From: a virus
Strand: one strand, 5' to 3'
DNA length: 64,000 nt
Virus record (IMG/VR): IMGVR_UViG_3300033141_002573
Span: 42,726-106,725 of that record
The position numbers and the translations under genes were made by a program. Of this stretch, positions 1 through 64,000 are shown one piece after another. The stretch's first letter is position 1. The number at the start of each line of letters is the position of its first letter. The notes under the pieces were generated by a model that saw only the letters and a program-made list of their open reading frames with translations, did no database searches and was not told the DNA's origin.

Positions 1-1323
1 GACATCACTACTTAGATCCTCCACAAACTCCCAGTCAGGTTTGAGCGTAGCCCTGCGATAGAGACGAGAAACACACGTACTATTTCTGACACGCGACCCG
101 TTCTCCCCTGACCACCCATGGACCTGACCTCCAACGATTTTCTCTGCCGTAAAGTCATAGTGCAAACCTGGCGCGGTTGTCCATTGCCCAACCCGTACCG
201 CCACATCCATGTTGTCACTGGTCCACCGGTTGACAGGCCTCAGATCGAAGCAATGAGGCGTTTTTAGCCAGTTGTCCTCATCATCCTTAAAGGCTGCCTC
301 AACAGCAGATGTGTTGTAAGTAGCCTCCCAGGCATCGCAGCATCTCTCTATGAAACTCAGATAGCCAGCCAAACTCCATGCGGTGGTGAAATCGATCCCG
401 CTCTTTGCCCCAACACGGTAATCAAAGTGACCCCCTGTAGGTTCAAACGTGTTCTTATGAGAACTATCAGGCCAGGCAATCCCCTCCAAGTATTGCCCAT
501 CCACACATGCGGATATTCCGCCACGTTTGTACTCCCAGTGCTCAAACTCCTTAAGGTAAACGTGAGGATGACCAGGTTCACGGTCCTCCTGGTCGCTTCC
601 GCTGTCGAGGCGGAGTCTCGGTTCCCATATCCTGTAATGACCTGCCTTACTAAACAACAACCTGATAGAGTGTACTATACGCAAAGGAACAGTCGCAGCG
701 AGATCAACACACAACTCCTGTAGGAAATCGGTCGTCCTTATCTTCCGTTCGATAGTGGTCAATTCTCCCAAAGTATATTTATACTCTGTCTGCCTAGTTG
801 AATCCGTAAAGTGGTTATCCGAATGCCAGTCACTACCATAGTAGCTAATAGTAACTGTCACATCCACTTCCTTGTAATCTGCAAACAATGGGATATACAA
901 GTATCCCCATCCCAACCATGAGTAAACAGGCTCATGGTGCCTCTCTGGATTAGATGGCGCATTGTAGTAGTAATCATGCTGGCGTGTCATATAAGCCTGG
1001 GGAACGGGTTCAGGCGCTGTCTGCTGAGGAACATGAGTACTGAGCCTATCCACATAGTTATTAGGTAAGGTAAGAATAATGCCCCCATTTGGCTCAGTTA
1101 CCTCAAACTCGCCATCCTCATTAGGCCATGTTGCTCCAGTAACCACAGTCCAACTTGCATTAGACAGAGCAAGTCCGTATATGCCCACCTCGGTCTTGTG
1201 GACAATACTCGCAATGTCGGAAACATAGGGTGAGCAGTCACGTGACGGTTTGTCGAGCGTCCATCCCGATATGCAAATCCTCCCATCATGGTCATAGGAT
1301 ACTGTGCTCGTGTCTACACTCAC
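1..1323 (-). CDS. Tail-associated structural protein, truncated by window edge (>=441 aa)
   Basis: Not in the ORF track. I checked every codon: the frame starting GTG at 1323 (overlapping the upstream TGA) has no stop down to position 1. The function is inferred only from its position downstream of the tape measure. Confidence 0.65.
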   Translation of the reverse strand, partial: MSVDTSTVSYDHDGRICISGWTLDKPSRDCSPYVSDIASIVHKTEVGIYGLALSNASWTVVTGATWPNEDGEFEVTEPNGGIILTLPNNYVDRLSTHVPQQTAPEPVPQAYMTRQHDYYYNAPSNPERHHEPVYSWLGWGYLYIPLFADYKEVDVTVTISYYGSDWHSDNHFTDSTRQTEYKYTLGELTTIERKIRTTDFLQELCVDLAATVPLRIVHSIRLLFSKAGHYRIWEPRLRLDSGSDQEDREPGHPHVYLKEFEHWEYKRGGISACVDGQYLEGIAWPDSSHKNTFEPTGGHFDYRVGAKSGIDFTTAWSLAGYLSFIERCCDAWEATYNTSAVEAAFKDDEDNWLKTPHCFDLRPVNRWTSDNMDVAVRVGQWTTAPGLHYDFTAEKIVGGQVHGWSGENGSRVRNSTCVSRLYRRATLKPDWEFVEDLSSDV

Positions 1324-1574
1324 AACTTACCACTCCGCTCTACTGTGCTGTCCCGATATCGCTGCGCAAAGTGGAGAGGTTCCCACATGCCACCAATCGT
1401 CTCGCGAATATTTCGCACAGTCGTTTCCTCAAGTGGGCGCAACTTCTCCCTTAGATACAGTATTCGCCTCTGGCGTCGCCACATATACCATTCATACACA
1501 ACCGACCACACAATTAAAGTTACCTCTATGACAACAATAGCCTTTAGGAACAACTGTATCTGCATCCCATACAC
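1320..1574 (-). CDS. Small membrane-anchored protein
   Basis: Hydrophobic stretch LFLKAIVVIEVTLIVWSVVYEWY followed by a basic RRQRR stop-transfer; tightly packed between neighbouring genes. Confidence 0.55.
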   Translation of the reverse strand: MYGMQIQLFLKAIVVIEVTLIVWSVVYEWYMWRRQRRILYLREKLRPLEETTVRNIRETIGGMWEPLHFAQRYRDSTVERSGKL

Positions 1575-1576
1575 CC

Positions 1577-2821
1577 CTAGAATCCCTCAAGCTTGTGGCT
1601 ACGCGCACTAGCACGGTCTATATAAAAAGCCACATCTGGTAGCAACCTACATGCCCCATCAGGTGGAGGGTCTTCATCCCAACTATAAATCCCCCATGTG
1701 GGACGCACAGTCAAACTTTGCCACTCAGCCAATGTATGCTTGACAGTCGCCCATGCCCCGTCCGTGTATTCTTGGACCCCGGTACAATAGATTTCGAGGT
1801 CGTTCAGGTCGGCCCCGTCCATGTCCCTGACATGAAGACCACTGAATGAGTATTCGCGGGGGGCATGTATTCTACCCTGCCAGGCAAATCCTGCTGTATG
1901 CAACTCATCGGGTGCATACAGGCGTATCGTGGAACCCGACCCGATAACCTCCATCTTCGTTCCTAGCCACGATTCGCCTGTGCATGTCGGGTTAAGCACC
2001 TTGTGGAGTCTGCTTGCGTCTATCGGGCACTCTGTCCATGTAACATCCTCCGCCCGAACGTGGTCACCTGCTGTCGCCGAGTAATGTCCCCCAGACACCA
2101 ACGTAACCGTAAGCAACGCAGAAATATTAATAGGCGTATCCGGGGTACAAGTATACTGATATGCCCCTTGTTCGGTGACAACCCTTACCGTAACAGTCTG
2201 CTCCTCCTCCATTACCCACTCGTCCTTCCCGCGCATCTCCTTAGCGTGAGTAACACCAGTCTTCTCCCCTATTGGGTGTTCGCTCACGCTTTCCTCAACG
2301 GTAGCATCTACGTCTATAGTCACTTCCCAATCATGAAAAGCGTCATCCAACTCATACCATTCGTCAATTAGCGGAGTTTCATGCCACCCACGTGCGTGTA
2401 CCATCAACTTCCCATTGTGGATTTCGGGCCATAACTGAGGACCAATACCATAGTTATCAAGATGTAAGTACACACCTGCCCCACCCCCACACCCTGTGTA
2501 TCCATCTGCCGTGCTACTGCACAGGAACCTCAGCGTCGCGCTCGCACCGAAATGCCCCGGTATCTGTGTCTTCGCTGCCATCGGCCCTTCTCCGTCCTCC
2601 CACCTAAGCTCTATGCGTTCACCGTCGCTTGTCCTGAGCACCGGCCTCTCGCCGGTCGGGTCTATCGTCGCCGAGAACGTGAAAGCCGCCCCGTCCTCCT
2701 CGCCCCTCGGCACCCCGATAAGCCACTCCTGCATCCGCCGCTCGCCCGCTGGAGTCCGCGCTGCAATGATAATGCCCGTCCCCACCACCAGCACAACCAA
2801 CAACGGCCACGTCTTGTTCAT
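1577..2821 (-). CDS. Signal-peptide/TM-anchored beta-rich protein of unknown function (~414 aa)
   Basis: GGAGG RBS before ATG at 2821; N-terminus MNKTWPLLVVLVVGTGIIIAA; lies directly after the tape measure. Confidence 0.7.
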   Translation of the reverse strand: MNKTWPLLVVLVVGTGIIIAARTPAGERRMQEWLIGVPRGEEDGAAFTFSATIDPTGERPVLRTSDGERIELRWEDGEGPMAAKTQIPGHFGASATLRFLCSSTADGYTGCGGGAGVYLHLDNYGIGPQLWPEIHNGKLMVHARGWHETPLIDEWYELDDAFHDWEVTIDVDATVEESVSEHPIGEKTGVTHAKEMRGKDEWVMEEEQTVTVRVVTEQGAYQYTCTPDTPINISALLTVTLVSGGHYSATAGDHVRAEDVTWTECPIDASRLHKVLNPTCTGESWLGTKMEVIGSGSTIRLYAPDELHTAGFAWQGRIHAPREYSFSGLHVRDMDGADLNDLEIYCTGVQEYTDGAWATVKHTLAEWQSLTVRPTWGIYSWDEDPPPDGACRLLPDVAFYIDRASARSHKLEGF

Positions 2822-2893
2822 TTTTATCTTCCTCCACATACATGTTGTGAAGGAAGTATACCACAACAACTGCTATTATTCAAGCACCATGGG

Positions 2894-5800
2894 CTACGGC
2901 CTGTGTATTGCCCGTCGCTCCGCACGTCCCTCATTGTCGAGTCGAGTTTTCACCTCAGCCTCGATGCCTTTCTCTGTGTGGACATCAACATCGATAGCCA
3001 AGCGATGTCCAGCCGCTATTGCACCAGCCGCTCCAAGGCCGGTAGCAACTGGTTCCACCCCTCTCGTAACCGTTGTAGAAAGACCGCGCCTTAACACCCA
3101 TCCCATCGACCTATAACCAGCTTCCTCCCAGAGCCAATCCTCAATGGTCTTCCTCCCCAACTTCTGGACCACTCCCTTCGACACAGCCCCTGTAACCACT
3201 GTTTCACCAGCCAACCCCAACCCCGCTGTACCTAGAGATCCTGCCAACAAGGCGATGTCCGCCACCAGCTTAGCCTGTCGGGCGTCTCTCATAGCATCCT
3301 CTAATTTCCCGTGCCCAGTACGTACATTGTAAAGTGCAGTAGGGCCTGGTATCCCCGTAAAACTCTCATACGCGTACTCCCAAATGGGCGGCTGCCTCCA
3401 AGGGCCTGTAGGGAAGGTAATCTGTGCCACTTCTTTCTCTAATTCAATATCCCTACGTCTGCGTGCCTCATCTTCCTTCTCCCATTTTGCATGAAGAACA
3501 GCTATTGCACGTTCAGCACTAGCCTCACGTTCCCCTCGTATCTGGGCCATCTCAGCACGAGCCTTTATTGTACGCTGACGCTTTGCAGCAGCCCTAAGCA
3601 TTGCAAGCGTAACCGGATCCAGTTGAGGCGGACGCTTTACAGTCCAAGGAAGTTCCCGAAGATTTACGTTCTTCTCCCCGGCTGCTATCCTTAACTCTTG
3701 TTGAACACGCTCTTGAGCAAAACTAAAAGCATCCTCCGGTCTCATCCCCGATCTGATTCCACCAAGCGCGTATGCTTGGTATCTAGCAATATCAAAGGCA
3801 CCTGCCCCCTTCCCAAGGGCCTTCGTAATGGATTCGCCCATCACAGCAGCCCCTCTTTCGGAGGCTCCTTCTATTTCCTCCCTCATACGACCAGCACCCG
3901 TTTCCGCTGCCTTCTCTTGCCCCTCCCAAAAAGCCCTAATGGTATCCTCGTAGCTAGGCGCTGCTCCCATTTTCCCAAGTTGGGTCTGCAATATCTTTGC
4001 GTACTCAGGACTTATCGCTTGCGCAACAGCAATCAGCCCCCCTGTCCCACCGGCAGCGGACCTCTGGCCCTTACCAGTTGCTGCCTTCCCCGCAGTCTCT
4101 ATCCTATCACCAACACCCCGTAGGCTCTCACTAAACGCACGTGCGTCTTCGACCATCTTATCCTGGGCATCGTACCAATTCTTTCTCCGTTGGTGGGCCT
4201 CGTAGAGGTCTTGCACATATTTTCGTACAGCCCTGTCAAACTCCTCATCGCTTACACCTGGACGCTTCCGAATCTGGTGTTTTACACCCTCTACGATACG
4301 ACCCAGATCCTCCTTCTTCGTTCCAAATGGGATACCGGGAAACTCCCCCTCAAACATAGGCCATCCGTATTTCCTCATCCTCCGCCGTGCGGCAGCAACA
4401 TCCCCCTTCCACACCTCTCTCCTAGTTAGCCATCCAGCAGCTCTGCCGATAGCAACAAGGACCTCCAATATATGGGCAGTAAGATGAAGAAGTCTAGGCA
4501 TCCACTCAAAAAACTTAGCCTTCAACTTCTCCATAATACCAGGTATGCCACCCATGCTTTCAACCCAAGCCAGAATCTTGTTCCCAATGAAAACAACAGT
4601 AGCTGTAAACGCAGCAATTATTGTTGGGAGCCTTTCGGTTATCCACTTTGCCAACTGACCCACGACATCCCATACACGTTTTATCATATCCGTTAGCGAT
4701 GCAGCCCATGGCGCAACCTGTCTGGTCCCACCAGGCCCCTTTGGAAGAAATAGATCCCTCAGAGCAACCAGCGGAACCTTCAAGGGATTGATAACAGCGT
4801 AGCGTATCTCGTACACCATACGCGCCCAGAGGTCCTCAATGTCGGCAGTTACAGCCGCCCACGTGTAGGACATGGCCTCCGCTGCCCCACCTACCCGCGC
4901 TTCTATCATGTTCATGATGCCACGCAGGTTCTGTGTCAGATTCTCCGCAAGCGGACTAACACGGGTTCCCGCCTTTATCCCAACAGCGCCGTACTTTATG
5001 GCCTCTTGAGGTTGGAACCCAAAACTTCTTCGGAGAACCCTAAACTGACCCCTTGCAGCGAGCATGATACCATAGACAGCATCCTCAAGAGGACGCTTAA
5101 ACGCAATGGCTAGGTCCTCGGCCACCCTCATAACTTCCCACATGACCCTTCGGTCCCTTATACCCATCACCATTGCCTTTGTAACACCCTGTCCTATTTC
5201 AACCCACGTGAACGGAAGACCCACCGCCTCCTCCATAATACGGCGCATTACCTGGGGGGCAGCCTCCTTGAAAAGCACATCCATTCTTGCCCCAAGGCTC
5301 TCCATCTCAGCGGCTGCCTCAACTATGACCTTAGTGAAACGAACGAATAGGCCTATTAGTTGCTTCACCAAACGTATCACACGATGAACAGACTCAGTGA
5401 TAAAGCGCATAATGTTCCGCGCCATGTAGAAGAACGAAACAGCCAACCAATATGCCCCAATAAACATGCTGGACAACTTACCAATAACAGCCAGTGCCCT
5501 CCCTCCAGTTGACACAATTCCCTGAAGGAACTGGGCACCACCAGCGATTATCCCTCCGCCACGAGTACCTGATGCCTTTGCCTGCTTTGCTATACTACCG
5601 AAGAAACCAAGTCTCTTACGAAGTTCCTCGTTGTATTTCTTGTTATCCTTCAACGCTCGGTGATGTATCAGGACCATTCTCCGCTCGTCCTCACCAATGC
5701 GTTGTGTCCGCCTTTGGTTGTCCATCAACGCACGTTGATGGATAGCGGCCATCTTCCGCTCGTCCTCCACAGCGCGTCGCGTGCGTGCCTCTTCCTCCCT

Positions 5801-6346
5801 CGAAGCGCGAATCCGTGCTCTTTGTATCATTTCCTCACGAGTACGCACCCGCCTAAATCTCTCGGCCTCCATAGCCTCGATGGCCTTCTCTGTTTCCTTG
5901 CGTATCTGCAATTCACGCTTGGCAGCCTCGCGGATGGCCCTTACACGAGCACGGTGAACCTCTTCCTCATGGCTACGAACACGCCGGAACCTGCGGTTTT
6001 CCTCCGCCTTTTGCTCCCTTGCGATACGCTCCTCCAGCTTGTAACGAGCATCGAGGGCCTTTATCCGCTGAGTGTAGAACTCCCTCTCCCGCTTCGTCCT
6101 TTCGCGGAGAGCCTGACCATGCGCTCTGGTGATCTGCTCCTCCAAACTCCGTACTCTCTTAGCCTTTAACCTCTCAGCAGCTAAGGCTTCCTTTGCAATC
6201 CGCGCAGATGTAGACTTACCACCAGCCCTAGAAGACCTACTACCGCCACCAAGCGCGTTCTCCAATGACTGTAGCGTCCGCTTAGTTCTACGGCTCAGGT
6301 GGATGTCAATCTCGCCCCTAAGGGTTTTGACTGGACCATCAGGCAT
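2894..6346 (-). CDS. Tail tape measure protein (~1150 aa)
   Basis: Longest ORF, helical Ala/Gly/Arg/Glu-rich, hydrophobic mid-segment, TMP-like core (AAAEMESLGARMDVLFKEAAPQVMRRIMEEAVGLPF), downstream of the chaperone pair. ATG 6346 preferred over GTG 6415. Confidence 0.9.
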   Translation of the reverse strand: MPDGPVKTLRGEIDIHLSRRTKRTLQSLENALGGGSRSSRAGGKSTSARIAKEALAAERLKAKRVRSLEEQITRAHGQALRERTKREREFYTQRIKALDARYKLEERIAREQKAEENRRFRRVRSHEEEVHRARVRAIREAAKRELQIRKETEKAIEAMEAERFRRVRTREEMIQRARIRASREEEARTRRAVEDERKMAAIHQRALMDNQRRTQRIGEDERRMVLIHHRALKDNKKYNEELRKRLGFFGSIAKQAKASGTRGGGIIAGGAQFLQGIVSTGGRALAVIGKLSSMFIGAYWLAVSFFYMARNIMRFITESVHRVIRLVKQLIGLFVRFTKVIVEAAAEMESLGARMDVLFKEAAPQVMRRIMEEAVGLPFTWVEIGQGVTKAMVMGIRDRRVMWEVMRVAEDLAIAFKRPLEDAVYGIMLAARGQFRVLRRSFGFQPQEAIKYGAVGIKAGTRVSPLAENLTQNLRGIMNMIEARVGGAAEAMSYTWAAVTADIEDLWARMVYEIRYAVINPLKVPLVALRDLFLPKGPGGTRQVAPWAASLTDMIKRVWDVVGQLAKWITERLPTIIAAFTATVVFIGNKILAWVESMGGIPGIMEKLKAKFFEWMPRLLHLTAHILEVLVAIGRAAGWLTRREVWKGDVAAARRRMRKYGWPMFEGEFPGIPFGTKKEDLGRIVEGVKHQIRKRPGVSDEEFDRAVRKYVQDLYEAHQRRKNWYDAQDKMVEDARAFSESLRGVGDRIETAGKAATGKGQRSAAGGTGGLIAVAQAISPEYAKILQTQLGKMGAAPSYEDTIRAFWEGQEKAAETGAGRMREEIEGASERGAAVMGESITKALGKGAGAFDIARYQAYALGGIRSGMRPEDAFSFAQERVQQELRIAAGEKNVNLRELPWTVKRPPQLDPVTLAMLRAAAKRQRTIKARAEMAQIRGEREASAERAIAVLHAKWEKEDEARRRRDIELEKEVAQITFPTGPWRQPPIWEYAYESFTGIPGPTALYNVRTGHGKLEDAMRDARQAKLVADIALLAGSLGTAGLGLAGETVVTGAVSKGVVQKLGRKTIEDWLWEEAGYRSMGWVLRRGLSTTVTRGVEPVATGLGAAGAIAAGHRLAIDVDVHTEKGIEAEVKTRLDNEGRAERRAIHRP

Positions 6347-6926
6347 ACCAGACCGCCTCCACAGAACGCCAGGCAACGTTTTCGAACTCCCTGTCCATCC
6401 TACCGTAGGTCTCACTCATAAAGCGACGATGACGCGGGCTTACAAACACCCAGGGAGACCTCTCCCCAATCATGTCCATCAACCTTGATTTGCCCTCGTA
6501 GGTCCTACTTACATTAAGACTTCCAACATCGATACCTGTAGCCCACCGTATCAACTTACGCCTAGCCCAACCGGTACGAGGGTTCCATAAGAGAACAGCG
6601 TGTGGGGTTATTCCATCATGCTTTCCCCACGGGTAGTGGAAAGGCCGTGGCCCATTCAACGACTCCTCAGGATCCATTATCGTTGACGTGTCATCTGTAT
6701 AGCCCAATACCACACGAACGCCATCGGACTCCTTCACCGTATCGAGGATACGAAAATCCCGCCGCATATCACCCTCGAACTCAGGCATCATGCCAACCAT
6801 TACCCTGTACATCTGGGACCCCAGATCAACAAGTGCAGGGTATAGCTCATCAACAATCCTAGAGGGAGCGGTTGGGAGTGTCGCTATCCAATGAGCAGTT
6901 GGCGCATCCCAAATCAGGTTATCCAT
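6339..6926 (-). CDS. Putative HK97 gp10-like tail-completion protein
   Basis: MMPEFEGDMRRDFRI resembles the gp10-type P-x-x-x-G-x-LRRSI motif; weak similarity and unusual position. Confidence 0.4.
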   Translation of the reverse strand: MDNLIWDAPTAHWIATLPTAPSRIVDELYPALVDLGSQMYRVMVGMMPEFEGDMRRDFRILDTVKESDGVRVVLGYTDDTSTIMDPEESLNGPRPFHYPWGKHDGITPHAVLLWNPRTGWARRKLIRWATGIDVGSLNVSRTYEGKSRLMDMIGERSPWVFVSPRHRRFMSETYGRMDREFENVAWRSVEAVWYA

Positions 6927-7326
6927 ACTTTGACCTCAGCCCCTTAGCGTCACCTTGCCAGTAGGCATTCCATATTGCCATCTTCCACCACGGCTGTCGA
7001 TTCCATGGAATGTCATCTGGGAAAACATGAAGGGCTTGTGCAACCTGTGCCTCCTCGACTCGCCTGGCAACAAAGACAGCCATCTCCCTGTCGTATAAGG
7101 TTGGCCCATTTAACTTAGCATCGTTTGCCTTCTCTTCCGCCTCCAAAAACGCCTTCAGAGCAGCAATATCCAGTTTCCCGGTCTCGTCCACGAAGTCCGA
7201 GTGCCTACGTTTCTGTGCAGGCTCTGGTGGTTCGCTACCCCGAAGGCGTATCTCTACAGTTAACGACAGAAAGTCTACACTGTCTCCTCTGCCAAGCCGG
7301 ATTCCTGCTGCTCTAGCGATTCCCCC
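6919..7326 (-). CDS. C-terminal extension of tail assembly chaperone (-1 frameshift product)
   Basis: The -1 frame opens just before GGGGGAA (preceded by an in-frame TGA) and stays open to 6919; typical ending (PWWKMAIWNAYW). Confidence 0.7.
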   Translation of the reverse strand, partial: GGIARAAGIRLGRGDSVDFLSLTVEIRLRGSEPPEPAQKRRHSDFVDETGKLDIAALKAFLEAEEKANDAKLNGPTLYDREMAVFVARRVEEAQVAQALHVFPDDIPWNRQPWWKMAIWNAYWQGDAKGLRSKYG

Positions 7327-7832
7327 GCTTCATCAACTACCTCTTCACCCTCACCAAGCCACTCCATCGCCTTAAGCACAAACCAGGAAAGAAGAGCATA
7401 GCTGGTTCGTGGATCCTTGAAGAAGGCAATGTTTTCCGAATCTTCCTTTTTCCATTTCCAAGGCTGAAACTGGGGTGTACCATCAGAACTCGCTTGCTCT
7501 ACAGGGAAACATGCGTCATTGACAACGTGCTGCCTGATCATCTCCTCAACCATCGGCATCAGACGGAACGTTCTAACTGTTTCCTCAGTAACATCTGCTG
7601 CCCCACGCCCGCCTCGAACCTCCGTCTTAACAACATCCTGACGACCAGCACTCATTATGGCGTCCTTCTGGGCACCACCAACCTCATTGAACCGAACGAA
7701 GTACTTCCCTCCGTCACTGATGTCCACATCCTCCCCTGTGTCTTCGTCGTAGACGGTAAGAGGATAGGGGTCAGAAACAGATACAGCAGCACGCCTAGCC
7801 ATTACTCGCAACAGTTTCAGCTTGTCTGCCAT
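7275..7832 (-). CDS. Tail assembly chaperone (short form)
   Basis: Acidic 185-aa ORF between tail tube and tape measure; carries the slippery GGGGGAA near its 3' end. Confidence 0.75.
   Translation of the reverse strand: MADKLKLLRVMARRAAVSVSDPYPLTVYDEDTGEDVDISDGGKYFVRFNEVGGAQKDAIMSAGRQDVVKTEVRGGRGAADVTEETVRTFRLMPMVEEMIRQHVVNDACFPVEQASSDGTPQFQPWKWKKEDSENIAFFKDPRTSYALLSWFVLKAMEWLGEGEEVVDEAGESLEQQESGLAEETV
7320..7326 (-). promoter_or_regulatory. Programmed -1 frameshift slippery site GGGGGAA
   Basis: GCG GGG GAA in the chaperone frame; same heptamer as the mycobacteriophage L5-type G/GT frameshift. Confidence 0.75.
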
Positions 7833-7855
7833 GTCAAGTCTCCTCCTTTTTGATA

Positions 7856-8203
7856 CTAAGACCGCTGACGCTGCATCAACTCTGCACGCGCCAATCGCAT
7901 CCCGTCCACAAGTTGACGCTTGCAGCGATCGTATTCCTTAGTATTGCTAACACCTAGACTGTCATCAGCCAAAGCATTGATAGCATCGATGACTGTCGAT
8001 TCAGCCCCATCATCCACGGACAGAACAAAATAACACTTTGGCTTCCCATTCATTAGCAACTCCCCAGGTGCCTTTACTTGAAAGAGATCCACCCCTGGAT
8101 AGTCGGAACACATTAGAGTGGTAGCCAGCGTCATGTCATCCGTGGTGAATATCCCAACCTCAAGTTGTTGAACAAGATCCGTATGAGCTTCGTTAGCAGC
8201 CAT
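7856..8203 (-). CDS. Hypothetical protein, tail module
   Basis: 115-aa ORF with RBS-like spacing between tube and chaperone genes. Confidence 0.6.
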   Translation of the reverse strand: MAANEAHTDLVQQLEVGIFTTDDMTLATTLMCSDYPGVDLFQVKAPGELLMNGKPKCYFVLSVDDGAESTVIDAINALADDSLGVSNTKEYDRCKRQLVDGMRLARAELMQRQRS

Positions 8204-8235
8204 ATTTGGTCTTCCTCTCTATCAATTTTGTAGTA

Positions 8236-9174
8236 CTACGATAGGGTAACAGGTCCGGTGGTGCCATCATCAGACCCAAGCCCTATCCACTCAAGAGACT
8301 CAGGGATACGACCCTCGTTGGTCCCACCAGGGTCACCTGTATGAGTGGTCCACTGCATTCGATTGACAAGCACGGTAGCGGTTATACCACCCCTCGACAT
8401 CACAAACTGAATACTGGCATCGTAATCCGTCGAGAAGTTGTTATCCGCCAGACTTTCGAAAACATCGTAAATGGACGAGTCAACAAAGTCTCGGCTGAGA
8501 CTTCCAGTACAACTCTCACCCGCAACGTTGTAAAGCTTCTGGGGGTACTGACCATTCGTTGCAGTGATCCGCAACCCCTCAGCCGCGTCCTCAACATGCT
8601 CATCCAGTCTTACTTCTGCACTCTCTATGTCCACAGTTGAGGACAAACTCCCAACACCCCCAACGTCTATGGTAACTGCTGTTTCCTTCCACAAATAGGG
8701 GCCTACCCTGGTGTGCATACTCACCTCAGGAGTAGCACTACCCGGCCTCTTCCCCAGCAAACTAAGTTCCAGAGTAACCGGACCACCCTTTTCAAACGCA
8801 ATAGCGGCCTCCCTGACCTTCACATCCACAACCGATCGGATACCGCGAACCGGGTCGTACATGTAGACCGACGCAAACTTCCCCTGGTTGTAGCTATCCC
8901 TATCCTGTATCCAAGACATAAGCGACGACCACAATGTAGCATCAGGAACAAGGGTAATAGGAGCACCACCCTCAAACCATACGCCAGAGGAATAGAGGAG
9001 ATGGAGGTAATCGTTGTAGTCGGCCTGCCTGTACTCCTCCTTGTTGATCTGAAGCTTAAAGTCCAGAGTATCCCTAAAGGGGACCCAGAGAACATTATCA
9101 GACTTCTCCGTTCCCTCTACGTCCTGGATCTGAAATCCAAATGCACAATGCTTTTCAAGGACTGTCCAAGACAC
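8236..9174 (-). CDS. Major tail (tube) protein
   Basis: 312 aa, beta-rich, acidic; canonical position after the terminator gene and before the chaperones. Confidence 0.7.
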   Translation of the reverse strand: MSWTVLEKHCAFGFQIQDVEGTEKSDNVLWVPFRDTLDFKLQINKEEYRQADYNDYLHLLYSSGVWFEGGAPITLVPDATLWSSLMSWIQDRDSYNQGKFASVYMYDPVRGIRSVVDVKVREAAIAFEKGGPVTLELSLLGKRPGSATPEVSMHTRVGPYLWKETAVTIDVGGVGSLSSTVDIESAEVRLDEHVEDAAEGLRITATNGQYPQKLYNVAGESCTGSLSRDFVDSSIYDVFESLADNNFSTDYDASIQFVMSRGGITATVLVNRMQWTTHTGDPGGTNEGRIPESLEWIGLGSDDGTTGPVTLS

Positions 9175-9213
9175 CCTTATCGCCTCACTCAGACAGACTT
9201 GTACGGTGGCTTA

Positions 9214-10011
9214 CTATATCCCAGTTATCTTATCGTAGGCACGAACACGTATCCCGTAAACAGCAATGTCAGCCCAGTCGATGTTATACTGATTTTTCAG
9301 CCGCACCAGACCTCCCCTAGCGTTAACACCCTGATGGCCTCCGTAGTGGGCAACATCTGCAAGAGAATCAAGAGCAGTACCGCCCAGCGTATGATCCTGA
9401 AGAATCATATCTGCAATGGAATCCACTGTGTCCTTAAAGGCCTGCCTGTCATAGTTACTGTCCATAACCTCATAGTACCTAACCACAAACCTCCAACGCT
9501 CGTCCCACGTAACATTTGTATGTGGCGTTCGCCTTCTATCAAGTTCAATAACACACACCCCAGGAAACCATTTCTCCTCAGGTTCTGTAAGGCCACTATC
9601 AGCAAAGTCCTCCTCCACAACCTGAAGATCAGACACGTAGCTCGGCAAGTCAGCATCCCGATAACGGACGTAAGCACCACGCGCCGTGGTGTAGTCATGG
9701 TCAAGCGTACCAGCTATCTTAAGGTGGAGATCCGCATCCGACAAACCAGCAATCGTAACATCTTCACTGTACTCAACGTCATTCGGGGTATCCGTCGCAC
9801 CGGGTTGAACAATGGTGATGTCGTTTGTAACCCCATAGAATGCCATAGTACCTGGAATGTTTGCAAGCGCCCAGGGATGCTCAAACTCACAACCTACCTT
9901 TATGGTAGTATCACCAGCACTGGCATCCTCCTTCAACAACACACGCCCCCAAATGAGGTTCCTTATTCCTCTTCCCATAGTCACAGGATAGGCGTTCACG
10001 GACAAAGACAT
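9214..10011 (-). CDS. Tail terminator-like protein with extra N-terminal beta domain
   Basis: C-half (FPGVCVIELD...RWRFVVRYY...DSIADMILQDHTLGG) fits tail terminators by size and position. Confidence 0.5.
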   Translation of the reverse strand: MSLSVNAYPVTMGRGIRNLIWGRVLLKEDASAGDTTIKVGCEFEHPWALANIPGTMAFYGVTNDITIVQPGATDTPNDVEYSEDVTIAGLSDADLHLKIAGTLDHDYTTARGAYVRYRDADLPSYVSDLQVVEEDFADSGLTEPEEKWFPGVCVIELDRRRTPHTNVTWDERWRFVVRYYEVMDSNYDRQAFKDTVDSIADMILQDHTLGGTALDSLADVAHYGGHQGVNARGGLVRLKNQYNIDWADIAVYGIRVRAYDKITGI

Positions 10012-10592
10012 CAGGAAGATACCACCTTCATTGTTTCAACAACCTCAAAGGTGCGATAACCGGCAATCTGATGCGGCCACCGCTCGGTAACCACCTGAAA
10101 GAACCTACTGGACCTAACAGTAGCACCAGACTCATAATCCCGAATAAGGGCCACGTCACCATAGAGTGTTAGTGAATCATCCCCAACAGACTTAACAAGT
10201 GACAACTCCTCTCCGTTAGCATCCTTAATCAGCAGTTGATCGCCAGCCTCGAACCCAATGGTACTGACTACAGGTATCTCTGTGTCCCCAGCGGACAATG
10301 CAGAACTTGCCGTTGTAGCCACAGCGCACCATCTACCATCAAGCACCATGGGCTTCTTTACCTCAATGTAATAGTTGGGACGCACATCAATACCCCTTGG
10401 GAGCAACATCTTCGCAGGATGAGTACTGATACCCATTTCGTCCATCGAGGTTATCATTTCCGAATCGCTCTCGATAAACGTGGCGGCAGTATCAACACCC
10501 AGCGTATCCTCCAAACTCAACACAGTATGTAAATCGTGCTTAACAGCACGACTGTTTCGGTAGATACGAATAGGATGCGTTGCCCCAAACAT
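10011..10592 (-). CDS. Head-closure/neck protein with inserted beta domain
   Basis: Position after the adaptor; contains SSALSAGDTEIPVVSTIGFEAGDQLLI insertion. Confidence 0.45.
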   Translation of the reverse strand: MFGATHPIRIYRNSRAVKHDLHTVLSLEDTLGVDTAATFIESDSEMITSMDEMGISTHPAKMLLPRGIDVRPNYYIEVKKPMVLDGRWCAVATTASSALSAGDTEIPVVSTIGFEAGDQLLIKDANGEELSLVKSVGDDSLTLYGDVALIRDYESGATVRSSRFFQVVTERWPHQIAGYRTFEVVETMKVVSS

Positions 10593-11354
10593 CTATTCAC
10601 CAAACTTTCGATAGTAGGCAAGGCGCGTCCCTGGCGTTAGCCCATAAACAGCGGGATGGCTGTGGGAAACCAGAACATTTCGGTACTTGGCTATGACACG
10701 CTTGATGTCTTCCTTCCACTCCTTAATGGTAGGAGCATACCTACCCTCACGGTACTGACTAAATGTAAGTTCACCAAACTGGACCCTCTGGTAACCACCA
10801 CCCACTCCAGGCTCAGCAACCTGTGCCGCACGGATAACTGAAAGAATGTGAATCGCGACCATCTTAGCCTGGGCATCAACAACATCCGCAGGAGGGCTTT
10901 CCCATCCCCATGTGAGCGTCAACTCAATGTTCTTGTTACCACGTGCCCATACAGGATAACCACCGTAGTAATCCACAGGAGTTATCAGACCAGACTCATC
11001 CCACACATAATCGGTTAATGTCTGGTCGCTGTCACTTATAGTTATGGAAGTAACATCAAGCAGAGGCACAAAACCCCATTGGGCAAGAGAAAGTCGCTCA
11101 GTGCCTGGGCCGTCCAGAGCTACATCAACGTTTTCATGGTAGCCAAAGTCCGTCCCTACGGCATCATCGAGACGCATACGTGTCGGGGTAAGTTGGCTTG
11201 CTATCACACTACTGACATTTTCACCAGTTGTCCATGCCTCCAACGCATCCCCTTCAGCGTCAGGGGCAACTCCAACCAGAAGCAACCTGACATCATCCGC
11301 ATCACAATAGGATGCCAGCGAACATGGGTCCTGTTCAGCCCTGCTGATGGACAT
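10593..11354 (-). CDS. Head-tail adaptor (gp6/gp15-like)
   Basis: SYCDADDVRLLL start and IELTLTWGWESPPADVVDAQAKMVA motif typical of adaptors. Confidence 0.65.
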   Translation of the reverse strand: MSISRAEQDPCSLASYCDADDVRLLLVGVAPDAEGDALEAWTTGENVSSVIASQLTPTRMRLDDAVGTDFGYHENVDVALDGPGTERLSLAQWGFVPLLDVTSITISDSDQTLTDYVWDESGLITPVDYYGGYPVWARGNKNIELTLTWGWESPPADVVDAQAKMVAIHILSVIRAAQVAEPGVGGGYQRVQFGELTFSQYREGRYAPTIKEWKEDIKRVIAKYRNVLVSHSHPAVYGLTPGTRLAYYRKFGE

Positions 11355-11355
11355 A

Positions 11356-12573
11356 CTATCTCACCCCCAGGGCAATATCAAGCACCTCTTCCCTGTCTAT
11401 CATCTCTAGACACGGAGGATGCTCAATGTCGCACCTCTTTATTTGCCAATCGTTACATGGTGAGCATTTTGCATTAGCATTACCTGACACCGTAGTACAC
11501 CTTGGGAAACCCCTCACACGAAGATCTGGATCCACAGGTCCAAACAACCCAACACAAGGGACGCCCAAAGCATTAGCGGCGTGAAGAATACCCGAATCCC
11601 CCGCTATTACAACATCACACATTTCCAAAACAGCAAACATCTCAGCAACACTTGTTTTCCCCGACAGATTTACACACCCATCTATGTCCCATAAACCACG
11701 GGACCTACCGCCCAGCAGAATTGGAACATAACCAGCCCGGACAACCCCAGCAGCCAACTTCCGTACCCACGATGGCGATGGCAAACGCCTCGGAATGCTC
11801 CCCTCTACCTGGATACCAACAAATGGCCCATCTCTACCGACTAAAGACCTCGCAGCATTCCGATCCACATCGTCAACCTCGTAATCAAACTCGTAAGAAT
11901 CAACCCCACCAAGCCCAAAGCCATGTGCAAAGAGGTCACTACGATGGATATGGTCTCTTCCAGGTGCCGTTTCCACCCACCAACCCAAGTCGACAACAAG
12001 TCCAAATGGGCCGTTATCATACGCATCAAACCCACCGTAGACAGATGAAATGTAAGGCTTCCCCTTCAGAAGTCTTGTATTCTGACGCGAGGTGCTATAC
12101 GAGATGTCAGCAAACGGAAACCTTGCTTTCAATGTACGCACCGCAGGACACGACAGCAACACATCACCCAGACCCCCACTCCGTGTTATCAGCACACGGA
12201 GCGGCTCCCCAACCGAGAGCACTTCAGCGGCACTCACCCTATCGAATCCGGTGGCCCGTTTTAATACCCTATGGAGCGCACCATCGGCCACTACAACAGA
12301 ACCCGGCGGGAAAGTCCGTATAGCAGGCTGAAGCCAAGGTAGCGAAAGCCTTACAGACTTGTTGCTGGAGCATCGATAATAATAGTACCCGAGGCTGCGC
12401 TCCTCACAAACGATGGGGCCGGGTTGATTCAGAAGATACTCCAAATCTCCATCGTTTGAAACCTCCGTCCAAACACCGTCACCCAACATGTAGTCCTGAC
12501 TAAGGCGACCTTGCCCCATAACCCGATAGCTCTTCGGCCCATGAACAGTTACACAAATGCTATGTCGGCTCAT
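11356..12573 (-). CDS. Glycosyltransferase family 9 (heptosyltransferase-like) with N-terminal extra domain
   Basis: RVLITRSGGLGDVLLSCPAVRTLKARFP and CDVVIAGDSGILHAANALGVPCVGLFGP are WaaC/WaaF-type GT9 signatures. Confidence 0.9.
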   Translation of the reverse strand: MSRHSICVTVHGPKSYRVMGQGRLSQDYMLGDGVWTEVSNDGDLEYLLNQPGPIVCEERSLGYYYYRCSSNKSVRLSLPWLQPAIRTFPPGSVVVADGALHRVLKRATGFDRVSAAEVLSVGEPLRVLITRSGGLGDVLLSCPAVRTLKARFPFADISYSTSRQNTRLLKGKPYISSVYGGFDAYDNGPFGLVVDLGWWVETAPGRDHIHRSDLFAHGFGLGGVDSYEFDYEVDDVDRNAARSLVGRDGPFVGIQVEGSIPRRLPSPSWVRKLAAGVVRAGYVPILLGGRSRGLWDIDGCVNLSGKTSVAEMFAVLEMCDVVIAGDSGILHAANALGVPCVGLFGPVDPDLRVRGFPRCTTVSGNANAKCSPCNDWQIKRCDIEHPPCLEMIDREEVLDIALGVR

Positions 12574-12976
12574 CGGAAGCAGGCTGGGCAAGCCCGTCCA
12601 ACACGGCCTTCACGTCGGACGGTAGTTCCTCGTCCCCGTTACCGCCTGAACCAGCACCAGAACCCAGCAACTTAGTAACCAGTGCCTTAAGCTCAGCTAT
12701 CTGCTGGGCTTGAGATTCAACCTGCACCCGAACACGGTCCTCGGTGTCGAGGTCCTCAGGCGGCGGCTCCTTGCTAAACGGGTTGTAAGGCATGTTATTC
12801 CTGTCAAACAGACGAACCTGATTGAGAATTATATCGGCATCCGCATCATCCACCTCACAATACCCATTCCGTTCCCACCGATAGACAATAGGGTAACCCT
12901 CAGGACTCGTCCTGCCTGTGTTCCAACTCCAAGTACGCGGGCATCCGCGCTCATTTAGAATCATCCATATCTTCAC
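12560..12976 (-). CDS. Hypothetical head-module protein
   Basis: 138-aa ORF right after the capsid gene with GGAGG-like RBS; coiled-coil C-half. Confidence 0.65.
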   Translation of the reverse strand: MKIWMILNERGCPRTWSWNTGRTSPEGYPIVYRWERNGYCEVDDADADIILNQVRLFDRNNMPYNPFSKEPPPEDLDTEDRVRVQVESQAQQIAELKALVTKLLGSGAGSGGNGDEELPSDVKAVLDGLAQPASDEPT

Positions 12977-13011
12977 TAACCAGTTCCCTCCTTAAAGTAT
13001 TGGTTGTTTCA

Positions 13012-13049
13012 GCAGGTGGGACCCAGCCATCCAGCCAAGCCCCACCTGC
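13012..13049 (-). terminator. Stem-loop downstream of major capsid gene (attenuator/stabiliser)
   Basis: GCAGGTGGG...CCCACCTGC 9-bp inverted repeat in the intergenic gap; no strong U-tract. Confidence 0.4.
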
Positions 13050-13081
13050 ACTCCAGCCCCGTATCCAACAACACCCACCCG

Positions 13082-14125
13082 CTAACTAGCAGTCGTGGCC
13101 GCAAGCGGAAGGATATTGATGCCAACTACAACCCTGTCAACGTTTATGAAGTCATAATCGTACTGACCCCACGCATTGATATAGGCAACCTTCCCATCGT
13201 CGCGCATACCAACGTAGTTACGCATCTCAGGATTGTGGCCAAGAACCTTGTTCTCAGGAGCAGTCAACAGAACCCTGGTATAGCCGGTTGTCGAACCGGA
13301 AAGGGCATTAAGGCCCTCATAGTCATCCCGGATCTTAGGAACAGGAACAACCGGAATACCACGGAAGCGAGCAACACCATCATCGGTGATACTCACGTCA
13401 CCGAGATTGGTAGCCCTTACAAGCTCCAAGTAGTGACCCCACTCCAGAACCGAGTTCGATGAGCAACTAAACTCCTCACCCTTATTCCGCCACTTAGTGG
13501 GCATCGCCTTCAGAAGTTCACGGAGCACAGCAGACGACAGCCTAGCACCGTTGAAATCAACAACATGTCCCGCCTGAATTGCAGTCTGGAACCAGCCATC
13601 AACGGTCGTGAGTGCGCCAGTCCCGTAACCAGCGCGGCCAGGCCCGCCAGCAGCGGCATTCCACGCCTCATCCTCCAGCGTGTTCCCGATGTAGGTAGCC
13701 ATCATTTCATCGGCAGTCTGCTGGATATTGTCACGCTCGATGTTCCACCGCTTCAACCTCGTCTGGCTAATAGGCAGACGGAAATCATAGGTCTCAGGCG
13801 AGAGAATACGCCGGTCGAATGCCGGGGTGACCTCATCGGCCTCATCGATTCGGTCAGTCCCACCAAGACCTACAGCATACTGACCGTCAGCGATGTCCAT
13901 GTTCGTAATATCCAGTTGAGGACCATCCACAGCCATCACGGTGCAGTTTTTCAGACCCAACGTTTCATCTACAACCATCCGAATGAAACGCGAAGTCTGA
14001 TCGGGAGAAAGCCACTGCGCAGCCGTCAGTGGCGTTGTGGAAGTAAGCGCCTTAGCAACCAGTTCCTCGACGCTACCCTTTCCAACGCTGTAGGACGCTC
14101 CCTTGCTCAGGTCAATCATCAACAT
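13082..14125 (-). CDS. Major capsid protein (HK97 fold)
   Basis: 347 aa after protease/scaffold; WLSPDQTSRFIRMVVDE start and GIPVVPVP P-domain motif. Confidence 0.85.
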   Translation of the reverse strand: MLMIDLSKGASYSVGKGSVEELVAKALTSTTPLTAAQWLSPDQTSRFIRMVVDETLGLKNCTVMAVDGPQLDITNMDIADGQYAVGLGGTDRIDEADEVTPAFDRRILSPETYDFRLPISQTRLKRWNIERDNIQQTADEMMATYIGNTLEDEAWNAAAGGPGRAGYGTGALTTVDGWFQTAIQAGHVVDFNGARLSSAVLRELLKAMPTKWRNKGEEFSCSSNSVLEWGHYLELVRATNLGDVSITDDGVARFRGIPVVPVPKIRDDYEGLNALSGSTTGYTRVLLTAPENKVLGHNPEMRNYVGMRDDGKVAYINAWGQYDYDFINVDRVVVGINILPLAATTAS

Positions 14126-14159
14126 TCACCTCAACGAAGAAGACAGCCACAACGGTTCG

Positions 14160-15974
14160 CTATGCACCCATTGCGCCAAGCAGACTCATAACCTGGTCGT
14201 GGATAGGATGCTCGCTCTCCGCAGCGGCGACCGAATTTGCCTCTCGCGTGTCATTATCACTAATCTGCAAGGAGAAGGGAGAAGCCTTCTCCAACAGATC
14301 AAACTTTTCCGTTTGAACCTTCTGCGTCTTCTGTATCTCCTCTGTAAGTTCCTGCAACTCCTGAACAGCCTTAACAACCCGTTCCATGTCACTAACCAAG
14401 CCAAGCACCGTCTTGACAACATCAGCATCGCTCTCGTCATCAGTCGACTCTTCCCTACCATCGCCATCCCCATCATCGCCAGCAGACTTAGCATCACCCT
14501 CGGTCGACCCTGCGGCCTCAGCCTTTGCAGTATCCTCTTCCTGGTCACTGGAACTAGCATCTGCCTTCTCTGCGATGAACGCCGAAACGGCAGAGGTAAG
14601 CCCAGCAACAATATCAGTCAACTTGTCAAGCCGCTCCTCCACAGGAGATGTAGACTTCTCCACCTCGACCTCCTCCTCATTCTCAGAAGGAGTATCGGAA
14701 CCATCCCCACCCTCCGCATCAGACCATTCGTCGGGTTCCGCCTCCTCACCAGTAGAGCCAAGGTTCTCATCTGCAACGTCCTGGCCCGCATCGGCCTTCG
14801 CAGTCAAGAGACCCGTTAGGCCCTTTACAGCCTCGGCAAGCGTCTCAAGTGCTGCCATATCCTCACTTCCCTCTTGAACATCCTCTTGCACGATGGCTTC
14901 TTCCGTTGTGACTGCCTTCTTTACCTGCTCCAAAAGCTTCCTAGCCCTCTCTTGAAGTTGGCGTGCTTTGGCTTCAGAAATACGAGTACCATCCTTCAGT
15001 TTTATCTGAGAAGCCCTAGAAATGGCGTTACGTATACGGGCCTCATCCAAGTTACCATTCTTGTCTTTGAACGGAAGGTGGCGGAGAGTACGCGGGACTG
15101 TCTTCCCCTCAGCATCCTTTTTGCCTCCAGGCTCCACAAAAAGGAAATAGCTATCAGGCAGATCATTGAAGTACGCCGTATCACGGGCAGCCTTTTCAAC
15201 TTCATCATCCTGCTCCCCGTCAACGTCGTCAAGTTCAGCCGCCGCCTTGAAGACAGCATCCGCCCAGTCGTCAGTCCCCTTTGCAGCAACAATACCAGTA
15301 TCCTGGTTCACCGCCGCATCCGGCCTAGTAAGCAAAACATGATCCAACTTTAGGGCGTCTATCTCACGAATAGTACCCTTCCCAAGTGGGTCATGAACAA
15401 TACGCTTAGCACCTGGCGGGACACGACCAGCAACCGATACCTTCAATGCCCCATCATGGGTCCCAAGCCTGTTGTACACCCAGGCAGCAAAGGGCCACTC
15501 AGGATAGATGTAGCCCTTCATACACAGTTCTCCATCCTTCACTACCACATCGGTAAACTCCCCCGCCTCAGACAACGGGTTAATCAGCGCCGCCTCGTGG
15601 CTATCAGCCACAGCCAGCACAATTGGTGCCTGCTCAGCCATGGACGCTAGAGCCTTCTCAGTGAACCTGTCATTCTGACGATCAATACTGTCAGAAGCAG
15701 CAGTAGCAACAATAGGGTACTCATGTGGAGACTCGCCGTCCAATGCTCTAACAGACGCCCCAAACTTGAAATCCCCAACCATTCGATAGTCGCCTCCAGC
15801 CTTAAGTTCGAATTCCTTCTTTAGCTGTTTTAGAACCGTGGCGATGAGAACCCCCTCATCTATGTCGGGGTTTTCACGCAGAATCGCATTCAGACGCCTT
15901 CTGGCCCACTCCTTCTGCTTCGGAGTAAACCCACGAAACGCGGGAGGCAAGTCTGAGATGGTAGACCAAGGCAA
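14160..15974 (-). CDS. Prohead protease-scaffold fusion with ChaB-like N-terminus
   Basis: MPWSTISDLPPAF (ChaB-like); IVATAASDSIDRQNDRFTEKALASM (prohead protease); HLPFKDKNGNLDEARIRNAISRASQ domain; long acidic scaffold tail. Confidence 0.8.
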   Translation of the reverse strand: MPWSTISDLPPAFRGFTPKQKEWARRRLNAILRENPDIDEGVLIATVLKQLKKEFELKAGGDYRMVGDFKFGASVRALDGESPHEYPIVATAASDSIDRQNDRFTEKALASMAEQAPIVLAVADSHEAALINPLSEAGEFTDVVVKDGELCMKGYIYPEWPFAAWVYNRLGTHDGALKVSVAGRVPPGAKRIVHDPLGKGTIREIDALKLDHVLLTRPDAAVNQDTGIVAAKGTDDWADAVFKAAAELDDVDGEQDDEVEKAARDTAYFNDLPDSYFLFVEPGGKKDAEGKTVPRTLRHLPFKDKNGNLDEARIRNAISRASQIKLKDGTRISEAKARQLQERARKLLEQVKKAVTTEEAIVQEDVQEGSEDMAALETLAEAVKGLTGLLTAKADAGQDVADENLGSTGEEAEPDEWSDAEGGDGSDTPSENEEEVEVEKSTSPVEERLDKLTDIVAGLTSAVSAFIAEKADASSSDQEEDTAKAEAAGSTEGDAKSAGDDGDGDGREESTDDESDADVVKTVLGLVSDMERVVKAVQELQELTEEIQKTQKVQTEKFDLLEKASPFSLQISDNDTREANSVAAAESEHPIHDQVMSLLGAMGA

Positions 15975-16034
15975 ACCGGAAACACATCCCCCATGCTAAG
16001 AACTTGTAAGAACATTACTATCCTTATCATGTAC

Positions 16035-16063
16035 ATTGTAACACATATAACACATTATGTCAA
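16035..16063 (-). promoter_or_regulatory. sigma70-type promoter for protease/capsid operon
   Basis: TTGACA-N17-TACAAT on the minus strand, overlapping the portal stop codon. Confidence 0.75.
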
Positions 16064-17944
16064 GGTTACCACCTCCGTCTCCTCCGAAGCGCCATTATTA
16101 TCCACCGCAGGTGTAAATGCCTCAGGAAATGCCTTCTGTATGTCATCGGGGTTTGCCACACCCAGATCCTCAAGGATAGTAGCCATTGTTTGCTGCGCAT
16201 CTGGAGGAAGAGTCGACGGCTTCTCAGCAACCACAACAGCAGCCTTCTCTGTAGGTACACCCCGTGGCGGCGTCTTCATGTTACCAGACACCATCTGCTT
16301 CCTACTAGACTCTATGGTCTCCTTAACCTTTTGAGGGCTAACAAATGCAGAAAGTGGCGTGTACCCCTGACCCGCAATGTAGAGGATAGGCTCGTCACCA
16401 CCGGGGAGCCGTGGCATGTGCAACTCCGCCCGTATCTCATTTATCGACGCAGCCCCTCTCGACAGGAGCATATCCCAAAGTTCCCGCTTCTCCTGAAGAT
16501 CAAGAAGGTCTGGCACCTCAAGGTCAAGCACCCAATCACGGGTCCCGAACTCCCGCTCAAAGATGTAATTAAACCTTTGTTCGATAACACGCTGTTCGGG
16601 TCTGACAACATACTCAAGGAACCGCCTGTCCATCTCCTGGCTCGTAGCACGATTCAGATCCCTGGTGTTAAACACAACAGGCGGAGGCACACGGTATGCT
16701 CTTAGCACACCCCTATCGGCATCCTCCCTAAACTGGAGGTAACCACCACTATCACTTAAGTGTTCAGAACTCAAACGCTCTATCTGGATATCTGTCTCCT
16801 CTCCGATCTCAAGGACGAGAACCTGGTTTAGCGCATCAAGCTTGTTCTGCGTCTTTATCCACTCATCAATCGTAGACAGCACCTTACGGTTGAGACCACC
16901 CTCGCCTTTGATGAAAATAGCCAGCCTGGGCACCGTTGCATTGTCAAAGTAAGACAGCATAAACAAACGAGCATTCTGGGCACCAAGATAGTCCTCAATG
17001 GCAGAGATAATAGGTGGCTCCCCATACACAGTATCCCTTGGGGATCTAATAGCAAAGTGCATCATTTCATGCACCGGAACCTGTATCTCATCCCCATCCT
17101 TTTGTGCCTTCTTCATCCAATCAAAAATGGAACCATACCAGTAGCCATCACGGATGTCAGCCTTGGCAATAAAGGCACCCTCCCCATCTTCCGCAGGAAT
17201 AAACACAGGAAGCCTGGGCATAACAGCCTTACCATCAAGTTGAAAATCCGCAGTATCCCTCCGCACCAACCTAATGGCCCTAGCGTCCTCGACACCATAC
17301 TTCACAAACCATTGCTTCCTTGACCCCTTCACCTGAACAAAACCAGGTACGTTCTTCGCAATCCTCATTGTTACAGATTTGGCATCCGCCATCTTTGCCA
17401 GCCTACCCTGGGCATCACGCATTAACTCCATGTAAGCGTTTCCAGTACAGTAGTAGTCCTGGAACATAGCTGCTAACATTTCACTAAAACTATACTCAGG
17501 AAGACCAGCCTCGAGCACAGCTACAATCTCGTCCCGCTTCGATTCATCCGGGTGTGGCGAGGACGCCTTCGACGGCGTTCTTCCTGCCGTGGAAACAGGC
17601 CATATCTCCTGCCTTGGCCGAATATGCCACCCCTGCTTAACTACTGCCTCTACAAGAGCGTCAACTGAGGCACGCATGGTAGCATCCCTCAGGTATAATG
17701 CTGTGTAGAAATGGGGAAGTACTGGCGGTTCCACAACCGCGTTCATGTCGTAGTAATCACGCATCCCATCAATAGCATCTATCTGCGAACTTACCACTCG
17801 CCCCACACTATCGGTCTTGTTTGCCTTCCCCATCCGCCCCATAATGTACAGAAAACGTTGTGCAGCGCTTCCGGTTGGATCAGAAATAACAGCAGCCTTA
17901 ACAAGGTTACCATCCTTGTCCTCAAGATCCATTGTACGGATCAT
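16055..17944 (-). CDS. Portal protein (PBSX/HK97-like)
   Basis: TGNAYMELMRDAQG, EMMHFA, YGEPPIISA, ASINEIRAELHMPRLPGGD motifs; follows terminase. Confidence 0.9.
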   Translation of the reverse strand: MIRTMDLEDKDGNLVKAAVISDPTGSAAQRFLYIMGRMGKANKTDSVGRVVSSQIDAIDGMRDYYDMNAVVEPPVLPHFYTALYLRDATMRASVDALVEAVVKQGWHIRPRQEIWPVSTAGRTPSKASSPHPDESKRDEIVAVLEAGLPEYSFSEMLAAMFQDYYCTGNAYMELMRDAQGRLAKMADAKSVTMRIAKNVPGFVQVKGSRKQWFVKYGVEDARAIRLVRRDTADFQLDGKAVMPRLPVFIPAEDGEGAFIAKADIRDGYWYGSIFDWMKKAQKDGDEIQVPVHEMMHFAIRSPRDTVYGEPPIISAIEDYLGAQNARLFMLSYFDNATVPRLAIFIKGEGGLNRKVLSTIDEWIKTQNKLDALNQVLVLEIGEETDIQIERLSSEHLSDSGGYLQFREDADRGVLRAYRVPPPVVFNTRDLNRATSQEMDRRFLEYVVRPEQRVIEQRFNYIFEREFGTRDWVLDLEVPDLLDLQEKRELWDMLLSRGAASINEIRAELHMPRLPGGDEPILYIAGQGYTPLSAFVSPQKVKETIESSRKQMVSGNMKTPPRGVPTEKAAVVVAEKPSTLPPDAQQTMATILEDLGVANPDDIQKAFPEAFTPAVDNNGASEETEVVTLT

Positions 17945-19923
17945 GCTGACCCCACCTTTCTATGGCGCTCAAACAATTCTTTTCGCTTCTTAAACCAGCC
18001 GCCATCATCACTAGCATCGTAGCCAGTATCAGCCAAACGAAGTCTCCTCCCGAACCACTCGTCGAGAACAGGTGTATTCTCATCATTGCCAGTGGCCTCC
18101 TCATCACCCCCATCGGGTGACGGAAATGCACTTCCAAATACATGCACACGAACCCCGTCTAACTCCCCCATCTGTAACTTACTGTAAGCATGAATAGCCG
18201 CCATTAATGTGTCATCATGCTCAGCCTCATCAGGGTAACCCTCAAGCTCCTCCTCGAATGGCTGCATTTTCCTTCTCGTATAACCATCCTGCGCCCAGGG
18301 GTACAAAAGCAACCCACTCTCAGCGAGTTCAACAAACCGCTGAATCTCCTCCAACTTCGAGGGGCCAAGCGCACGTTTGGTTACAGGGATACCCAAACTC
18401 TCCTCTATACTTACAGCCGTCCATAGGGCCATTGCATTGCTTTCAAACACAACAAAGTGAGGCCTGTACGCAAGAATCCATTCCCTTAGCCTCCCAATAA
18501 ACCGTTTGGGGGAACTCGTCTGAAAGCGAAGGAGATCCAATAGTATTCTGCTTTTCGAACGTTTATCCATACCCCAAAGTTCGATAACGGTGTAGTCCCT
18601 CTTAGCCCCAGGCTTCGAAACCTTACTAGCAGGGTCAATAGAAATAACACGCCTTCCTATTTCAATACCAGCAGCAGCGTACTGGTCGTAGAGTTGAGTC
18701 CCAAGACTAGGAATACCTATACGGCAATCCCACGCAGAGAGAAGAGGCTTAAGTGATCCATCAGGCCTTAACTGCCCATCAGCCCTACAGTAATGCTCAA
18801 GCAATTCATGAGGAAAGAGCTTCTCCTCTGGCGCTCTCGGTCTGTTTTGACGTGTCCTAGCAAATGCGGTTCTATCTCCGATGTAGTCCTCAACCACCTT
18901 GCGAGGCGTCCAAAACTCAGGCCAAAGAAGATAGTCGCTCAAGTTATCAGGCACAACAACATTATCGACAGTCCATGGCTTGCTCTCATCTATTCGCTTA
19001 GGAGGCCATGGGCAATCGGGCTTGGTATCGTCCACCATCCTATAGACCTTTACGTCCCAGTTGCCCTTCTGCTTGGCATCATCGGCAATACGGCTGTGGG
19101 CATCCGTAGCATGGTGAATTGTCCCGATGTTGATCCACATTCGCCTATCTGGGTGAAGACGCGAATGGAAGGCAGTGGTCATCCAATTGTACACCGCAAG
19201 TCGTGACGACTCCGTTTTTGAGTTCTCTATAGTGACAACATCATCCGTAACCCCAACATCAAACCTAACACCCTCAACAGCACCTCCATAACCAAAAACC
19301 TCGACGTTACCGGAACTTTCATCCAGCTTACCGTCTACGCATATCTTATCCGCCCTCCACACCCTTGGTGACCTGACATCATGCTGGATGCCAACAAGAC
19401 CAAGGTATATCTCATTCATAGTAAGATGGAATTGGTGGTTCGCAACATGACGCTCACCCAACGTCTTGGTAGACGTGCCCAACAAACAGGTGAGATTCGG
19501 ATCAATGAAGATAAGGTAAAGAGGAAACGCACGAACAAGAATAAGGCTTTTCCCAGTAGACGTGGGCCAGATACGTGACATCCGATAAACACCATCGTTC
19601 CTGGTAAAAGCCTTATCAAATGGACAAATAGCAGGGGGGAGCGTCCGCATAATGTCATCGCAGACCTCCCCCCAATGGCGAGGTAGTTCCTTAGGCCAAA
19701 CCTCTCTGTCTACACGCGATTGTACCGGTAGGTACACATAGTGGAAAAAGTAACGGAACGAAACAGTGGCATTGACCACCATGTTCCGTGCGTCAAGCGA
19801 CAGAGCCTCCCATCTCTCGCGCCCAGCCTTCCCATTGTAAAGAGGAGGCAGGGCAACACGTCTGCCGTCACTGAGCTTGACAATAGTGCGCTCTGGGTAA
19901 CGCTCCTCCAACGGTCTCAACAA
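17941..19923 (-). CDS. terL: Terminase large subunit
   Basis: Walker A-like WPTSTGKS, Walker B VTDDVV, RNase-H nuclease ISIDPAS...RDYTVI...HDDTLMA. Confidence 0.9.
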   Translation of the reverse strand: MLRPLEERYPERTIVKLSDGRRVALPPLYNGKAGRERWEALSLDARNMVVNATVSFRYFFHYVYLPVQSRVDREVWPKELPRHWGEVCDDIMRTLPPAICPFDKAFTRNDGVYRMSRIWPTSTGKSLILVRAFPLYLIFIDPNLTCLLGTSTKTLGERHVANHQFHLTMNEIYLGLVGIQHDVRSPRVWRADKICVDGKLDESSGNVEVFGYGGAVEGVRFDVGVTDDVVTIENSKTESSRLAVYNWMTTAFHSRLHPDRRMWINIGTIHHATDAHSRIADDAKQKGNWDVKVYRMVDDTKPDCPWPPKRIDESKPWTVDNVVVPDNLSDYLLWPEFWTPRKVVEDYIGDRTAFARTRQNRPRAPEEKLFPHELLEHYCRADGQLRPDGSLKPLLSAWDCRIGIPSLGTQLYDQYAAAGIEIGRRVISIDPASKVSKPGAKRDYTVIELWGMDKRSKSRILLDLLRFQTSSPKRFIGRLREWILAYRPHFVVFESNAMALWTAVSIEESLGIPVTKRALGPSKLEEIQRFVELAESGLLLYPWAQDGYTRRKMQPFEEELEGYPDEAEHDDTLMAAIHAYSKLQMGELDGVRVHVFGSAFPSPDGGDEEATGNDENTPVLDEWFGRRLRLADTGYDASDDGGWFKKRKELFERHRKVGSA

Positions 19924-20032
19924 GTGACTTACCTACCGGACGATTTTTCACACTTCCTTCTTTGTATGGTAGCATACGTTACAAATAAAGTCAAACCCAT
20001 GGTATTCTACCCACAACTCCGAACCCAAACTA

Positions 20033-20755
20033 TCATTTCTCCCCATCAACAGACTCGAACTCAGCATCTATTACCTCAACATCAAACGCTTCCACAGCCC
20101 CAACGGGTGCCGCATTAAGCAACCCAGCACTGTGAACGGCGGCGTCCGCTTCTCTCTCCTTCGCAGCCACCTCACGGAGACGTATCTCCATTTCAGCCTC
20201 CCACCGAGCACGAAGTTCAGGCTCTTCAGTCAATGCCCGCATCTCCCTAAGCAACTTCACCTGAAGACCAGGCTCCTTGGAGGTACGAAGCAAGTGGTCT
20301 ACAAGACGTATCATAAGGGAACGGTACTCCTCATAAGACCGTTCCCTCCAGTGCATAACGACATCACGGAAGTCCTTCGTGGACATAGCCTCGAGATCAG
20401 CAGGACGTATCCCAAGGAATGTGGCAGCCTCCGCGTAGGTTAGGCCTCTCCCTATCAGGTACGCCGCCTGGAACGCAGTAGGATCGAGGTTCTTGGGAGG
20501 CGCAAGCCCAAATATCTCACCGAACCTCTCCTCGGCCAGCCTTCTTCTCGCATCGTCCTGGTCGAACGGGAGTTCATCAAGCTGCGCACGAAGGGACTCC
20601 ATCCGCTCTACCATCTCAGCCGACTGCTTCAACTTCTCCTTTACCCAGTCCGCGTCTGCCACAGACGGAGGTGTCCTGTCGTCTATAACATCGTTGGACG
20701 CCGCTGACATACCTGCAATAAGTTCCAGCGCTTTCTGCTTCTCATCGTTTCCCAA
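20033..20755 (-). CDS. Probable terminase small subunit
   Basis: HTH (AAYLIGRGLTYAEAATFLGI) plus helical oligomerisation region; immediately upstream of terL. Confidence 0.55.
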   Translation of the reverse strand: MGNDEKQKALELIAGMSAASNDVIDDRTPPSVADADWVKEKLKQSAEMVERMESLRAQLDELPFDQDDARRRLAEERFGEIFGLAPPKNLDPTAFQAAYLIGRGLTYAEAATFLGIRPADLEAMSTKDFRDVVMHWRERSYEEYRSLMIRLVDHLLRTSKEPGLQVKLLREMRALTEEPELRARWEAEMEIRLREVAAKEREADAAVHSAGLLNAAPVGAVEAFDVEVIDAEFESVDGEK

Positions 20756-21353
20756 GGTTCTTAACCCCCTGGCGTGCCGCTTCTAGTTTAACAGCATCAG
20801 GCCCCAATGCCACCCATGCCCACACAGTCTTCCACGGTAGACCCCTCCATGCCTTGGGCCTTATCAAACGTCTCACACGGAACCACAGTTTCATCCGCAA
20901 GACATCCTCGTAGGGCACGAAGAAGTCAGACATGGAATTGACATATCGCCTGCCACGGATGGCACCTATACGAACCAAGTGCTTGACACTCCTATCGGAT
21001 ATACCCAACCACCGAATCACATCCTCAGAACTACACCACCTCGCCACTTCCCAAAGTTCCGCAATATGAAAACGTCCATTGTGCATGTGAAACGCAGCAC
21101 GATACTCAGGTGCTGTTTCCATCTTACGAAGCAGTTTAGTGTGGCTAATCCCAAGGATGCGGGCAGCGTCTTTACTACTTACCCATGGCGAGCCGCCCTT
21201 CACCCACTTCACCAGGATACCGTATGCTATCTCGGCCCCAGCAACTGTCCCGGTGAAAGCAGCGGGGCGTCTGGACCAATGAAACGTTCGGTTCTTCGAA
21301 TACCCTTTATCCAAAACGTTACAATGTTCCTTAACGTATGGTTGATCGCCCAT
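20742..21353 (-). CDS. Tandem winged-HTH DNA-binding protein
   Basis: Two excisionase/MerR-like HTH repeats: VSSKDAARILGIS and CSSEDVIRWLGISDRSVKHLVRIGAIRG. Confidence 0.6.
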   Translation of the reverse strand: MGDQPYVKEHCNVLDKGYSKNRTFHWSRRPAAFTGTVAGAEIAYGILVKWVKGGSPWVSSKDAARILGISHTKLLRKMETAPEYRAAFHMHNGRFHIAELWEVARWCSSEDVIRWLGISDRSVKHLVRIGAIRGRRYVNSMSDFFVPYEDVLRMKLWFRVRRLIRPKAWRGLPWKTVWAWVALGPDAVKLEAARQGVKNLGKR

Positions 21354-21964
21354 TCCACATTCACATTCTTTTTTCTGACTATCTCCAGTTCAGTACCAAT
21401 GTAGCCCTCCGTTGCTATCCTGTTCCATGTGCCACTAAGTCTCACCGCCACCACGTTCGCTCCGGCAAGTATCAGAGAGCAATATCTCCACCACTGAACC
21501 CTGGGAGGTCCGTTCAACAAACAAACGTCTTTTCCCTCCAACTGCTCATACGGAACTGGAGGCTTTCTCCCCGGAACCCCAAGGGTCGTGGAATCAACCC
21601 CCACAATAACGTTCTCAGGAAGGTCTGGCACAATGTGCCTCCCCGCGCATGGCACAACGACATTCTTAACCACACCACTCAGAAACTCAACCCATGGCTT
21701 TGCCTCACTGTAACTATAATACCACAAACCCGACAAAAATGTCCAGTCGACCTTCACCGACGCTAGAAAGTGTCCGACGCTCCCCTTTTTTATCTTAGCG
21801 TCGACATCTATCCCGAACAACTGTTCCCTTTTCACCTGCTTGTTTCTATTCCACGCATATGGGCACTTGTCTACGATGCCAATGTACCCTCCAAACTGTG
21901 TCTCGACTACCTTCCTTGCCCGACGGGTACATGCACCTACTATTATCTGAGGAAGCTGAAGCAT
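21227..21964 (-). CDS. Hypothetical protein
   Basis: 245-aa ORF coupled to the upstream gene (shared base at 21964); 3' end overlaps the HTH gene. Confidence 0.5.
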   Translation of the reverse strand: MLQLPQIIVGACTRRARKVVETQFGGYIGIVDKCPYAWNRNKQVKREQLFGIDVDAKIKKGSVGHFLASVKVDWTFLSGLWYYSYSEAKPWVEFLSGVVKNVVVPCAGRHIVPDLPENVIVGVDSTTLGVPGRKPPVPYEQLEGKDVCLLNGPPRVQWWRYCSLILAGANVVAVRLSGTWNRIATEGYIGTELEIVRKKNVNVEWAINHTLRNIVTFWIKGIRRTERFIGPDAPLLSPGQLLGPR

Positions 21965-22281
21965 TAGGGTCCCTCCCGAATAGCCTCATCGACCTTCAAC
22001 CCCTCCCTAATCCCAAGTTCCCTCCCCAATGTAAACATGGCAAGAAGCCACTGGCTTGCTATGCTTTGACCCAGAAATGGGTGGGCGGCTATCCCCGCTA
22101 CCAGCATACCTCCAAGGATTTCACAGAGTTGGTTTCTCTCAGGCCAGAAATCTATTACGGCCTTATCCAGCGCCTCCCCGATCATCCTTGTCGTATGATC
22201 GGTTACCTTTTCCACGTTCTCCTGAACGCGAGCGGACCATATCTTCCTTACCATAACATCAAAGTCGTCCCTCGTTATCAC
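21964..22281 (-). CDS. Hypothetical protein
   Basis: 105 aa, GGAGG RBS, abuts methyltransferase stop. Confidence 0.6.
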   Translation of the reverse strand: MITRDDFDVMVRKIWSARVQENVEKVTDHTTRMIGEALDKAVIDFWPERNQLCEILGGMLVAGIAAHPFLGQSIASQWLLAMFTLGRELGIREGLKVDEAIREGP

Positions 22282-22282
22282 G

Positions 22283-22999
22283 CTACCAACCTCCCATTTC
22301 GTGTTCTATCCTCAGAGCGGCCATCTTACAGTATTGCTCATCCCTCTCAATCCCGATACACCTCCTCCCCATGCGGTAGCAAGCCACCAATGTGGTTCCA
22401 CTCCCCAGGAATGGATCCAGAACCATATTCCCAGGGTCTGACCACGCTCTAAGCACGGTGGATGGTAGCCACACAGGGAAGGCAGCAGGGTGATCCTTCC
22501 CTGCTGTATCACCCTCACTACTATCCCATACCCCCCTTCTGGTGAGTTTCCTGTCCCTAAACACCTCCTTGGAGTTGGGTGGTTTCCTGAACGTCCAAAT
22601 ATACTCCCACTCAGCCGCAGGCACAGAGAGGTTAATACCAGATGGACCTAGAGTGATGGTAGAGAACTTCTTCTTCCATATCCGCCTACTGTGCATTACC
22701 CACCCCGTCATCCTGAATGCGCGATTGTACAACTCGGCCATTGTCCTCCAATACTTTGAGGTCTCCCCGAAGTTCACCACGAAGAAGGCCCCAGGGCGGA
22801 ACTTGGGTATGCTTACTGCCCCAACCATACTAATCAGCAACAGTAACCCATTCCATTCCAACCCACTTTCGTACTCCTTCCCCAGGGCGTAGGGAGGTGA
22901 CGTAACCCCCAGATCAAACTCAACGTCCAACTGGGGTATTACCTCGAGGCAGTCACCACAGTAGATGCTCAAGCCCTGCTTCTCCCAGTAGGGTTCCAT
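22283..22999 (-). CDS. DNA methyltransferase, beta class, probably N4-cytosine
   Basis: Motif IV SPPY before motif I DPFLGSGTT; HPAAFP. Start trimmed to ATG 22999 (MEPYW) by similarity to paralogs. Confidence 0.9.
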   Translation of the reverse strand: MEPYWEKQGLSIYCGDCLEVIPQLDVEFDLGVTSPPYALGKEYESGLEWNGLLLLISMVGAVSIPKFRPGAFFVVNFGETSKYWRTMAELYNRAFRMTGWVMHSRRIWKKKFSTITLGPSGINLSVPAAEWEYIWTFRKPPNSKEVFRDRKLTRRGVWDSSEGDTAGKDHPAAFPVWLPSTVLRAWSDPGNMVLDPFLGSGTTLVACYRMGRRCIGIERDEQYCKMAALRIEHEMGGW

Positions 23000-23274
23000 G
23001 GTAAGGAGTATAGCAAGTGGCACGTTCAATGTCAACCTATCCCATGCGCTGCCAGGAGCATCCGTAGAGGAAGCGGAGGCAAATGTGGGGGAAAACGCCT
23101 GGGGGAGTGGGGCAGATGTGGGGGTAGAACGGGAGAAAGACGGGAGCGCCTGTGGAATACAGAAGGTAACGAAATGGTGAGAGGCCTGTGTCGAGATAGG
23201 GAGGGTATGTGACAAAATGGTGAAAGCCCCGTGTCCGCGCACGCGGGATAGGGTGGGGAGGGGTCTATTACCGG

Positions 23275-23354
23275 GTCGAACGAATGTTCGACTAATCATA
23301 TACATATTACGCCCTAGTTGCCCGAACGTCCGCTATACGGAAGCTATAGCGGAC
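23275..23354. other. Two hairpins in the divergent intergenic region
   Basis: GTCGAAC/GTTCGAC (23275-23292) and GTCCGCTATA/TATAGCGGAC (23328-23354). Confidence 0.5.
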
Positions 23355-23467
23355 AAGCAATAAGGATACAAAGATTAGTATGTTTCTTGCTTATACCCCT
23401 CCCTCCTCTTTCACATTTCCTTCAAGAAAACTCTCCCTTTCCGTACTCGAACTGTGAGCAAAACTAG

Positions 23468-23496
23468 AGGACAAAAGCCTCGCTTTGTGGTATACT
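23468..23496 (+). promoter_or_regulatory. Extended -10 sigma70-type promoter upstream of sigma-like gene
   Basis: TGg-TATACT at 23488-23496 with AGGACA 17 bp upstream. Confidence 0.5.
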
Positions 23497-23710
23497 GCTA
23501 CCGTAGAAGCAAGCAAGCACACACCTCAAGCGCAAGCTGCAAGCGCAGGGAAGGGAGGACAGAGGGCAAGCGACACTTTCCTATTCCGAACCCTCGCAGG
23601 TAGAATCGACGGAAGGGAGGGAAGGTGGACAGTCAAGGCAGTCAAGCAGGTAGACAGAAGGTCCTTCGCTCAAGTAAGCAAGCAAGCAACGGAAGGAAGG
23701 TCAAAGGTCA

Positions 23711-24604
23711 ATGTCCTCAATCACCACAATCGAGCGGTCAACAATAAGGCGAATCGTAGTGTCCTCAATCTATACGGTCAACGGAGGTGAAGCACCTCAA
23801 GACATTATCGAGGAGGTAGAAGGGGACATTTTGGCAGACTTGGCAGAAGCGGATATTACCCTTGACCGGGCACAATTAATAAGGGTATACGCCAAGGTCA
23901 ACGACAGAGAGAGGGTCGAGCAGTACATAAGGGACACTCGACGCGGAATGGTTCGGAAACAGATTTCTGACGCAACCAGGAACCTGCTTCGCTATCGAGC
24001 TATCGAAAGGGCGAGGTTCTGTATAGTCACCGTTGCGGTTCCTGTAGACCTCAAGCAACGAATAACGGTAAACAGCTTGCTGCAAATGGTAAGAAGTGGC
24101 CGGGCTTTCGTAGACCCGGCTTCATACAGCGACACAACAACAAGGCTCGAGGAATTGGCAAGCCTTTCCGCTATACCGGGGGTCTCAATCAAGATAGAAA
24201 AGGGGAAGGAGGTTAATCCCCTCCTTAGTGCGGTCAAGAAGCTAGCATTGCGTTCCGCGAAGTGGCACCTCAAGTTCCGACAGGCAGAACCCCTCTGGTC
24301 ACTAGAGGAGGAACACAAGGACAAGATTCCCCTCTGCCGAATCGAAGAGGAGGCAGAGGAGAGAATCGGAAACAAGGACTTCACGGCAAAGGTGGAGGAG
24401 GTGCTCAATAGGTTCGCGGAGAAGGAGGGGAAGGGAGAAGGGTACAAGGGAAAGCTTGCCAAGACACTTTGGCTTCGGATGGACGGGCTTACCGAAGGCG
24501 AGGTAGCGAACAGACTCAAGGTGACAGAGAGAAGCGTGAGGACTTATGTCAAGGACCTCAAGAAGGCATTTGGGGAGGAAGTGGGACTCAACGCGGTAGG
24601 ATAG
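23711..24604 (+). CDS. Sigma-70-family (ECF-like) factor or related HTH regulator
   Basis: C-terminal region-4 HTH (LWLRMDGLTEGEVANRLKVTERSVRTYVKDLKK); LLSAVKKLALRSAKWHLKFR...SLEE resembles region 2.4; a motif copy lies in its own leader. Confidence 0.65.
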   Translation: MSSITTIERSTIRRIVVSSIYTVNGGEAPQDIIEEVEGDILADLAEADITLDRAQLIRVYAKVNDRERVEQYIRDTRRGMVRKQISDATRNLLRYRAIERARFCIVTVAVPVDLKQRITVNSLLQMVRSGRAFVDPASYSDTTTRLEELASLSAIPGVSIKIEKGKEVNPLLSAVKKLALRSAKWHLKFRQAEPLWSLEEEHKDKIPLCRIEEEAEERIGNKDFTAKVEEVLNRFAEKEGKGEGYKGKLAKTLWLRMDGLTEGEVANRLKVTERSVRTYVKDLKKAFGEEVGLNAVG

Positions 24605-24611
24605 AGCAAGC

Positions 24612-24660
24612 GTAAAGAAACAAACCCCTTGCAGGTTCAACCTGCAAGGGGTTTTCTTTT
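24612..24660. terminator. Bidirectional intrinsic terminator
   Basis: Perfect 14-bp stem AAACCCCTTGCAGG/CCTGCAAGGGGTTT with TCTTTT on the right and AAAGAAAC on the left (U-rich on the minus strand). Confidence 0.85.
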
Positions 24661-24661
24661 C

Positions 24662-24870
24662 GACTTGGGTTGGGGGTAGGGGTTGGGGTTGGGGGTAGGG
24701 GTAGGGGTAGGGGTAGGGGTAGGGGTAGGGGTAGGGGTAGGGGTTGGGGTAGGGGTTGGGGTAGGGGTTGGGGTAGGGGTAGGGGTTGGGGTAGGGGTAG
24801 GGGTAGGGGTAGGGGTAGGGGTTGGGGTTGGGGTTGGGGGTAGGGGTAGGGGTAGGGGTAGGGGTAGGGG
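24662..24870 (+). repeat. Telomere-like (GGGGTA/GGGGTT)n hexamer array, G-quadruplex prone
   Basis: About 33 G4-5 runs separated by TA or TT over ~205 bp (count approximate). Confidence 0.95.
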
Positions 24871-24924
24871 ACCTTCCCCTTCCCCTTGGACTTGGGTTGG
24901 GGAACCCCTTCCCCTCCAACCCTT

Positions 24925-25069
24925 TTACCTGCGACAAGGAGAAATAGGAAAGTCCTTCCCCTTCCCCTTGGACTTGGGTTGGGGTAGGGGGTTGGGGACC
25001 TTCCCCTTCCCCTTGGCCCTTGGCCCTTGGCCTTCAACCCTTTTACCTGCGACAAGGAGAAATAGGAAA
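24925..25069 (-). promoter_or_regulatory. Two leftward copies of the 27-bp motif pointing into the G-array
   Basis: TTTCCTATTTCTCCTTGTCGCAGGTAA on the minus strand at 24925-24951 and 25043-25069; each followed after 6 nt by TGGAGG or TGAAGG, as for the plus-strand copies. Confidence 0.8.
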
Positions 25070-25192
25070 GTCTATAATCAATTAATAGCACCTCGAAAAG
25101 TTCTCCAACACTTTCCTATTTCTCCTTGTCGCAAGTAGTATCAACGGAAGGGAAAAGACTGCAAGCAGTCAAACAGAAGGGAGAAACAGAAC

Positions 25193-25519
25193 ATGTCAAG
25201 GTCAATCTGTAAGCTGTATGCCGAAGTAGAACCTGAGTACAAGGAGGAGGTGCTGCAAATCGCCTCAATCGCGGAAAATGCAATAGCAGGAATTGACGAG
25301 TGCTTGCTAAACGAAGGAGAAAGAGTCACCGTCTACGGTTCCGACCAAGGGCCTTCGGTGATTACAGAACTAGGGGAAGAGGTTGGAACCAATGATAGCG
25401 AACTTGCTACATGGTATTCTGACCTCCTTGAAGAGGAGGTGAACCTGCTGCTACCGAAAGGGTTTGTAGCATACTACGAAGACAATTCCCTTTGGGTAGA
25501 GCACCTTGAGGAGGGGTAG
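25193..25519 (+). CDS. Acidic hypothetical protein, paralog family A
   Basis: C-terminal LLPKGFVAYYEDNSLWV motif shared with 26720 and 29460. Confidence 0.7.
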   Translation: MSRSICKLYAEVEPEYKEEVLQIASIAENAIAGIDECLLNEGERVTVYGSDQGPSVITELGEEVGTNDSELATWYSDLLEEEVNLLLPKGFVAYYEDNSLWVEHLEEG

Positions 25520-25552
25520 TTTCCTATTCTTCCTTATCGCAGGTAGTAAAGG

Positions 25553-27090
25553 TGACCGGGTGAAGGGTTCCGAACAAGGAACCCTTCGCCGGGTGTATCC
25601 TATACGGAAGGGAGAAGAGGGAAATGTGGAAAAGGAAACCTACAGCAAGGGGAATAACAGAGGGTCGAATCATGTGGTGGGGAAAAGAGAAGGTGGAGGT
25701 CGTTCGCTGTTATGGTGCAACGACCTGTGTAAAGTGCGTAAAACTGATATACGTTCCTACCAAGGACCTCGACTTTCCTGTCGTTGAACCTCGCAAGTAG
25801 TATATATGAAGGGAGAGAAAACTCATGGAAATAATAGACAAGAGGACAGGTCTTTCAATGAAAGACCTGCATATTCTCCTCTATCAGGTTCACAGGTTGT
25901 CGGAGGCACTACATGAAGCCTGCAAAGAACTTGCCCAATTGAAGTCTATCCGAGAAAACCCGGAGGGCCTAGATACTGACGGGCTTCGGGTGAAGACAAC
26001 TATGGTTGAAAGGGCGGTTCTCCAAAGGGTGGACAGAAACAGGGTTCGGCGGTCTATCCCTTGGGAGGGCGAATACTGAAACGGTGTGGAGGTTGTGCTT
26101 CTCAAATCACACGTATGATGACCGGGTGAAGGGTTCCGAACAAGGAACCCTTCGCCGGGTGTATCATAACACAAGGAGGTCAGCACTTTCCTATTCCACC
26201 ACGTCGCAGGTAGTAAAGGTGAAGGGAGAACAAAAAGGAGGGAAAAGAAATGAAAGCAGTGCTGTGGTACGCAAGCAGATGGGGTTACGAAATACGTGTC
26301 GTGGACATGGACACGGGAGAGGAGCTTGACCACTATCAAGCAGGCAACCACAAGCTTGATTCTGGACAACAAGCAGCGCGAGGAAGTCGGTGGGCCATGT
26401 CCTTAAGAGACATAGTGAAGGATGCGCGGGAAACCGCGCAGGACATGGCAGACGAGTGGGGGGTCCCACACGAAAATATCCTCCTTGACGAGGAATGCGA
26501 GGAGGACACTACAGAGGTCGACGGGTTCGTAGAAAGCCTCCGCAATGAATGGTGCCTCGATGATGCGGGCATTGAGGCTACCCTTGATGAAATGGGATTA
26601 GTTGCACTCTATAGGTGCAATAATCCCCTTCATCGAGGCTTGTTTGCGCGAAACAGGAATGACCCGTCAAAGCTGACCTGCGGGTGTTCTGTGGAGAGTG
26701 GGGAACTTGTAGCATATGAGTGAAGGGAGAGGTTATGATGAGCGAAATAGCAGACTACGTTGAGCGGCTGGCGAGGGAAATCGCCAGTGACCAGAAGGTT
26801 CCTCCGTGGGGAGAGGTGGGTGTGTGGGGAAGAGAGGAGGAAAATCCGGCCCTTGTTATTCTGGAGGAGGCTGAAGCGCCTCCGACCACTACGGAACTGG
26901 AAGGGGAGGCATATGCAGCATTGCTTCTCTCTAAGCTGAATGCGTTCCTCCCTCCAGCGCTTTGTGCATACTGGAGAAATGGACTCTTGATGGTGAAGGA
27001 CATTAGCTAACTACTCCCTCCCTCCCTTCCACCGGTCATGATGACCGGGTAAAGGGCCTTTTCCCGAGGCCCTTTGCCGGGTGTATCATG
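25553..27090 (+). repeat. Hairpin element family, copies 1-3 (25553-25599, 26119-26165, 27037-27090)
   Basis: GACCGGGT-[12-13 bp stem, 6-7 nt loop]-GCCGGGTGTATC; copies 1 and 2 identical over 47 bp, copy 3 has a different but complementary stem. Confidence 0.85.
26720..27010 (+). CDS. Acidic hypothetical protein, paralog family A
   Basis: FLPPALCAYWRNGLLMV C-terminal motif. Confidence 0.65.
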   Translation: MKGEVMMSEIADYVERLAREIASDQKVPPWGEVGVWGREEENPALVILEEAEAPPTTTELEGEAYAALLLSKLNAFLPPALCAYWRNGLLMVKDIS

Positions 27091-27894
27091 AAGTGAACCA
27101 GTTTCCTATTTTCTACCCTCGCAGGTAGAGCAGATGAAGGGAGGTGACATATGAGCATACCCAATATTTCTGAAGCGGCGCAGGATTACCGTGATAGCCT
27201 CCGCAAGGAGGGGCGGCTCTATGCTTCATTCGGCCCGGTGCCGGAGGAAGCGGTTCCGACTCTGCTGGAGATGCTAGAAGACCCGCTCCAGTGGGCATTT
27301 GTTCAAGGCGTCTACCTAGAAAGCGATAGCTTGCCCGATGAGTTGGAGGCCGCCTGCAAACGTGCCTTCGGACCCCTACCATACTGATTGGGAGGTGCTA
27401 TCATGAAGTGCGAGGTGTGCCGTAAGCGACCCGCAACAGCAGTCATGAGGTACACATACACCGTACCTGATGACTGTCCCGACCTGCTGGTATGCGATGA
27501 ATGTGCAACGTTCATTCAAGAACGAGAGGGGGACTGCATGGCAAGGTTCGACCTTGCAGACAACAATAAGTAAAGGGAGGTTGAACGTAGTTTCCTGTCA
27601 GGTCACGTCGCAGGTAGAGTATACGGAGGGAGGTGTTCATAATGAGAACCTTACTTCGCGACGTGGAGGGTCCCACAAAAATTGCCGTTGTTGAGGTCGA
27701 CAACTGGTATCATGTCGAACTCAACTGGGAGAATGAAGGCACTCACGTCAGTCAATGCCGCCTTGCCCGAACCGCAGGAGGTGCCTTGGACCTGGCCGCG
27801 CACCTTGCAGCAGTGAGGCTGGGCAAGGGAAGGTGGGCCGTAGCAGCCTTCATCACACCGTAGCAAGTAGAGAGAAACTGAAGGGAGGCCACAA

Positions 27895-28158
27895 ATGGCA
27901 CTGACACCAAATGAAATGATGGGGGTACTCGACGGGGCAAGGATAGTAAAGCATGACCCCGACCACGACGTGTTGTTTATCTGGCACGGAGGGCACGGGG
28001 TCAGTGGCTTTATCTGCGATGAGAACGGTGAGTGGGTGGAGGCAGTTTACTACAACACAGGAGACTTTGGGCAAAGGGATGCGTCGGAGGAGGACGTTAT
28101 CAGTAGCATTGAAGAACGTATATCCCATCTTGATGACCCCGAGTTTTGGGAAATGTAG
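27895..28158 (+). CDS. Hypothetical protein, paralog family B
   Basis: LDGARIVKHDPDHDVLFIWHGG matches 31325 LDGAMMVVYDEWHGTIWVWYGG. Confidence 0.7.
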   Translation: MALTPNEMMGVLDGARIVKHDPDHDVLFIWHGGHGVSGFICDENGEWVEAVYYNTGDFGQRDASEEDVISSIEERISHLDDPEFWEM

Positions 28159-29085
28159 AGTTTCCTATTCCGGGGCTTCGCAAGTAGTATAGGTGAAGGG
28201 AACCGTAAGGAGGGAGAAACAATGAAAAGGCGCACGGACCTGAAGCCCCAGGACATCCTGAAAACCAGAATCAAAAAGGGCAGAATGTTCCTGGGGCCAC
28301 CTTACGCAGGATGCTTCGGGGGAATGATGCCGTGTATTCTGCACAGCCGTCGAAGCGGGCTTTACCTTGTGGGGTTGGAAATGTTTGTGACAGAACTAGC
28401 GCCACGGCTATGGTACTGGGAGGGTAAACGAATCTACTTCATGGACGAAACGGCGCGTAAGCGCCGTGACCGTCGCAGGGCAGTATGGGTGTTCAAGACC
28501 GCGAAACCAGCAAAGAAAAGGTTCCTTGCAATGTGTGAGGAAGTGGAGGAGTACAACCGCCGCGCCCGTGAAAAAGCACGGGAGGCGATGAAGAAACTTG
28601 AATCTGACGACCCGTCCGTCCGCATTGAGGGCGCATTGGCGCTCAACGACCTCTGAGGGAGGGAGTACCATGAGTTATGACGAACCCGAATATGAGCGGG
28701 TGTGGAGGGCGGGGGACATTCAGGTATCAAGGCATGTTCACGGAACAGGAACCTGGAACAGCCCTCCGCCTTACGTCGCCTGGTACGGCACGTATGCAAC
28801 AGGGGCACAAACAGCAAAGGAAGCCTTGTGCTGGTTAGCAAGCATGGCTGCATTGGTGTGCTACAGGCTGACTGACAACGGGAAAGGAGGCGCAACGTGT
28901 TAAAGCATACGTACTACAGCAGGCGTCGTCCGTTCTGGTTGGGGGCCGGCAGTAGAATGTTGGAGGACCTTCCGCCTGACGGCAAGATAGAGTACATAGA
29001 GGCGCATTGTCTACCCGATGGCGTACTGGGAGGGGTCCGAACAAGTCATCCCCTAAGTGACGCTCTAGTCACAAGTTGGGACCTT

Positions 29086-29435
29086 GAGGAGGTGTGAATG
29101 ATTTTCCTGTTCAACAGCCTCGCAAGTAGGGAATGTGAAAGGGGACTAGGTAGTATGCCCAAGTTTGCAACCTTTGATGAGGCCAAGGAAACACTCAAAG
29201 CGTGGGACATTGGGGTGGCTATAGCCTTACACACAGGAGGACCACTCCCCAGCGAGGAAGACCGCGCTAAGGCTGCCGCAGCACAAGCCGACATAGCCGA
29301 CGCTTGGGTCGTGAGGGAGAGAGTCCGCATACTGTCACGCTCGCCGTTGCGCTCTGAAAGTGAAAAGGCACTACTTCGCCGAATCCTCGGCGAGGAGGTG
29401 TGAATGATTTTCCTGTTCAACAGCCTCGCAAGTAG
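29086..29435 (+). repeat. Identical 44-bp direct repeats flanking one gene
   Basis: GAGGAGGTGTGAATGATTTTCCTGTTCAACAGCCTCGCAAGTAG at 29086-29129 and 29392-29435. Confidence 0.9.
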
Positions 29436-29459
29436 AGAATATGAAAGGAGGCCTTGACA

Positions 29460-29855
29460 ATGACAGACAATGACGTTGAAAACGCTTTGAAGGAACTGGC
29501 AACCACGGTTGCAGATGGTTGCCGAAGACAGTATGCGTCCCCCTATAATGCAGAGGAGGTCGACCCTGATTATGTGAGGGACAATAACCTAGACCCGAAG
29601 GGTACGGCCTACGCGCTCATTGCCTTCGGGTCTAATTGTGGACCCCCGGCAGACGAAATGATAGCGGAGGAAATAGGACTCTCTCCTGACGAGTACTACG
29701 AGGGAGGTTATCAAGACTGGAACTTCGGAGACGAGTTAGAACGCCTGGTATACGAACGTCTACCTGAGGGAGGTTATGTATTCTGGCACGACAACGAACT
29801 ACACTGGGAACTTTTCGAGGAGGAGAGTGACAACAACACGGAAGCGGTAGAGTAA
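29460..29855 (+). CDS. Acidic hypothetical protein, paralog family A
   Basis: RLPEGGYVFWHDNELHW C-terminal motif. Confidence 0.7.
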   Translation: MTDNDVENALKELATTVADGCRRQYASPYNAEEVDPDYVRDNNLDPKGTAYALIAFGSNCGPPADEMIAEEIGLSPDEYYEGGYQDWNFGDELERLVYERLPEGGYVFWHDNELHWELFEEESDNNTEAVE

Positions 29856-29895
29856 ACTTTCCTATGTCAGGACCTCGCAGCCAGTACAAAAGGAG

Positions 29896-30420
29896 ATGAC
29901 AGGAATGAAACCAGTACCCTTGTCTGAATGGCGGTTGGGGTACTCAACCGCCAGGTCAATTGCGGAGGCCTTGTGGGGGCGCGGGGGAACCAGCAGCGAA
30001 AAATGCAACCGCAAAGGGGCATTCTACTTCCTATGCTCCGGGCACGGTGGGTATGTGATAGACAGCAATGCCCTCACTCAACAAGAACGGAAACAGGTGA
30101 ATGACCTGCTGGCCGATGAATACGTCTACCTTTTCGTACAAGACAGAGAGGGCGTTCCTACAGTCATCGGCGTACGTCATCCGTACAGCACGAGACCCGT
30201 AGGTGTGCGATACCCCGTGAGGTGGGGAGAACCTCGCATTGTCGAACATCCAATAGTGATTGCAGAGGAGGACTGTGATTGGGCAGTAGTGGAACTATTC
30301 ACGGGGGTCAGGTCGGAGTGGGCAACGAAGAAGGATGAAGAGAACATCGCCCTAGCTATACAACGCCGACAGGATACCGTGAATGCGCTCAAACATTACC
30401 GAGAGGAGATAGCACAATGA
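29896..30420 (+). CDS. Hypothetical protein (SGHGG...EEDCDWAVV family, possibly DUF7007-like)
   Basis: Motifs recalled from a widespread phage/plasmid family; unverified. Confidence 0.5.
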   Translation: MTGMKPVPLSEWRLGYSTARSIAEALWGRGGTSSEKCNRKGAFYFLCSGHGGYVIDSNALTQQERKQVNDLLADEYVYLFVQDREGVPTVIGVRHPYSTRPVGVRYPVRWGEPRIVEHPIVIAEEDCDWAVVELFTGVRSEWATKKDEENIALAIQRRQDTVNALKHYREEIAQ

Positions 30421-31324
30421 CCTGGGCAGAGTTTGTTGAATACTGGGCAAAGTACATCGGGAGAGTTTCCGTAGAGGACGAGGGAGCGTTCCGAAGAAAC
30501 GCGACACAGGCGTTGCACAACGCGAAAGAAGGGAAGAAACAGGTGTTGATTCCTGAGTACCCTGGGGGAATCAAGCCGGGGAAGTATGATACCGTTACAC
30601 TCCTGAGGCAGCACAAGGACAACCCGGAGGCGATAGCGTTCATTGCAGACATGTTGGAATGAGTTTCCTGTTTCATCCCATCGCAAGTAGTACAAGTGAA
30701 AGGAGGTGATGCAAATGGGAAACCTCGATGACATGGTTGAGGTTGCCCCTTACTACTCAGTGAGAGTTAGCTGGGCGGAAGTAGCCGCGTACCTAAGGGC
30801 ACACGGGATTCCTGCGGAGGTCAAGGTGTGGAGACCCCGTTCGGCCTCCGGGGGCTTTGCGTACGACCCACGTGTCACGGTTGTGGTGCCTCCGATTGAT
30901 GCTGAAACTGCCAAGAAAGCATACATAGACTACATGCACGACAAGAAGGAGCACAGCCGAGTCATCCTTGATGGACTCTCGTTGGAGGAAATAACAGCAT
31001 GGGAGGTAAAGCACTGGGGCCTGGAATACATGGGGTGGTATGGAGTATTCAGTCACGCCGTAGCAGTAGACAAGGCTCACTATGGGGTCATAGCATACTA
31101 CCTGGGAGGTGAAATATGGGAGCGGTACAGGGCAATGCTTGTGGACCGTAACGGGAGGAGGCGGCCTGAAGGCGCTGCATGGGCATTCAATGATGACCTA
31201 ACTGGGCTCTCACAAACATGGTACTCGCAAAAACCGGGAAGTGACTGGACAGGTCTCCCCAAGAGTCTTGCAAACAGTGCATTTTCCGCTGCGGGCGTCT
31301 CGCAGGTAAGAGAGGAGGGGAAAT

Positions 31325-31537
31325 ATGAATCTGGCTAAGTTGGACGGTGCCATGATGGTGGTGTACGATGAGTGGCACGGAACAATATGGGTGTGGTACG
31401 GAGGCCGAAACATTTACAACCTGAATCAGAAAGGAGAGGTGCTGAAAGGCGTGACGTTGAATGAAGAGGACTCAAGCGACGGAGAAAGTGTCGCCTCGTT
31501 TGTGTACAACATGATAAAGGAGAATGAACAAACATGA
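31325..31537 (+). CDS. Hypothetical protein, paralog family B
   Basis: See 27895; preceded by variant motif at 31283. Confidence 0.65.
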   Translation: MNLAKLDGAMMVVYDEWHGTIWVWYGGRNIYNLNQKGEVLKGVTLNEEDSSDGESVASFVYNMIKENEQT

Positions 31538-32100
31538 CCTGGGTGGAAAAACTGGCACCAGACTACCTGAGGACCTCCCCCAAGATGACGGCGATTCTCG
31601 GAGCATTGACGGGGGAAAGGTGGACAGAACCTCGAATGATTAGGATATACATCACTTCAGACAGATTCGCGCTGGGGGAACATGAGGGTGAGGTGGGCGC
31701 AAACTACTTCATCGGGGCAGCAAGTGACCTGGAGCGCAACATCAATGGGGTGTGCAACGCAGTAGGGCTAACTCCCACCGAACGGGTGGAGTTTGCGCGA
31801 ACAGCAATGAAGCACATTGAGGCGCATGGGAACATAGACATTAACTACGCCTTCGGCATTGACAGCATCGAATAAGGGAGGGAACCCGAATGGGTGACGC
31901 AGCAAGCATAGTGCTCCTAACAGCGGGGGGTGGTTTCCTACTCATCCTCATGATATGTGGCGTGATTGCCGCCATACTGAATGGGTGGTATGGGCATACG
32001 AAGGCAAGGCGTCGAGGACGAGTAGAATGGGGTCGGACGGCACAACTGCTCACCACCAAGACAAAACGGCGTAAGTGAAAGTAGTGAAGGAGGGGTACAT

Positions 32101-33636
32101 ATGTACGTAGAAAGCGAGCAGGAACATCTAAACCGCCTTAGGGAAATCTCCCGTATGGCTATGGAGGATGACAACCTCAAGGTTCTGAGAGGGCGGGTGT
32201 TGATTCCCTCAAGTGGGTACACAATTAATGGGACACACATTCATGAGTGGAGAAAAGCCTTGGAGCGTCGCATGGGAATCACAGGACATATCAAAACTCG
32301 GCTCCAACCTCATGTCAAGGGCGAAATAACGTGGTTGAAAGAGTCTCTGTGCTACAGTAGGGCTAACTACCAGGCACTCAGAATAGGACTCGCTACCACA
32401 CCTAAAGACGGAAAACTCGTGCCGATACCTCTCCACCAACTCGTTAAGGAGGCAGAGGAGTACGAAAGCTTTCAGAATGAAAGTCATGCACGGGAAATAG
32501 CACGCATCTACCGGCGCATAGAAGTACAGAACCATCAGACCAGGGGTCTGCTGTATGCCCACATTCCCTGTAGTGAGGAGCGAAGCACACGCGGCTATGT
32601 ACCCTTCTGGGAGAAGCATGGAACACTTGTCCTTAGTCCTGCTATCCGTGCGGAACCTGTAGGGCCTGGGAAGGCTGAGGTGCAGGTCACAGTACTATCG
32701 GGCGAGACAGTTATCGACACGTTCATTACATCGGCAAGGCCACAGGTTTCAAACCCCACCGCACGTGAAGAGCGCTTCTATTGCTCAGATGGAAGCGTAG
32801 TGTACCTGCGCCCTCCCAACCTGCGCCAGTACCTGGCCTTGATTGATAAAGCAACCTACAACCCGTCATCGAGTAAGTATTACACAGTTGAAACGGGCAA
32901 CATAAGCTCATTGAGGAAAGCCCTAACAGGCACAGGCAAGGTGGCCGCCTCCAAGAATGAGCACCACATTCTTGGAAACGTGCTGATAGAAATCCGTGAA
33001 GACAAACTGTCCATCACTGGTACGGACAACCACACCTTGATAAGGTCACACCAGATTCCGATACAGGGGTACGAAAACGATGAAGAACTTCTGGTTCCAG
33101 GACCATTCGCAGTAGCAGTCGGAGAGAAAACGGTCGATGGGGAACCCATATCCATCGGCGTTGGGCCGGATTCTCTGCGCGTCATACAAGGAGAACTAGA
33201 CATCGCAACCCCGTTAGCCAAAGGGATATACCCCAACATCGAAAAACTAATAGCTTACAGGTGGAGGAAGACAACATCTCTGGGACCTGCTCCTGCGTTG
33301 AGAAATGCCATTAGAAAAACAAAGAATCACGTGGAACCATACGCACTCCGCAAGATACACCTGGTTCCCCAAGAGGGAATATGGGTGCTCACGGTTCACA
33401 AGGGTGGGAGGAACGGAGAAGATTATGTCGTTCCGCTACCCGACAGCAAGGCCAGTGATGATGATGAGATAGTGGCCCTTAGCAGAGACCATCTCATGCA
33501 AGTAGCACAAATGACCCAGGAGCATGTGGTGATGCACTACATGCCCAGTACACTTCCCTTGTCGTTCAATGTCCCAGAGTGGGATACGTGCCTCGTAAGT
33601 CCAATGCTAGTAACCATCGGAGGTGAAGCACAATGA
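32101..33636 (+). CDS. Unknown N-terminal domain fused to beta-sliding-clamp-like domains
   Basis: AASKNEHHILGNVLIEIREDKLSITGTDNHTL and GIYPNIEKLI match the DnaN central domain; ending LVSPMLV resembles the DnaN C-terminus. Confidence 0.7.
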   Translation: MYVESEQEHLNRLREISRMAMEDDNLKVLRGRVLIPSSGYTINGTHIHEWRKALERRMGITGHIKTRLQPHVKGEITWLKESLCYSRANYQALRIGLATTPKDGKLVPIPLHQLVKEAEEYESFQNESHAREIARIYRRIEVQNHQTRGLLYAHIPCSEERSTRGYVPFWEKHGTLVLSPAIRAEPVGPGKAEVQVTVLSGETVIDTFITSARPQVSNPTAREERFYCSDGSVVYLRPPNLRQYLALIDKATYNPSSSKYYTVETGNISSLRKALTGTGKVAASKNEHHILGNVLIEIREDKLSITGTDNHTLIRSHQIPIQGYENDEELLVPGPFAVAVGEKTVDGEPISIGVGPDSLRVIQGELDIATPLAKGIYPNIEKLIAYRWRKTTSLGPAPALRNAIRKTKNHVEPYALRKIHLVPQEGIWVLTVHKGGRNGEDYVVPLPDSKASDDDEIVALSRDHLMQVAQMTQEHVVMHYMPSTLPLSFNVPEWDTCLVSPMLVTIGGEAQ

Positions 33637-35462
33637 CGCCGAAAGTCATATTCTGGTTCAGTCGACGGACGGACCAGACCGGGCCGCGTTCGACATGCGA
33701 CAGCACGGTCCAGGCAATTGTCAAAGCCGTAAGTCGGGCGCTGGAGATTCCAGCAACCATTCACATCGACCAGGGAAACCCAGGCGATTATGTTGACCTC
33801 AGCGTAGAGGTGCCGACCGATGACACGCTCGAACGTTTTCTCGATGCGTTGTCGGCTGGCGGACTTACCAGCATAGACTACGACAGCATTGATAGCGCCG
33901 ATGGTGGCGCTATCAAGGACAAAGACCTGTCGGCACGCCTGGAGTCCTACGGAGTAACCGTGTGGTAGATTCCTATTATGGTTCCTCGCAGGTAGACATG
34001 GTGAAAGGAGATAGGAGCATGGAACTGATAGTTGCCGCAAGAAAGGCGTTGGACACCTATCAAAGGCGGGCGGCAAACGCCAAGGCGCGATGGAACCACG
34101 AGCAGTACCGTATCGCAACGATAATGGCCGACCGCGCTGCCAGGCTTCTGGCTGCGTTAGAAAAGGAGACAGAAAAGTGAACGGGACAGACAAAGCAATA
34201 AACAAGACAATTAGCCTATTCTACAATCTTCAAAAGCAGACCGCTGGAATTGACAACAAGGGGTTGCGGAGGGACTTCCGCGACGACCTTGCTGAACTCA
34301 CCGCTAAGATTAAGAATCTCGGCTACTGGCTTGAGTCCCACGACCCAGTTGTCCGGGCTTTGGCGTCAGACGCACTTCGGGCATTGGGGATAAAGACATA
34401 GAAACGGGTAACCGACCCTAACCTGCTACCGCAGCGGTATCCCGGAGAATAGGAGACGAGAAAATGACAAAGCAAGAATGCGAAGCGGTACGCCAGACAT
34501 TCTGTATCCTAGAGCGTCTACGTGACGTAGCAGGCAACGCAAGCGCAGAGGCGTATGACACCGATGACATGACCACATTCTCAAGGCTGGTTGGTGACGT
34601 TGACATGTACACCGATGCGCTATACGTGCTAGGTCGGCTCCTAGCACGTGAGGGAGCCGCCCGGTGGCGGGACTTCAAATATGAACTTACACCAACAGCC
34701 GAAAGCGGCGGCGGGAGGTGAAATAACGTGAATATAGTGCATGAAGACGATGGGGCAAGGGCGCTTTCCCTTGCCCGAATTGATGAATGGGCAGGCTCCA
34801 GACTTACACCATCTGAACACAGCGAACGGCGCATTCTCCTCTGTCGCCTTGGTGCCGCAGGCAGACTGGTGGCGGGGAAGAAGTGGAGCGTCCGGCGATA
34901 CCCAGGGGCAGGTGAGTACTCCTCGCGCACGATATTCTTGGACACAGAAAAAGATGGGCGCGAGGTGGTGACCTGGGAAGGTTGGACCCGGAACTGGAAG
35001 CAGGACTGGGCGCAAATACAAAAAGGGGAAATCGAAGGAACCTCATTCAGAACCTGAGGAGGTGGAACACGTGCGAAGGGTTACAGTCACAGGGGAAGGA
35101 ACAAGCGTAGAGGTGGTTCTCCTTACGCCAGAGGAGAACCCTTATGGCGATGACTGGAGTTACATTTATGTTCATCCTATGAGTGGAAAACTCACAGACT
35201 TCCCCGGCATGGGGTGGGCTGACCCGAAGGGAGACGACTCTCACAAGCGGCTTATGCGCCTGGTACGGCGCATAAACGCAGCGTGGGACTCGGCCACCAC
35301 ACCGGGGTTCATCGCCCTGCTCGCGGCGCAATGGATAGGGAATCTCGAAGTGGGTGAGTGGGAGCGACGGGCGTAGGCCACATGGTAGACGGTAACCACA
35401 TTCCCTACAACTGCAATGAGCAACATATCCGCCCTGTTCTACAGCGAAAGGAGATGTGAAAC

Positions 35463-35657
35463 ATGGTCCTTCACTTGGTCCTCGAACTATGGGACGGTGG
35501 TACAATAGTACAAGGTGTCACAGACAGCATCAATATAGAAGACGAGGAGGAGGCATTCAAGGTTTTCAACGAACACGCCAGAACGTTCACCAGAATTAGA
35601 CCGTCCCATCGTCAACTCTCCGACGAGAGCAAACCCGACGCAAAAGGTCTGGGGTAA
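35463..35657 (+). CDS. Hypothetical protein, paralog family C
   Basis: LELWDGGTIVQGVTDSINIEDEEEAFKVF vs 41246 LKIWDNGIIASEVTDSREIEDEEQAFAVF. Confidence 0.7.
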   Translation: MVLHLVLELWDGGTIVQGVTDSINIEDEEEAFKVFNEHARTFTRIRPSHRQLSDESKPDAKGLG

Positions 35658-37029
35658 ATGCCAAGAGCACCAGCAAAAATACGAGCGGAGGTGCAATGAA
35701 ACATGCACGAAATAGATGAGGGCGACATCCTCGTCATAGACAAGGAAGAGGAAGAAGTCTTGAAGGTGTACCAGACGCACAGAAATAACGAGGGAGAGGT
35801 TATCGGCTATCTCGTCGAGCTAACACACGGGGAATGGTATATCTTCGGAACGCAGGAGGCGGCGGGGCAAGCGGCCCGTGACTACTGGAGGGAATTGGCA
35901 GAGAATGACCCTGAGGAGTTCCGTTGCATTGTCGGCGACGAGAGCCTTGTTAAGTGGGCACTCGGCCAGTACGCCGGTCCCGGTAGCACAAAGGTTAACA
36001 GTTTGGAGGCGTGGCTCGACCTGTGGCTGGATACGCCAGAGGAGTGCTGGGCATCGTACGACCGCTTCGAGTGGGAGGCTGTCCATACCAACGTAGAAGA
36101 CAGCATTAAGCAGAACGTGGTAGCATACCGCTGGAACTAGCCCCAGAGAGGAGATCCTATAATGTTATGTCGCAAGTATACAGGAAGGGGAGGCCCTATT
36201 CACTACGGAGGATGGCGCATTGTGGGCAGTCTCGATCCTCTCACAACCCGGCGGGGAATGCCAACTGAGCACCTGTATCGATGCCCCGATACAGGTCATT
36301 GGGCACACTGGCATGACGGGGGCGCTGTACGCGCACATTGCACGCCTGTGGCGTACAGGCACGGGGATACATGGCACGACGCAGACACAGGCGAGGCCCT
36401 CAGCAGGGAAGACGCCGTGGGCTACAGGAACAAGGAGAGTGATGAGACCATCAGCCTTAATGAGGCGCTTGTCGAGGCCCACAGACTGAAGTAAAGTTCT
36501 AAACAGTCGGACCAGCTCCACAACCGAACAAGCAGGAGGCAACAACATGAAAGTTACTGGGTTGCGGAAATGGGGGCGGCGAGGGTGGGAATGGACCATC
36601 CGCTGGGCCGAACCGTGGGCTAACGGTATGGAACGGAGCTACCGCACTAACGACCACGGCGATGGCCTTTGGGTGTGGAACACACAGCGAGGCGAGTGGC
36701 GACAGACCATTGGCACGTGTCAGTTTGCCCTACCGGGCAACCGCGAGACTGCCCGAAGGACCATTCGTAGATACTTCCTTAGGCCGTCTAATCCGCAATA
36801 GATAGTCGGAAGGAGGGTGTGCAGCAATGAAGTACCAAGTGGCGCATACAGTGGATGGATTGGGTGGGCGCTATCCGGGCGGCGGAATCGTGGATACAGA
36901 GGTAGATAGCCTAGCCAAGGCCCGCCGGTTGGCCGCCAGGCTAACGGCGGTGGGGCAATGCGGCTACATAGTACGTGTGGCCGATGGCGCAATCGAAATG
37001 CCCGATGGCTCGTGGTTCGTTCCGAAGCA

Positions 37030-38029
37030 ATAGGTAGCCGGGTCCTGCCCTCGCATTGACGAGGGTGGGGGCCGGGCGTATCCTATGACGGGAGGTGAAA
37101 GCCGTGAGCAACCTCACAGTGGTGCGCAGTCTGGCAAACTGGCGCAGGCGTATAATCGGCTGCGCCAGGGAGCACAACCCTCAAGCCGTAGAGGACGCCC
37201 TGGGGATTGTCAGCGCCTTCAGCGGTGGTGGCAACACGGTTGCCTGTCTAAATGACCTCGGAATAGAGGCCGACCGCCGGGGGCTGTCGGACGCCGCCTG
37301 GCGCGTGATTAGCCAGGCCGCCAAGTGACGCCAACCAAGGCCCTCTGCGAGGGCAGGACCAGCCGTACCCTAAGTAAAGGTGAGCGTATTCTACAGGGAG
37401 GACAAGACGGATGACACAATGGAATCCCGAGGATGCAATGGCAGTACTCTCCGAGACGATTGAGATACTCTCGGAGGCAGGGGTCCCGATCAACCCCCTG
37501 ACAGTCCGCGCCTATCTCTCTGAGCGCGAGGGAGGCGAGCAGACATGAGTTTGACACGCGACGAAACGAGGGCCTTAGACATCGCACGTAGGTTGCTCGA
37601 AGCACGAGCCGACCGCCTCATGGAGCAGTGCGATAATGCCGACCCCGCTGCCGACATCAGCAGGCTGCTTGAGGAGGCCGACGAATACCAGGCGGCTGCT
37701 GATACCATCACCGACCTCCGCCTGCTCAACAAGCGGCACTAATCAGGCATAGGTGGCCGGGTCCTGCTCTCGGCCCCCGAGGGTAGGGCCGGGTGTATCC
37801 TAAGACAGGGAGGTGCAAGGCAATGAGTTATGACGAGCAACTGGCAGCCTGGCAACGGGAGAATCACTGTGACACCTGTCGCTTCGGGGACCTAGAGTCC
37901 TTTGAACGCGGTGAACCCTGTTGCCTGAAGATGCGCCGCGAGTTCGACGCGCAGGGAATGTGCCTGTCGCATGAGGACAGTCCAGACAAGAGGGGATAGG
38001 TCGCCGGGTCCGGGGCCGGCCTTATCCTA
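37030..38029 (+). repeat. Hairpin element family, copies 4-6 (37030-37086, 37750-37802, truncated 37997-38029)
   Basis: TAGGT-N-GCCGGGTCC-[stem-loop]-GGGCCGGGYGTATCCTA, each between a stop codon and the next RBS; a degenerate copy lies near 37340-37374. Confidence 0.8.
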
Positions 38030-39072
38030 AGACGAACATGGAGAAAGGAGGATAGTTCAATGGCAGGAGTTGAAAGGCTCACCGACTGGATGGAGAGATA
38101 TGATAACTCCACGTCCTTGGAGGCACTACACAGTCAAGGAGACTTGACGCGGGAGGTCAAGGGTATTGTTGCCGAACTAGCATACCACGGCGACCGTCTC
38201 CCCCCATACGTGTGGATCTGTCGCGACCGACGCACCCGCCAAGAGGATGAAGACGCCAAGGAGGCCTTGGAATACCTGGCTGAGGTTTTCAGGCATGTTG
38301 CCAACTGGGCAACTGCACGGGCTGATGAGGCGGCATCGGCTGCACAGTCGCAACCCATCGGCAACGATCCGCCCATTATCGTATAAAAGGAGATGAGAGA
38401 GATGCAGACAGAACAACTACTCGCAGAAGCCCAGGCCGCAGTCGAAGCGGAAAGGAGGGCAGTGGGACAACTCTGTCGTGCTCAACGTGCGCTGGAGCTA
38501 ACACCCCGATTCGACAGAGGGTCGGGTCGTGAGCGTATCCGCAAGCGAATCGAGGCAGAGCAGGCACTCGCAGCGGCTGAGAGGGATGTGGAGTCTGCCG
38601 AGAAACGAGCGGACCAACTGCTTCAAGAACTCGAGGCATTAATCAGTCCAGTAGGGAGATGAGGTGAAAGAAGTGATAGTCAAGTCAATGCCTGTTAGGT
38701 TGCGGAACGACTATAGCGACGCCTTCGCAGACTATTTGAAAGAAGGCTTCACATTGCAACAGGCCACGCGCAGAATGGGGCTACGACTTCTGCGCCAGAA
38801 AAAACTAGAGACGTACAGAATAGCATTTCTCCAAGTGGGAAATGTCAGATACGGCATGACTTTGTGGGAAGACGCTTGGGAGGAGGGGTATCCAGTAGCA
38901 GACAAGTTAACTGAAAATGACAAGTTGCGTCTGCTAGTAAGTTGAAACATAGAAAAGTGTACTGTAGAAAGGAGGCCAAAGCACAACAACATCCCTAACC
39001 TACCGCCTGATTAAGGAGGAAAAAGAAACGTCAAGCGAAAACGGAATACACACCGAACCGAACCTCCAACCC

Positions 39073-39693
39073 GTGTACAACCTAACGAAAATAGACAACG
39101 AGACCATTAACACAATGGTGCTGGCTGTGGCCGCCGAGTTCGAACAACTAGATTTGATGCGGTCGCCCGTTGTTGTCAAGGCGGCATGGAACAACCGTTA
39201 TCTCCACGGTAATTTCTATCACTCAACGTGGGTAAACAAAGCCTATCTCCAAGGCAAACGCAACTGGGGAAAGGTAAGACCCGAAAAGCACGTGCTCGTA
39301 GATGGGTACGTAGAGATATTCATGGGACTGGCTAACCGACGTATATCGAAAACATTCCCCTCACGGGATACAGCACAGAAACAAATCGATACCTTCGCGT
39401 TGGAGCAAGCACCCGCTATCCTTGCAGTGCTTGCTCACGAACTACAACACGCCGAGGACCACCAAGGAGGGAAAGCATTCAGGAGGACCGACCTCAGCGG
39501 TCGGAGACTACCCTGGGCACAACGCCCACAAGAGATACGGGCAGAGGCCACAGTATCCCGAATGTTCGGGCGTCCTACGACACAATGGAGCAACCAATCC
39601 TATGTAGTGCCTTCTACCTTACAAGATGTGTGCATTGACCTGGCAGTAGCTATCAGTGACCACCTGATGGAAAGAGCAAGCATCACATTATAA
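39073..39693 (+). CDS. HExxH zinc metallopeptidase-like protein
   Basis: ILAVLAHELQHAEDH zincin motif with downstream QEIRAE. Confidence 0.6.
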   Translation: MYNLTKIDNETINTMVLAVAAEFEQLDLMRSPVVVKAAWNNRYLHGNFYHSTWVNKAYLQGKRNWGKVRPEKHVLVDGYVEIFMGLANRRISKTFPSRDTAQKQIDTFALEQAPAILAVLAHELQHAEDHQGGKAFRRTDLSGRRLPWAQRPQEIRAEATVSRMFGRPTTQWSNQSYVVPSTLQDVCIDLAVAISDHLMERASITL

Positions 39694-40185
39694 GAGAAGG
39701 GATAACAATGGACTGGACACCCCACGAGGTAGTACTCATCGGCCCCACAGGCAGACCAAGCAAGCGGCTGCACCTGGTAGCTGGACCCAAAGAACACACA
39801 CTATGTGGAAGGGAAGTCTGGCGCTATCGGGAACCGTTGCCAAACGACCCCACAGAACTCTGTGAGGCGTGCAAACGAGCAGAGGTAACCCTTGCCCGTG
39901 GGTTAGCAACCGTTGGGAGGTGAAACAGAATGACACTCGAAGAGCAAGTGCGCATACTGGCTGTTATCACAACGCGAGACGAGACCGGTAGACACTTCCT
40001 GGAAAGGCATCGAGGCGATGACATAGCAAAACTGGAGGCTGCCGGGCTGGTGGCGATCAACCGCCCCGTACATAGTGCAACGGGCATACCGTACTCACCA
40101 GAGTACTATACCATCGAGGTCACAGAGGAGGGGCAGGCACTTGTGGACGCACACCCTGATCTATGGCCGAAGGAGTGCGAATAGG

Positions 40186-41046
40186 ATGACAGCAGGACCC
40201 CCGCGAAGCGGCCAGATAGGACCACAGGCATCTAGGGCGTTAATGCTGGCAGCACGGTTCGCCAGCGACGATAAAACACGCCCCATCATCACCGCCGTTA
40301 TGTGGCGAGGAGGACATACAAAGGACACTATCATAGCAACAGACACCTACAGAGCATATCGGTGCGAGGTAACACGCGACAATGAATGGCTGTTACCCAC
40401 ACCTGGGGAATGTTGGCTGTTGCCTGCGCAAACAATCGAGCAGGTTACGAATACCGAGCGGCGTCGTTTGAATCCCTTACTAACGGTCACACACCCATGC
40501 CCTAACCATTCGGACAGCGAATACCATGTTGCAATACGGTGTGATGTGGCTAACACCAAACAAAGAACAAAGGATGCCGTGGGAGAAGTGATAACTGGGG
40601 TCTACCCTCACGTTGAGGATGGGCGAATCATTCCAGACTACAACAAAGAGCAGGAGTTCCTTGGATGGTCCGGCGAGGTGCCAGTTAAAGGGCTGTATAA
40701 CGTTCTACCTCATCTGCGTGACGTAAACGAGTCCCACAGTATTAAGTTCAGCTTTGACAATGAAAAGGTAAGCCTACAAGCAGAGAAAAAATATACTACA
40801 GAGGATGTAACTGTCGAGGCTAACGTAAAGGTAGCAACAGGCAACGGAAGGAAAACAGAGGTGGAACTAAATGGCTATTACATCTCAGACATTGTGGAAC
40901 TTCTGTATGAACAAAACTCAACAGGGATGCTCCAAGTACAGGTGCCTCAACCTGAATATACACTCCCCGTTCGGATGGACGGGGAGTGGGGAACGTATGT
41001 AGTGATGGGAATGGCAGCAGAAAAGGTAAGGAGGCAAGACAGATGA
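40186..41046 (+). CDS. dnaN: DNA polymerase III beta clamp-like protein (domains II-III only, ~286 aa)
   Basis: FASDDKTRPIITAVMW...IIATDTYR, GVYPHVEDGRIIP, ELNGYYISDIV, YVVMGM match DnaN motifs; ATG 40186 has an RBS. Confidence 0.7.
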   Translation: MTAGPPRSGQIGPQASRALMLAARFASDDKTRPIITAVMWRGGHTKDTIIATDTYRAYRCEVTRDNEWLLPTPGECWLLPAQTIEQVTNTERRRLNPLLTVTHPCPNHSDSEYHVAIRCDVANTKQRTKDAVGEVITGVYPHVEDGRIIPDYNKEQEFLGWSGEVPVKGLYNVLPHLRDVNESHSIKFSFDNEKVSLQAEKKYTTEDVTVEANVKVATGNGRKTEVELNGYYISDIVELLYEQNSTGMLQVQVPQPEYTLPVRMDGEWGTYVVMGMAAEKVRRQDR

Positions 41047-41245
41047 AAGGGGAACGAATGTACATAACACCCCTCGGCAGATCAACTCGCAAAGAGCGTC
41101 TGTGCGCCTTCTGTGGAAGGCGTATCCCCACAGGAACCAAGGGGGTCTGGCACATCATGGAGGGGAGGTATAAAAACGAGCGCGTATGCGCTCGATGTGC
41201 CGAGCACGCAGAGAACGTAGGAATAGGTCGAGCATAATGGGAGGG

Positions 41246-41419
41246 ATGAAGATGGTCATTAGCCTGACTCTCAAAATATGGGACAATGGAATAATAGCAT
41301 CGGAGGTCACAGACAGTCGCGAGATAGAGGATGAAGAGCAAGCCTTTGCAGTCTTCGATGAAGTAGCTAATGCCTTCATAAAGGCTGCACGGGCGCATTC
41401 AGCACGCAAGGAGGGATAG
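41246..41419 (+). CDS. Hypothetical protein, paralog family C
   Basis: See 35463. Confidence 0.65.
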   Translation: MKMVISLTLKIWDNGIIASEVTDSREIEDEEQAFAVFDEVANAFIKAARAHSARKEG

Positions 41420-42116
41420 CGATGACTACTAACGCCCCGACATACGAGGGAGCGTTAGCAGCACCCGTGAAGGATCGCGGCTGGAGGTACGCCGACGCGT
41501 ACTCTAGCGTAGGAGCACTCGCTCAAAGTCTAGCCGAACGGGGGGCATTGAGACCAGTAGCTGTGTATGGATGGATATTGCGCCACTACGGAGAGGACTG
41601 GCTGTCCGTGGTGGAGGAACTGCACGGCAAGGGGAGGAAGGAGGCGAACGCGCTATTGCTGACTGCCCTGCTACACGATGTTGACCTCAAGGAGGCAGAG
41701 AGCATAGTGGAGCACTAAAACTGAAACTGATTTTACAATTCAAGGAGGTGCAACGATGGGGCAGTACTTCATGCTAGTAAATCACACGCGCAAGGAGTTT
41801 GTCTCACCTTGGGAGGTGGGAGCAGGAGCTAAACTCATCGAGTGGTGTACAGGAGCGCAAGCAGGCCTGCTTCCGTACCTCCTGCGCAGGAGCGACGGAA
41901 CAGGAGGAGGCGACGTCGAACCGAAAGATTGTGAGTTTGCAGGTAGGTGGGCAGGAGACCAAGTAGAACTAGTAGGCGACTACGATTCCAGCAAGGGCTA
42001 CAAACGGGCATTAAGTGAGTACAAAAACATTTCGTGTCCGCTGGCAAAGGAGTACAACCAGTTTATGGGTCCGGGGTGGGGAGTATCCTACATAGACGTT
42101 TCGGAAACAGAAAGGA

Positions 42117-42615
42117 ATGATTAACATGACAAAACAGACAGTCCGCGAGGAAGACGGCCTCCACGAAGAGTGGTATAAGGAGGCAAAGGAAATCAAAGAC
42201 ATCCCAGGGCTTACGACATTTGCCGAGAAAATGCTCGACAGCTACGAGCACGACTATGGCACGGTATGTCATGCAGTTGCTGCATTGGCAACTGCCGCAG
42301 CGAACGTAGGAGCACACACGCAAGGCCTTACAGGTTTCCAGGCCCAAGTAGTGACGTGGGGCTTCATCAGGGAGTTCGGGGCATTCATGGGTGCTGGTAG
42401 AGGACCAATGAGTCTCGTGATGTACGAGCATATGCTATACCCACAGTACGAAAAACTGGTATTGGCTACAAGAACAGGCTAAGGACTACTTGGTACGCCA
42501 CAAGGACGCCAACGATGAAGTACGCGCACACTGGCAGTCTATCGTGGATGGTAATGTGCCATTCGGTTACACTGTAGAAAAGACCAAGAAAGGAAGTGAG
42601 ACTGTTGAGGATTGA
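42117..42615 (+). pseudogene. Frameshifted conserved phage hypothetical gene
   Basis: Frame 1 (HDYGTVCHAVAA...GLTGFQA...MLYPQYEK) stops at 42482. The +1 frame from ~42457 reads WYWLQEQAKDYL...VRAHWQSIVDGNVPFGYTVE, which I recall as the usual C-terminus of this family. Confidence 0.55.
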
Positions 42616-44098
42616 TGGGAAATGCGCCAGCGTCGTACGTTATGGCAGCGAGGTCGCGATCCAGATTCGGGCCAGTAAAGAAACCAGGGCTGGTATCTTA
42701 CAAGGCAAGGAGGTGGTACTGTACCCGGCCCACGAGGACCCTGTAACAGAGTACCTACGGGAGTTGCGGGAGGAGTTGGAAGCCTGCGGGAAACTTGGTA
42801 CACACAAAGCCTTCGACTGCGAAACGCACATCCGCACGGACGACGACGGATGGACGGTTTACGGACTCACTGAATTGGCACCAGGCCCCGACCCCCTTGC
42901 CGCCGCCCGCGCTCTCCGCGCCAAGTTGGAGCCGGAGCAGAAGAAGCCCGTGGCGGAGGTGGGCGCTGTTGAGAGGAGGGTGGCAATGAACGAAAAACTA
43001 AGCCATGAACTGGCGACGGAGGCCGAGTTTATCCGCAACGGGGGCGAGGCACCTACTGCGGGGCAGGTTGAGACCTGGGCGGCGAGGGCGGAAGTATTGG
43101 AGGCGGCTTTAGCCGACGCTTCTGCCGTAAGGGACAGAGTCCGAGAGCAAGTCCGCCAAGCCCGCGAGAGCGTTGCTCTATTGGAGGATTACGTTGAGAA
43201 ATGCGAGCGACTTGCACAGAAACAGGAGGCAGAGGGTTGGCCTCAGTACGCTATAGACCTGCGGGACACAAAGGCAAAGTACGAAGTCCGGCTAGAGCAA
43301 GCCCAAAGGGAAGTTGCGAGGCTGTGTAAGCTTCTCGGAGAAGAGGGTGGCAATGATGGTGAACCTTGAGTGTCGCGAATCAGGCCGTGCCCCGTGCAAA
43401 AGCATGGTAAGAGAGGTGTCGTAGAATGATTGGTACTATTGCTAGTAAGAAGGTGGCCCAAGGCCTCAGAGTTTCATACATTTCGGTGGCTACTCAACCA
43501 GACCCACCACCGGACCGTTACTACCTTACAGTCCGAGTAGAACCGTCCACCTGGAAGCGTTTTGATAAAGGCGACACCGTGGAACTTGTTCTGGTGGAGA
43601 AAAATGAGAACGGGGCCGATAACTAAGGCACGTCCCCGTTTTACGGACCATCCGTACAAAACTGAAAGGAAAATGTACATAACTCGGATGTAGAAAAGGA
43701 GAAATAACAAATGGGAATGGAACCCATGGAACGGCTCAGCAGGGAAAGTGAACGAAGATTTTCCCAAGCTTTACAAATACTAAACGCAACCGTCCGCTCG
43801 GTGGACGACACACCACGTGCATACGTGGCCCTCGCTAAGGCCAAACTATGCGATGCTGCCATTGCTGGTATGAACCTTGACACAATCCAAAAGGCCATAG
43901 AGAAAAGACTCATCAAGCAAATTAGAGAATGGAATACCGCACAGTCCAAACGCCCTGCAATAAGAAATCGCCACCATCCCAATCCAACGGGACACCACGG
44001 CTACTACTCGGAGGATGAAGCCCTAAGGGCAATACAGCACGAAAGGAGAATAATAGGTATCCTGTCGAAACCCACAAAGAGTTAACGCCCGTTACTGC

Positions 44099-44127
44099 TT
44101 GACTTAGAGAATCAGAGGTGATATTGT
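44099..44127 (+). promoter_or_regulatory. sigma70-type promoter
   Basis: TTGACT-N17-TATTGT with TG extension. Confidence 0.65.
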
Positions 44128-44509
44128 GGACGCAGCAACGTACCTGATGTTAACAGTCCATGGGGTGCTAACCAGCGAGGAGGCCGTCCAGCAGTTCGTA
44201 AACGCCCAAGGCGACCCGGTGCTCTGGCTCTCCAACCCAACGTTTGATCTCCTCCCATCTATCATGGAGGATCTGGGAATGGGGCCAGGAATAGACCAGG
44301 CGGAACTCCAAACTGAACTGGAGGGCATCATCATGACTGCAATGGAAATAGCAGCGGGGATGTGGCCGAATGTCCAGAAGCAAACACCAAAAACATGTCC
44401 CCTCTGCGGGGGGGAGGGGACAGTTTCCCCCGTGTTCAACTACGAAAATCTCTCTTACTCTCTTGAGTGTGTAAAATGTGGAGCTCGAATCGCAGAGGAG
44501 GTGGAATAG
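44126..44509 (+). CDS. Hypothetical protein with C-terminal zinc ribbon
   Basis: CPLCGG...CVKCGA. Confidence 0.6.
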   Translation: MDAATYLMLTVHGVLTSEEAVQQFVNAQGDPVLWLSNPTFDLLPSIMEDLGMGPGIDQAELQTELEGIIMTAMEIAAGMWPNVQKQTPKTCPLCGGEGTVSPVFNYENLSYSLECVKCGARIAEEVE

Positions 44510-44639
44510 TGATCATCTGCATCGCAGCGGGGATAGTCATCGTACTCTTGGTAGTGGCTGCCACGCTGTCCACTAAGGACATCAACAAGACCATAGAGCG
44601 TGCGGCCATTGCCAGTATCTTCTTCATCGACGAAGGTTG

Positions 44640-46166
44640 ATGCCAATGAACCCGATAGAAACAACCGTAATCCAAACACGAGGAGGACAGGCAGACATAC
44701 GAAAGTTTGTACTGGACTGGTTCACTAGTGCAAACATGCACTTTGAAATAGCAGGTGTCAGGACCTCTGATGTAAATGCAACGGTTGCCAGAATAGATAG
44801 CCCGCTTGGCTCATGGGGTGATAACCCACTCGCAAGCATAAACGCCGTGGGCTATTTCAGCCCGTCGGAGGATGCACGTCTTACTCCAACAGCAGACCTT
44901 GGGATAATGGCAGCCCTGCTCATAACAGGGTGCGAGTACCCCGATGGCTGGGACAACCTCGCCTTCTGCGGGGAAATAGGCCCTGGCGGAGAAGTGCTCC
45001 CGGTCAACGCTGCGTTCGCCGTTGGAGCAGCAGCCGCCCAAGCAGACCTAACGCTCGTCTGCCCCGGTGAATCTGCACCTTACGCTGCGTACGCCGGGGC
45101 ACGCACCATAGCAGTTGACAACCAGTATGAGCTTATGGCAGTGCTTATGGGGACACACAGGGAACTAACTCCGCCTGCGGACAACATAGAAACAGCCCCA
45201 GGCGTGGGCATTGACATGACTCATGTAAAAGGCCAACCCATGGCGCGTCGCGCCGTAGAGTTGGCAGTAGCCGGAGGGCACAACATGCTCATGGTTGGCC
45301 CACCTGGTGAGGGGAAATCACTCATCGCCAAGTGTATCCCAACCATCGCACCTCCACTTACCGAGACGGAACGCATAGAGTCCACAATAATCCATCAGGC
45401 ACATGGAGATATTCTACCTGGTCAGATAATAGAACAGATGCCACTACGCTCTGTGGATCCTACGGTCACAAAACCCGCACTCATTGGTGGAGGGCATGAG
45501 ACCCCTTATCCTGGTGAGGTGTCTCTGGCGCACAATGGGGTTCTGTATACAGACGAGATACTCCAGTTCACACGGAGTGTCCTCGACGCCCTTAGAACTC
45601 CGCTTCAAGACAAGAAGGTTTCTATCAGCCGTGTCGGATGGAAAATAGAATGGCCTGCAAACTTCATGCTCGTAGCAGCAGCAAACCCGTGTCCATGCGG
45701 TTACTGGGGCCACCCACATATTCAATGTACCTGCTCCCCCGTCGCCAGGCGTAACTACATCGCCAAACTAACTGGTCCGGTCATGGACCGCATAGACATA
45801 AAGGTCAACGTCGCTCCACTCGGAGATAAGAAGTTTGACAACACACCATCGGAATCCTCAGATGCCGTTAGGGAACGTGTCATCGAGGCAAGGGCCATGC
45901 AAGAGCGACGCTATAACGGAACAGACATCAAGCACAATGCAGACCTCGGCCCTGGGACAATGCACTTCGTTCAGCTAACAGAGGATGCCGAAGACAAACT
46001 GCGAGAAATAGCAAACACCAGGTATCTCTCAACGCGCATGACAGACAAGTTGGCTGTAGTGGCACGAACCATTGCTGATGTAGCACACAGGAAACATACC
46101 CATAAACAGCACGTGATGGAGGCGGCACAGTACCTGGACATAAAACTTCCAACAAACAAAGAATAA
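44640..46166 (+). CDS. comM: ComM/YifB-family AAA+ ATPase (Mg-chelatase related helicase)
   Basis: GPPGEGKS, PGEVSLAHNGVLYTDE, WPANFMLVAAANPCPCGYWG, KLTGPVMDRIDI; divergent Lon-like N-domain present. Confidence 0.9.
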   Translation: MPMNPIETTVIQTRGGQADIRKFVLDWFTSANMHFEIAGVRTSDVNATVARIDSPLGSWGDNPLASINAVGYFSPSEDARLTPTADLGIMAALLITGCEYPDGWDNLAFCGEIGPGGEVLPVNAAFAVGAAAAQADLTLVCPGESAPYAAYAGARTIAVDNQYELMAVLMGTHRELTPPADNIETAPGVGIDMTHVKGQPMARRAVELAVAGGHNMLMVGPPGEGKSLIAKCIPTIAPPLTETERIESTIIHQAHGDILPGQIIEQMPLRSVDPTVTKPALIGGGHETPYPGEVSLAHNGVLYTDEILQFTRSVLDALRTPLQDKKVSISRVGWKIEWPANFMLVAAANPCPCGYWGHPHIQCTCSPVARRNYIAKLTGPVMDRIDIKVNVAPLGDKKFDNTPSESSDAVRERVIEARAMQERRYNGTDIKHNADLGPGTMHFVQLTEDAEDKLREIANTRYLSTRMTDKLAVVARTIADVAHRKHTHKQHVMEAAQYLDIKLPTNKE

Positions 46167-46189
46167 TATTACAAAGGGGTGACAAAACT

Positions 46190-47023
46190 ATGGATTTGCT
46201 CAACGCATTCGTTATATCCGCAAAGGGAAGAGGCTTATCTGAGACAACTGTAGAGCTTTACTCTACAGTTGTTCAACAGATGACAGAGGTAGTGGGGAGT
46301 CTTCCTCCATCTCTTGAGGATATTGAGAGGTACATATCCGAGCAAATGAAGGTCAACAGCCCCACAACGGTCAACACAAAACTCCAAGTGGTAAAGTCCT
46401 TCTGTGGGTGGGCTAAGCGTGCGGGCATAACAGAGTGTGCAGACCCTGCCGATTTACCAACCGTGATACATGGTAGCCCGAAGCCCAAGATAGTACCGTC
46501 ATCCGAAGAAATCGCAATTCTCGAAAGCCACCTCAGACCGAAACACAAGGCCAGCCTTCGCCTGATGTCCGACGCAGGACTCCGTGTTGGTGAGGTTGTC
46601 GGACTCCACCCTCACAACGTACACATCGAGTCGCGAGTGATCATGGTGAAAGGGAAGGGAAAGAAAGAACGGGTGGCACCTATCACAACAGACGAACTGA
46701 TAGATGCCATTGAACCGTTTGTCAAGGAGAACAATGAGTGGCTGATACCGGGAAGGGGAGGCCAACAAATGACAGTAGGTGCAATCCAGAAGGCAATAAC
46801 GAGGGCCTGCACGCGGGCTGGGATCAGACACCTAACCCCTCACTCGTTCAGGCACGCATTCGCTGCGCGTGCCGTAGAAACAGGAGTACACACCAAGGCC
46901 GTTCAGGAAGCATTGGGACACAGTAGTCTTTCAACCACAGAGGTGTATCTCTCATCACTCGAAAGACCGAGCAGAATTGCCAATGCCTTCCGATCATTCC
47001 ACCGAGACGAAAAAGGGGGTTAG
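46190..47023 (+). CDS. Tyrosine recombinase (XerC/D-like)
   Basis: Catalytic R (GLRVGE), K (KGKGKKER), HxxRH (PHSFRH), LGH and Y (TTEVY). Confidence 0.92.
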   Translation: MDLLNAFVISAKGRGLSETTVELYSTVVQQMTEVVGSLPPSLEDIERYISEQMKVNSPTTVNTKLQVVKSFCGWAKRAGITECADPADLPTVIHGSPKPKIVPSSEEIAILESHLRPKHKASLRLMSDAGLRVGEVVGLHPHNVHIESRVIMVKGKGKKERVAPITTDELIDAIEPFVKENNEWLIPGRGGQQMTVGAIQKAITRACTRAGIRHLTPHSFRHAFAARAVETGVHTKAVQEALGHSSLSTTEVYLSSLERPSRIANAFRSFHRDEKGG

Positions 47024-47179
47024 ACAGCCAAAGGAAATAGGCCAGGGCGTCCAATTTTCCTACCGTCCTGCGATTTCTTGGGACCCCCATAGGGTTCAGC
47101 CCACAAAAATAATCCCCGTCGCTGTATGGGCTTCTATTTCGCCCGGCGTGAACTTTCTGTGAACACTGGAGGACACGAG

Positions 47180-47647
47180 ATGAAAAAGCAACCGCGTCCC
47201 GATTGGGAGGTAGTAGGCACACACAAATCGGGTGCGCTTCTCGTAACGAGAATAGGGGGAAACAAATCCCCCCACAAGTGTTGCCCGTCATGCGTCACGG
47301 AATATGGACTTCGTGGTCCACTCCATGGGTGGCTCGTTGAGGGGGATAGGTGCCTGTGGTGCCCAGACTGTGGACGAACATTCCCCGTAGTCCATAGCCC
47401 CGGTGAAGATGGGGTTGAACTGGTAGCCCACCCCCATGGAAAGTGGCACGTTATCGAACGCAACGACGGAAGATTCATAGTATCCCACTGCGGGAAGTAT
47501 ATCCGCCGCGACAATGCTCGTACCAAGCCGTGGGGGGAAGTAGAGACACAGGACATCTGTGCCAAATGCGCCGGGCATATCACCAAGAAGTACGGCCAGA
47601 GGTCCGCATCCAAACGAGAAAGCGAGGCCAGGGATGGAAATGGGTAA
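47180..47647 (+). CDS. Cys/His-rich hypothetical protein
   Basis: CCPSC, WCPDCG, HCG...CAKC; GGAGG RBS. Confidence 0.6.
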   Translation: MKKQPRPDWEVVGTHKSGALLVTRIGGNKSPHKCCPSCVTEYGLRGPLHGWLVEGDRCLWCPDCGRTFPVVHSPGEDGVELVAHPHGKWHVIERNDGRFIVSHCGKYIRRDNARTKPWGEVETQDICAKCAGHITKKYGQRSASKRESEARDGNG

Positions 47648-49085
47648 TGCCGTTCGTATCGTGGCGGACGGCCCAACTGCACGTGTGGTGGGCAAACTGC
47701 CCCGCGACATCGCACACGACCTCTACATGTCAATGAGCTTCGAGCACGCACGGGCAATATGGCATCCAAGCACTCTGAAACCATGGGATGACGGAAGGAT
47801 AGGTGTGTTCAAGGAGAAATCAGGAAGATTCCCTACAGGCTGCATACCTCGTGTAAGTCATTATCTCACCCATTTCGGGATACCATACACGGTGGATAGG
47901 CGTCTGCCACCGAAAACAGCCGACATCAAGTTCACAGGAAAACTTCGCAAGTATCAAACACAGATGCTTATGGCAGCCCTAACCCACCCATACGGTATCC
48001 TAAAGGCTGTTCCCCGAAGTGGGAAGACGGTCGTAGCTGCCGCATGTATCGCGGCACGCGGCGTCGTGCCCGCAATGTTTATGGTCAACTCAATTGACCT
48101 GTGCCACCAAGCAGTTAGCGAACTGAAAAAGTGGCTCGACTGTCCAGTAGGACTTATAGGTGACGGGATATATGAACCTGAGGATGTCACGGTTGTCAGT
48201 ATTCAGTCGGCGTTCGGGTCGCTGGTAAAGACAGGAAAAGCTAAGCCGGTGAAGTGGCGCGACCCTCAACTACGAAAGGAAAAACCGCTACCTCGGCACA
48301 GAGATGCTGTTGACCTGATACAGCGCACAAGACTCAGAGTGCTGGATGAGGTTCATCACTCCCGCTCCCCTTCGCATCAAGCTACCCTGAAGGCCATGGA
48401 GTCCTGCTGCTACAGCATCGGCCTATCCGCAACACCTTGGAGCGAGGAAAATGATGGTATCCTGATAGAGGCGGCGGCAGGCCCAGTGGTGTACACGACA
48501 ACGTACTCCGACATGATAGCGGAGGGATGGCTTGTCGAACCGATAATCGAAATGGTTGACATCCCCCCCAAGAAGTACGCCGCAAGAGAAACATGGGCAC
48601 ATATCTACTCGGACTACATCGTCAACGGAGATTTCAGGAACCAGCAGATAGTGGACTTCTCCCACCGAATGATGGATGAGGACCACACAACGCTGATATT
48701 CGTCAGCAAGATAAACCATGGCATAGCCCTCGCAGATGCGATAGACGGGGCAGTATGGGTACACGGAAAGGTCTCAGGCACAGAGCGCCACAGAATATGG
48801 GAGAAGTTCAGAGAGAAAGAGATAAAGGTTGTCGTATCCACCGTTGGAAAGGAAGGACTCGACATCCCAACACTAGACGCGGTAGTAATGGCATGTGGAG
48901 GAAGAAGTGCCATTGCAGCACTCCAAGCCATGCCGAGGGTCCTGACCTGTGCCCCAGGAAAGGACCACGCACACGTTCTCGACTTCTATGACAATGCCAA
49001 GTACCTACGAGAGCACAGCGAGCGACGACTTTCCTTGTATAGAACAGAACCGATGTTCAAGATAAAGTTCAAGGAGAGGGTATGA
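47640..49085 (+). CDS. Superfamily 2 helicase (UvsW-like)
   Basis: LRKYQ, PRSGKT, LDEVHH, GLSATP, GKEGLDIPTLD, DFYDN. Confidence 0.9.
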   Translation: MGNAVRIVADGPTARVVGKLPRDIAHDLYMSMSFEHARAIWHPSTLKPWDDGRIGVFKEKSGRFPTGCIPRVSHYLTHFGIPYTVDRRLPPKTADIKFTGKLRKYQTQMLMAALTHPYGILKAVPRSGKTVVAAACIAARGVVPAMFMVNSIDLCHQAVSELKKWLDCPVGLIGDGIYEPEDVTVVSIQSAFGSLVKTGKAKPVKWRDPQLRKEKPLPRHRDAVDLIQRTRLRVLDEVHHSRSPSHQATLKAMESCCYSIGLSATPWSEENDGILIEAAAGPVVYTTTYSDMIAEGWLVEPIIEMVDIPPKKYAARETWAHIYSDYIVNGDFRNQQIVDFSHRMMDEDHTTLIFVSKINHGIALADAIDGAVWVHGKVSGTERHRIWEKFREKEIKVVVSTVGKEGLDIPTLDAVVMACGGRSAIAALQAMPRVLTCAPGKDHAHVLDFYDNAKYLREHSERRLSLYRTEPMFKIKFKERV

Positions 49086-49517
49086 TTGTTGGCGGAACCA
49101 CTAAAAGGTGCTACCCCCATGTGGACACCAAAGAAACTAAGCAGGTTGTTCGACCAACTCTACCAGGAAAGCTACGGCACACTACGAACAACGAAACGGA
49201 CAAAACGAGAATGGCAACTGCGATATGTTGGCATAAACAATCTCCTGAAATCGTTGGGAGAACCCGAAGACGTAGCGGTGTTGTTCAAGTGGTGGTTTGC
49301 CATCCACAGGAAAAACACAGAGATACAAGTAAACCAGCCAAGCGGACTGTTTCCGTTCTTACCAGCGTTCAGGACATGGTTGAAGACAAACAGGTCGATG
49401 ATAGACAGAATGGGTGCCGATAGGGTCATAAACATTCTCAGAGACGCAACGGAACTGGACAGTCAAACGACCAATGAAACAACCAACTCTCTCTCAAAGC
49501 CGTTGTCAGAGAAATAG
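49086..49517 (+). CDS. Hypothetical protein adjacent to putative origin
   Basis: Coupled to helicase stop; basic helical protein. Confidence 0.55.
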   Translation: MLAEPLKGATPMWTPKKLSRLFDQLYQESYGTLRTTKRTKREWQLRYVGINNLLKSLGEPEDVAVLFKWWFAIHRKNTEIQVNQPSGLFPFLPAFRTWLKTNRSMIDRMGADRVINILRDATELDSQTTNETTNSLSKPLSEK

Positions 49518-50290
49518 AAATCAGACGTTCTCTCCTGAGGTAGCGGCGAAGCCGCTGCCTCGCGAAGCCTCGCAGAGGCTTCGCCAGTACGACTACTGTA
49601 GTATGTCTATTTGTTGTCTTATTTCTTACAGAACTTTGAACTCCTGTCGTTAAGGCCTTCGGCCTTAACAGTAAGGCCTTTAACTGCTTTAAGACATAAG
49701 GCCTATGGTGTTAAGCTGATCGACGGAGTCGCCCTTTAAGCCCTTTGCTTATTGTCCCTTGGGCGGGTTAAGCCCATTGGACCTGGGACCCTTCGACCCT
49801 TGGGCGGGTTAAGCCCTCCGCCTAGTAGTCACAGGGCAAAGGGCTTAAAGGGGGTAGGGTCCAATGGGCGGTAGGGCGAAGGGCTTAAAGGGGGTAGGGC
49901 CTAATGCGCCCTTTAAGCCCTTAAGCCCCTTAAGCCGAACGCGCGCGTGCGCGCGCGATCCTTAATATATAGTGGGTCTTAAATCAGTGTGTTATATCAT
50001 TGAACATTCTGTTACAACGCAACCTACAAACATGACATAACATTATGGGTGTGGGTTGTGTGTAGGCCAACCTACCCAGGTGTCTAAGTTTACCTGGGAA
50101 AAGTTAGACAGGTAGGTAGGTTAACCTGGGTCCGTGTCTAAGTTTACCTGGGAAAAGTTAGACAGGTAGGTAGGTTAACCTGGGTCCGTGTCTGGAAAAG
50201 TTAGACAGGTAGGTAGGTTAACCTGGGTCCGTGTCTAAGTTTACCCGCCAAAACCTAGACAGGCGGGATAATAGCAAAGGAGGTAGTGCT
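49518..50290. other. Putative replication origin region
   Basis: ~770 bp non-coding with three triloop hairpins, 7 exact TTAAGCCC octamers, a 17-bp inverted repeat, a (GC)n tract, an AT-rich patch and tandem 54-bp repeats; flanked by helicase and DnaC-like genes. Confidence 0.6.
50080..50263 (+). repeat. Tandem 54-bp repeats (2 full, 1 with 11-bp deletion, 1 degenerate)
   Basis: GTGTCTAAGTTTACCTGGGAAAAGTTAGACAGGTAGGTAGGTTAACCTGGGTCC starting at 50080, 50134, 50188, 50231. Confidence 0.9.
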
Positions 50291-50971
50291 GTGAAGAAGA
50301 GTGAGATAGTAGCAAACGTGGAGGCTGCATTGGCTGGTTTGGGGGTAGAGGATTCGGCAAATCTGGCGAAGTTGCTGGTCCGTAACCGTATCTGTGCATG
50401 TGACTGTGATTCCTGTCGTAAGGAACGTGCATCGTTTACGTTGACTGCGGATGCAAGAGAGGTGGTGAAATCATGGAGGGACCACAACTCAGGCAAGACG
50501 GTTGTTCTCGAAGTGGATGGTGCTTGGGTTTGGGTAGACAATGTTTCCGTGCGCCAGGACAGCACTAAAGGAATGGCGTCTGTTCTCATTGACTACTCGT
50601 TTGCCATATCGAGTAGGGGTCTAGGTGTATTCGGAGAGAACTCGCTGAAACTTTCGTATAATGGGGCTTGGCTTTCGGGTGCCTACCCTCATCAGGAGCG
50701 ACAGGTAGCTGTTGTGGATCCTAATGACGTTCGTGAATTGCCGGACCAGGTGTTGGTGCTTTGTCCGTTGTGTGGTCGCATAGGGTCATCGTGGGAGAAG
50801 ACAGAAGATGGGAACTTCAAGCCTCACTGTATTCTTCGGATAGACGGAGAAGAGATGACAATATGCAACTCGTGTCGTGGTGAGTTCAAGCCCGGTGATG
50901 CTGTGCTCCTACCGGCACCGTCGTCTATCTCCGCAGGTAGTGATCCGTGGGTTGCAAATGGGGGCGAATAA
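50291..50971 (+). CDS. Zn-binding hypothetical protein
   Basis: AAAGGAGG RBS before GTG 50291; CACDCDSC, CPLCG, CNSC. Confidence 0.65.
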   Translation: MKKSEIVANVEAALAGLGVEDSANLAKLLVRNRICACDCDSCRKERASFTLTADAREVVKSWRDHNSGKTVVLEVDGAWVWVDNVSVRQDSTKGMASVLIDYSFAISSRGLGVFGENSLKLSYNGAWLSGAYPHQERQVAVVDPNDVRELPDQVLVLCPLCGRIGSSWEKTEDGNFKPHCILRIDGEEMTICNSCRGEFKPGDAVLLPAPSSISAGSDPWVANGGE

Positions 50972-50983
50972 TGCTCCATAGGC

Positions 50984-51012
50984 TTGACAGGATTTGCGAT
51001 ATGAGTTAAACT
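50984..51012 (+). promoter_or_regulatory. sigma70-type promoter
   Basis: TTGACA-N17-TAAACT. Confidence 0.7.
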
Positions 51013-51042
51013 TGCAGGCCGGTAGAGGTACGGGCTGCGAGA

Positions 51043-51723
51043 ATGAAAACATTCGAGGAGATACTTTTGGATGAGGAAGCCGACCGCTGCCGACGCTGCT
51101 TGGCTGGAGAACTGGTTGACTGTGACGGTGGCCGAATAGTTCTGGACAAAAGGGCTACCGAGTGGTACGGGACCACCAAGCTACGTTGGGTGCCGTGTCC
51201 ACATTGGGGGGAACTTAAAGCCAGAAGGCGCAGGGCACAGGCGGACACCATTATGGGAAGTGGCCTTCCTACCAGTTGGGCACACAAGCCACCTCCCAAT
51301 CTATCTTCGGTGTGTGCTAAGGAAAATCTGGGTTTGGTGTGCCCCCAAGAACTGGACGCCGCGCTCATTATGCGTGTGACCGAAACATGTCAGGCGGCTG
51401 TTTACTCGCGTCTTTTGGAGGGCCGCAACGCTCATTATGTTTTCTGTCCAGGCATTGCATTTGACACCATGGATGAGATTCGTACGCTTATGTCCGATGG
51501 TGCATTTCTCTGTTTGGATAGATGGGATGGTGGAGGACACCCCCCGTCCCTCATCTCTGAGTTATCGGCTTTGTTAGAGTCCAGACTGACGGATGGTCTT
51601 CCAACGATAGTTGGTTTGTTGAGGCCATTCAACGATGTTGTAGCACGAGTTCCTGATGAGGAGCCTGTCATTGGGCTTCTTTCAACAATACCACGAGAGG
51701 TGATAAATCATGGGATACCTTGA
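51043..51723 (+). CDS. DnaC/IstB-like helicase loader with degenerate Walker A
   Basis: N-terminal CRRC...PCPH...SGLP, FLCLDRWDG (Walker B-like), LLESRLTDGLPTIV; no GxxxxGK(T/S). Confidence 0.55.
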   Translation: MKTFEEILLDEEADRCRRCLAGELVDCDGGRIVLDKRATEWYGTTKLRWVPCPHWGELKARRRRAQADTIMGSGLPTSWAHKPPPNLSSVCAKENLGLVCPQELDAALIMRVTETCQAAVYSRLLEGRNAHYVFCPGIAFDTMDEIRTLMSDGAFLCLDRWDGGGHPPSLISELSALLESRLTDGLPTIVGLLRPFNDVVARVPDEEPVIGLLSTIPREVINHGIP

Positions 51724-51834
51724 CATCATTGTGTTACTGATGTTGGGGCAGTTGGGGGTGCTAGTATTTATCGGGTGGTGGGTTGCAAAGCGGCTGCTCC
51801 AGTCCCGTAATGCACAGATCGGGAGGCGGTAGGC

Positions 51835-52188
51835 TTGCGTCCTGCTGTACGCCGTGGTGCTACGTTTCGTTACCTGACGGGTTGCGGGTATATCTACGTT
51901 ACCATCAATGAGAACGAGAACGGCGAGCCATGTGAGGTTTTCGTTCGGCTTGGAAAGGCAGGTGGCTGCGCAAGTTGTCAAACGAGCGCACTGGGAAAAA
52001 CAATAGCCCGTGCGCTCCAGGCAGGTGTTAAGGCTGAGGTCATCGTTTCTGACCTGAAAGGCATGTCCTGTGGGCGGCCAGCAGGCATAGGCGATGATCT
52101 CATCCTGTCCTGCCCCGATGCTATCGCGAGGGCGCTGTCTGAATACATTCCATTACAGACGCCCCTCGACGAGAAAGGCACTGGGTGA
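51835..52188 (+). CDS. Stand-alone TSCPD-domain protein (class II ribonucleotide reductase C-terminal domain)
   Basis: TGCGYIYVTIN...EVFVRLGKAGGC...LSCPDAIARAL. Confidence 0.85.
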   Translation: MRPAVRRGATFRYLTGCGYIYVTINENENGEPCEVFVRLGKAGGCASCQTSALGKTIARALQAGVKAEVIVSDLKGMSCGRPAGIGDDLILSCPDAIARALSEYIPLQTPLDEKGTG

Positions 52189-52197
52189 TAGTTATTT

Positions 52198-53604
52198 ATG
52201 GGCACATCCGTGGTTGATTGCGCCGAATACCGGGGAATCGGTATGCGGGGGGTGCGTAATCTCGACAATACTGAACTCCTGGCGTTGTCAAGGGAGTTTC
52301 CATCATTTCGGAGACTTGCGTCTCATCTCCGTTGCGATAGAACTGCCTTGAAGACACTCTTCGCAGAACGAAATATCCCCGATCCTACTCCGCCCTTAAG
52401 AGAAGAACCGGAGCCATTGGAGCTACCTGTTGGGGATGAGTGGGCTGTCGATTGGGAAAGTCGTGCCAAGGGACTTGAGGCCTATAACAAGCAACTGAAA
52501 AAACAACTTGATAAACTCCGGCAAGGCTACGCCATTATGGCCGGAATAATCCGCTCCGAAGTTAAGACGTTCCCCCCTGTTGTTCCCCGTTACAAACTAC
52601 CCAAACACAGATCGGTTGATGAGGAACTAGTTATGATCCACATCTCCGATTCCCATATCGGAGAATGGGTGCTCCCCGAACACACAGCAGGTTTGGAGCA
52701 GTATGATCGGGATGTTTTCCTGGAACGGAAGCAGCGTTTGATGGAGGGGATAGATAGCATTGTAAATGGTCATGTACGAGAAACCTATCCCATAAAGCAT
52801 TGTCTCGTACATTTTTATGGTGACATTGCTACCCATGAAAACATATACAAGGGCCAGGCATTCCGTATTGATATGCCACTTGTTGAGCAGATAATTTGGG
52901 GTGCCCATGAGATGGCCGATCTTGTTCGTTACCTTGCAGGAATGTTCGAAACTGTTACAGTTTTTGAACAGGAAGGGAACCATGGGGCGACGATGGGGAC
53001 CACATTGAATACTGACTGGCTTTTGTACTATACTATGAACTGCGTGCTGTCTAGCCAACCAAATGTTAGCACTGTTTTGTCTGACTCCCCATACCTCGCA
53101 TACTTCATTGATGAGTCTGTAAAGGCACCAGATGGTAAACCTCTACTTGATTATTCAGAGGGTGGCGATAGGTGGAACGCGATAATGGCACATGGGCACC
53201 AGGTGCGTCGGTATCACGGTACACCTTACTATGGGCTAGACAGGTTTGTCGGTCGTCTAACCAACATCTTCCGCATCGTGTGGGATTCTGCCAGGTGTGG
53301 GCATCACCATGAGCCTGGTGAGGGTTCGGGTTGGGAACTTGTGCCGTCATGGTTGACAGGGACAGACTACACAGTTGGGAGGCTTACCTTGGCATCTCGA
53401 CCCCAACAACTTATCAATGGATTCCACCCACGGAAGCATGAGACATGGAAGTACAAGATTGATCTTGCTGATAGGCCTCACTTGGATGATCCTGAGGACG
53501 GGGGGAATGTCTTGACACCTCACAACAAGATGAACGATCTCATTGCGTTGCGCGGTGCCGAAGCTCCGTCAGAAGGTACATCTTGTCGTAAAGGAGGCAA
53601 GTAG
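52198..53604 (+). CDS. Calcineurin-like metallophosphoesterase with N-terminal HTH/coiled coil
   Basis: HISDSHIG, GD, EGNHG, AHGH, CGHHH. Confidence 0.8.
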   Translation: MGTSVVDCAEYRGIGMRGVRNLDNTELLALSREFPSFRRLASHLRCDRTALKTLFAERNIPDPTPPLREEPEPLELPVGDEWAVDWESRAKGLEAYNKQLKKQLDKLRQGYAIMAGIIRSEVKTFPPVVPRYKLPKHRSVDEELVMIHISDSHIGEWVLPEHTAGLEQYDRDVFLERKQRLMEGIDSIVNGHVRETYPIKHCLVHFYGDIATHENIYKGQAFRIDMPLVEQIIWGAHEMADLVRYLAGMFETVTVFEQEGNHGATMGTTLNTDWLLYYTMNCVLSSQPNVSTVLSDSPYLAYFIDESVKAPDGKPLLDYSEGGDRWNAIMAHGHQVRRYHGTPYYGLDRFVGRLTNIFRIVWDSARCGHHHEPGEGSGWELVPSWLTGTDYTVGRLTLASRPQQLINGFHPRKHETWKYKIDLADRPHLDDPEDGGNVLTPHNKMNDLIALRGAEAPSEGTSCRKGGK

Positions 53605-53605
53605 A

Positions 53606-53830
53606 ATGTGGTTTCGAGGCTCCGACGAGGAGCGTATTCAGAAGATATTTACGATGGTCGTGGTATTTATACTGATAGTGGTTTTCTGTCTCATGGCCGC
53701 AGTGAACCACGTGGAAGGTAGCAACAGTTCTCCCCCGTTCCCTTCTGATAGCTCTGGTTCCGTCTCCGTTGCTACCCCTATACACGAATGCGTCGACCGC
53801 ACCTTACAAATTTCCTATCAGCAGATGTGA
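53606..53830 (+). CDS. Small membrane protein
   Basis: IFTMVVVFILIVVFCLMAAV helix; GGAGG RBS. Confidence 0.55.
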   Translation: MWFRGSDEERIQKIFTMVVVFILIVVFCLMAAVNHVEGSNSSPPFPSDSSGSVSVATPIHECVDRTLQISYQQM

Positions 53831-53837
53831 TTTCCCC

Positions 53838-53866
53838 TTGACTCCCCAGGCGATGTGTGGTATTCT
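53838..53866 (+). promoter_or_regulatory. sigma70-type promoter
   Basis: TTGACT-N17-TATTCT with TG extension. Confidence 0.7.
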
Positions 53867-53948
53867 TCTGTTATGCTGTGCGGTATCCACTAGAGGTCCT
53901 CCGTCTTAAATAATAAGCAAGCAAATGCCATCGAGGTAGGATCATCCA

Positions 53949-55670
53949 ATGCAACGTGTTTTGCAAGGAGACAGTGCTGTTATCCTCCGAGAGTTTGACG
54001 ATAACTACTTCCATGCCATCGTTACTGATCCCCCCCACGCCTTAGGCAAAAAGCAGAAACGGGGAACTGCTCCTGGTGAAGGCAAAGCGAGTGGATTCAT
54101 GTCTGCTGATTGGGATAAGCATCTTCCCCCACAGGCTATTTTTGATGAATGCTACCGAGTGCTGAAGCCGGGTGGACACATCTGGATTATTGCGAACGAG
54201 CGATGGGCGACCTGCTTCGGCTTGGGAATGCGGCTACGCAATGCGGGCTTTCTGATAGACGATTCGCAGATAGTAGCCTGGCTGTCCCTTACCGGAATGC
54301 CCAAATCCCATGACATCAGCAAGCAGGCTGACAAGCAGGCTTTTCGGCGTTGGCTTGAGTACGTGGGGCGTGAGACCGTCAAGTGCCCCAACCACCACGC
54401 GGAGAATGACGAGAACGGGAAGCCTAAGCGGTGCGCGGCGTGCGCGAAGGTCTTCGCCGAGGGGAAGATAACCCAGGAGGAGAGACGCAAGGCAGAGAGC
54501 GCAGCGGTGAATGGGAAGTTCGACGTGACCGCCTGGGGTAGACCCGCACACGGCGCACGGGGTATCACATATAGCACAGAGGCTTTCGGCGCAAACCCCG
54601 ACCGCAGCGCAGGCACCGCCCTCCTCTCCTTCATCATCTCGTCCCACTGGCCTTCCTCTCCCGCCGAGCAGCGGGCGCAGTGGGAGGCCGTCGTGGGCGA
54701 AGTGCCGGAGGGATGGGATACGAGTAGGCCGCCAGGGGTGAGGGTGCAGGTGGCTGAGAAAACTGTATCTGGATACCCCGACGGGAAGGGGGTTGCGCAT
54801 TACAAAAATCGGAGGAAGTCGGAGGGAAGCCAAGTCTGGACAGAAGGTACTGTGTCCATTACGCGGCCTTCTACCCCCATCGCCGCCGAGTGGGATGGCT
54901 GGCGCGGTTCGATTACGCCCTTCCGCCCCCTTGTTTCACTCATTCTCCATGCGCAGAAACCGTGGAAAGGCTCTTATCTACGATGTGCGGAGGAGCACGG
55001 AACCGGGAGCATAAACGTGGATGGTGGTAAGATTCCGTTCGGCGAAGGTGGTGAGTACACCGTCAACGTACTGGCAGAATGGAGTGGCTTGGGCCAACTC
55101 AAGCGTCCTGACTATGAGGCCCGTGAGGAGACTGTTGGCCGCGTCCCAGGCAATATCCTCACGTACGCTGATCTGCTAGGTGAGCTTACCCACCAAGCCG
55201 ACCTCGACATGTGGGCCAAGCGCTTCGGTCTTCCAACTCCAAGTGCAGAACTGCTGGAGACGGGAATTGTGTATTGTCCGAAACCGAGCAGGAGGGAAAA
55301 GCAAGCAGGACTGGATGCGAACGAGGGGGTGGCAGTCTACAACAGAAAGTGCCGTAAGTGCGGTAAGTGGGAGAGGTCTCAGGGACTCGATGCCGAACGC
55401 TACACGTGTCGATGTGCTTCACCTGAATGGATAGAGCCGAAAGGGAATGTACATCCTACCTGCAAGCCTGTTGCTCTTTCTGCGTTTTTGATTGGTATTT
55501 CTACCAAGGAGGGTGATAACGTACTCGACCCCTTTGTGGGGTCGGGTACGACGCTTGTTGCTGCAAAGATGTTAGGACGCAATGGTGTAGGCATCGAACT
55601 ATCTGAGGAGTACGCTGAGATAGCAAGGGCGCGTTTGAGTGTTACAAATAAGATCCAGGAGTTTAGCTAA
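53949..55670 (+). CDS. Large beta-class DNA methyltransferase with Zn-ribbon insertions
   Basis: IVTDPPH, HPTCKP, DPFVGSGTT; inserted CPNH...CAAC and CRKC...CRC. Confidence 0.85.
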   Translation: MQRVLQGDSAVILREFDDNYFHAIVTDPPHALGKKQKRGTAPGEGKASGFMSADWDKHLPPQAIFDECYRVLKPGGHIWIIANERWATCFGLGMRLRNAGFLIDDSQIVAWLSLTGMPKSHDISKQADKQAFRRWLEYVGRETVKCPNHHAENDENGKPKRCAACAKVFAEGKITQEERRKAESAAVNGKFDVTAWGRPAHGARGITYSTEAFGANPDRSAGTALLSFIISSHWPSSPAEQRAQWEAVVGEVPEGWDTSRPPGVRVQVAEKTVSGYPDGKGVAHYKNRRKSEGSQVWTEGTVSITRPSTPIAAEWDGWRGSITPFRPLVSLILHAQKPWKGSYLRCAEEHGTGSINVDGGKIPFGEGGEYTVNVLAEWSGLGQLKRPDYEAREETVGRVPGNILTYADLLGELTHQADLDMWAKRFGLPTPSAELLETGIVYCPKPSRREKQAGLDANEGVAVYNRKCRKCGKWERSQGLDAERYTCRCASPEWIEPKGNVHPTCKPVALSAFLIGISTKEGDNVLDPFVGSGTTLVAAKMLGRNGVGIELSEEYAEIARARLSVTNKIQEFS

Positions 55671-55691
55671 CGAACGGATGGTGAAGACAAC

Positions 55692-55877
55692 GTGTGTAAG
55701 TTGGGTAAGCAAGACCTCCACCAGAAAATATTGATCCTGGGGGATATGCACTATGGGGATAAAGCAGCACCTGATAGGTACAGACAATGGCTTGCTGATA
55801 ACCCCGATGTGAAACGTGTGGTTGTGGGTGATGTGATACAAAAGGCAGTTCGAATGTACAGCGAGAGAGGTCGATAA
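55692..55877 (+). pseudogene. Truncated metallophosphoesterase remnant
   Basis: ILILGDMHYG and VVVGDVI (motifs I-II) then a stop; later motifs absent. Confidence 0.5.
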
Positions 55878-55879
55878 CA

Positions 55880-56443
55880 GTGATATTACCTGAGGCCGAA
55901 CATTGGAAACGGATTGAAACAGATGGAGAGAAACGGGTTGCTGTTGGGCATAGGCTTCGTGGGACTAAAACAGTTAAGCTTGCTGTGTATCGGCTTCTGC
56001 GACATGGGTATGAAGAGTGGATAGATGAGGGGAACTACACCTATGGCTGGGCGCTAGAGAAACTTGGGCCTGGACCGGAGGGACAGGAGCGTATTTATGT
56101 TACAGGCCCAATAGAGGGAAACTCAGAGGCTATTGTGGAACGTAACATCATAGGCATAGAGAGTGCTTACCGAAGACTTGTTGCGGTTGGGCACTGGCCT
56201 TACTGCCCCTACATCGGACTATCTCCAGATATGGTGTTCTATGAGTCCCCTGACAGGCGGAATATGCGTATTCAACTAGGGATGGTGTGGATGGATCTAT
56301 GCCATTCTATTTTGCTACTCCCAGGGTACAAGGACAGTAAGTACACAATGGACGAGCATGACAGAGCAAAAGAACTTGGGTTGAATGTATACTACTCCAT
56401 CGAGGATATTCCTGAGGTTGAAAGAAGAGGAGATAGCGCGTAA
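55880..56443 (+). CDS. DUF4406/DUF1937-like Rossmann-fold protein with N-terminal extension
   Basis: RIYVTGPI...GHWPYCP...CHSILLLPGYKDSK...EHDRAKELGLNV. Confidence 0.6.
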   Translation: MILPEAEHWKRIETDGEKRVAVGHRLRGTKTVKLAVYRLLRHGYEEWIDEGNYTYGWALEKLGPGPEGQERIYVTGPIEGNSEAIVERNIIGIESAYRRLVAVGHWPYCPYIGLSPDMVFYESPDRRNMRIQLGMVWMDLCHSILLLPGYKDSKYTMDEHDRAKELGLNVYYSIEDIPEVERRGDSA

Positions 56444-56444
56444 G

Positions 56445-57185
56445 GTGCAGTTGACCTTAGGTGGGAAGAGTCCTGTTGACCGAAGCATTGCAATCATTCG
56501 TGAGTTTGAACCGCCAGAGGGTTATTATCTTGCATTCAGCGGCGGCAAGGATAGCGTGGTGCTGTATGACCTAACAGTTCGGGCTAAGGTACGCTTCGAT
56601 GCCCATTATAATATGACTACAGTTGACCCGCCGGAACTAACACGGTTCATTAAACGTGAGTACCCTGATGTGTCTTGGGAAGTGCCTTCGTTGAACTTTT
56701 TTCAGATGGTCCTTGTACGAGGAACCTTGCCAACACGGAGAATGCGCTGGTGTTGTCGGGCATTCAAGGAAGTAGGGGGAGTGGGACGAGTTGTGCTGGT
56801 GGGTTTGCGTGCCCAAGAGAGCAGAAGTCGGGCTAAACGACCCGTTGTGGCAGCATGTACAAAATCGCACAAGTGGTTTGTATCGCCTATTCGTGACTGG
56901 ACATCGGCTGACGTGTGGGAATACATTCATAACCAGGGCTTGGCCTATTGCAGTCTGTACGACGAGGGTTTCGACCGCTTGGGTTGTGTTATCTGCCCAT
57001 TCCAGAGTAGGGCACAACGCGACGCAAGCATGGTGCGATGGCCGACATTCTGGCGGCTCTTGGAGCAGACTGCCCATAAACTCTGGCATTTGCGCCCACG
57101 TATTCAAGAACGGTTTCCAACACCTGAGAGTTACTGGGACTGGTGGTTATCAGGTCATGCGTCAAATGGTGGGAGCAGTCCGTAA
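56445..57185 (+). CDS. PAPS reductase-family protein
   Basis: YYLAFSGGKDS, WCCRAFKE, SPIRDWT, RLGCVICP. Start uncertain (track uses 56385). Confidence 0.88.
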   Translation: MQLTLGGKSPVDRSIAIIREFEPPEGYYLAFSGGKDSVVLYDLTVRAKVRFDAHYNMTTVDPPELTRFIKREYPDVSWEVPSLNFFQMVLVRGTLPTRRMRWCCRAFKEVGGVGRVVLVGLRAQESRSRAKRPVVAACTKSHKWFVSPIRDWTSADVWEYIHNQGLAYCSLYDEGFDRLGCVICPFQSRAQRDASMVRWPTFWRLLEQTAHKLWHLRPRIQERFPTPESYWDWWLSGHASNGGSSP

Positions 57186-57263
57186 GCGTGTTTTGATGTC
57201 GGGTAAAATATGGGTGATGTGGCCCGATGGGCTTTTTACTCAACGGAGGGAAAGGAGTAGGTT

Positions 57264-57494
57264 GTGTCGGAAAACAGATTCGAACGCTACGAGCACCACG
57301 GGAGGATCGTTGCGGTAGCCAAAGACCTCAAGGGTAGAGAAAAGGAGCACTGTCTGTGTTTCTCCTGCAAGAAGTTTTCGCCTAACCCCAACCCTGGTGA
57401 TAACTGCCCTATAGCGCAAGCGCTGTTCGAGTTCGACTGTAAGTACGGGCTGGTTACACCAGTTTGGGAATGTCCAGAGTTCGAGGAACGCTAA
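57264..57494 (+). CDS. Small Cys-rich protein
   Basis: CLCFSC...CPIA...C...ECPEF. Confidence 0.6.
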   Translation: MSENRFERYEHHGRIVAVAKDLKGREKEHCLCFSCKKFSPNPNPGDNCPIAQALFEFDCKYGLVTPVWECPEFEER

Positions 57495-57592
57495 CACACG
57501 CGGAGGGGTGTGGTCTGGCGGCAGACCGTATGGTCTGGAATTAGACTGGAATTAGGCCAGGATTAGACTTCTACACGAAAGGAGGTGTCTTA

Positions 57593-57895
57593 ATGTTTGA
57601 CTGGTCGCAGTTCCCTGATTTGGTTGCGGAGGCAGGAGTAATTGTTGTTGGTGTCGGTGTCGGTGTAGCCGCAGGCCTCCAGGTTATCAAGGAGGCCATT
57701 GGACTGTTCGGTGTTACAGTTCCCGCCGAGGTTATGTCCATAGTGTCGGCGGTACTGTCAAGTGGTACGACAGCCTGGATTCTTATCCAGTCGGGGACAC
57801 CGTGGCTCTTGGCGGTACTAGCGGCGCTGGCTGCGCTCTACGCGCCGAAGGCGGCGCACGATGGCATGGGGCGGCTTAAGGGCAAGGGCGTATAA
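57593..57895 (+). CDS. Putative holin
   Basis: 100 aa, three hydrophobic helices, basic C-terminus, GAAAGGAGG RBS, upstream of endolysin. Confidence 0.6.
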   Translation: MFDWSQFPDLVAEAGVIVVGVGVGVAAGLQVIKEAIGLFGVTVPAEVMSIVSAVLSSGTTAWILIQSGTPWLLAVLAALAALYAPKAAHDGMGRLKGKGV

Positions 57896-58005
57896 ACGCG
57901 CTCTAAGCTAGGGGGGATCGGCGCATGAGGCAAACGCCCCCATGAGGGTGCGGGAAATGCCGTGGTGGGGCCTGAGGGCAGCCGTACAAGGAGCAAGAGA
58001 TACCA

Positions 58006-58431
58006 GTGAGTCAATACGTCATCAGCGGCGGTCTCTTGATGGAGCGTCACGTCATGCACTTTCTTACCGAAGCGGAAGAACACCATATAAAGCGAACTGT
58101 CCCGTGGGAGAGTCTGGACGTGGGCGTACGCGAACTCGTTCGCCTTTACAACACCATAGACGGGCTTGCCACGGTCCAGTCTTGCGCAGGACACGTTACG
58201 CCGCACTCTGACGGTTTTTCCATTGATTGTGCCCACATCACGCTCCGTGTAGCGGAACGCTGGTGGCCCAAGATTGTTGGAGTTTTCTTCGAAGCCGGTG
58301 TGCGGGACATTACCCTTCGCCAATTCAACGATGGTAGCTTCTGGGTATCAGCAGAAGTAGACCCCGGGGAGAAGCATCTGCTGTACACGGCAGTTCGTGC
58401 GTTAACCGATGGTCACGTACCCCGCGACTAA
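58006..58431 (+). CDS. Hypothetical protein (TYW3 N-terminal-like fold, weak)
   Basis: VRELVRLYNTIDGLATVQSCAGH resembles the TYW3 I-N-x-T-T-S-S-C-S-G motif. Confidence 0.45.
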   Translation: MSQYVISGGLLMERHVMHFLTEAEEHHIKRTVPWESLDVGVRELVRLYNTIDGLATVQSCAGHVTPHSDGFSIDCAHITLRVAERWWPKIVGVFFEAGVRDITLRQFNDGSFWVSAEVDPGEKHLLYTAVRALTDGHVPRD

Positions 58432-58562
58432 AGTCGAGGGCTTCCTGAGCACGATACTGGTGAGTCAGCATGTCATCACGGGCGATGGCGCGGTAGTGCT
58501 GGGGTCTTGCAATGACTGACTACGCCGGAACCAAGGCAGCTTGAACTGGTAGGAGGCAGCGA

Positions 58563-59297
58563 ATGAACATCCCCGTGACGGGCACCAACGCGGACGCCGC
58601 GAGGATAGCGCGAGCGGCGGCATACGCCCATGAGCGTGACGGTCTCTCGTATATAACCATCAACGGGGAGACCTTCGACCTGCTCGAACGCGGCTGGTGC
58701 AGTAGGTTCGTGCGCAAGGTTTGTGCTGCTGTCACAGGCATCGAGTGGCCGCCGTGGGCGGGACGGTTTGCCGTCTGGACGGAGCGCAACCTGACGCAGC
58801 AGGGGTTCTCGGTAGACGAACCTGAGCCTGGCGACCTCGTGTGTTTCAATGCGGTGACCTACCATAAGTTCGGACGCCACGCGGTCTGGGGTTGGCCTGC
58901 CTGGAAAGTGAAGGCGAACGGTGCTGTTGGACATATCGGCATCTTCCTCGGTGACGGCCTCTTCGCCGAAAACACTAGCAGTTCACGGGGACCCGGCACC
59001 GTCATCAGCGACCTCTCCCGCATGGCCTCCCGCATCAGCGGATACTACCGGCCCCTGCGGTCGGCGCAGAAGCCCTTCCGCGTTGAGTACGTGGGCACCT
59101 ACCTTCGCGAGGAGGACGCCGAGCTACGCGATGGTCACACATGGGTTCGGCTCGGTGCGGTACTGCGCATCGAGGACTACCTGACTTCGCTGCCTGAGCC
59201 GCCGGTCGGGAGGCACATGGTGTGGCGGCCTGAGTTGAGGAAGACCTTCGTGAAGGTCGGGCACGTAGAGACCGTGGAAGGGAAGAAAGAGGAATGA
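58563..59297 (+). CDS. NlpC/P60 peptidoglycan hydrolase (endolysin) with C-terminal binding domain
   Basis: WCSRFV (Cys), PEPGDLVCFN, GHIGIFLGDG (His); C-terminal LRDGHTWVRLG resembles the copper-amine-oxidase N-like stalk. Confidence 0.8.
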   Translation: MNIPVTGTNADAARIARAAAYAHERDGLSYITINGETFDLLERGWCSRFVRKVCAAVTGIEWPPWAGRFAVWTERNLTQQGFSVDEPEPGDLVCFNAVTYHKFGRHAVWGWPAWKVKANGAVGHIGIFLGDGLFAENTSSSRGPGTVISDLSRMASRISGYYRPLRSAQKPFRVEYVGTYLREEDAELRDGHTWVRLGAVLRIEDYLTSLPEPPVGRHMVWRPELRKTFVKVGHVETVEGKKEE

Positions 59298-59653
59298 GAG
59301 ACAAATCTTGGGTGGTGGTTGACCTGGACGGAACGCTTGCCGAGTACGACCACTGGCGAGGGCCGCAACACTTTGGTGAACCACTGCCTGGCGCAAGCGA
59401 GTTTATGCACCGCCTGAGCGATCGTTTTCAGATTGCTATCTGGACGACTCGCGGAGACATTGTGGCAGTTAAGGCATGGCTTGATGCGCACAATATACCG
59501 TACGATAGCATCAATGATACAGCCCACAATCCCGAGGGCTGCGGTAACAAGCCAATAGGTGTAGCCTATCTCGACGACCGGGCCGTGCGCTTCGATGGCG
59601 ACTACGATGCAGCATATCAGGCCATCTGTGAACTAGACGAGCGAGGCGTTTAG
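59294..59653 (+). CDS. HAD-superfamily phosphatase (PNKP-phosphatase-like)
   Basis: VVVDLDGTLA, IWTTR, KP, YLDDRA. Confidence 0.8.
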   Translation: MRDKSWVVVDLDGTLAEYDHWRGPQHFGEPLPGASEFMHRLSDRFQIAIWTTRGDIVAVKAWLDAHNIPYDSINDTAHNPEGCGNKPIGVAYLDDRAVRFDGDYDAAYQAICELDERGV

Positions 59654-59821
59654 AACATCCGCCGACTGCGAACTCGTGACAAAGCACCTGCGGGAGCAGC
59701 GGAAGCTGTACCTCTGGCCGCGAGCCTGGGGGGCGCCACGCTCAGACATGTAACGCCGAATCTCATGGACGGGCGATTCTCCATTTCTGGAACTGTGGAG
59801 AATCGCCAAAGAGGAGAAGCA

Positions 59822-60556
59822 ATGAAACCGTACTGGCGGGATGAGGCCCACGGGCTTGAGATATACCACGGGGACTGCCTCGAGGTCATGCCGCAGTTTG
59901 AGCGGGAGTTCGAGGTTGTCTTCACCGACCCTCCCTATGGGATAGAATATAATGGGGGCACGGGCAACAAAAAGAAGCGCGAGCCGCTTGCTGGCGATGC
60001 TCGCGATGTCTACGGGGAGTTTCTGCCGTTGCTACCCGTTGGGAGAGACGCCGCTGCGTACATCTGGTTCACTGACAAGAAGGTGCGAGTAGTTTATGCC
60101 GCCGCCGAAGACAACGGATGGACGGTACGGGCGCTTATCATTTGGAATAAGATGCAGGCGCATTACGGTGCGTTCATGGCGCAGTACATGCAGAAACATG
60201 AGCCTTGCCTCTACCTCGTGCGTGGCACCCCGCCGTGGTATGGCCCAACCAATGAGGTCACTGTCTGGGATGTAAAGCAGCCGACACGCAGTGACCATCC
60301 GACACAGAAGCCTATTGCCTTAGCGGTGCGGGCAGTGCAGAACAGTAGCGCAGAGGGCGATGCTGTCCTCGACCCGTTCCTTGGCAGCGGCACCACTCTC
60401 GTCGCCTGCTATCGCCTCGGACGGCGCGGCGTTGGGATAGAAATCTCCGAGGAGTACTGTGAACTATCCGCCAAGCGCCTTGAGCGAGAGATAGCGCAAG
60501 GTCGCCTGTTTGAACCCGCAGAGATAGGCAAGCTGAAACAGGAGGTGTTGTTATGA
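59822..60556 (+). CDS. Beta-class DNA methyltransferase (N6-adenine likely)
   Basis: TDPPY, HPTQKP, DPFLGSGTT. Confidence 0.92.
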   Translation: MKPYWRDEAHGLEIYHGDCLEVMPQFEREFEVVFTDPPYGIEYNGGTGNKKKREPLAGDARDVYGEFLPLLPVGRDAAAYIWFTDKKVRVVYAAAEDNGWTVRALIIWNKMQAHYGAFMAQYMQKHEPCLYLVRGTPPWYGPTNEVTVWDVKQPTRSDHPTQKPIALAVRAVQNSSAEGDAVLDPFLGSGTTLVACYRLGRRGVGIEISEEYCELSAKRLEREIAQGRLFEPAEIGKLKQEVLL

Positions 60557-60765
60557 AAGTGCTCGATGATATTCACCGTTGGGTGGGAAGTCGGACGGGT
60601 CGTCGTATTGAGCGTGTCTACAAGCTCATAGTGGCAGGCAAGGCCGTGTCGTTCATCGCCCGTCGTGCTGACTGGTCAAAACACCGTACAGGGTGCGCTG
60701 AAGCTGCTCTTCGTGCTTACGACTTTGCTCGCGAGCAAGGACTCGAAGAGCAGGACCATTCTTGA
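60553..60765 (+). CDS. Hypothetical protein
   Basis: ATGA overlap with methyltransferase stop; GGAGG RBS. Confidence 0.5.
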   Translation: MKVLDDIHRWVGSRTGRRIERVYKLIVAGKAVSFIARRADWSKHRTGCAEAALRAYDFAREQGLEEQDHS

Positions 60766-60837
60766 ACGGAACTTTAGTGCCAGTGGAGTGTCACTCTGTA
60801 GACACAACACATATTGCGAAACAGTAGGTAACACGGA

Positions 60838-61596
60838 ATGATGCCTTACTGGAAAGACGAAAAGCATGACATCAGTATCTACCATGGTGATTGTCTTGAG
60901 GTAATACAGGAGTTGGACCAAACCTTTGACGTGTGCGTGGCGGATCCTCCGTACAATATAGGTTTTTCCTATGCGCAATACGATGATAGTCTACCTCATG
61001 ACGTATACCTCTCTCAACAGCTTGAGTTGGCCCGACTTGTAGGTGGGCTGCTTTCCAATGGGGGAAGTTTCTGGTATCTCAACTACCCAGAGTTTGCCGC
61101 ACGATTCTGGTCCGCAGTAGATAAGGCGGTCCCAACACTTACATGTACCGAATGGGTTACGTGGGTTTACCATCCTCACACCGGTGGCAGACCACTCAGA
61201 AAGGCATCACGTGTTTGGCTGTGGTTCTCGCGAGGCACTCCACGTTCTACGTCTTTCTATGGTACTTATCGGAATCCAAATGATAAGCGGATAATGCGGA
61301 AGATAGCAGCAGGGAAGTTGCCTATTGATATAGACTGGTGGCTTGACGAGCAGGTGAAGAACGTCTCCTCTGAAAAGACAAGTTTTCCATGCCAGGTTCC
61401 GACCGATCAAGTTCGGAAGATTCTGTATGGTGTCCACGCAGAGAAAGTCCTCGACCCATATCTTGGGAGTGGCACAACGTTGCTGGCGTGCTTACGGAAT
61501 GGTTGCAGTGGTGTTGGTATCGAGCTTGACGAGCAGTACTGTGAATTGGCAGCCAGCAGGTTGGAGCATGAAATAGCGCATGGTTCGCTATGGTAA
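60838..61596 (+). CDS. Beta-class DNA methyltransferase
   Basis: ADPPY, FPCQVP, DPYLGSGTT. Confidence 0.9.
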   Translation: MMPYWKDEKHDISIYHGDCLEVIQELDQTFDVCVADPPYNIGFSYAQYDDSLPHDVYLSQQLELARLVGGLLSNGGSFWYLNYPEFAARFWSAVDKAVPTLTCTEWVTWVYHPHTGGRPLRKASRVWLWFSRGTPRSTSFYGTYRNPNDKRIMRKIAAGKLPIDIDWWLDEQVKNVSSEKTSFPCQVPTDQVRKILYGVHAEKVLDPYLGSGTTLLACLRNGCSGVGIELDEQYCELAASRLEHEIAHGSLW

Positions 61597-61631
61597 TGGA
61601 AAACGCATATTCCATTGTTTGGAGTTAGATT

Positions 61632-63026
61632 GTGGCTGATATACGTCTACAGGCACTTAGGTATTGTGTTTCCATCGTCGCAGAGGATAACACAGAGTGC
61701 ATCGAACGCGCTCTTGCGTTGGGGTTAAAGCCTAAGCACCTTTACGCATGGCGTTCTCGTGCTCTTTCTCCAACACCGGAATCGAATCTGTGCCAGGCTG
61801 CCCTTGAGCACTTTAACGCTACAGGCGATATTCCTACGCTTGTTATAGTAAAGGATTGGGTCCTCAAGGGTGCAGCGAGGTCTGGAGTTTCCGAGGCCGC
61901 TGTTGAAGCCACACTTGGTGTTCTTGAGGCATTGCCACTTCTGCGTCAGGTCCCGTCCGAGGTTTCAACGGTTGTTCAGACACTTATTGACGACTACAGA
62001 CGGAACAAACTAACAGAGGAACTAACTGCGGTAGCAGATGGGTTGGTTCGGAGTGTTCCTATCTCAGAACTTACCCAGAGACTACACTCTATTGCAGATG
62101 GGGTCGACGACGTTGGAACAGACAATGATGGTGTCCACAGTGTTGCAGATAGTTGGAAGGAACGGTGGGAGCAATACGTAGCCGTCGAGCAGAACCCAAG
62201 ACAAGCCAGGGGTGTGATGCTAGGGTGGCTTGCGTATGATAGGCTAAGCAATGGGGTACGTCCTGGCGAGCTTTTGGTGGTTGCGGGTAATAGTTCTGTT
62301 GGGAAATCTGCATTCCAGTTGAGGTCTGCGCTCAACGCCTGGAAGTTGGACAACAGAAATGTTATGGTGGTGAACAAGGAGATGTCCAATCGAGTTCAGC
62401 ATCAGAGAATGGAAGCCATGGAGTTATCGGAACTGATGGGTGAACAGGTCAGCGTCGAGCGTCTCATGGCTGGAATTGAAATGGGTAAATTGGATAGTGC
62501 TAGTAGGGATGCTTACTACAGGCTTCTTGAGTCCTACGCTGATAGGACAAACCAGTTTTGGTTTGTCTCCCCCGATGCGTACGACACACTTGGGGACTTG
62601 GAAAGTATCGTAGGAAGGTATAAGCGCCGTTTTGGGCTTGATCTTCTATGCGCTGACAGTTTGAATCTACAGAGAGCACCAGGGACCAGAGGGATGGTGG
62701 GTGAGGAACTTGTTGGTGCTGGAGCGCAGTTCCTTAAGGACATGGCAGCCAGGCACAATATCGCCATCATAACAGATTGCCAGTCCCCAAAGGCATGTGC
62801 CAGTAAGGAGGTAGTGTCAAAGGAGGATGCTGTGGGGTATTCCCAGCGTATCATACACGCGGCTGACGACATCATACGGCTCTACCCCCGTGAGGGACCC
62901 TGGTTGGATGCTCAGGTCCTAAAGTGCCGTAGCGCTCAGTCAGATTATACGTTTACGCTGTACTTCGAGCCGTCGAGTATGCGTCTTGAATACTCCAACG
63001 GGCCTGAATCTGCCGGAGAACTTTAA
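61632..63026 (+). CDS. dnaB: DnaB-like replicative helicase
   Basis: GVRPGELLVVAGNSSVGKS, VNKEMS, LLCADSLNL, YSQRIIHAAD, VLKCRS. Confidence 0.88.
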   Translation: MADIRLQALRYCVSIVAEDNTECIERALALGLKPKHLYAWRSRALSPTPESNLCQAALEHFNATGDIPTLVIVKDWVLKGAARSGVSEAAVEATLGVLEALPLLRQVPSEVSTVVQTLIDDYRRNKLTEELTAVADGLVRSVPISELTQRLHSIADGVDDVGTDNDGVHSVADSWKERWEQYVAVEQNPRQARGVMLGWLAYDRLSNGVRPGELLVVAGNSSVGKSAFQLRSALNAWKLDNRNVMVVNKEMSNRVQHQRMEAMELSELMGEQVSVERLMAGIEMGKLDSASRDAYYRLLESYADRTNQFWFVSPDAYDTLGDLESIVGRYKRRFGLDLLCADSLNLQRAPGTRGMVGEELVGAGAQFLKDMAARHNIAIITDCQSPKACASKEVVSKEDAVGYSQRIIHAADDIIRLYPREGPWLDAQVLKCRSAQSDYTFTLYFEPSSMRLEYSNGPESAGEL

Positions 63027-63033
63027 TTTCTGC

Positions 63034-63062
63034 TTGACTTATTTCGGGATATGTGGTAGTGT
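63034..63062 (+). promoter_or_regulatory. sigma70-type promoter
   Basis: TTGACT-N17-TAGTGT with TG extension. Confidence 0.6.
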
Positions 63063-63101
63063 ATCCCCACTAGCAACCAACCACACCCATGGAAAACCTA
63101 T

Positions 63102-63578
63102 ATGCTTCAGTTCCGACATCACATAGAGATCCCCGAAAGTTTTACCCAACGTCCCATTCTTGATGTTGCAAGAGAGATAGGCCTAGAACCTGCCCACGAC
63201 TCAGGCCCGTGGTACACCTGCCTCTGTCCCGTTCACGGGGACACCACACCCTCGCTTCGTATCAACCTGGAAGGCTACTGGTGGTGTTTTGGATGTGCTC
63301 ATGGGGGAGATGCCCTTGAGTTAGTCTGGTGGATCAAGAAACATAGGGTTGATGGATTTACGCGAGTGGATGCCTACCTTGAGGTGGTTGATGATGTGGT
63401 TGATGGGGGTGCTAACGGTATCCTTGATAGATTGGCGGATGTTGGTGAGGGTGTGGACTTTGGCCCGCTAAGTCTCGCGGAGTTTGCAAGGTCTATTCGC
63501 GGTGCTCCCACCGAAACGGAACTGCGGTGGCTTGATGCCATCTGTCTACGAGGTGGAGTGTCACCGGCGAAGCTATAA
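63102..63578 (+). CDS. Primase CHC2 zinc-finger-only protein
   Basis: CLCPVHGDTTPSLRI...WWCFGCAHGGDALELV; stops at 158 aa with no TOPRIM domain. Confidence 0.8.
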   Translation: MLQFRHHIEIPESFTQRPILDVAREIGLEPAHDSGPWYTCLCPVHGDTTPSLRINLEGYWWCFGCAHGGDALELVWWIKKHRVDGFTRVDAYLEVVDDVVDGGANGILDRLADVGEGVDFGPLSLAEFARSIRGAPTETELRWLDAICLRGGVSPAKL

Positions 63579-63601
63579 CCTGTTGTCGGGAAAATGGAGG
63601 A

Positions 63602-63808
63602 ATGTCCGAGAGAGGAGATCACACCATGTCTGACTACCAGTTTCACGCTATCGTTGGCTTGATTTGGCTTGTTATTCTTTGGGTTATCCCTGTGGTTAAT
63701 GATGACCGTGGTGATGGGAGTTTGGGATGGGGGCCTGTTTTTGGCTTCATCCTCTCTATTGTTATGTGTGTTAGCCATTTTCTGGCAGCCATTGGCAGTG
63801 TGCCGTAA
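63602..63808 (+). CDS. Small two-helix membrane protein
   Basis: Two hydrophobic segments. Confidence 0.55.
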   Translation: MSERGDHTMSDYQFHAIVGLIWLVILWVIPVVNDDRGDGSLGWGPVFGFILSIVMCVSHFLAAIGSVP

Positions 63809-63845
63809 GCGGTTCAGTGTAAATGCCTAAGAGAGGAGGCCGTGA

Positions 63846-64000
63846 ATGGACGATTCTGCTACGGCGTACTTAATAGTATCAATGTTGTTAGGAGGGGCTG
63901 CGGGAAGCCTTGGCTTTGCAGCAACTACGGAAGAGGAACTCGGCTGGCGGATGTATCTTGGGGCGTTGTGTGGTACAAGTGTTGTTGCGGCTATTCAGTT
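63846..64000 (+). CDS. Membrane protein, truncated by window edge
   Basis: GAGGAGG RBS, hydrophobic open frame to the window end. Confidence 0.5.
   Translation, partial: MDDSATAYLIVSMLLGGAAGSLGFAATTEEELGWRMYLGALCGTSVVAAIQ

What the first reader, a model, noticed from the sequence alone, without database searches (positions are those of the whole stretch)
23577..33995. Self-amplifying phage sigma-like factor with a 16-site promoter regulon
Seen: 14 plus-strand and 2 minus-strand copies of TTTCCTRT-N9-TCGCARGTAG. The spacer length is fixed but its sequence is free, and a near-invariant 6-nt gap leads to TGAA(A/G)GG or CGGA(A/G)GG, so transcripts would begin almost at the RBS. The first copy lies in the leader of a gene with a sigma region-4 HTH, downstream of a host-type extended -10. 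Established: ECF sigmas often autoregulate and recognise bipartite fixed-spacing promoters. Inference: host sigma70 makes the phage sigma, which amplifies itself and switches on the small-gene array using a promoter consensus I do not recognise. Alternatives are stoperator or start-associated-sequence-type operator sites, as in mycobacteriophages.
Basis: partly seen in the sequence, partly recalled or inferred. Interest (0 to 1): 0.85.

Follow-up and report, generated by a model that had tools for sequence, protein, structure and literature searches.

The report
Phage-private promoter-like motif array
An uncultured 108-kb phage carries 16 copies of a highly conserved two-part DNA word in front of its small early genes, most likely a private promoter class switched on by the orphan DNA-binding protein encoded just upstream. 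That protein is only half sigma-like, and none of this has been tested experimentally.

Summary
TTTCCTRT-N9-TCGCARGTAG occurs 14 times on the plus strand (11 exact) and twice on the minus strand, all within window 23577-33995. Shuffles expect 0, and there is no other copy in the complete 108.5-kb phage genome. No multi-copy contig turned up in IMG/VR or JGI metagenomes.

Every plus copy starts just after a stop codon and points at the next gene. GTAG-N6-YGRARGG holds in 11 of 13 copies. The N6 is 70% A+T against 44% for the N9.

The geometry fits a sigma70-family promoter: TTTCCT, 17-18 bp, then (G)TAG plus an A/T-rich stretch, with +1 predicted at the ribosome-binding site. The phage's host-type promoters (TTGACW-17-TGnTAnnnT) are a separate class. 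None lies in the array, and a strong terminator seals the array off from the one upstream.

The gene between that promoter and the terminator (297 aa) is an orphan with one distant homologue. Its C-terminal ~80 residues resemble sigma region 4. Its N-terminal ~170 residues give no sigma-2 signal and model as alpha/beta. "Sigma-like" is therefore only half supported.

Best reading (about 0.45): a phage-specific promoter class driven by this protein, acting as an unorthodox sigma or an activator. Main rivals are L5-type stoperators and a host alternative sigma. No RNA data were available.

The parts
23468..23496 (+). Host-type promoter AGGACA-17-TGgTATACT (extended -10) upstream of the HTH gene
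   Evidence: It is the same type as about 10 other intergenic TTGACW-17-TGnTAnnnT sites in the genome.
23577..23603 (+). Motif copy 1 (exact), in the leader of the HTH gene, followed by CGGAAGGG at +6
23711..24604 (+). Orphan 297-aa protein (P0001): N-terminal alpha/beta domain of unknown fold, C-terminal sigma-4/LuxR-type HTH (about 217-296)
24622..24654 (.). Strong bidirectional intrinsic terminator (15-bp stem, T-runs on both strands) that closes the HTH gene unit
   Evidence: (-35.6 kcal/mol, z -6.2)
24925..24951 (-). Leftward motif copy (ends GTAA). No ORF follows. It points into the (GGGGTA)n array.
25043..25069 (-). Leftward motif copy (ends GTAA), back to back with copy 25112. It overlaps the weak sigma70-like site GCGACA-18-TATAAT (25049-25078).
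25112..25138 (+). Motif copy (exact), head of the small-gene array, before gene 25193-25519
25520..25546 (+). Motif copy (exact), followed by a conserved hairpin and then gene 25624-25800
25774..25800 (+). Motif copy (exact), 24 nt before ATG 25825
26187..26213 (+). Motif copy (exact), preceded by hairpin 26119-26165, before gene 26250-26723
27102..27128 (+). Motif copy (exact), preceded by a hairpin at about 27045-27090, 22 nt before ATG 27151
27591..27617 (+). Motif copy (exact), 24 nt before ATG 27642
27844..27870 (+). Degenerate relic: only TAGCAAGTAG plus TGAAGGGAGG are kept, 24 nt before ATG 27895
28161..28187 (+). Motif copy (exact), before gene 28222-28656
29103..29129 (+). Motif copy (exact), 25 nt before ATG 29155. 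It is part of a 44-bp perfect repeat shared with copy 29409.
29409..29435 (+). Motif copy (exact), 24 nt before ATG 29460
29858..29884 (+). Motif copy with 2 mismatches (GCCAG for GGTAG), 20 nt before ATG 29905
30664..30690 (+). Motif copy (exact), 18-24 nt before the start of gene 30709/30715-31338
31283..31309 (+). Weak copy (3 mismatches) inside the 3' end of the previous gene, 15 nt before ATG 31325
33969..33995 (+). Motif copy (1 mismatch, ATTCCT), last of the series, 23 nt before ATG 34019
36153..36179 (+). Doubtful relic (3 mismatches: GATCCTAT...TCGCAAGTAT)

Best explanation
The 27-nt word, together with the conserved purine block 6 nt after it, is a phage-private promoter class. It drives the first ~10 kb of the rightward arm, an array of about 25-30 small ORFan genes, nearly one promoter per gene or gene pair.

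Proposed cascade: host RNA polymerase with its normal sigma fires the extended -10 promoter at 23468-23496. It makes only the 297-aa HTH protein, because a strong terminator (24622-24654) stops it there. That protein then directs RNA polymerase to the motif. Its sigma-4-like C-terminal domain reads the -35-like block ANTTTCCTRT. The second block, TCGCARGTAG plus the A/T-rich 6 nt, is read either by its novel N-terminal domain (unorthodox sigma substitute) or by the host sigma/core remodelled by it (MotA/AsiA-like appropriation). Transcripts would start about 7-10 nt after GTAG, at the Shine-Dalgarno block. Copy 1 in its own leader would give positive feedback.

Shown: the motif, its statistics, position, orientation and geometry; the separate host-type promoter class; the terminator; and the HTH.

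Inferred: that the sites are promoters, that the factor is this protein, and that it activates.
For: 1. 15-16 sites against 0 expected. All lie within 10.4 kb of a 108.5-kb genome.
2. All plus-strand copies begin right after the previous stop codon and point at the next gene. The modal distance from GTAG to the start codon is 22-25 nt.
3. Geometry: TTTCCT, then 17-18 bp, then (G)TAG. The unconserved 6 nt after GTAG are 70.5% A+T against 44% in the N9 spacer (Fisher p = 4e-4), as expected of a melting region. The third block is kept at +6 even in the 4 long-leader copies that retain it and use a second, closer SD.
4. Host-type promoters in this genome form a different, coherent class (TTGACW-17-TGnTAnnnT, about 10 intergenic sites). 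None lies on the plus strand inside the array, and the array is cut off from the upstream one by a -35.6 kcal/mol terminator. The array therefore needs promoters of its own.
5. No phage RNA polymerase gene was detected by the three Pfam models tried: single-subunit RNA_pol, Rpb2_6 and Rpb1_2 (the control for one search was uninformative).
6. The only protein gene called in the host-promoter-to-terminator unit encodes a DNA-binding protein. A possible 40-codon upstream ORF at 23625-23747 was not assessed. The protein's C-terminal domain best matches sigma region 4 domains (VIA Z 8.3-7.5 for SigD4, SigH, SigF, CnrH, BldN and others; Foldseek prob 0.96 to sigmaE region 4).
7. The one related phage found (terminase 63% identical) lacks both the protein and the motif and has other intergenic cassettes. 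This fits a co-evolving factor/site pair.
8. Precedent: phage 7-11 gp47 recognises the bipartite GTAAtg-16-aCTA, with starts 6-9 bp downstream (PMC8948821).
Against: - There is no transcript evidence of any kind.
- No sigma region 2 was found. N-terminal residues 1-230 give no family hit even at E<=10, and they model as alpha/beta.
- All HTH family hits are below the curated thresholds, and the structural Z of about 8 is in the range the tool calls borderline.
- The T at the -7-equivalent position, needed by sigma70-type -10 reading, is present in only 5 of 13 copies.
- Near-invariance of 18-20 positions is more typical of a site-specific DNA binder or a T7-type polymerase than of sigma promoters.
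- A weak sigma70-like site (GCGACA-18-TATAAT, 25049-25078) at the head of the array could serve an operator model.
- The factor-site link rests on adjacency and on a single comparison genome.
Confidence: 0.45

Rival explanations
1. Operator/stoperator model. The HTH protein is a repressor that binds the asymmetric sites as a two-domain monomer. It blocks initiation at a host-type promoter at the head of the array (25049-25078) and blocks elongation at each intergenic site, as the L5/TipsytheTRex immunity repressors do. Copy 1 gives negative autoregulation.
For: - The sites are asymmetric, sit in short intergenic gaps, and are oriented with transcription. These are the hallmarks of stoperators (PMC9283540).
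- Three near-identical copies cluster around a TATAAT-containing site at the head of the array.
- The protein has two domains and only one recognisable HTH.
- A tyrosine recombinase (46190-47023) leaves lysogeny possible.
- Near-invariant sites suit a sequence-specific binder.
Against: - The sites are 27 nt and bipartite, not 13-mers.
- They are confined to 10 kb instead of spread over both arms.
- The fixed 6-nt link to the purine/SD block and the A/T-rich segment after GTAG have no role in a roadblock.
- The candidate promoter at 25049-25078 has a poor -35, an 18-bp spacer and no TG, unlike the phage's other host-type promoters.
- The leftward copies would block nothing known.
Confidence: 0.2
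2. The sites are promoters read by host RNA polymerase alone, through a host alternative sigma or an unusual host holoenzyme, with no phage factor. The HTH protein has another job.
For: - Early genes of many phages (T4, SPO1, T5) have many strong, very similar host-read promoters.
- The array lies at the start of the rightward arm, where immediate-early genes are expected.
- The promoter-like geometry fits this reading equally well.
Against: - The consensus matches no sigma class I could recall, although I ran no systematic comparison.
- It is unlike the host-type promoters used elsewhere in the same genome.
- The information content (more than 34 bits) far exceeds that of ordinary sigma promoters.
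- No multi-copy occurrence was found in IMG/VR or JGI metagenome contigs.
- The related phage does not use it.
Confidence: 0.17
3. RNA-level element. The conserved blocks act in the mRNA, for example as a binding site for a translational regulator or RNase. Alternatively, UUUCCU pairs with the SD block to mask it, like the start-associated sequences of cluster K mycobacteriophages.
For: - There is a fixed distance to the SD block.
- RNAalifold pairs block 1 with the SD block in most copies.
Against: - That helix is 6 bp with G-U pairs across a 31-nt loop. Its consensus energy is -1.4 kcal/mol and it shows no covariation.
- A fixed-length, free-sequence 9-nt spacer is typical of DNA recognition.
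- Two copies have no gene downstream.
Confidence: 0.06

Closest known systems
Phage-encoded sigma factors with private promoters: Salmonella phage 7-11 gp47 (GTAAtg-16-aCTA), phiEco32 gp36 (tAATGTAtA), Bacillus SPO1 gp28 (PMC8948821; SPO1 from my own knowledge and the abstract of PMC13401047)
   Same: A host-sigma promoter makes a phage specificity factor, which then redirects host core polymerase to a set of promoters with a private consensus. In 7-11 the consensus is bipartite, region 4 is present, and starts lie 6-9 bp after the downstream element.
   Different: Those factors have a recognisable sigma-2 domain, and this protein does not. Their promoters serve middle or late genes and are fewer and more degenerate. 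Here there are 16 near-invariant sites in front of small ORFan genes, plus a conserved block at the predicted start.
T4 MotA/AsiA sigma appropriation at middle promoters (PMC2988021)
   Same: A phage DNA-binding activator reads a box that replaces the -35 element at a fixed distance from a -10 element. It controls a class of pre-replicative genes.
   Different: MotA promoters keep a good sigma70 -10 (TAnnnT); here only TAG is kept. MotA has a different fold order (helical N-domain, double-wing C-domain). No AsiA-like partner was identified.
T7 early-to-class II layout (my own knowledge)
   Same: Host promoter, then the gene for the transcription specificity protein, then a terminator, then many high-information private promoters with a conserved purine-rich start region.
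   Different: No phage RNA polymerase gene was detected. The motif is bipartite with a free 9-nt spacer.
Stoperators of cluster A mycobacteriophages (L5 gp71, TipsytheTRex repressor; PMC9283540)
   Same: Many asymmetric sites sit in short intergenic gaps, oriented with transcription, and are bound by a monomer with two DNA-binding domains.
   Different: Those are 13-mers spread across the whole genome, bound by an N-terminal HTH repressor of a temperate phage. Here the sites are 27 nt, bipartite, local, and tied to the SD at a fixed distance.
PeSL (promoter-early stem-loop) cassettes of T4-type phages (PMC2839356, PMC4122927)
   Same: Small unrelated ORFan genes in a plastic region are each flanked by a conserved promoter, often next to a stem-loop. 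The repeats serve as recombination points. Here a 44-bp perfect repeat brackets gene 29155-29403, and hairpins precede copies 26187 and 27102.
   Different: PeSL promoters are ordinary host sigma70 early promoters. This consensus is not host-type.

Membership tests
Sigma70-family sigma factor (including ECF) | Sigma-2 domain (regions 2.1-2.4: core binding and -10 recognition), all-helical | tested here: not met
   - No Sigma70_r2 match in the genome at E<=1, while controls rang in 11 of 14 genomes.
- Residues 1-230 give no Pfam or NCBIfam hit at E<=10.
- The AF2 model shows beta-alpha units in residues 16-170 (pLDDT about 60-80, only 2 sequences, so not final).
Sigma70-family sigma factor (including ECF) | Sigma-4 domain (regions 4.1-4.2 HTH) at the C-terminus | tested here: inconclusive
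   - Sequence hits are all below threshold: Sigma70_r4_2 17.2-17.7 bits (cut-off 25.7), TIGR02937 18.2 bits (cut-off 42.9), HTH_Mga 21.8 bits, GerE 15.3 bits.
- By structure, the top 11 VIA matches are sigma region 4 domains at Z 8.3-7.5, and LuxR-type regulators follow at Z 7.0.
- The tool rates Z under 8 as possibly a common arrangement.
Sigma70-family sigma factor (including ECF) | Binds RNA polymerase core (beta flap, beta' clamp helices) | not testable with these tools
   The one complex job (C-terminal domain against the Thermus beta flap) gave no answer. The host is unknown.
Sigma-type bipartite promoter | Two conserved blocks about 17 bp apart, co-oriented with and upstream of genes, with an A/T-rich melting segment | tested here: met
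Sigma-type bipartite promoter | Primary transcript 5' ends 5-10 nt downstream of the -10-like block | not testable with these tools
   No sequencing run was listed for the stretch.
L5-type stoperators | Asymmetric sites in short intergenic gaps, oriented with transcription | tested here: met
L5-type stoperators | Single short (about 13-bp) site, more than 20 copies spread across the genome on both arms | tested here: not met
   The site is 27 nt and bipartite. All copies lie within 10.4 kb of 108.5 kb.
PeSL cassettes of T4-type phages | Conserved promoter plus stem-loop between small ORFan genes, with repeats acting as recombination joints | tested here: met
   - Hairpins of -35 to -39 kcal/mol lie next to copies 25520, 26187 and 27102.
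- A 44-bp perfect repeat lies at 29086-29129 and 29392-29435.
- The ORFs have no Pfam or PHROG hits.
PeSL cassettes of T4-type phages | The promoter is a host sigma70 early promoter | tested here: not met
   The consensus differs from the genome's TTGACW-17-TGnTAnnnT class.
Sigma54 promoters | GG at -24 and GC at -12, 10 nt apart | tested here: not met
   No GG lies 10-11 nt upstream of the GC of TCGCA (alignment).

The most novel reading that the evidence does not exclude
The 297-aa protein is a new kind of RNA polymerase specificity subunit. A sigma-4-like domain reads the -35-like block. It is fused to a non-sigma alpha/beta domain that reads TCGCARGTAG and helps open the A/T-rich segment, replacing sigma-2. 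A single small protein would then create a 27-bp, very high-information promoter that is orthogonal to host promoters.
Probability: 0.12. Interest if true: 0.85.

Novelty: new variant of a known kind. Interest (0 to 1): 0.52.

Why it matters
If the reading holds, this is a compact two-part switch: one 297-aa protein and one 27-bp site of more than 34 bits. It reprogrammes host RNA polymerase with a consensus unlike any described class that I recognise, and the factor lacks the domain that every sigma70 relative uses to read the -10 element.

That would widen the known ways phages capture host transcription. It could also give an orthogonal expression part.

It also shows a PeSL-like gene-shuffling array built on a private promoter rather than a host promoter. 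That ties the expression of newly acquired genes to one phage regulator.

If the stoperator reading is right instead, it extends that otherwise actinophage-restricted silencing mechanism to an unrelated phage lineage.

Tried and rejected
- Near-DNA search in GenBank phages found no match.
- Terminase tblastn found only a 27% partial hit to a Weizmannia phage.
- No prophage relatives were found in 185k genomes.
- Word-indexed searches and an exhaustive HMMER search for homologues of the 297-aa protein found only itself and one 341-aa protein on a 1.8-kb Logan contig whose DNA could not be fetched.
- The PDB sequence search gave only weak DevR/LuxR HTH hits.
- Single-sequence AF2 was useless (pLDDT 37.6).
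- Foldseek against PDB and AFDB and the Atlas shape search gave no significant whole-protein match and no fold for the N-terminal domain. ESM feature neighbours were generic HTH/sigma-4/GerE clusters below the sharing level that would be diagnostic.
- Complex prediction of the C-terminal domain with the Thermus beta flap gave no answer, which is neither support nor evidence against.
- The motif scan of IMG/VR gave 2 single hits on unrelated contigs with no tblastx similarity. The scan of JGI metagenomes gave 43 single hits. I judge both to be chance-level, because no contig had more than one copy.
- No sequencing runs were listed.
- An RNA pairing model for the motif had negligible energy and no covariation.
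- Sigma54, sigmaB/F-type and ECF consensus comparisons, made by eye, did not fit.
- A tyrosine-recombinase core-site or integron attC reading was rejected. The two blocks are not inverted repeats (only 4 of 8 positions are symmetric).
- An archaeal TATA/BRE reading was rejected because of the bacterial-type promoters, intrinsic terminators and DnaB/DnaN-type replication genes.

Full report
**Setting**

The window is bases 42726-106725 of a complete 108,503-bp IMG/VR virus record. It has 114-bp terminal repeats and 52.6% G+C.

Terminase, portal, tape-measure and other structural genes lie on the minus strand of window 1-23305. Small ORFs and replication genes (two clamp-like proteins, helicases, DnaB, exonuclease, several DNA methylases and a tyrosine recombinase) run rightward from about 23500, continuing around the record ends.

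No cultured phage is close. There is no megablast hit, and the terminase gives only 27% identity over a quarter of its length to a Weizmannia phage. The host is unknown. The strong Shine-Dalgarno words, intrinsic terminators and TG-extended -10 promoters indicate a bacterium.

**The observation**

- TTTCCTRT-N9-TCGCARGTAG gives 15 sites at up to 2 mismatches, against 0.00 expected in shuffles.
- The rest of the genome has none. The exact second block occurs only inside motif copies.
- The alignment shows an invariant A two bases before TTTCCT, a 9-nt spacer of fixed length and mostly free sequence, the invariant TCGCA-R-GTAG, six unconserved bases, and then YGRARGG in 11 of 13 copies.
- Each plus copy starts immediately after the stop codon of the previous gene. 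The next start codon is 20-25 nt after GTAG in nine of the thirteen good copies and in the relic at 27844. It is 34-107 nt after GTAG in the four long-leader copies, and 15 nt after it in the weak copy at 31283.
- In the long-leader cases, apart from copy 25520, the purine block still sits at +6 although a second SD nearer the ATG is used. So the block belongs to the motif and not only to translation.

**Promoter-like properties**

Counting from TTTCCT, a hexamer starting at (G)TAG lies 17-18 bp downstream. That places a start 7-10 nt later, at the purine block.

The six unconserved bases after GTAG are 70.5% A+T, against 44% in the equally unconserved N9 spacer and 47% in the window (Fisher p = 4e-4). 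This is what a melting segment should look like and has no obvious role in a simple binding site.

The genome has its own clear set of host-type promoters. About ten intergenic sites read TTGAC(A/T)-17-TGnTAnnnT, including a near-perfect leftward one at 23035-23007 and the rightward AGGACA-17-TGgTATACT at 23468-23496. No such promoter lies on the plus strand between 24650 and 34000.

A 15-bp-stem terminator at 24622-24654 (-35.6 kcal/mol, z -6.2) separates the array from the promoter at 23468. The array therefore needs its own promoters, and the motif is the only conserved candidate.

K-mer enrichment upstream of genes elsewhere in the genome finds only SD words. No phage RNA polymerase of the single-subunit or multisubunit type was detected.

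**The candidate factor**

The only gene called between the host-type promoter and the terminator is 23711-24604 (297 aa).

- It is an orphan. A word-indexed search of 5.8 billion proteins found only itself. An exhaustive HMMER search of 1.84 billion representatives added one 341-aa protein (E = 5e-6, 26% identity over the full length) on a 1.8-kb contig without retrievable DNA.
- Residues about 250-290 match HTH families below threshold: HTH_Mga 21.8 bits, Sigma70_r4_2 17.2, GerE 15.3, TIGR02937 18.2, and DevR in PDB at E 0.3.
- An AF2 model from the two-sequence alignment reached pLDDT 63.
- Residues 217-296 of that model align best with sigma region 4 domains (Z 8.3-7.5, 56-67 residues). LuxR-type response regulators rank just below. 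Foldseek gives probability 0.96 to sigmaE region 4.
- Residues 16-170 model as alternating strands and helices, not as the helical sigma-2 domain. They have no family hit at E<=10 and no clear fold match.
- Sigma70_r2 is not found anywhere in the genome.
- The protein is therefore a sigma-4/LuxR-type HTH joined to a novel N-terminal domain. "Sigma-like" is met for one of the two defining domains and not met for the other.
- A second small sigma-4-like protein (91 aa) lies outside the window.

**Comparative evidence**

The motif is private. IMG/VR gave two single hits on unrelated contigs, and JGI metagenomes gave 43 single hits with none multi-copy.

The one relative found (L013, terminase 63% identical) is collinear through the packaging genes. 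It loses all similarity at the divergent control region and has no homologue of the 297-aa protein and no motif.

Its small-gene array carries other intergenic cassettes (long hairpins, and GCGTGCAGAC before the SD). A 31-bp tandem repeat containing the same GCGTGCAG word sits at the head of its array. Factor and site thus appear and disappear together, but this rests on one comparison.

**Mechanism and rivals**

My best reading (about 0.45) is a transcription cascade like T7 early-to-class II or SPO1 early-to-middle. Host holoenzyme makes the HTH protein. The protein redirects RNA polymerase to the motif promoters. Copy 1 gives positive feedback.

Whether it replaces sigma or works with it cannot be decided here. 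The missing sigma-2 and the poor conservation of the -7-equivalent T (5 of 13 copies) argue against ordinary sigma70-type -10 reading in either case.

The strongest rival (about 0.2) is an L5-type operator/stoperator system (PMC9283540).
- In its favour: the sites are asymmetric, oriented, intergenic and nearly invariant; three near-identical copies surround a TATAAT-containing site at the head of the array; and the protein has two domains.
- Against it: the length and bipartite form of the site, its restriction to 10 kb, the fixed link to the start block, the A/T-rich segment, and the poor quality of the only host-type promoter candidate.

A host alternative sigma acting alone gets about 0.17. 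An RNA-level role gets about 0.06. The only consensus pairing, UUUCCU with the SD block, is worth -1.4 kcal/mol and shows no covariation.

**Cassette aspect**

Conserved hairpins (-33 to -39 kcal/mol, with compensatory changes between copies, no U-tract, followed by GTATCMTA) lie beside three motif copies. They recur without the motif at 37040-38030.

A 44-bp perfect repeat that includes the motif brackets gene 29155-29403. Three copies share one spacer (24925, 25043, 25112).

This is the organisation described for PeSLs in T4-type phages (PMC2839356, PMC4122927). The difference is that the promoter here is not a host-type one.

**Limits**

There is no RNA evidence, the host is unknown, the structure model rests on two sequences, and there is one comparison genome. 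The complex prediction returned no answer.

**Verdict**

It is a new variant of a known kind, namely a phage-private promoter class with a phage-encoded specificity factor. Interest is 0.52.

Noticed in passing
window 24673-24870: About 33 tandem GGGGTA/GGGGTT hexamers (TRF score 315) lie in a gene-free gap. The bidirectional terminator is on the left and two leftward motif copies are on the right. If the motif is a promoter, a C-rich (CCCCUA)n RNA with no ORF would be made. More G/C-rich short repeats (CCTTCC, CCCTTGG) follow to 25032.
   Followed up: partly
window 25553-25599, 26119-26165, about 27045-27090, 37040-37075, 37760-37795, 38003-38025: This is a family of strong hairpins (-33 to -39 kcal/mol) with CCGGG feet and compensatory stem changes between copies. 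They have no U-tract and are always followed by GTATC(C/A)TA. The tail TATCCTAT resembles motif block 1. They could be a processing site, a factor-dependent terminator or a second promoter type.
   Followed up: partly
window 29086-29129 and 29392-29435: A perfect 44-bp direct repeat (the last codons of the upstream gene plus the whole motif) brackets the single gene 29155-29403. It looks like a recent cassette insertion or duplication by recombination between motif copies.
   Followed up: partly
window 23503-23700: The leader of the HTH gene is full of CAAGC/GCAAGC repeats (23507-23547 and 23671-23695). It holds a second GCAGGTAGA 50 nt after the motif, a repeat of ACGGAAGG just before the ATG, and a possible 40-codon upstream ORF (GTG 23625-23747) that overlaps the gene start.
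   Followed up: no
window 23328-23354: A perfect 10-bp inverted repeat (GTCCGCTATA / TATAGCGGAC, 7-nt gap) lies in the divergent control region between the leftward and rightward host-type promoters. It is a candidate operator for some other regulator.
   Followed up: no
window 23035-23007 (minus strand): A near-consensus promoter TTGACA-17-TGnTATACT lies inside the long 340-aa reading frame of the DNA methylase (22283-23305). The methylase domain starts near residue 100, so the real start is probably downstream of this promoter.
   Followed up: no
L014:15118-15393 (genome, outside the window): A second small (91-aa) sigma-4-like HTH protein (PHROG 1190 'sigma factor' E 4e-4; Sigma70_r4_2 17 bits) lies directly after a 175-aa DNA-polymerase-like fragment gene. 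It is a possible late-gene activator of the RinA/ArpU kind.
   Followed up: partly
L013:5330-5540 and L013:1-5000 (minus strand): The related phage has five or six 31-bp tandem repeats at the head of its own small-gene array. It also has two families of intergenic cassettes: about 20-bp-stem hairpins followed by CCCCACATAGGAG..., and CCGCCTGCAGGC-hairpin-GCGTGCAGAC before the SD.
   Followed up: partly
window 22283-23305, 53949-55670, 59765-60556 and L014:1268-2611: There are at least four N6/N4 DNA methyltransferase genes in one phage genome. Two of them (573 aa and 447 aa) have a large insert between the methylase motifs.
   Followed up: no

What the first reader, a model, noticed from the sequence alone, without database searches (positions are those of the whole stretch)
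24612..25138. Telomere-like G-quadruplex array apparently transcribed as a C-rich (CCCCUA)n non-coding RNA
Seen: ~33 GGGG(G) runs as GGGGTA/GGGGTT hexamers. They are bounded on the left by a terminator with U-tracts on both sides, and on the right by two leftward copies of the 27-bp motif with the same 6-nt spacing to a purine start as the gene-linked copies. No ATG follows either copy. Inference: a complete promoter-RNA-terminator unit producing ~300 and ~420 nt RNAs whose core is G-free and about two-thirds C. Established: poly(C)-like unstructured RNA is the optimal Rho substrate; (TTGGGG)n is the Tetrahymena telomere and CAACCCCAA its telomerase template; G4 DNA drives recombination at Neisseria pilE, though there the RNA is G-rich. 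Hypotheses: a Rho or poly(C)-binding-protein decoy, an anti-Shine-Dalgarno sponge, an R-loop switch controlling G4/i-motif formation, or a packaging/injection/replication landmark. I know of no comparable unit in a bacteriophage.
Basis: partly seen in the sequence, partly recalled or inferred. Interest (0 to 1): 0.92.

Follow-up and report, generated by a model that had tools for sequence, protein, structure and literature searches.

The report
Phage G-quadruplex repeat with antisense promoters
An orphan 108-kb phage carries a real, non-coding run of 33 GGGGTA/GGGGTT units that sits between a two-way terminator and two backward-pointing copies of the phage's own early promoter, so it probably yields a G-free, C-rich RNA; this is still unproven, and similar but shorter repeats without promoters occur in other phages.

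Summary
At 24667-24870 there are 33 runs of four or more G (20 GGGGTA, 9 GGGGTT, 3 GGGGGTA, 1 boundary unit). They follow a 15-bp bidirectional terminator (24622-24654). To the right lie two leftward copies of the phage motif TTCCTRT-N10-TCGCARGTA; the other 13 copies in the genome all point rightward, ahead of early genes. The 432 nt downstream of the leftward copies hold no ATG or GTG and no stop codon. The array core on that strand is 67.6% C with no G.

The "promoter-RNA-terminator unit" reading is plausible from anatomy, but no reads, RNA data or close relatives covering the locus could be obtained. The telomere/telomerase link fails: the array is internal and the genome has no reverse transcriptase. 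It is not a VIPR guide array and not a repeat-peptide gene.

The closest known kind is the G4-forming simple sequence repeat that lies just after stop codons on the coding strand (Rehm 2015). I found (GGGGTA)n in that position in at least three unrelated phages, none with promoters. Earlier scan notes describe G-rich repeat arrays on other DNA, but not this unit.

Best reading (about 0.5): a slippage-grown G4 repeat that is transcribed backward into a poly(C)-like RNA. A Rho-related function is inference only.

The parts
23468..23496 (+). sigma-70-like promoter (AGGACA-17-TATACT with TG) ahead of the sigma-like gene
23578..23602 (+). first rightward copy of the phage motif TTCCTRT-N10-TCGCARGTA, in the leader of the sigma-like gene
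23711..24604 (+). orphan 297-aa gene (P0004) with a C-terminal HTH. Weak sigma-70/ECF-like signals. Candidate factor for the motif.
24622..24654 (.). bidirectional intrinsic terminator: 15-bp stem, A-rich tract on the left and T-rich tract on the right (tails 24612-24664)
24667..24870 (+). hexamer array with 33 runs of >=4 G (GGGGTA/GGGGTT). G-rich on the sense strand of the upstream gene; C-rich and G-free on the minus strand.
24871..24925 (-). leader of the proximal leftward unit. Predicted start near 24918. SD-like G-rich words that can pair with the first array units to form a 5' hairpin.
24926..24950 (-). leftward motif copy 1 (41.1 bits on the PWM of the 13 rightward copies)
24954..25043 (-). 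leader of the distal leftward unit. It is a tandem ~118-bp duplicate of promoter plus leader and holds a mini-array of four G runs at 24976-24997.
   Evidence: (D7, D12)
25044..25068 (-). leftward motif copy 2 (29.0 bits); predicted start near 25036
25049..25078 (+). sigma-70-like promoter (GCGACA-18-TATAAT) overlapping leftward copy 2 and pointing right
25113..25137 (+). rightward motif copy with the same spacer as the leftward copies. With copy 2 it forms an inverted repeat of 28 nt (96% complementary, 38 nt apart). It drives the 25193 gene.
   Evidence: (I5)
25193..25519 (+). first downstream early gene, a 108-aa orphan

Best explanation
The locus is a non-coding transcription unit built on an expanded G4-type simple sequence repeat. 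A hexamer repeat grew by slippage and internal duplication in the 3' flank of the phage's immediate-early, sigma-like gene. Two tandem, backward-pointing copies of the phage's early/middle promoter read into it, and a bidirectional terminator stops them. The expected products are RNAs of about 307 and 425 nt. Each has a G-rich 5' hairpin, a roughly 200-nt unstructured, G-free, 68% C tract, and a 3' terminator hairpin.

Shown: the anatomy, the lack of coding capacity, and the composition.

Inferred: that the motif is a promoter served by the neighbouring factor, and that the leftward copies fire.

Most likely mechanism (inference, about 0.2 on its own): the C tract works as an extreme Rho-loading (rut-like) sequence. 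In cis it would keep leftward transcription from running antisense into the sigma-like gene. If the RNA is abundant, it could also tie up Rho in trans. Orientation matters. The only promoters aimed at the array make the C-rich RNA, and the terminator shields the array from the direction that would make G-rich RNA and R-loops.
For: - Leftward motif copies exist only here: 13 rightward against 2 leftward in 108.5 kb.
- Identity between the rightward copy at 25113 and the leftward copies covers exactly the 28-nt motif, spacer included, and stops at its edges (I5).
- The downstream YGRARGG element sits at the same spacing in both leftward copies.
- PWM scores are 41.1 and 29.0 bits, against a leave-one-out range of 34-58 for 12 gene-linked copies.
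- The terminator has an A-rich tract on its left side. That tract is useful only for stopping leftward transcription, and no leftward gene needs it.
- There is no ATG or GTG and no stop codon across the 432 nt of predicted transcript, and no Rfam family matches.
- The fold shows a 5' hairpin, an open C tract and a terminator hairpin.
- The 207-nt G-free run is five times the next longest in the window.
- The neighbouring gene looks sigma-like: Atlas neighbours are Sigma70_r4/ECF/GerE clusters at 0.95, and TIGR02937 matches at E 0.0015, below its cut-off.
- G-rich tracts block transcription only when they lie in the non-template strand (PMC3561996, PMC5499740, seen). The leftward direction is therefore the permissive one.
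Against: - There is no expression data of any kind. No sequencing run was listed.
- No relative covers the locus, so there is no conservation test.
- Both leftward copies have GTAA where 12 of 13 rightward copies have an invariant GTAG.
- Their identical spacer shows they are recent duplicates, so they may not have been tested by selection.
- The surrounding 370 bp is full of nested slippage products.
- The same repeat occurs after gene 3' ends in other phages with no promoter aimed at it. In one it lies between two convergent terminators.
- The host is unknown, so it is not known whether Rho is present.
Confidence: 0.5

Rival explanations
1. This is a DNA-level G4-forming simple sequence repeat of the kind described in Xanthomonas and Nostoc. 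It is tolerated, or has the still unknown role of that class. The leftward promoter copies are by-products of duplication in a slippage-prone spacer, and any RNA is incidental.
For: The position rule matches. The array is G-rich on the coding strand and starts 69 nt after the stop codon (PMC4692102). The same unit is found after 3' ends in unrelated phages without promoters: L039/L013/L028/L035, L026 and L018. Nested tandem duplications surround it. The leftward copies are recent duplicates with a change at a conserved G. Family-level relatives have no array.
Against: It does not explain three things: why the duplicated segment matches the motif edges exactly, why the start-site element is kept at the right spacing, and why the terminator is built to work leftward. 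At 33 units it exceeds the 26 reported for the bacterial class and every other IMG/VR array found, which reach at most 112 bp.
Confidence: 0.27
2. The array is a directional fail-safe barrier behind the immediate-early gene. Host polymerase that reads through the hairpin would make G-rich RNA with the G-rich strand as non-template, form R-loops and G4, and stall before reaching the next genes. The convergent leftward promoters add transcriptional interference.
For: Orientation-dependent blockage by G-rich non-template tracts is established in vitro (PMC3561996, PMC5499740). The array directly follows the terminator of the only gene with a good sigma-70-type promoter. The strand rule is shared with arrays after terminators in other phages.
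Against: A sigma-70-like promoter for the next gene lies just downstream (25049-25078), so strict insulation seems pointless. The hairpin terminator is already strong, with 15 pairs. The model gives no reason for promoters that depend on the very factor being insulated. Blockage has been shown mainly with T7 polymerase.
Confidence: 0.12
3. It is a transcription-activated replication origin or recombination hotspot, comparable to the tandem promoters of the T7 primary origin or to the Neisseria pilE G4 with its cis RNA.
For: Two tandem phage-type promoters read into a special non-coding tract. The phage has T7-like replication genes: family A polymerase and a DnaB-like helicase. The locus lies 1.3 kb from the divergence point of the two gene arms, where GC skew flips. 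A distant relative has 31-bp iterons at the syntenic spot.
Against: The RNA would be pyrimidine-rich on a purine-rich template, which is the least stable hybrid type and the opposite of the pilE arrangement. There is no AT-rich unwinding element. The skew flip is explained by gene orientation.
Confidence: 0.07
4. It is an assembly artefact or contamination, or it is a repeat-peptide gene, or it is a VIPR-type guide-RNA array.
For: Repeats can be misassembled. All three minus-strand frames are open. Earlier scan notes found that hexamer arrays elsewhere were peptide genes or VIPR arrays.
Against: Both flanks are phage sequence, and the boundary words of the array recur in the unique flank. The longest internal exact repeat is 47 nt. 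There is no ATG/GTG, no SD-spaced start and no stop codon before the terminator. VIPR needs a 5-nt GGY/NN period with hypervariable NN, a structured tail and a Vipr gene. Here the period is 6, the units are near-invariant and the neighbouring genes are orphans.
Confidence: 0.04

Closest known systems
G-quadruplex-forming simple sequence repeats of Xanthomonas (GGGAATC) and Nostoc (GGGGA(C/T)T), Rehm et al. 2015, PMC4692102
   Same: Short G-rich tandem unit. Non-coding location. The array lies just downstream of a stop codon with the G-rich strand on the coding strand. Length varies. Both strands can be transcribed. Function unknown.
   Different: The unit is a hexamer, not a heptamer. It is a single locus in a phage rather than a genome-wide family. 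It has 33 units, against a preference for 4 and a maximum of 26. It is bracketed by a bidirectional terminator and two phage promoter copies aimed at it.
Non-coding (GGGGTA)n arrays in other uncultivated phages (IMG/VR loci L039/L013/L028/L035, L026, L018)
   Same: Same unit and same placement: after a stop codon or terminator, G-rich on the sense strand.
   Different: These arrays are perfect and shorter (28-112 bp) and have no promoter motif. In L039 the array lies between two convergent terminators next to a (GTGCGCGT)7 tract. The phages are unrelated, with GC from 38 to 64%.
Neisseria pilE G4 with its cis-acting small RNA (Cahoon and Seifert 2013, PMC3547852)
   Same: A G4-capable tract with a dedicated promoter for a non-coding RNA that reads through it.
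   Different: In Neisseria the RNA pairs with the C-rich strand and frees the G-rich strand. Here the G-rich strand is the template and the RNA is C-rich. Here there are 33 runs rather than one G4, and there are no silent donor copies.
Rho utilisation (rut) sites and poly(C) as Rho substrate (established knowledge)
   Same: A long, unstructured, C-rich and G-poor untranslated RNA.
   Different: Natural rut sites are not perfect repeats. No RNA decoy of Rho is known to me. The host is unknown, so whether it has Rho is also unknown.
VIPR vrRNA arrays (bioRxiv 10.64898/2026.04.26.720920)
   Same: A short-period tandem-repeat non-coding RNA encoded by a phage.
   Different: The period is 6, not 5. 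There is no hypervariable dinucleotide, no conserved structured tail and no recognisable Vipr partner. The promoters point to the C-rich strand.
T7 primary origin (tandem phage promoters 1.1A/1.1B plus an AT-rich tract; from memory)
   Same: Two tandem phage-specific promoters read into a non-coding tract, in a phage with a family A polymerase.
   Different: The tract is GC-rich and there is no unwinding element. Nothing here shows initiation of replication.
Ciliate telomeric repeats (TTGGGG)n
   Same: GGGGTT units.
   Different: The array is internal and mixed with GGGGTA. There is no reverse transcriptase, and the flanks are phage sequence.

Membership tests
G4-forming SSR (Rehm 2015 type) | Tandem unit of 6-9 nt with a G tract, at least four units | tested here: met
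   Period 6, 33 runs of >=4 G
G4-forming SSR (Rehm 2015 type) | Non-coding, close downstream of a stop codon, with the G-rich strand on the coding strand | tested here: met
   The array starts 69 nt after the stop at 24604, on the same strand, beyond the hairpin. This is slightly beyond the paper's 0-50 bp class.
G4-forming SSR (Rehm 2015 type) | Many loci spread over the genome | tested here: not met
   There is only one such array in 108.5 kb. The host genome is unknown.
G4-forming SSR (Rehm 2015 type) | G4 formation in K+ shown by CD | not testable with these tools
   Needs oligonucleotide biophysics
Promoter-to-terminator small RNA gene | Promoter of the genome's own class, correctly oriented | tested here: inconclusive
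   PWM scores are 41.1 and 29.0 bits against 34-58, and the start element is kept, but GTAG is changed to GTAA. Promoter status of the motif itself is inferred.
Promoter-to-terminator small RNA gene | Intrinsic terminator effective in that direction | tested here: met
   15-bp stem with a T-rich tail on the minus strand
Promoter-to-terminator small RNA gene | Transcript detected | not testable with these tools
   No run listed
VIPR guide-RNA array | 5-nt GGY/NN repeats with hypervariable NN, 9-16 per RNA, and a conserved structured tail | tested here: not met
   Period 6; units near-invariant, with only A/T varying at one position. Definition taken.
VIPR guide-RNA array | Adjacent vipr (RAMP) gene | tested here: inconclusive
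   Neighbouring genes have no Pfam or PHROG hit, and the Atlas gives no RAMP-like neighbour. No structure search was run.
Telomere / telomerase template | Repeat at a genome end, with a reverse transcriptase present | tested here: not met
   The array lies at 67.4 kb of a 108.5-kb record with 114-bp terminal repeats. No RVT_1 hit at E <= 1.
pilE-type G4 plus cis RNA | RNA pairs with the C-rich strand, so that the G-rich strand is free | tested here: not met
   The leftward promoters use the G-rich strand as template. The requirement comes from PMC3547852.
Repeat-peptide gene | Start codon with ribosome-binding site, and a stop codon inside the transcript | tested here: not met
   No ATG or GTG; the TTG triplets lack SD spacing; no stop codon before the terminator
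T7-type transcription-activated origin | Tandem phage promoters followed by an AT-rich unwinding tract with primase sites | tested here: not met
   Tandem promoter copies are present, but the tract is 68% G+C on one strand

The most novel reading that the evidence does not exclude
The phage makes an abundant poly(C)-like RNA: a 200-nt G-free (CCCCUA/CCCCAA)n tract capped by hairpins. Its job would be to capture the host termination factor Rho, or another C-binding host RNA protein. That would make it the first RNA decoy of Rho and a new class of phage host-takeover RNA.
Probability: 0.1. Interest if true: 0.85.

Novelty: new variant of a known kind. Interest (0 to 1): 0.55.

Why it matters
G-rich quadruplex-forming repeats placed just after genes are abundant in some bacteria, and their function has stayed unknown for a decade. 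This phage offers an unusually clean case. It has one array, the longest of its unit type found in IMG/VR, with what look like dedicated promoters on one side and a two-way terminator on the other. It also has a candidate phage factor that would switch those promoters on. That makes the strand asymmetry directly testable: C-rich RNA is allowed, while G-rich RNA is blocked. If the RNA is made and acts on Rho or another host factor, it would be a new kind of phage regulatory RNA. If it is not made, the locus still shows that this class of repeat extends to phages and keeps its strand rule there.

Tried and rejected
Searches for relatives covering the locus all failed:
- Megablast of the region against GenBank phages gave nothing.
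- The upstream protein found no relative in IMG/VR, in metagenome contigs or among 5.8 billion proteins, where it matched only itself.
- HMMER against 1.84 billion representatives gave one distant hit, over the N-terminal half only.
- The exact promoter 24-mer had no hit in metagenome contigs.
- The degenerate motif in IMG/VR gave 98 single hits, consistent with chance, and no multi-copy genome.
- Terminase relatives at 55-64% identity (L040, L140-L144) carry neither the array nor the motif, and the gene order upstream differs.
- A 99.76%-identical strain (L139) covers only the terminase.
- Exact-protein look-ups of four neighbouring genes found nothing.

Sequencing runs: none was listed for DNA or RNA.

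Host: the genome-contig scans gave no prophage relative and only a 36% ComM match, so the host is unknown.

Readings rejected:
- Coding.
- Telomerase template.
- VIPR.
- 7-deazaguanine modification that would abolish G4: no TGT or QueC.
- Any Rfam family.
- Anti-SD sponge, because the pairing does not fit GGAGG (from the sequence).
- pilE-type R-loop, because the strand is wrong.

Considered but untestable without the host genome: a Chi-like array. A TRAP-like reading of the UAG triplets on the G-rich RNA was also considered, but that RNA would be blocked by the terminator.

Full report
WHAT IS THERE. The window is bases 42726-106725 of a 108,503-bp IMG/VR virus record with 114-bp terminal repeats, rated complete.

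The phage is tailed. A leftward structural arm includes the large terminase (17944-19923), a tape-measure-like protein and a DNA methyltransferase (22283-23305). A rightward arm starts at about 23.4 kb and holds many small orphan early genes. These are followed by clamp-like, ComM-like, integrase-like, SF2 helicase, exonuclease, several methyltransferase and DnaB-like genes. Past the record's end there is a family A polymerase fused to a UDG-like domain.

The finding lies 1.3 kb into the rightward arm.

THE ARRAY. Tandem Repeats Finder reports 24673-24870, period 6, 32.7 copies and 90% matches. Counting units gives 20 GGGGTA, 9 GGGGTT, 3 GGGGGTA and one boundary GGGGACC, which makes 33 runs of four or more G. 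No other array of this type exists on either strand of the genome.

The order of the TA and TT units shows both unit-level slippage and a larger internal duplication: the same seven-unit pattern occurs near both ends. The longest exact internal repeat is 47 nt, so a de Bruijn assembly with k of 49 or more can resolve it. I could not check reads, because none was listed.

Contamination by ciliate DNA is unlikely. Both flanks are phage sequence, the units are mixed, and the boundary words of the array recur in the unique right flank.

THE FLANKS. On the left, 17 nt after the stop of the 297-aa gene 23711-24604, there is a 15-bp hairpin at 24622-24654. It is called as a terminator on both strands, with an A-rich tract before it and a T-rich tract after it.

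On the right lie two leftward copies of a motif that I re-derived as TTCCTRT-N10-TCGCARGTA. The genome holds 15 copies, all within 10.4 kb. Thirteen point rightward and each sits 20-45 nt ahead of a Shine-Dalgarno sequence and an ATG. The only two leftward copies are at 24926-24950 and 25044-25068.

The fixed spacing with a free spacer sequence fits a bipartite protein-binding site such as a promoter. The neighbouring 297-aa orphan has a C-terminal helix-turn-helix. Its language-model neighbours are Sigma70_r4/ECF/GerE clusters at 0.95, and it gives a sub-threshold sigma-70/ECF match at E 0.0015. It has essentially no homologues. It is also preceded by a good sigma-70-type promoter. A phage factor that redirects the host polymerase to this motif is therefore a reasonable inference, but it remains an inference.

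ARE THE LEFTWARD COPIES PROMOTERS? A weight matrix built from the 13 rightward copies scores the leftward ones at 41.1 and 29.0 bits. The leave-one-out range for the 12 good rightward copies is 34-58.

Three points speak for function.
- Identity with the rightward copy at 25113 covers exactly the 28-nt motif, including the otherwise free spacer, and ends at the motif's edges (I5).
- The element YGRARGG, which follows every rightward copy at a fixed distance, is present at the same distance in both leftward copies.
- The terminator is equipped to work leftward, although no leftward gene exists to need it.

Two points speak against.
- Both leftward copies read GTAA where 12 of 13 rightward copies read GTAG.
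- The identical spacer marks them as recent duplicates, so selection may not yet have tested them.

The right flank is itself a tandem duplication of a module of about 118 bp, made of promoter, G-rich leader and a short C-rich array. The distal module carries only four G runs (24976-24997) where the proximal one carries 33.

NOT CODING. The 432 nt of minus strand from 25043 to 24612 contain no ATG and no GTG. The few TTG triplets lack a spaced ribosome-binding site, and no frame meets a stop codon before the terminator. The open frames that the ORF listing reports are repeat artefacts (Tyr-Pro, Thr-Pro, Pro-Leu; Gly-Val on the plus strand) that run through the hairpin and the promoters. On the plus strand the terminator lies directly upstream, and no rightward promoter intervenes.

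THE PREDICTED RNA. Starts near 24918 and 25036 and an end near 24612 give RNAs of 307 and 425 nt. The 204-nt core is 67.6% C and has no G. The 207-nt G-free run compares with a next-longest 40 nt in the window. Folding gives a 5' hairpin, in which G-rich leader words pair with the first repeat units, then an open C tract, then the terminator hairpin. Rfam has nothing above threshold.

COMPARISONS. No close relative covers the locus; every route I tried is listed under Tried and rejected. Family-level relatives share the head module but have neither the array nor the motif. One of them, L040, has 31-bp iterons at the syntenic divergent spacer.

The repeat unit itself is not unique to this phage. 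IMG/VR holds 31 contigs with at least 28 nt of perfect (GGGGTA)n and 29 with at least 40 nt of (GGGGTW)n. Most short ones lie inside long reading frames on the C-rich strand, where they encode proline-rich linkers, or at contig ends.

A few are clearly non-coding and sit right after a gene's 3' end, with the G-rich strand on the sense strand.
- L039/L013/L028/L035 are one phage seen in four samples. It has 19 perfect units, in the two contigs that hold the whole array, between two convergent terminators, beside a (GTGCGCGT)7 tract.
- L026 has an array after a terminator.
- L018 has an array 18 nt after a stop codon.

None has a promoter motif aimed at it, and none exceeds 112 bp.

This placement is the rule published for G4-forming repeats of Xanthomonas and Nostoc. 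Those lie within 50 bp downstream of the stop on the coding strand, reach up to 26 units, are transcribed on both strands, and have no known function (PMC4692102). An earlier scan note led me to that paper.

READINGS EXCLUDED OR WEAKENED.
- Telomerase template: the array is internal and the genome has no reverse transcriptase.
- VIPR guide arrays: these need a 5-nt GGY/NN period with hypervariable dinucleotides, a structured tail and a Vipr gene. None of this is seen here.
- pilE-type switch: there the RNA pairs with the C-rich strand, and orientation is essential (PMC3547852). Here the G-rich strand is the template.
- Origin of replication: this is possible but weak. The hybrid would be of the least stable type, there is no AT-rich element, and a richer iteron region lies at 49.8-50.3 kb.
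- 7-deazaguanine modification, which would prevent G4: no TGT or QueC was found.

HOW IT MOST LIKELY WORKS. G-rich tracts block transcription only when they are the non-template strand (PMC3561996 and PMC5499740, from the abstracts listed). In this locus the hairpin shields the array from that direction, and the only promoters aimed at it use the permissive direction.

I therefore favour a real leftward unit that yields a poly(C)-like RNA (about 0.5). The array itself is a slippage-grown member of the known post-gene G4 repeat class. For function I commit, at about 0.2, to engagement of Rho. A long, untranslated, unstructured, G-free C tract is the textbook optimum for Rho loading. In cis it would make the leftward unit self-limiting and protect the sigma-like gene from antisense transcription. 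In trans it might titrate Rho.

The main rival (0.27) is that the array is only a DNA-level repeat and the promoter copies are duplication debris. A directional fail-safe barrier (0.12) and an origin or hotspot (0.07) follow.

VERDICT. I class the locus as a new variant of a known kind. Interest is moderate (0.55): the locus is clean and testable, but it rests on one genome, with no expression data and no conservation evidence.

Noticed in passing
L039:4550-4790 (also L013, L028, L035): An unrelated phage seen in four samples carries (GTGCGCGT)7 directly followed by 19 perfect GGGGTA units (all 19 in the two contigs that hold the whole array), between two convergent terminators. That puts two different non-B-DNA-prone microsatellites side by side in a zone that should not be transcribed.
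   Followed up: partly
L040:5340-5540: A 63%-identity terminase relative has four to five 31-bp iterons in the non-coding spacer at the position syntenic with the divergent region of this phage. This may be its origin or an operator array.
   Followed up: partly
window 18796-18882: There is an in-frame 87-bp (29-aa) insertion/deletion inside the large terminase gene between this genome and a 99.76%-identical strain from JGI sample 3300033148 (L139).
   Followed up: partly
window 25049-25078: A sigma-70-like promoter with a perfect TATAAT points right and overlaps leftward motif copy 2. Binding at that copy could occlude it, so the motif cluster might also act as a switch between host-type and phage-type transcription of the 25193 operon.
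   Followed up: no
window 22283-23305, 53949-55670, 59765-60556, 60838-61596; genome 1259-2611: The genome has at least five N6/N4 DNA methyltransferase genes. A PAPS-reductase-like gene (56385-57185) and a nucleoside 2-deoxyribosyltransferase-like gene (55880-56443) are also present. This suggests heavy DNA modification. No TGT or QueC was found.
   Followed up: partly
genome 12537-15134 (outside the window): The family A DNA polymerase carries an N-terminal UDG-superfamily domain and a 3'-5' exonuclease domain in one 865-aa protein.
   Followed up: no
L159:3-96 and L160:2389-2482: A 91-kb IMG/VR contig has (GGGGTT)15 at both of its ends. This may be a terminal repeat made of the hexamer, or an assembly break inside a repeat.
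   Followed up: no
window 49800-50260: There are four ~54-bp direct repeats and paired 37-bp G-rich repeats downstream of the SF2 helicase gene. This is a better origin candidate than the hexamer array.
   Followed up: no
L140-L144 and window 11356-12591: All family-level relatives keep a GT9 glycosyltransferase gene inside the head module, between the capsid-region genes and the tail tube gene.
   Followed up: no

What the first reader, a model, noticed from the sequence alone, without database searches (positions are those of the whole stretch)
25553..38029. Intergenic hairpin family with compensatory base changes, conserved G-G mismatch and bulged G
Seen: six copies plus one degenerate. Upper stems differ in sequence but stay paired (GGTGAAGGGTTCC/GGAACCCTTCGCC; GGTAAAGGGCCT/AGGCCCTTTGCC; GGTCCTGCTCTCGG/CCGAGGGTAGGGCC). 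The lower stem covaries (ACC/GGT in copies 1-3, GCC/GGC in copy 4), separated by a constant G-G mismatch and followed by a bulged G. Each copy follows a stop codon; copy 1 is inserted between promoter and RBS. No U-tract, so not an intrinsic terminator. Established: T7 early RNase III sites have an upper stem/internal loop/lower stem layout, and integron attC sites are ssDNA hairpins with extrahelical bases. Inference: an RNA processing or protein-binding signal, or an ssDNA recombination site.
Basis: partly seen in the sequence, partly recalled or inferred. Interest (0 to 1): 0.75.

Follow-up and report, generated by a model that had tools for sequence, protein, structure and literature searches.

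The report
Repeated intergenic RNA hairpins in phage
An uncultured 108-kb phage carries five intact and two decayed copies of a 50-60-base hairpin between its small early genes; it most likely acts in the messenger RNA as a boundary or stability signal, much like regulatory cassettes known from T4 and T7, but its function is untested.

Summary
There are five intact copies, all on the + strand and all intergenic (25546-25605, 26114-26168, 27036-27091, 37030-37086, 37750-37802). There is also one internally deleted copy (37993-28) and one decayed remnant (about 37335-37372). The copies share a fixed base (RCCGGGU ... GCCGGGYGUAUCMUA) with an invariant G.G mismatch and a U.G pair. Their 10-11-bp upper stems come in three unrelated but fully paired versions.

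Pairing holds in 96% of cells, 10 of 20 pairs change on both sides, and there are 18 G.U cells against no A.C. As RNA the + strand folds 6-14 kcal/mol better than the - strand. As single-stranded DNA, copy 5 folds no better than shuffled sequence. So the element most likely works in + strand RNA.

No copy has a U tract. Four consecutive copies lie in a promoter-free gene string that must be read through, so a strong terminator is unlikely.

My best reading (about 0.45) is an intercistronic mRNA boundary, stability or processing hairpin carried in shufflable promoter/hairpin/Shine-Dalgarno cassettes. This resembles T4-type PeSLs and T7 RNase III sites. An integron-like reading is disfavoured.

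No related phage, Rfam family or RNA data could be found, so function stays inferred. I rate it a new variant of a known kind, of moderate interest.

The parts
25546..25605 (+). Copy 1. The hairpin core is 25555-25594. It lies directly after promoter 25520-25546 and 19 nt before the start codon at 25624.
   Evidence: Fold -37.9 kcal/mol, z -5.6; model score 80.2 bits; 48 bp (25552-25599) are identical to copy 2.
26114..26168 (+). Copy 2. It starts 35 nt after the stop at 26079 and ends 18 nt before promoter 26187-26213.
   Evidence: Fold -38.6 kcal/mol, z -7.0, 23 pairs plus a G.G mismatch plus a bulged G; 80.8 bits.
27036..27091 (+). Copy 3. It starts 26 nt after the stop at 27010 and ends 10 nt before promoter 27102-27128. 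Its upper stem differs from copies 1 and 2 by compensatory changes.
   Evidence: Fold -41.2 kcal/mol, z -5.9; 72.3 bits.
37030..37086 (+). Copy 4. The stop codon TAG at 37031-37033 lies inside the outer stem. A Shine-Dalgarno sequence and the GTG start at 37104 follow.
   Evidence: Fold -38.0 kcal/mol, z -3.7; 63.3 bits; one extra G in the 3' arm.
37335..37372 (+). Decayed remnant. It keeps 6 upper-stem pairs and the tail GUACCCUAAG, but the CCGGG boxes are lost by substitution.
   Evidence: Alignment to copies 4 and 5; fold no better than shuffles; not detected by the model.
37750..37802 (+). Copy 5. It begins 8 nt after the stop at 37742. A Shine-Dalgarno sequence and the ATG at 37823 follow.
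   Evidence: Fold -36.8 kcal/mol, z -2.4 as RNA. The - strand does not form the hairpin. As ssDNA z is -0.9. 70.8 bits.
37993..38028 (+). Truncated copy. The outer stem and the CCGG/CCGG pairing are kept, but the upper stem is deleted. The stop TAG at 37997-37999 lies in the outer stem.
   Evidence: Model score 23.2 bits, E 1e-4; fold -19.8 kcal/mol, z -1.35.
25520..25546 (+). Phage early-promoter motif TTTCCTRTT-N10-TCGCARGTAG, upstream of copy 1. Sister motifs at 26187-26213 and 27102-27128 follow copies 2 and 3.
   Evidence: Four exact matches against 0 expected; about 15 + strand sites between 23577 and 33995 at looser stringency.

Best explanation
The family is a cis-acting structure in the + strand (sense) early and middle transcripts of the phage. 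It is a roughly two-turn irregular RNA helix. From the outside in, it has an outer stem, a bulged G or small internal loop, RCC/GGY, an invariant G.G mismatch, and then 13-14 pairs whose upper part is free to vary.

I propose it works as an intercistronic boundary element in three ways:
- It marks where polycistronic RNA is processed (RNase III-type cleavage at the distorted base) or where 3'-5' exonucleases stop, so the upstream cistron ends in a protective hairpin.
- It gives the downstream Shine-Dalgarno sequence a constant, self-contained 5' context.
- In copy 1 it probably sits at the very 5' end of the primary transcript, where a terminal stem-loop would protect against 5'-end-dependent decay.

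The hairpin is one module of small regulatory cassettes (stop codon, hairpin, early promoter or not, Shine-Dalgarno sequence, start codon). These cassettes appear to have spread among unrelated orphan genes by recombination, as PeSLs do in T4-type phages.

Shown here: the structure, its strand bias, its positions, and its independence from the flanking genes. Inferred: RNA-level action, processing or stabilisation, the transcription start at copy 1, and the mode of spread.
For: 1. Non-chance family: five copies, + strand only, against about 0 expected.

2. Pairing is maintained through sequence change: 96% of cells paired and 10 of 20 pairs changed on both sides. No shuffle in 500 reaches the covariation score, and slid registers drop to 29-57% paired.

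3. Strand sense: 18 G.U cells and no A.C. RNA folds are -36.8 to -41.2 kcal/mol on + against -22.4 to -32.2 on -, where copy 5 does not form at all. As ssDNA, copy 5 has z -0.9 and copy 4 has z -2.3.

4. The G.G mismatch and the U.G pair are invariant across three unrelated upper stems. These imperfections are therefore kept rather than corrected.

5. Not a strong terminator. There is no U tract, whereas this phage does have canonical two-way hairpin-plus-T-run terminators at 24622-24654 and at genome 24066-24101. Copy 4, the remnant, copy 5 and the truncated copy fill four consecutive gaps in a tightly packed same-strand gene string. That string has no early-promoter motif from after the last site (33969-33995) to at least 38946, so downstream genes need read-through. 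Copy 1 lies directly downstream of a consensus promoter.

6. In about 11 of 13 promoters GAAGGGAG-like sequence starts exactly 7 nt after GTAG. In copy 1 the hairpin base (GACCGGGU) occupies that position, which places the hairpin at or near the 5' end of the transcript.

7. The helix of 20-24 pairs with a mismatch and a bulge matches the stated requirements for bacterial RNase III substrates. Those are about two helical turns, with internal loops or bulges limiting cleavage to one strand and leaving a protective 3' hairpin (PMC1540722).

8. The flanking ORFs are unrelated to each other and have no Pfam family. The repeat is therefore not a by-product of gene duplication. A 48-bp identical pair brackets a two-ORF module. 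This parallels PeSL cassettes, where the stem-loop may lie upstream or downstream of the promoter (PMC2839356).
Against: There is no RNA data and no related genome, so neither ends nor conservation across phages could be examined. All covariation comes from five copies in one genome, effectively three stem types.

The core around the mismatch is almost all G-C, which acts as an antideterminant for E. coli RNase III (PMC1540722). The host is unknown.

Strict sequence conservation of the base is more than RNase III or an exonuclease barrier would need. It hints at a sequence-specific partner.

Two copies have decayed, so individual copies are dispensable.

Compensatory change in a DNA inverted repeat can also arise by template switching, without selection on RNA.
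Confidence: 0.45

Rival explanations
1. The hairpin is a transcription attenuator or partial terminator that insulates neighbouring expression cassettes. This is the role assigned to the stem-loop of T4-type PeSLs. It may depend on a factor or on the phage-modified polymerase.
For: Copies 2 and 3 lie 10-18 nt upstream of early promoters, in a terminator-then-promoter layout. The stems are very stable and G-C-rich. A PeSL stem-loop reduced lacZ expression as much as rrnB T1 (PMC2839356).
Against: There is no U tract, while the same genome has canonical terminators with T runs. Copy 1 follows a consensus promoter directly. Four copies in a row lie in a promoter-free gene string that must be read through.
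Confidence: 0.2
2. The hairpin is an operator for a sequence-specific phage protein that recognises the conserved base (RCCGGGU / GCCGGGYGUAUC with the G.G mismatch and unpaired G). The protein could be a translational repressor or activator, an antiterminator, or a dedicated endoribonuclease. Alternatively, the two direct RCCGGGY boxes about 33 bp apart could be read as duplex DNA.
For: The base is identical over about 18 nt while the upper stem and loop vary freely. That is the pattern expected when a protein reads the base and needs only a helix above it. The site lies 18-30 nt upstream of start codons in copies 1, 4, 5 and the truncated copy.
Against: No candidate protein was found: every nearby ORF lacks a Pfam family. 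The Shine-Dalgarno sequence and start codon lie outside the hairpin, so there is no direct occlusion. Copies 2 and 3 are separated from the next gene by a promoter.
Confidence: 0.12
3. The copies are largely neutral linkers. They would be scars of recombination-mediated shuffling of intergenic cassettes, kept as palindromes by template-switch repair, with no function of their own.
For: There are two decayed copies. A 48-bp identical pair flanks a module. The gap 37329-37410 is a mosaic of hairpin-tail and promoter-leader fragments.
Against: The wobble pairs are strongly one-sided (18 G.U, 0 A.C). The mismatch is invariant across three stem types. All copies are on the sense strand.
Confidence: 0.12
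4. The hairpin is a folded single-strand DNA recombination site or small mobile element (attC-like or REP-like). The phage Xer-like recombinase, or a host enzyme, would use it to move orphan-gene cassettes.
For: The layout looks cassette-like, with a conserved base, a mismatch and an unpaired base, and a variable top. Small orphan ORFs lie between copies. A tyrosine recombinase lies next to a ComM-type helicase at 44637-47023.
Against: There is no attC core (GTTRRRY). The recombinase matches Xer models best, and integron models score far below cut-off. No Y1 transposase is present. Copy 5 folds no better than shuffles as ssDNA. The folding strand is the coding strand. There are only 5-7 copies. 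The recombinase is 8 kb away.
Confidence: 0.06

Closest known systems
PeSLs (promoter-early stem-loops) of T4-type phages RB49 and phi1 (PMC2839356, PMC4122927)
   Same: Both are repeated composite intergenic units: stop codon, stable stem-loop containing G-T pairs, early promoter, Shine-Dalgarno sequence and start codon. Both concentrate among small orphan genes. In both, the stem-loop may lie upstream of the promoter or just downstream of it. Identical copies flank gene modules.
   Different: The promoter here is a phage-specific motif (TTTCCTRTT-N10-TCGCARGTAG), not the sigma-70 consensus with an AT-rich upstream region. The hairpin is longer (50-60 nt) and has three parts, with a strictly conserved base, a G.G mismatch and an unpaired G. 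Four of the seven copies carry no promoter. Terminator activity and mini-circle formation are untested, and strong termination is unlikely here.
RNase III processing sites of the T7 early region (R0.3-R1.3), as summarised in PMC1540722
   Same: Several sites lie between successive early cistrons. Each is about two helical turns interrupted by a loop or bulge. That architecture leaves a protective 3' hairpin on the upstream message.
   Different: There is no sequence similarity and no Rfam match. The core is G-C-rich where the E. coli enzyme disfavours G-C pairs. The distortion is a 1x1 G.G mismatch plus one unpaired G, not a large asymmetric internal loop. Cleavage has not been shown.
Start-associated sequences with extended inverted repeats (SAS/ESAS) of Cluster K mycobacteriophages (PMC3203893)
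   Same: A conserved asymmetric sequence lies just upstream of the start codons of a subset of genes and is preceded by imperfect inverted repeats with a variable spacer. All copies face one way, and the function is unknown but thought to be post-transcriptional.
   Different: The sequence is different. ESAS arms are themselves conserved 17-mers, whereas here only the base is conserved and the upper arms vary with compensation. ESAS sites are conserved across many related phages, whereas no relatives are available here.
Integron attC sites
   Same: Both have a conserved base with unpaired bases, a variable top, and a position 3' of small cassette-like genes.
   Different: There is no R'/R'' core, no integron integrase and no attI/Pc platform. 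The folding strand is the coding strand, and the fold as DNA is weak.

Membership tests
T4-type PeSL regulatory cassette | Composite intergenic unit joining a stable stem-loop to an early promoter, between a stop codon and the next Shine-Dalgarno sequence and start codon | tested here: met
   Copies 1-3 lie beside promoter motifs, with 6-18 nt between the fold and the motif. Copies 4, 5 and both degenerate copies have the hairpin and Shine-Dalgarno sequence but no promoter.
T4-type PeSL regulatory cassette | Promoter matching the sigma-70 consensus with an AT-rich upstream region | tested here: not met
   The associated motif is TTTCCTRTT-N10-TCGCARGTAG. The sigma-70 scan gives no consistent hit at these sites.
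T4-type PeSL regulatory cassette | Enrichment in regions of small, non-conserved genes | tested here: met
   All 20 ORFs tested, flanking and nearby, have no Pfam family. Two larger neighbours have no homologue among 5.8 billion proteins.
T4-type PeSL regulatory cassette | The stem-loop terminates transcription, and copies recombine to give indels or mini-circles | not testable with these tools
   No RNA or DNA runs were listed and there is no close relative for indel comparison. The only hints are indirect: a 48-bp identical pair around a two-ORF module, and the mosaic gap 37329-37410.
Bacterial RNase III substrate (T7 early-site type) | Quasi-continuous double helix of about two turns | tested here: met
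   20-24 pairs plus one mismatch in the minimum-energy folds. The criterion is from PMC1540722.
Bacterial RNase III substrate (T7 early-site type) | Internal loop or bulge that can restrict cleavage to one strand | tested here: met
   An invariant G.G 1x1 mismatch, plus a bulged G (copies 2 and 3) or a 2x4 loop (copies 1, 4 and 5).
Bacterial RNase III substrate (T7 early-site type) | Absence of inhibitory G-C pairs in the proximal box; actual cleavage | tested here: inconclusive
   The pairs flanking the mismatch are C-G, C-G, G-C and G-C in every copy. That is unfavourable under the E. coli rules (PMC1540722), but the host enzyme and the cleavage site are unknown. The phage itself has no RNase III domain.
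Canonical intrinsic terminator | G-C-rich hairpin followed directly by a U tract | tested here: not met
   The tails are GUAUCCUA or GUAUCAUA. None passes the scan, which does find the two-way terminator at 24622-24654.
Integron attC site | R''/R' core sites (RYYYAAC ... GTTRRRY) at the base | tested here: not met
   The base reads RCCGGGU ... GCCGGGYGUAUC in all copies.
Integron attC site | Partner integron integrase (IntI) | tested here: not met
   The recombinase at 46190-47023 matches XerA, XerC and XerD models best (157-123 bits). Integron models score 83 and 50 bits against cut-offs of 265 and 435.
Integron attC site | Stable fold of one DNA strand | tested here: inconclusive
   As ssDNA, copies 1 and 3 have z -4.7, copy 4 has z -2.3 and copy 5 has z -0.9.
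REP/BIME elements with RAYT transposase | Y1 (RAYT) transposase and many extragenic copies with a conserved 5' GTAG | tested here: not met
   There is no PF01797 match in the phage. There are only 5-7 copies. The 5' tetranucleotide is GTAG in copy 4 only (GTGA, ATGA, ATGA and GTGG in the others).
Cluster K SAS/ESAS | 13-bp GGGATAGGAGCCC motif 3-8 bp from the start codon, with conserved 17-bp inverted arms | tested here: not met
   That motif is absent. The conserved tail here is GUAUCCUAWGAC followed by GGGAGG. The resemblance is in layout only (PMC3203893).

The most novel reading that the evidence does not exclude
The hairpin is the recognition site of a dedicated cassette-exchange system. 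The folded single strand (DNA or RNA) would be bound at its conserved base, with the G.G mismatch and unpaired G. The phage's Xer-like recombinase, working with the adjacent ComM-type helicase, would act on it. Orphan genes could then be captured, excised and reshuffled in a phage genome, in an integron-like manner but without an integron integrase or attC core.
Probability: 0.05. Interest if true: 0.8.

Novelty: new variant of a known kind. Interest (0 to 1): 0.38.

Why it matters
Repeated regulatory cassettes are thought to be the linkers that let phages shuffle orphan genes without upsetting their neighbours. So far they have been characterised mainly in T4-type phages.

This family would extend the idea to an unrelated, orphan 108-kb siphovirus-like phage that uses its own promoter type. 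It would also add a hairpin whose base is conserved in sequence, including a mismatch and an unpaired base. That points to a specific RNA-protein or RNA-nuclease interaction rather than a generic terminator.

If it is a processing or insulating element, it would be a compact natural part for separating cistrons.

The practical value is limited for now. The host is unknown, there are no relatives and no RNA data, so every functional statement is inference.

Tried and rejected
**Searches for relatives.**
- blastn of 25000-32900 against 50,697 phage records found no match.
- Exact-pattern scans of IMG/VR for the hairpin base and for the promoter found only single chance hits that do not fold like the family.
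Every row listed had one match, and the best folds among the fetched stretches were unlike the family. These scans therefore cannot exclude relatives or a host-borne family.
- Neighbouring proteins 32101-33636 and 40075-41046 have no homologue other than themselves. Look-up of the encoding contig found nothing. ORF 26250-26723 has no relative in IMG/VR.
- The capsid protein found one distant record, IMGVR_UViG_3300031965_000001 (27% identity, 41% GC). It has no copy of the family and almost no strong hairpins.
- The nearest cultured capsid relatives are about 120-134-kb Streptomyces phages at 25% identity. This gives no host assignment.

**RNA evidence.** No sequencing run was listed for the stretch, so no RNA holder was listed and read laying was not used.

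**Rfam.** No family matched the hairpins even at E up to 1.

**Ideas considered and dropped.**
- Restriction-site avoidance of CCGGG: counts equal expectation.
- A by-product of tandem gene duplication: the flanking ORFs are unrelated.
- A phage-encoded RNase III, RAYT transposase or recognisable sigma-70 region 2: none found.
- A phage RNA polymerase among the large ORFs: none was seen in PHROGs.
- A sigma-70-like promoter inside copy 4 (TTGACG-17-TATCCT): the -35 part is absent from the other copies.
- Lambda-type nut/boxB or HK022 put RNAs: the loops vary and there are too many copies.

Full report
**Setting.** The window is bases 42726-106725 of a 108,503-bp IMG/VR virus record with direct terminal repeats, rated complete. 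Genes to the left of about 23,300 run on the - strand: tail tape measure, capsid and other structural genes. From about 23,500 onward they run on the + strand (GC skew). First come some 50 small genes without any Pfam family. Replication and recombination genes follow: clamp-like proteins, a ComM/YifB ATPase, a Xer-like recombinase, helicases and methylases. A family A DNA polymerase lies outside the window. No RNA polymerase, RNase III, Y1 transposase or recognisable sigma-70 region 2 was found. The phage is an orphan. Two mid-sized proteins have no homologue but themselves among 5.8 billion sequences. The only capsid relative in IMG/VR is 27% identical.

The quoted arms are at the stated places. 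The defining pattern occurs five times in the whole genome, always on the + strand, with about zero expected. A covariance model built from the five copies scores them at 63-81 bits. It adds only a truncated copy at 37989-38035 (23 bits) and finds nothing in the remaining 45 kb of the genome. A seventh, decayed copy at about 37335-37372 is visible only by alignment. It keeps six upper-stem pairs and the tail GUACCCUAAG but has lost both CCGGG boxes. The count is therefore five intact plus two degenerate, not six plus one.

**Anatomy.** From outside to inside the hairpin has these parts:
- An outer stem: UAUGAUG/UAUCAUA in copies 2 and 3, and (A)UAGG/CCUA(U) in copies 1, 4 and 5. A shorter GGUR/UAUC register is also possible.
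- An unpaired G, either alone or within a 2x4 loop.
- RCC/GGY.
- An invariant G.G mismatch.
- GG/CC and an invariant U.G pair.
- A 10-11-pair upper stem and a 3-7-nt loop.

The base is identical in sequence over about 18 nt. The upper stems come in three unrelated versions. The G.G mismatch arises because both arms carry the same odd palindrome RCC-G-GGY as a direct repeat.

On the model-guided alignment, 96% of cells pair and 10 of 20 pairs change on both sides. No shuffle in 500 reaches the observed covariation score, and sliding the partner by one column drops pairing to 49-57%. The four unpaired cells all come from one extra G in copy 4, which pairs once that G is bulged. These are only five sequences from one genome, so this shows maintained pairing, not phylogenetic covariation.

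**RNA or DNA, and which strand.** There are 18 G.U cells and no A.C cell. Base composition predicts roughly equal numbers of the two. As RNA the + strand folds at -36.8 to -41.2 kcal/mol and the - strand at -22.4 to -32.2, with copy 5 not forming at all on the - strand. With DNA parameters, copy 4 (z -2.3) and copy 5 (z -0.9) are hardly better than shuffled sequence. All copies face the direction of transcription. I take this as good evidence for action in the sense RNA.

**Position.** Every copy lies in a gap after a stop codon. In copy 4 and the truncated copy, the stop codon is part of the outer stem.
- Copies 2 and 3 lie 10-18 nt upstream of a phage promoter motif, TTTCCTRTT-N10-TCGCARGTAG. 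This motif has about 15 + strand sites between 23577 and 33995 and none later.
- Copy 1 lies directly downstream of such a motif. In most of these promoters a GAAGGGAG-like block starts exactly 7 nt after GTAG. In copy 1 the hairpin base starts at that very position. If transcripts start there, which is an inference, this RNA begins one base before the first pair of the hairpin.
- Copy 4, the remnant, copy 5 and the truncated copy fill four consecutive gaps at 37.0-38.1 kb. Each is followed by GUAUCCUAWGAC, a GGGAGG Shine-Dalgarno sequence and a start codon 18-30 nt on.

**What it is probably not.**
- *A canonical terminator.* There is no U tract, whereas the phage has textbook two-way terminators with T runs at 24622-24654 and at genome 24066-24101.
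- *A strong terminator of any type.* Four copies lie in a densely packed same-strand string with no early-promoter motif from after 33995 to beyond 38946. Genes downstream must therefore be reached by read-through. A consensus promoter also fires straight into copy 1.
- *A by-product of gene duplication.* The flanking ORFs show no similarity to each other.
- *An attC site.* It lacks the core sequences. The recombinase 8 kb away is Xer-like, and integron-integrase models score far below cut-off.
- *A REP element with its transposase.* There is no RAYT transposase and only a handful of copies.
- *A member of any Rfam family*.

**Most likely mechanism.** A helix of 20-24 pairs interrupted by a mismatch and an unpaired base, placed between cistrons of early polycistronic RNA, is the layout of bacterial RNase III substrates. 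In those, loops or bulges restrict cutting to one strand and leave a protective 3' hairpin (PMC1540722). Even without cleavage, such a hairpin would block 3'-5' exonucleases. It would also keep the downstream ribosome-binding site in a constant context. At copy 1 it would cap the 5' end; that 5'-terminal stem-loops stabilise bacterial mRNA is established knowledge, which I did not re-check here. I therefore read the family as an intercistronic boundary, stability or processing element, with confidence about 0.45 for the class of function. My confidence is lower, about 0.25, for RNase III specifically. The core pairs are all G-C, which inhibits the E. coli enzyme, and the strict sequence conservation of the base suggests a more specific partner.

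**How it spread.** Several features match the PeSL cassettes of T4-type phages:
- The hairpin is combined with the promoter and the Shine-Dalgarno sequence in different orders.
- A 48-bp identical pair (25552-25599 and 26118-26165) brackets a two-ORF module.
- The gap 37329-37410 is a mosaic of a hairpin tail and promoter-leader fragments.
- The copies sit among orphan genes.

In PeSL cassettes the stem-loop may lie on either side of the promoter, and copies recombine to move orphan genes (PMC2839356). The differences are a non-sigma-70 promoter, a larger three-part hairpin with a conserved base, and copies that lack promoters. The SAS/ESAS repeats of Cluster K mycobacteriophages are a second analogue in layout (PMC3203893).

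**Limits.** No relatives, no RNA reads and no host are available. All functional statements are inferences from one genome.

**Verdict.** This is a real, well-defined hairpin family and a new variant of a known kind of phage regulatory repeat. Interest is moderate, at 0.38.

Noticed in passing
window 23577-33995 (about 15 sites, + strand; two more on the - strand at 24925-24951 and 25043-25069): The phage promoter motif extends beyond the two known blocks. In about 11 of 13 + strand sites a GAAGGGAG or GAAAGGAG block starts exactly 7 nt after GTAG. This holds even where a second Shine-Dalgarno sequence follows further on. The block may therefore belong to the promoter or the initial transcribed sequence rather than being only a ribosome-binding site.
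   Followed up: partly
window 38957-38975, 42566-42585, 43688-43705: A possible second recurring motif, (A/G)(C/A)TGTAGAAA(A)G, lies just upstream of ribosome-binding sites in the region that lacks the early-promoter motif. It may be a middle-class promoter element.
   Followed up: no
window 13012-13049 (- strand): This is the strongest unrelated hairpin in the genome, with a 17-pair stem at -31.6 kcal/mol and no U tract. It lies just downstream of the putative major capsid gene (13082-14125, - strand). It is probably a 3' stabiliser or attenuator after the most highly expressed late gene.
   Followed up: no
genome 24066-24101 (outside the window) and window 24622-24654: There are two perfect two-way intrinsic terminators, with A runs and T runs on both sides. 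One lies at a gene-orientation switch outside the window. The other lies between gene 23711-24604 and the G-rich repeat at 24612-25138. They show that canonical termination is used in this phage.
   Followed up: partly
window 37329-37410: This intergenic gap is a mosaic. It contains a decayed hairpin 3' half with its tail, then TAAAGGTGA (identical to the leader of promoters 25520 and 26187), then GCGTATTCTAC (a second hairpin-tail fragment without a hairpin), then the Shine-Dalgarno sequence. It looks like the product of repeated recombination or deletion among regulatory cassettes.
   Followed up: partly
L387-L393 (IMGVR_UViG_3300031965_000001, 105,910 bp): This is the only detectable relative of the phage in IMG/VR. 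Its capsid protein is 27% identical, its genome size is similar, but its GC is 41% against about 52% here. It has almost no strong hairpins. The nearest cultured capsid relatives are about 120-134-kb Streptomyces phages at 25% identity.
   Followed up: partly
window 46190-47023: The tyrosine recombinase scores best against the archaeal XerA model (157 bits, below the 220 cut-off) rather than bacterial XerC or XerD. Its role in a phage with terminal repeats and no evident lysogeny module is unclear.
   Followed up: no
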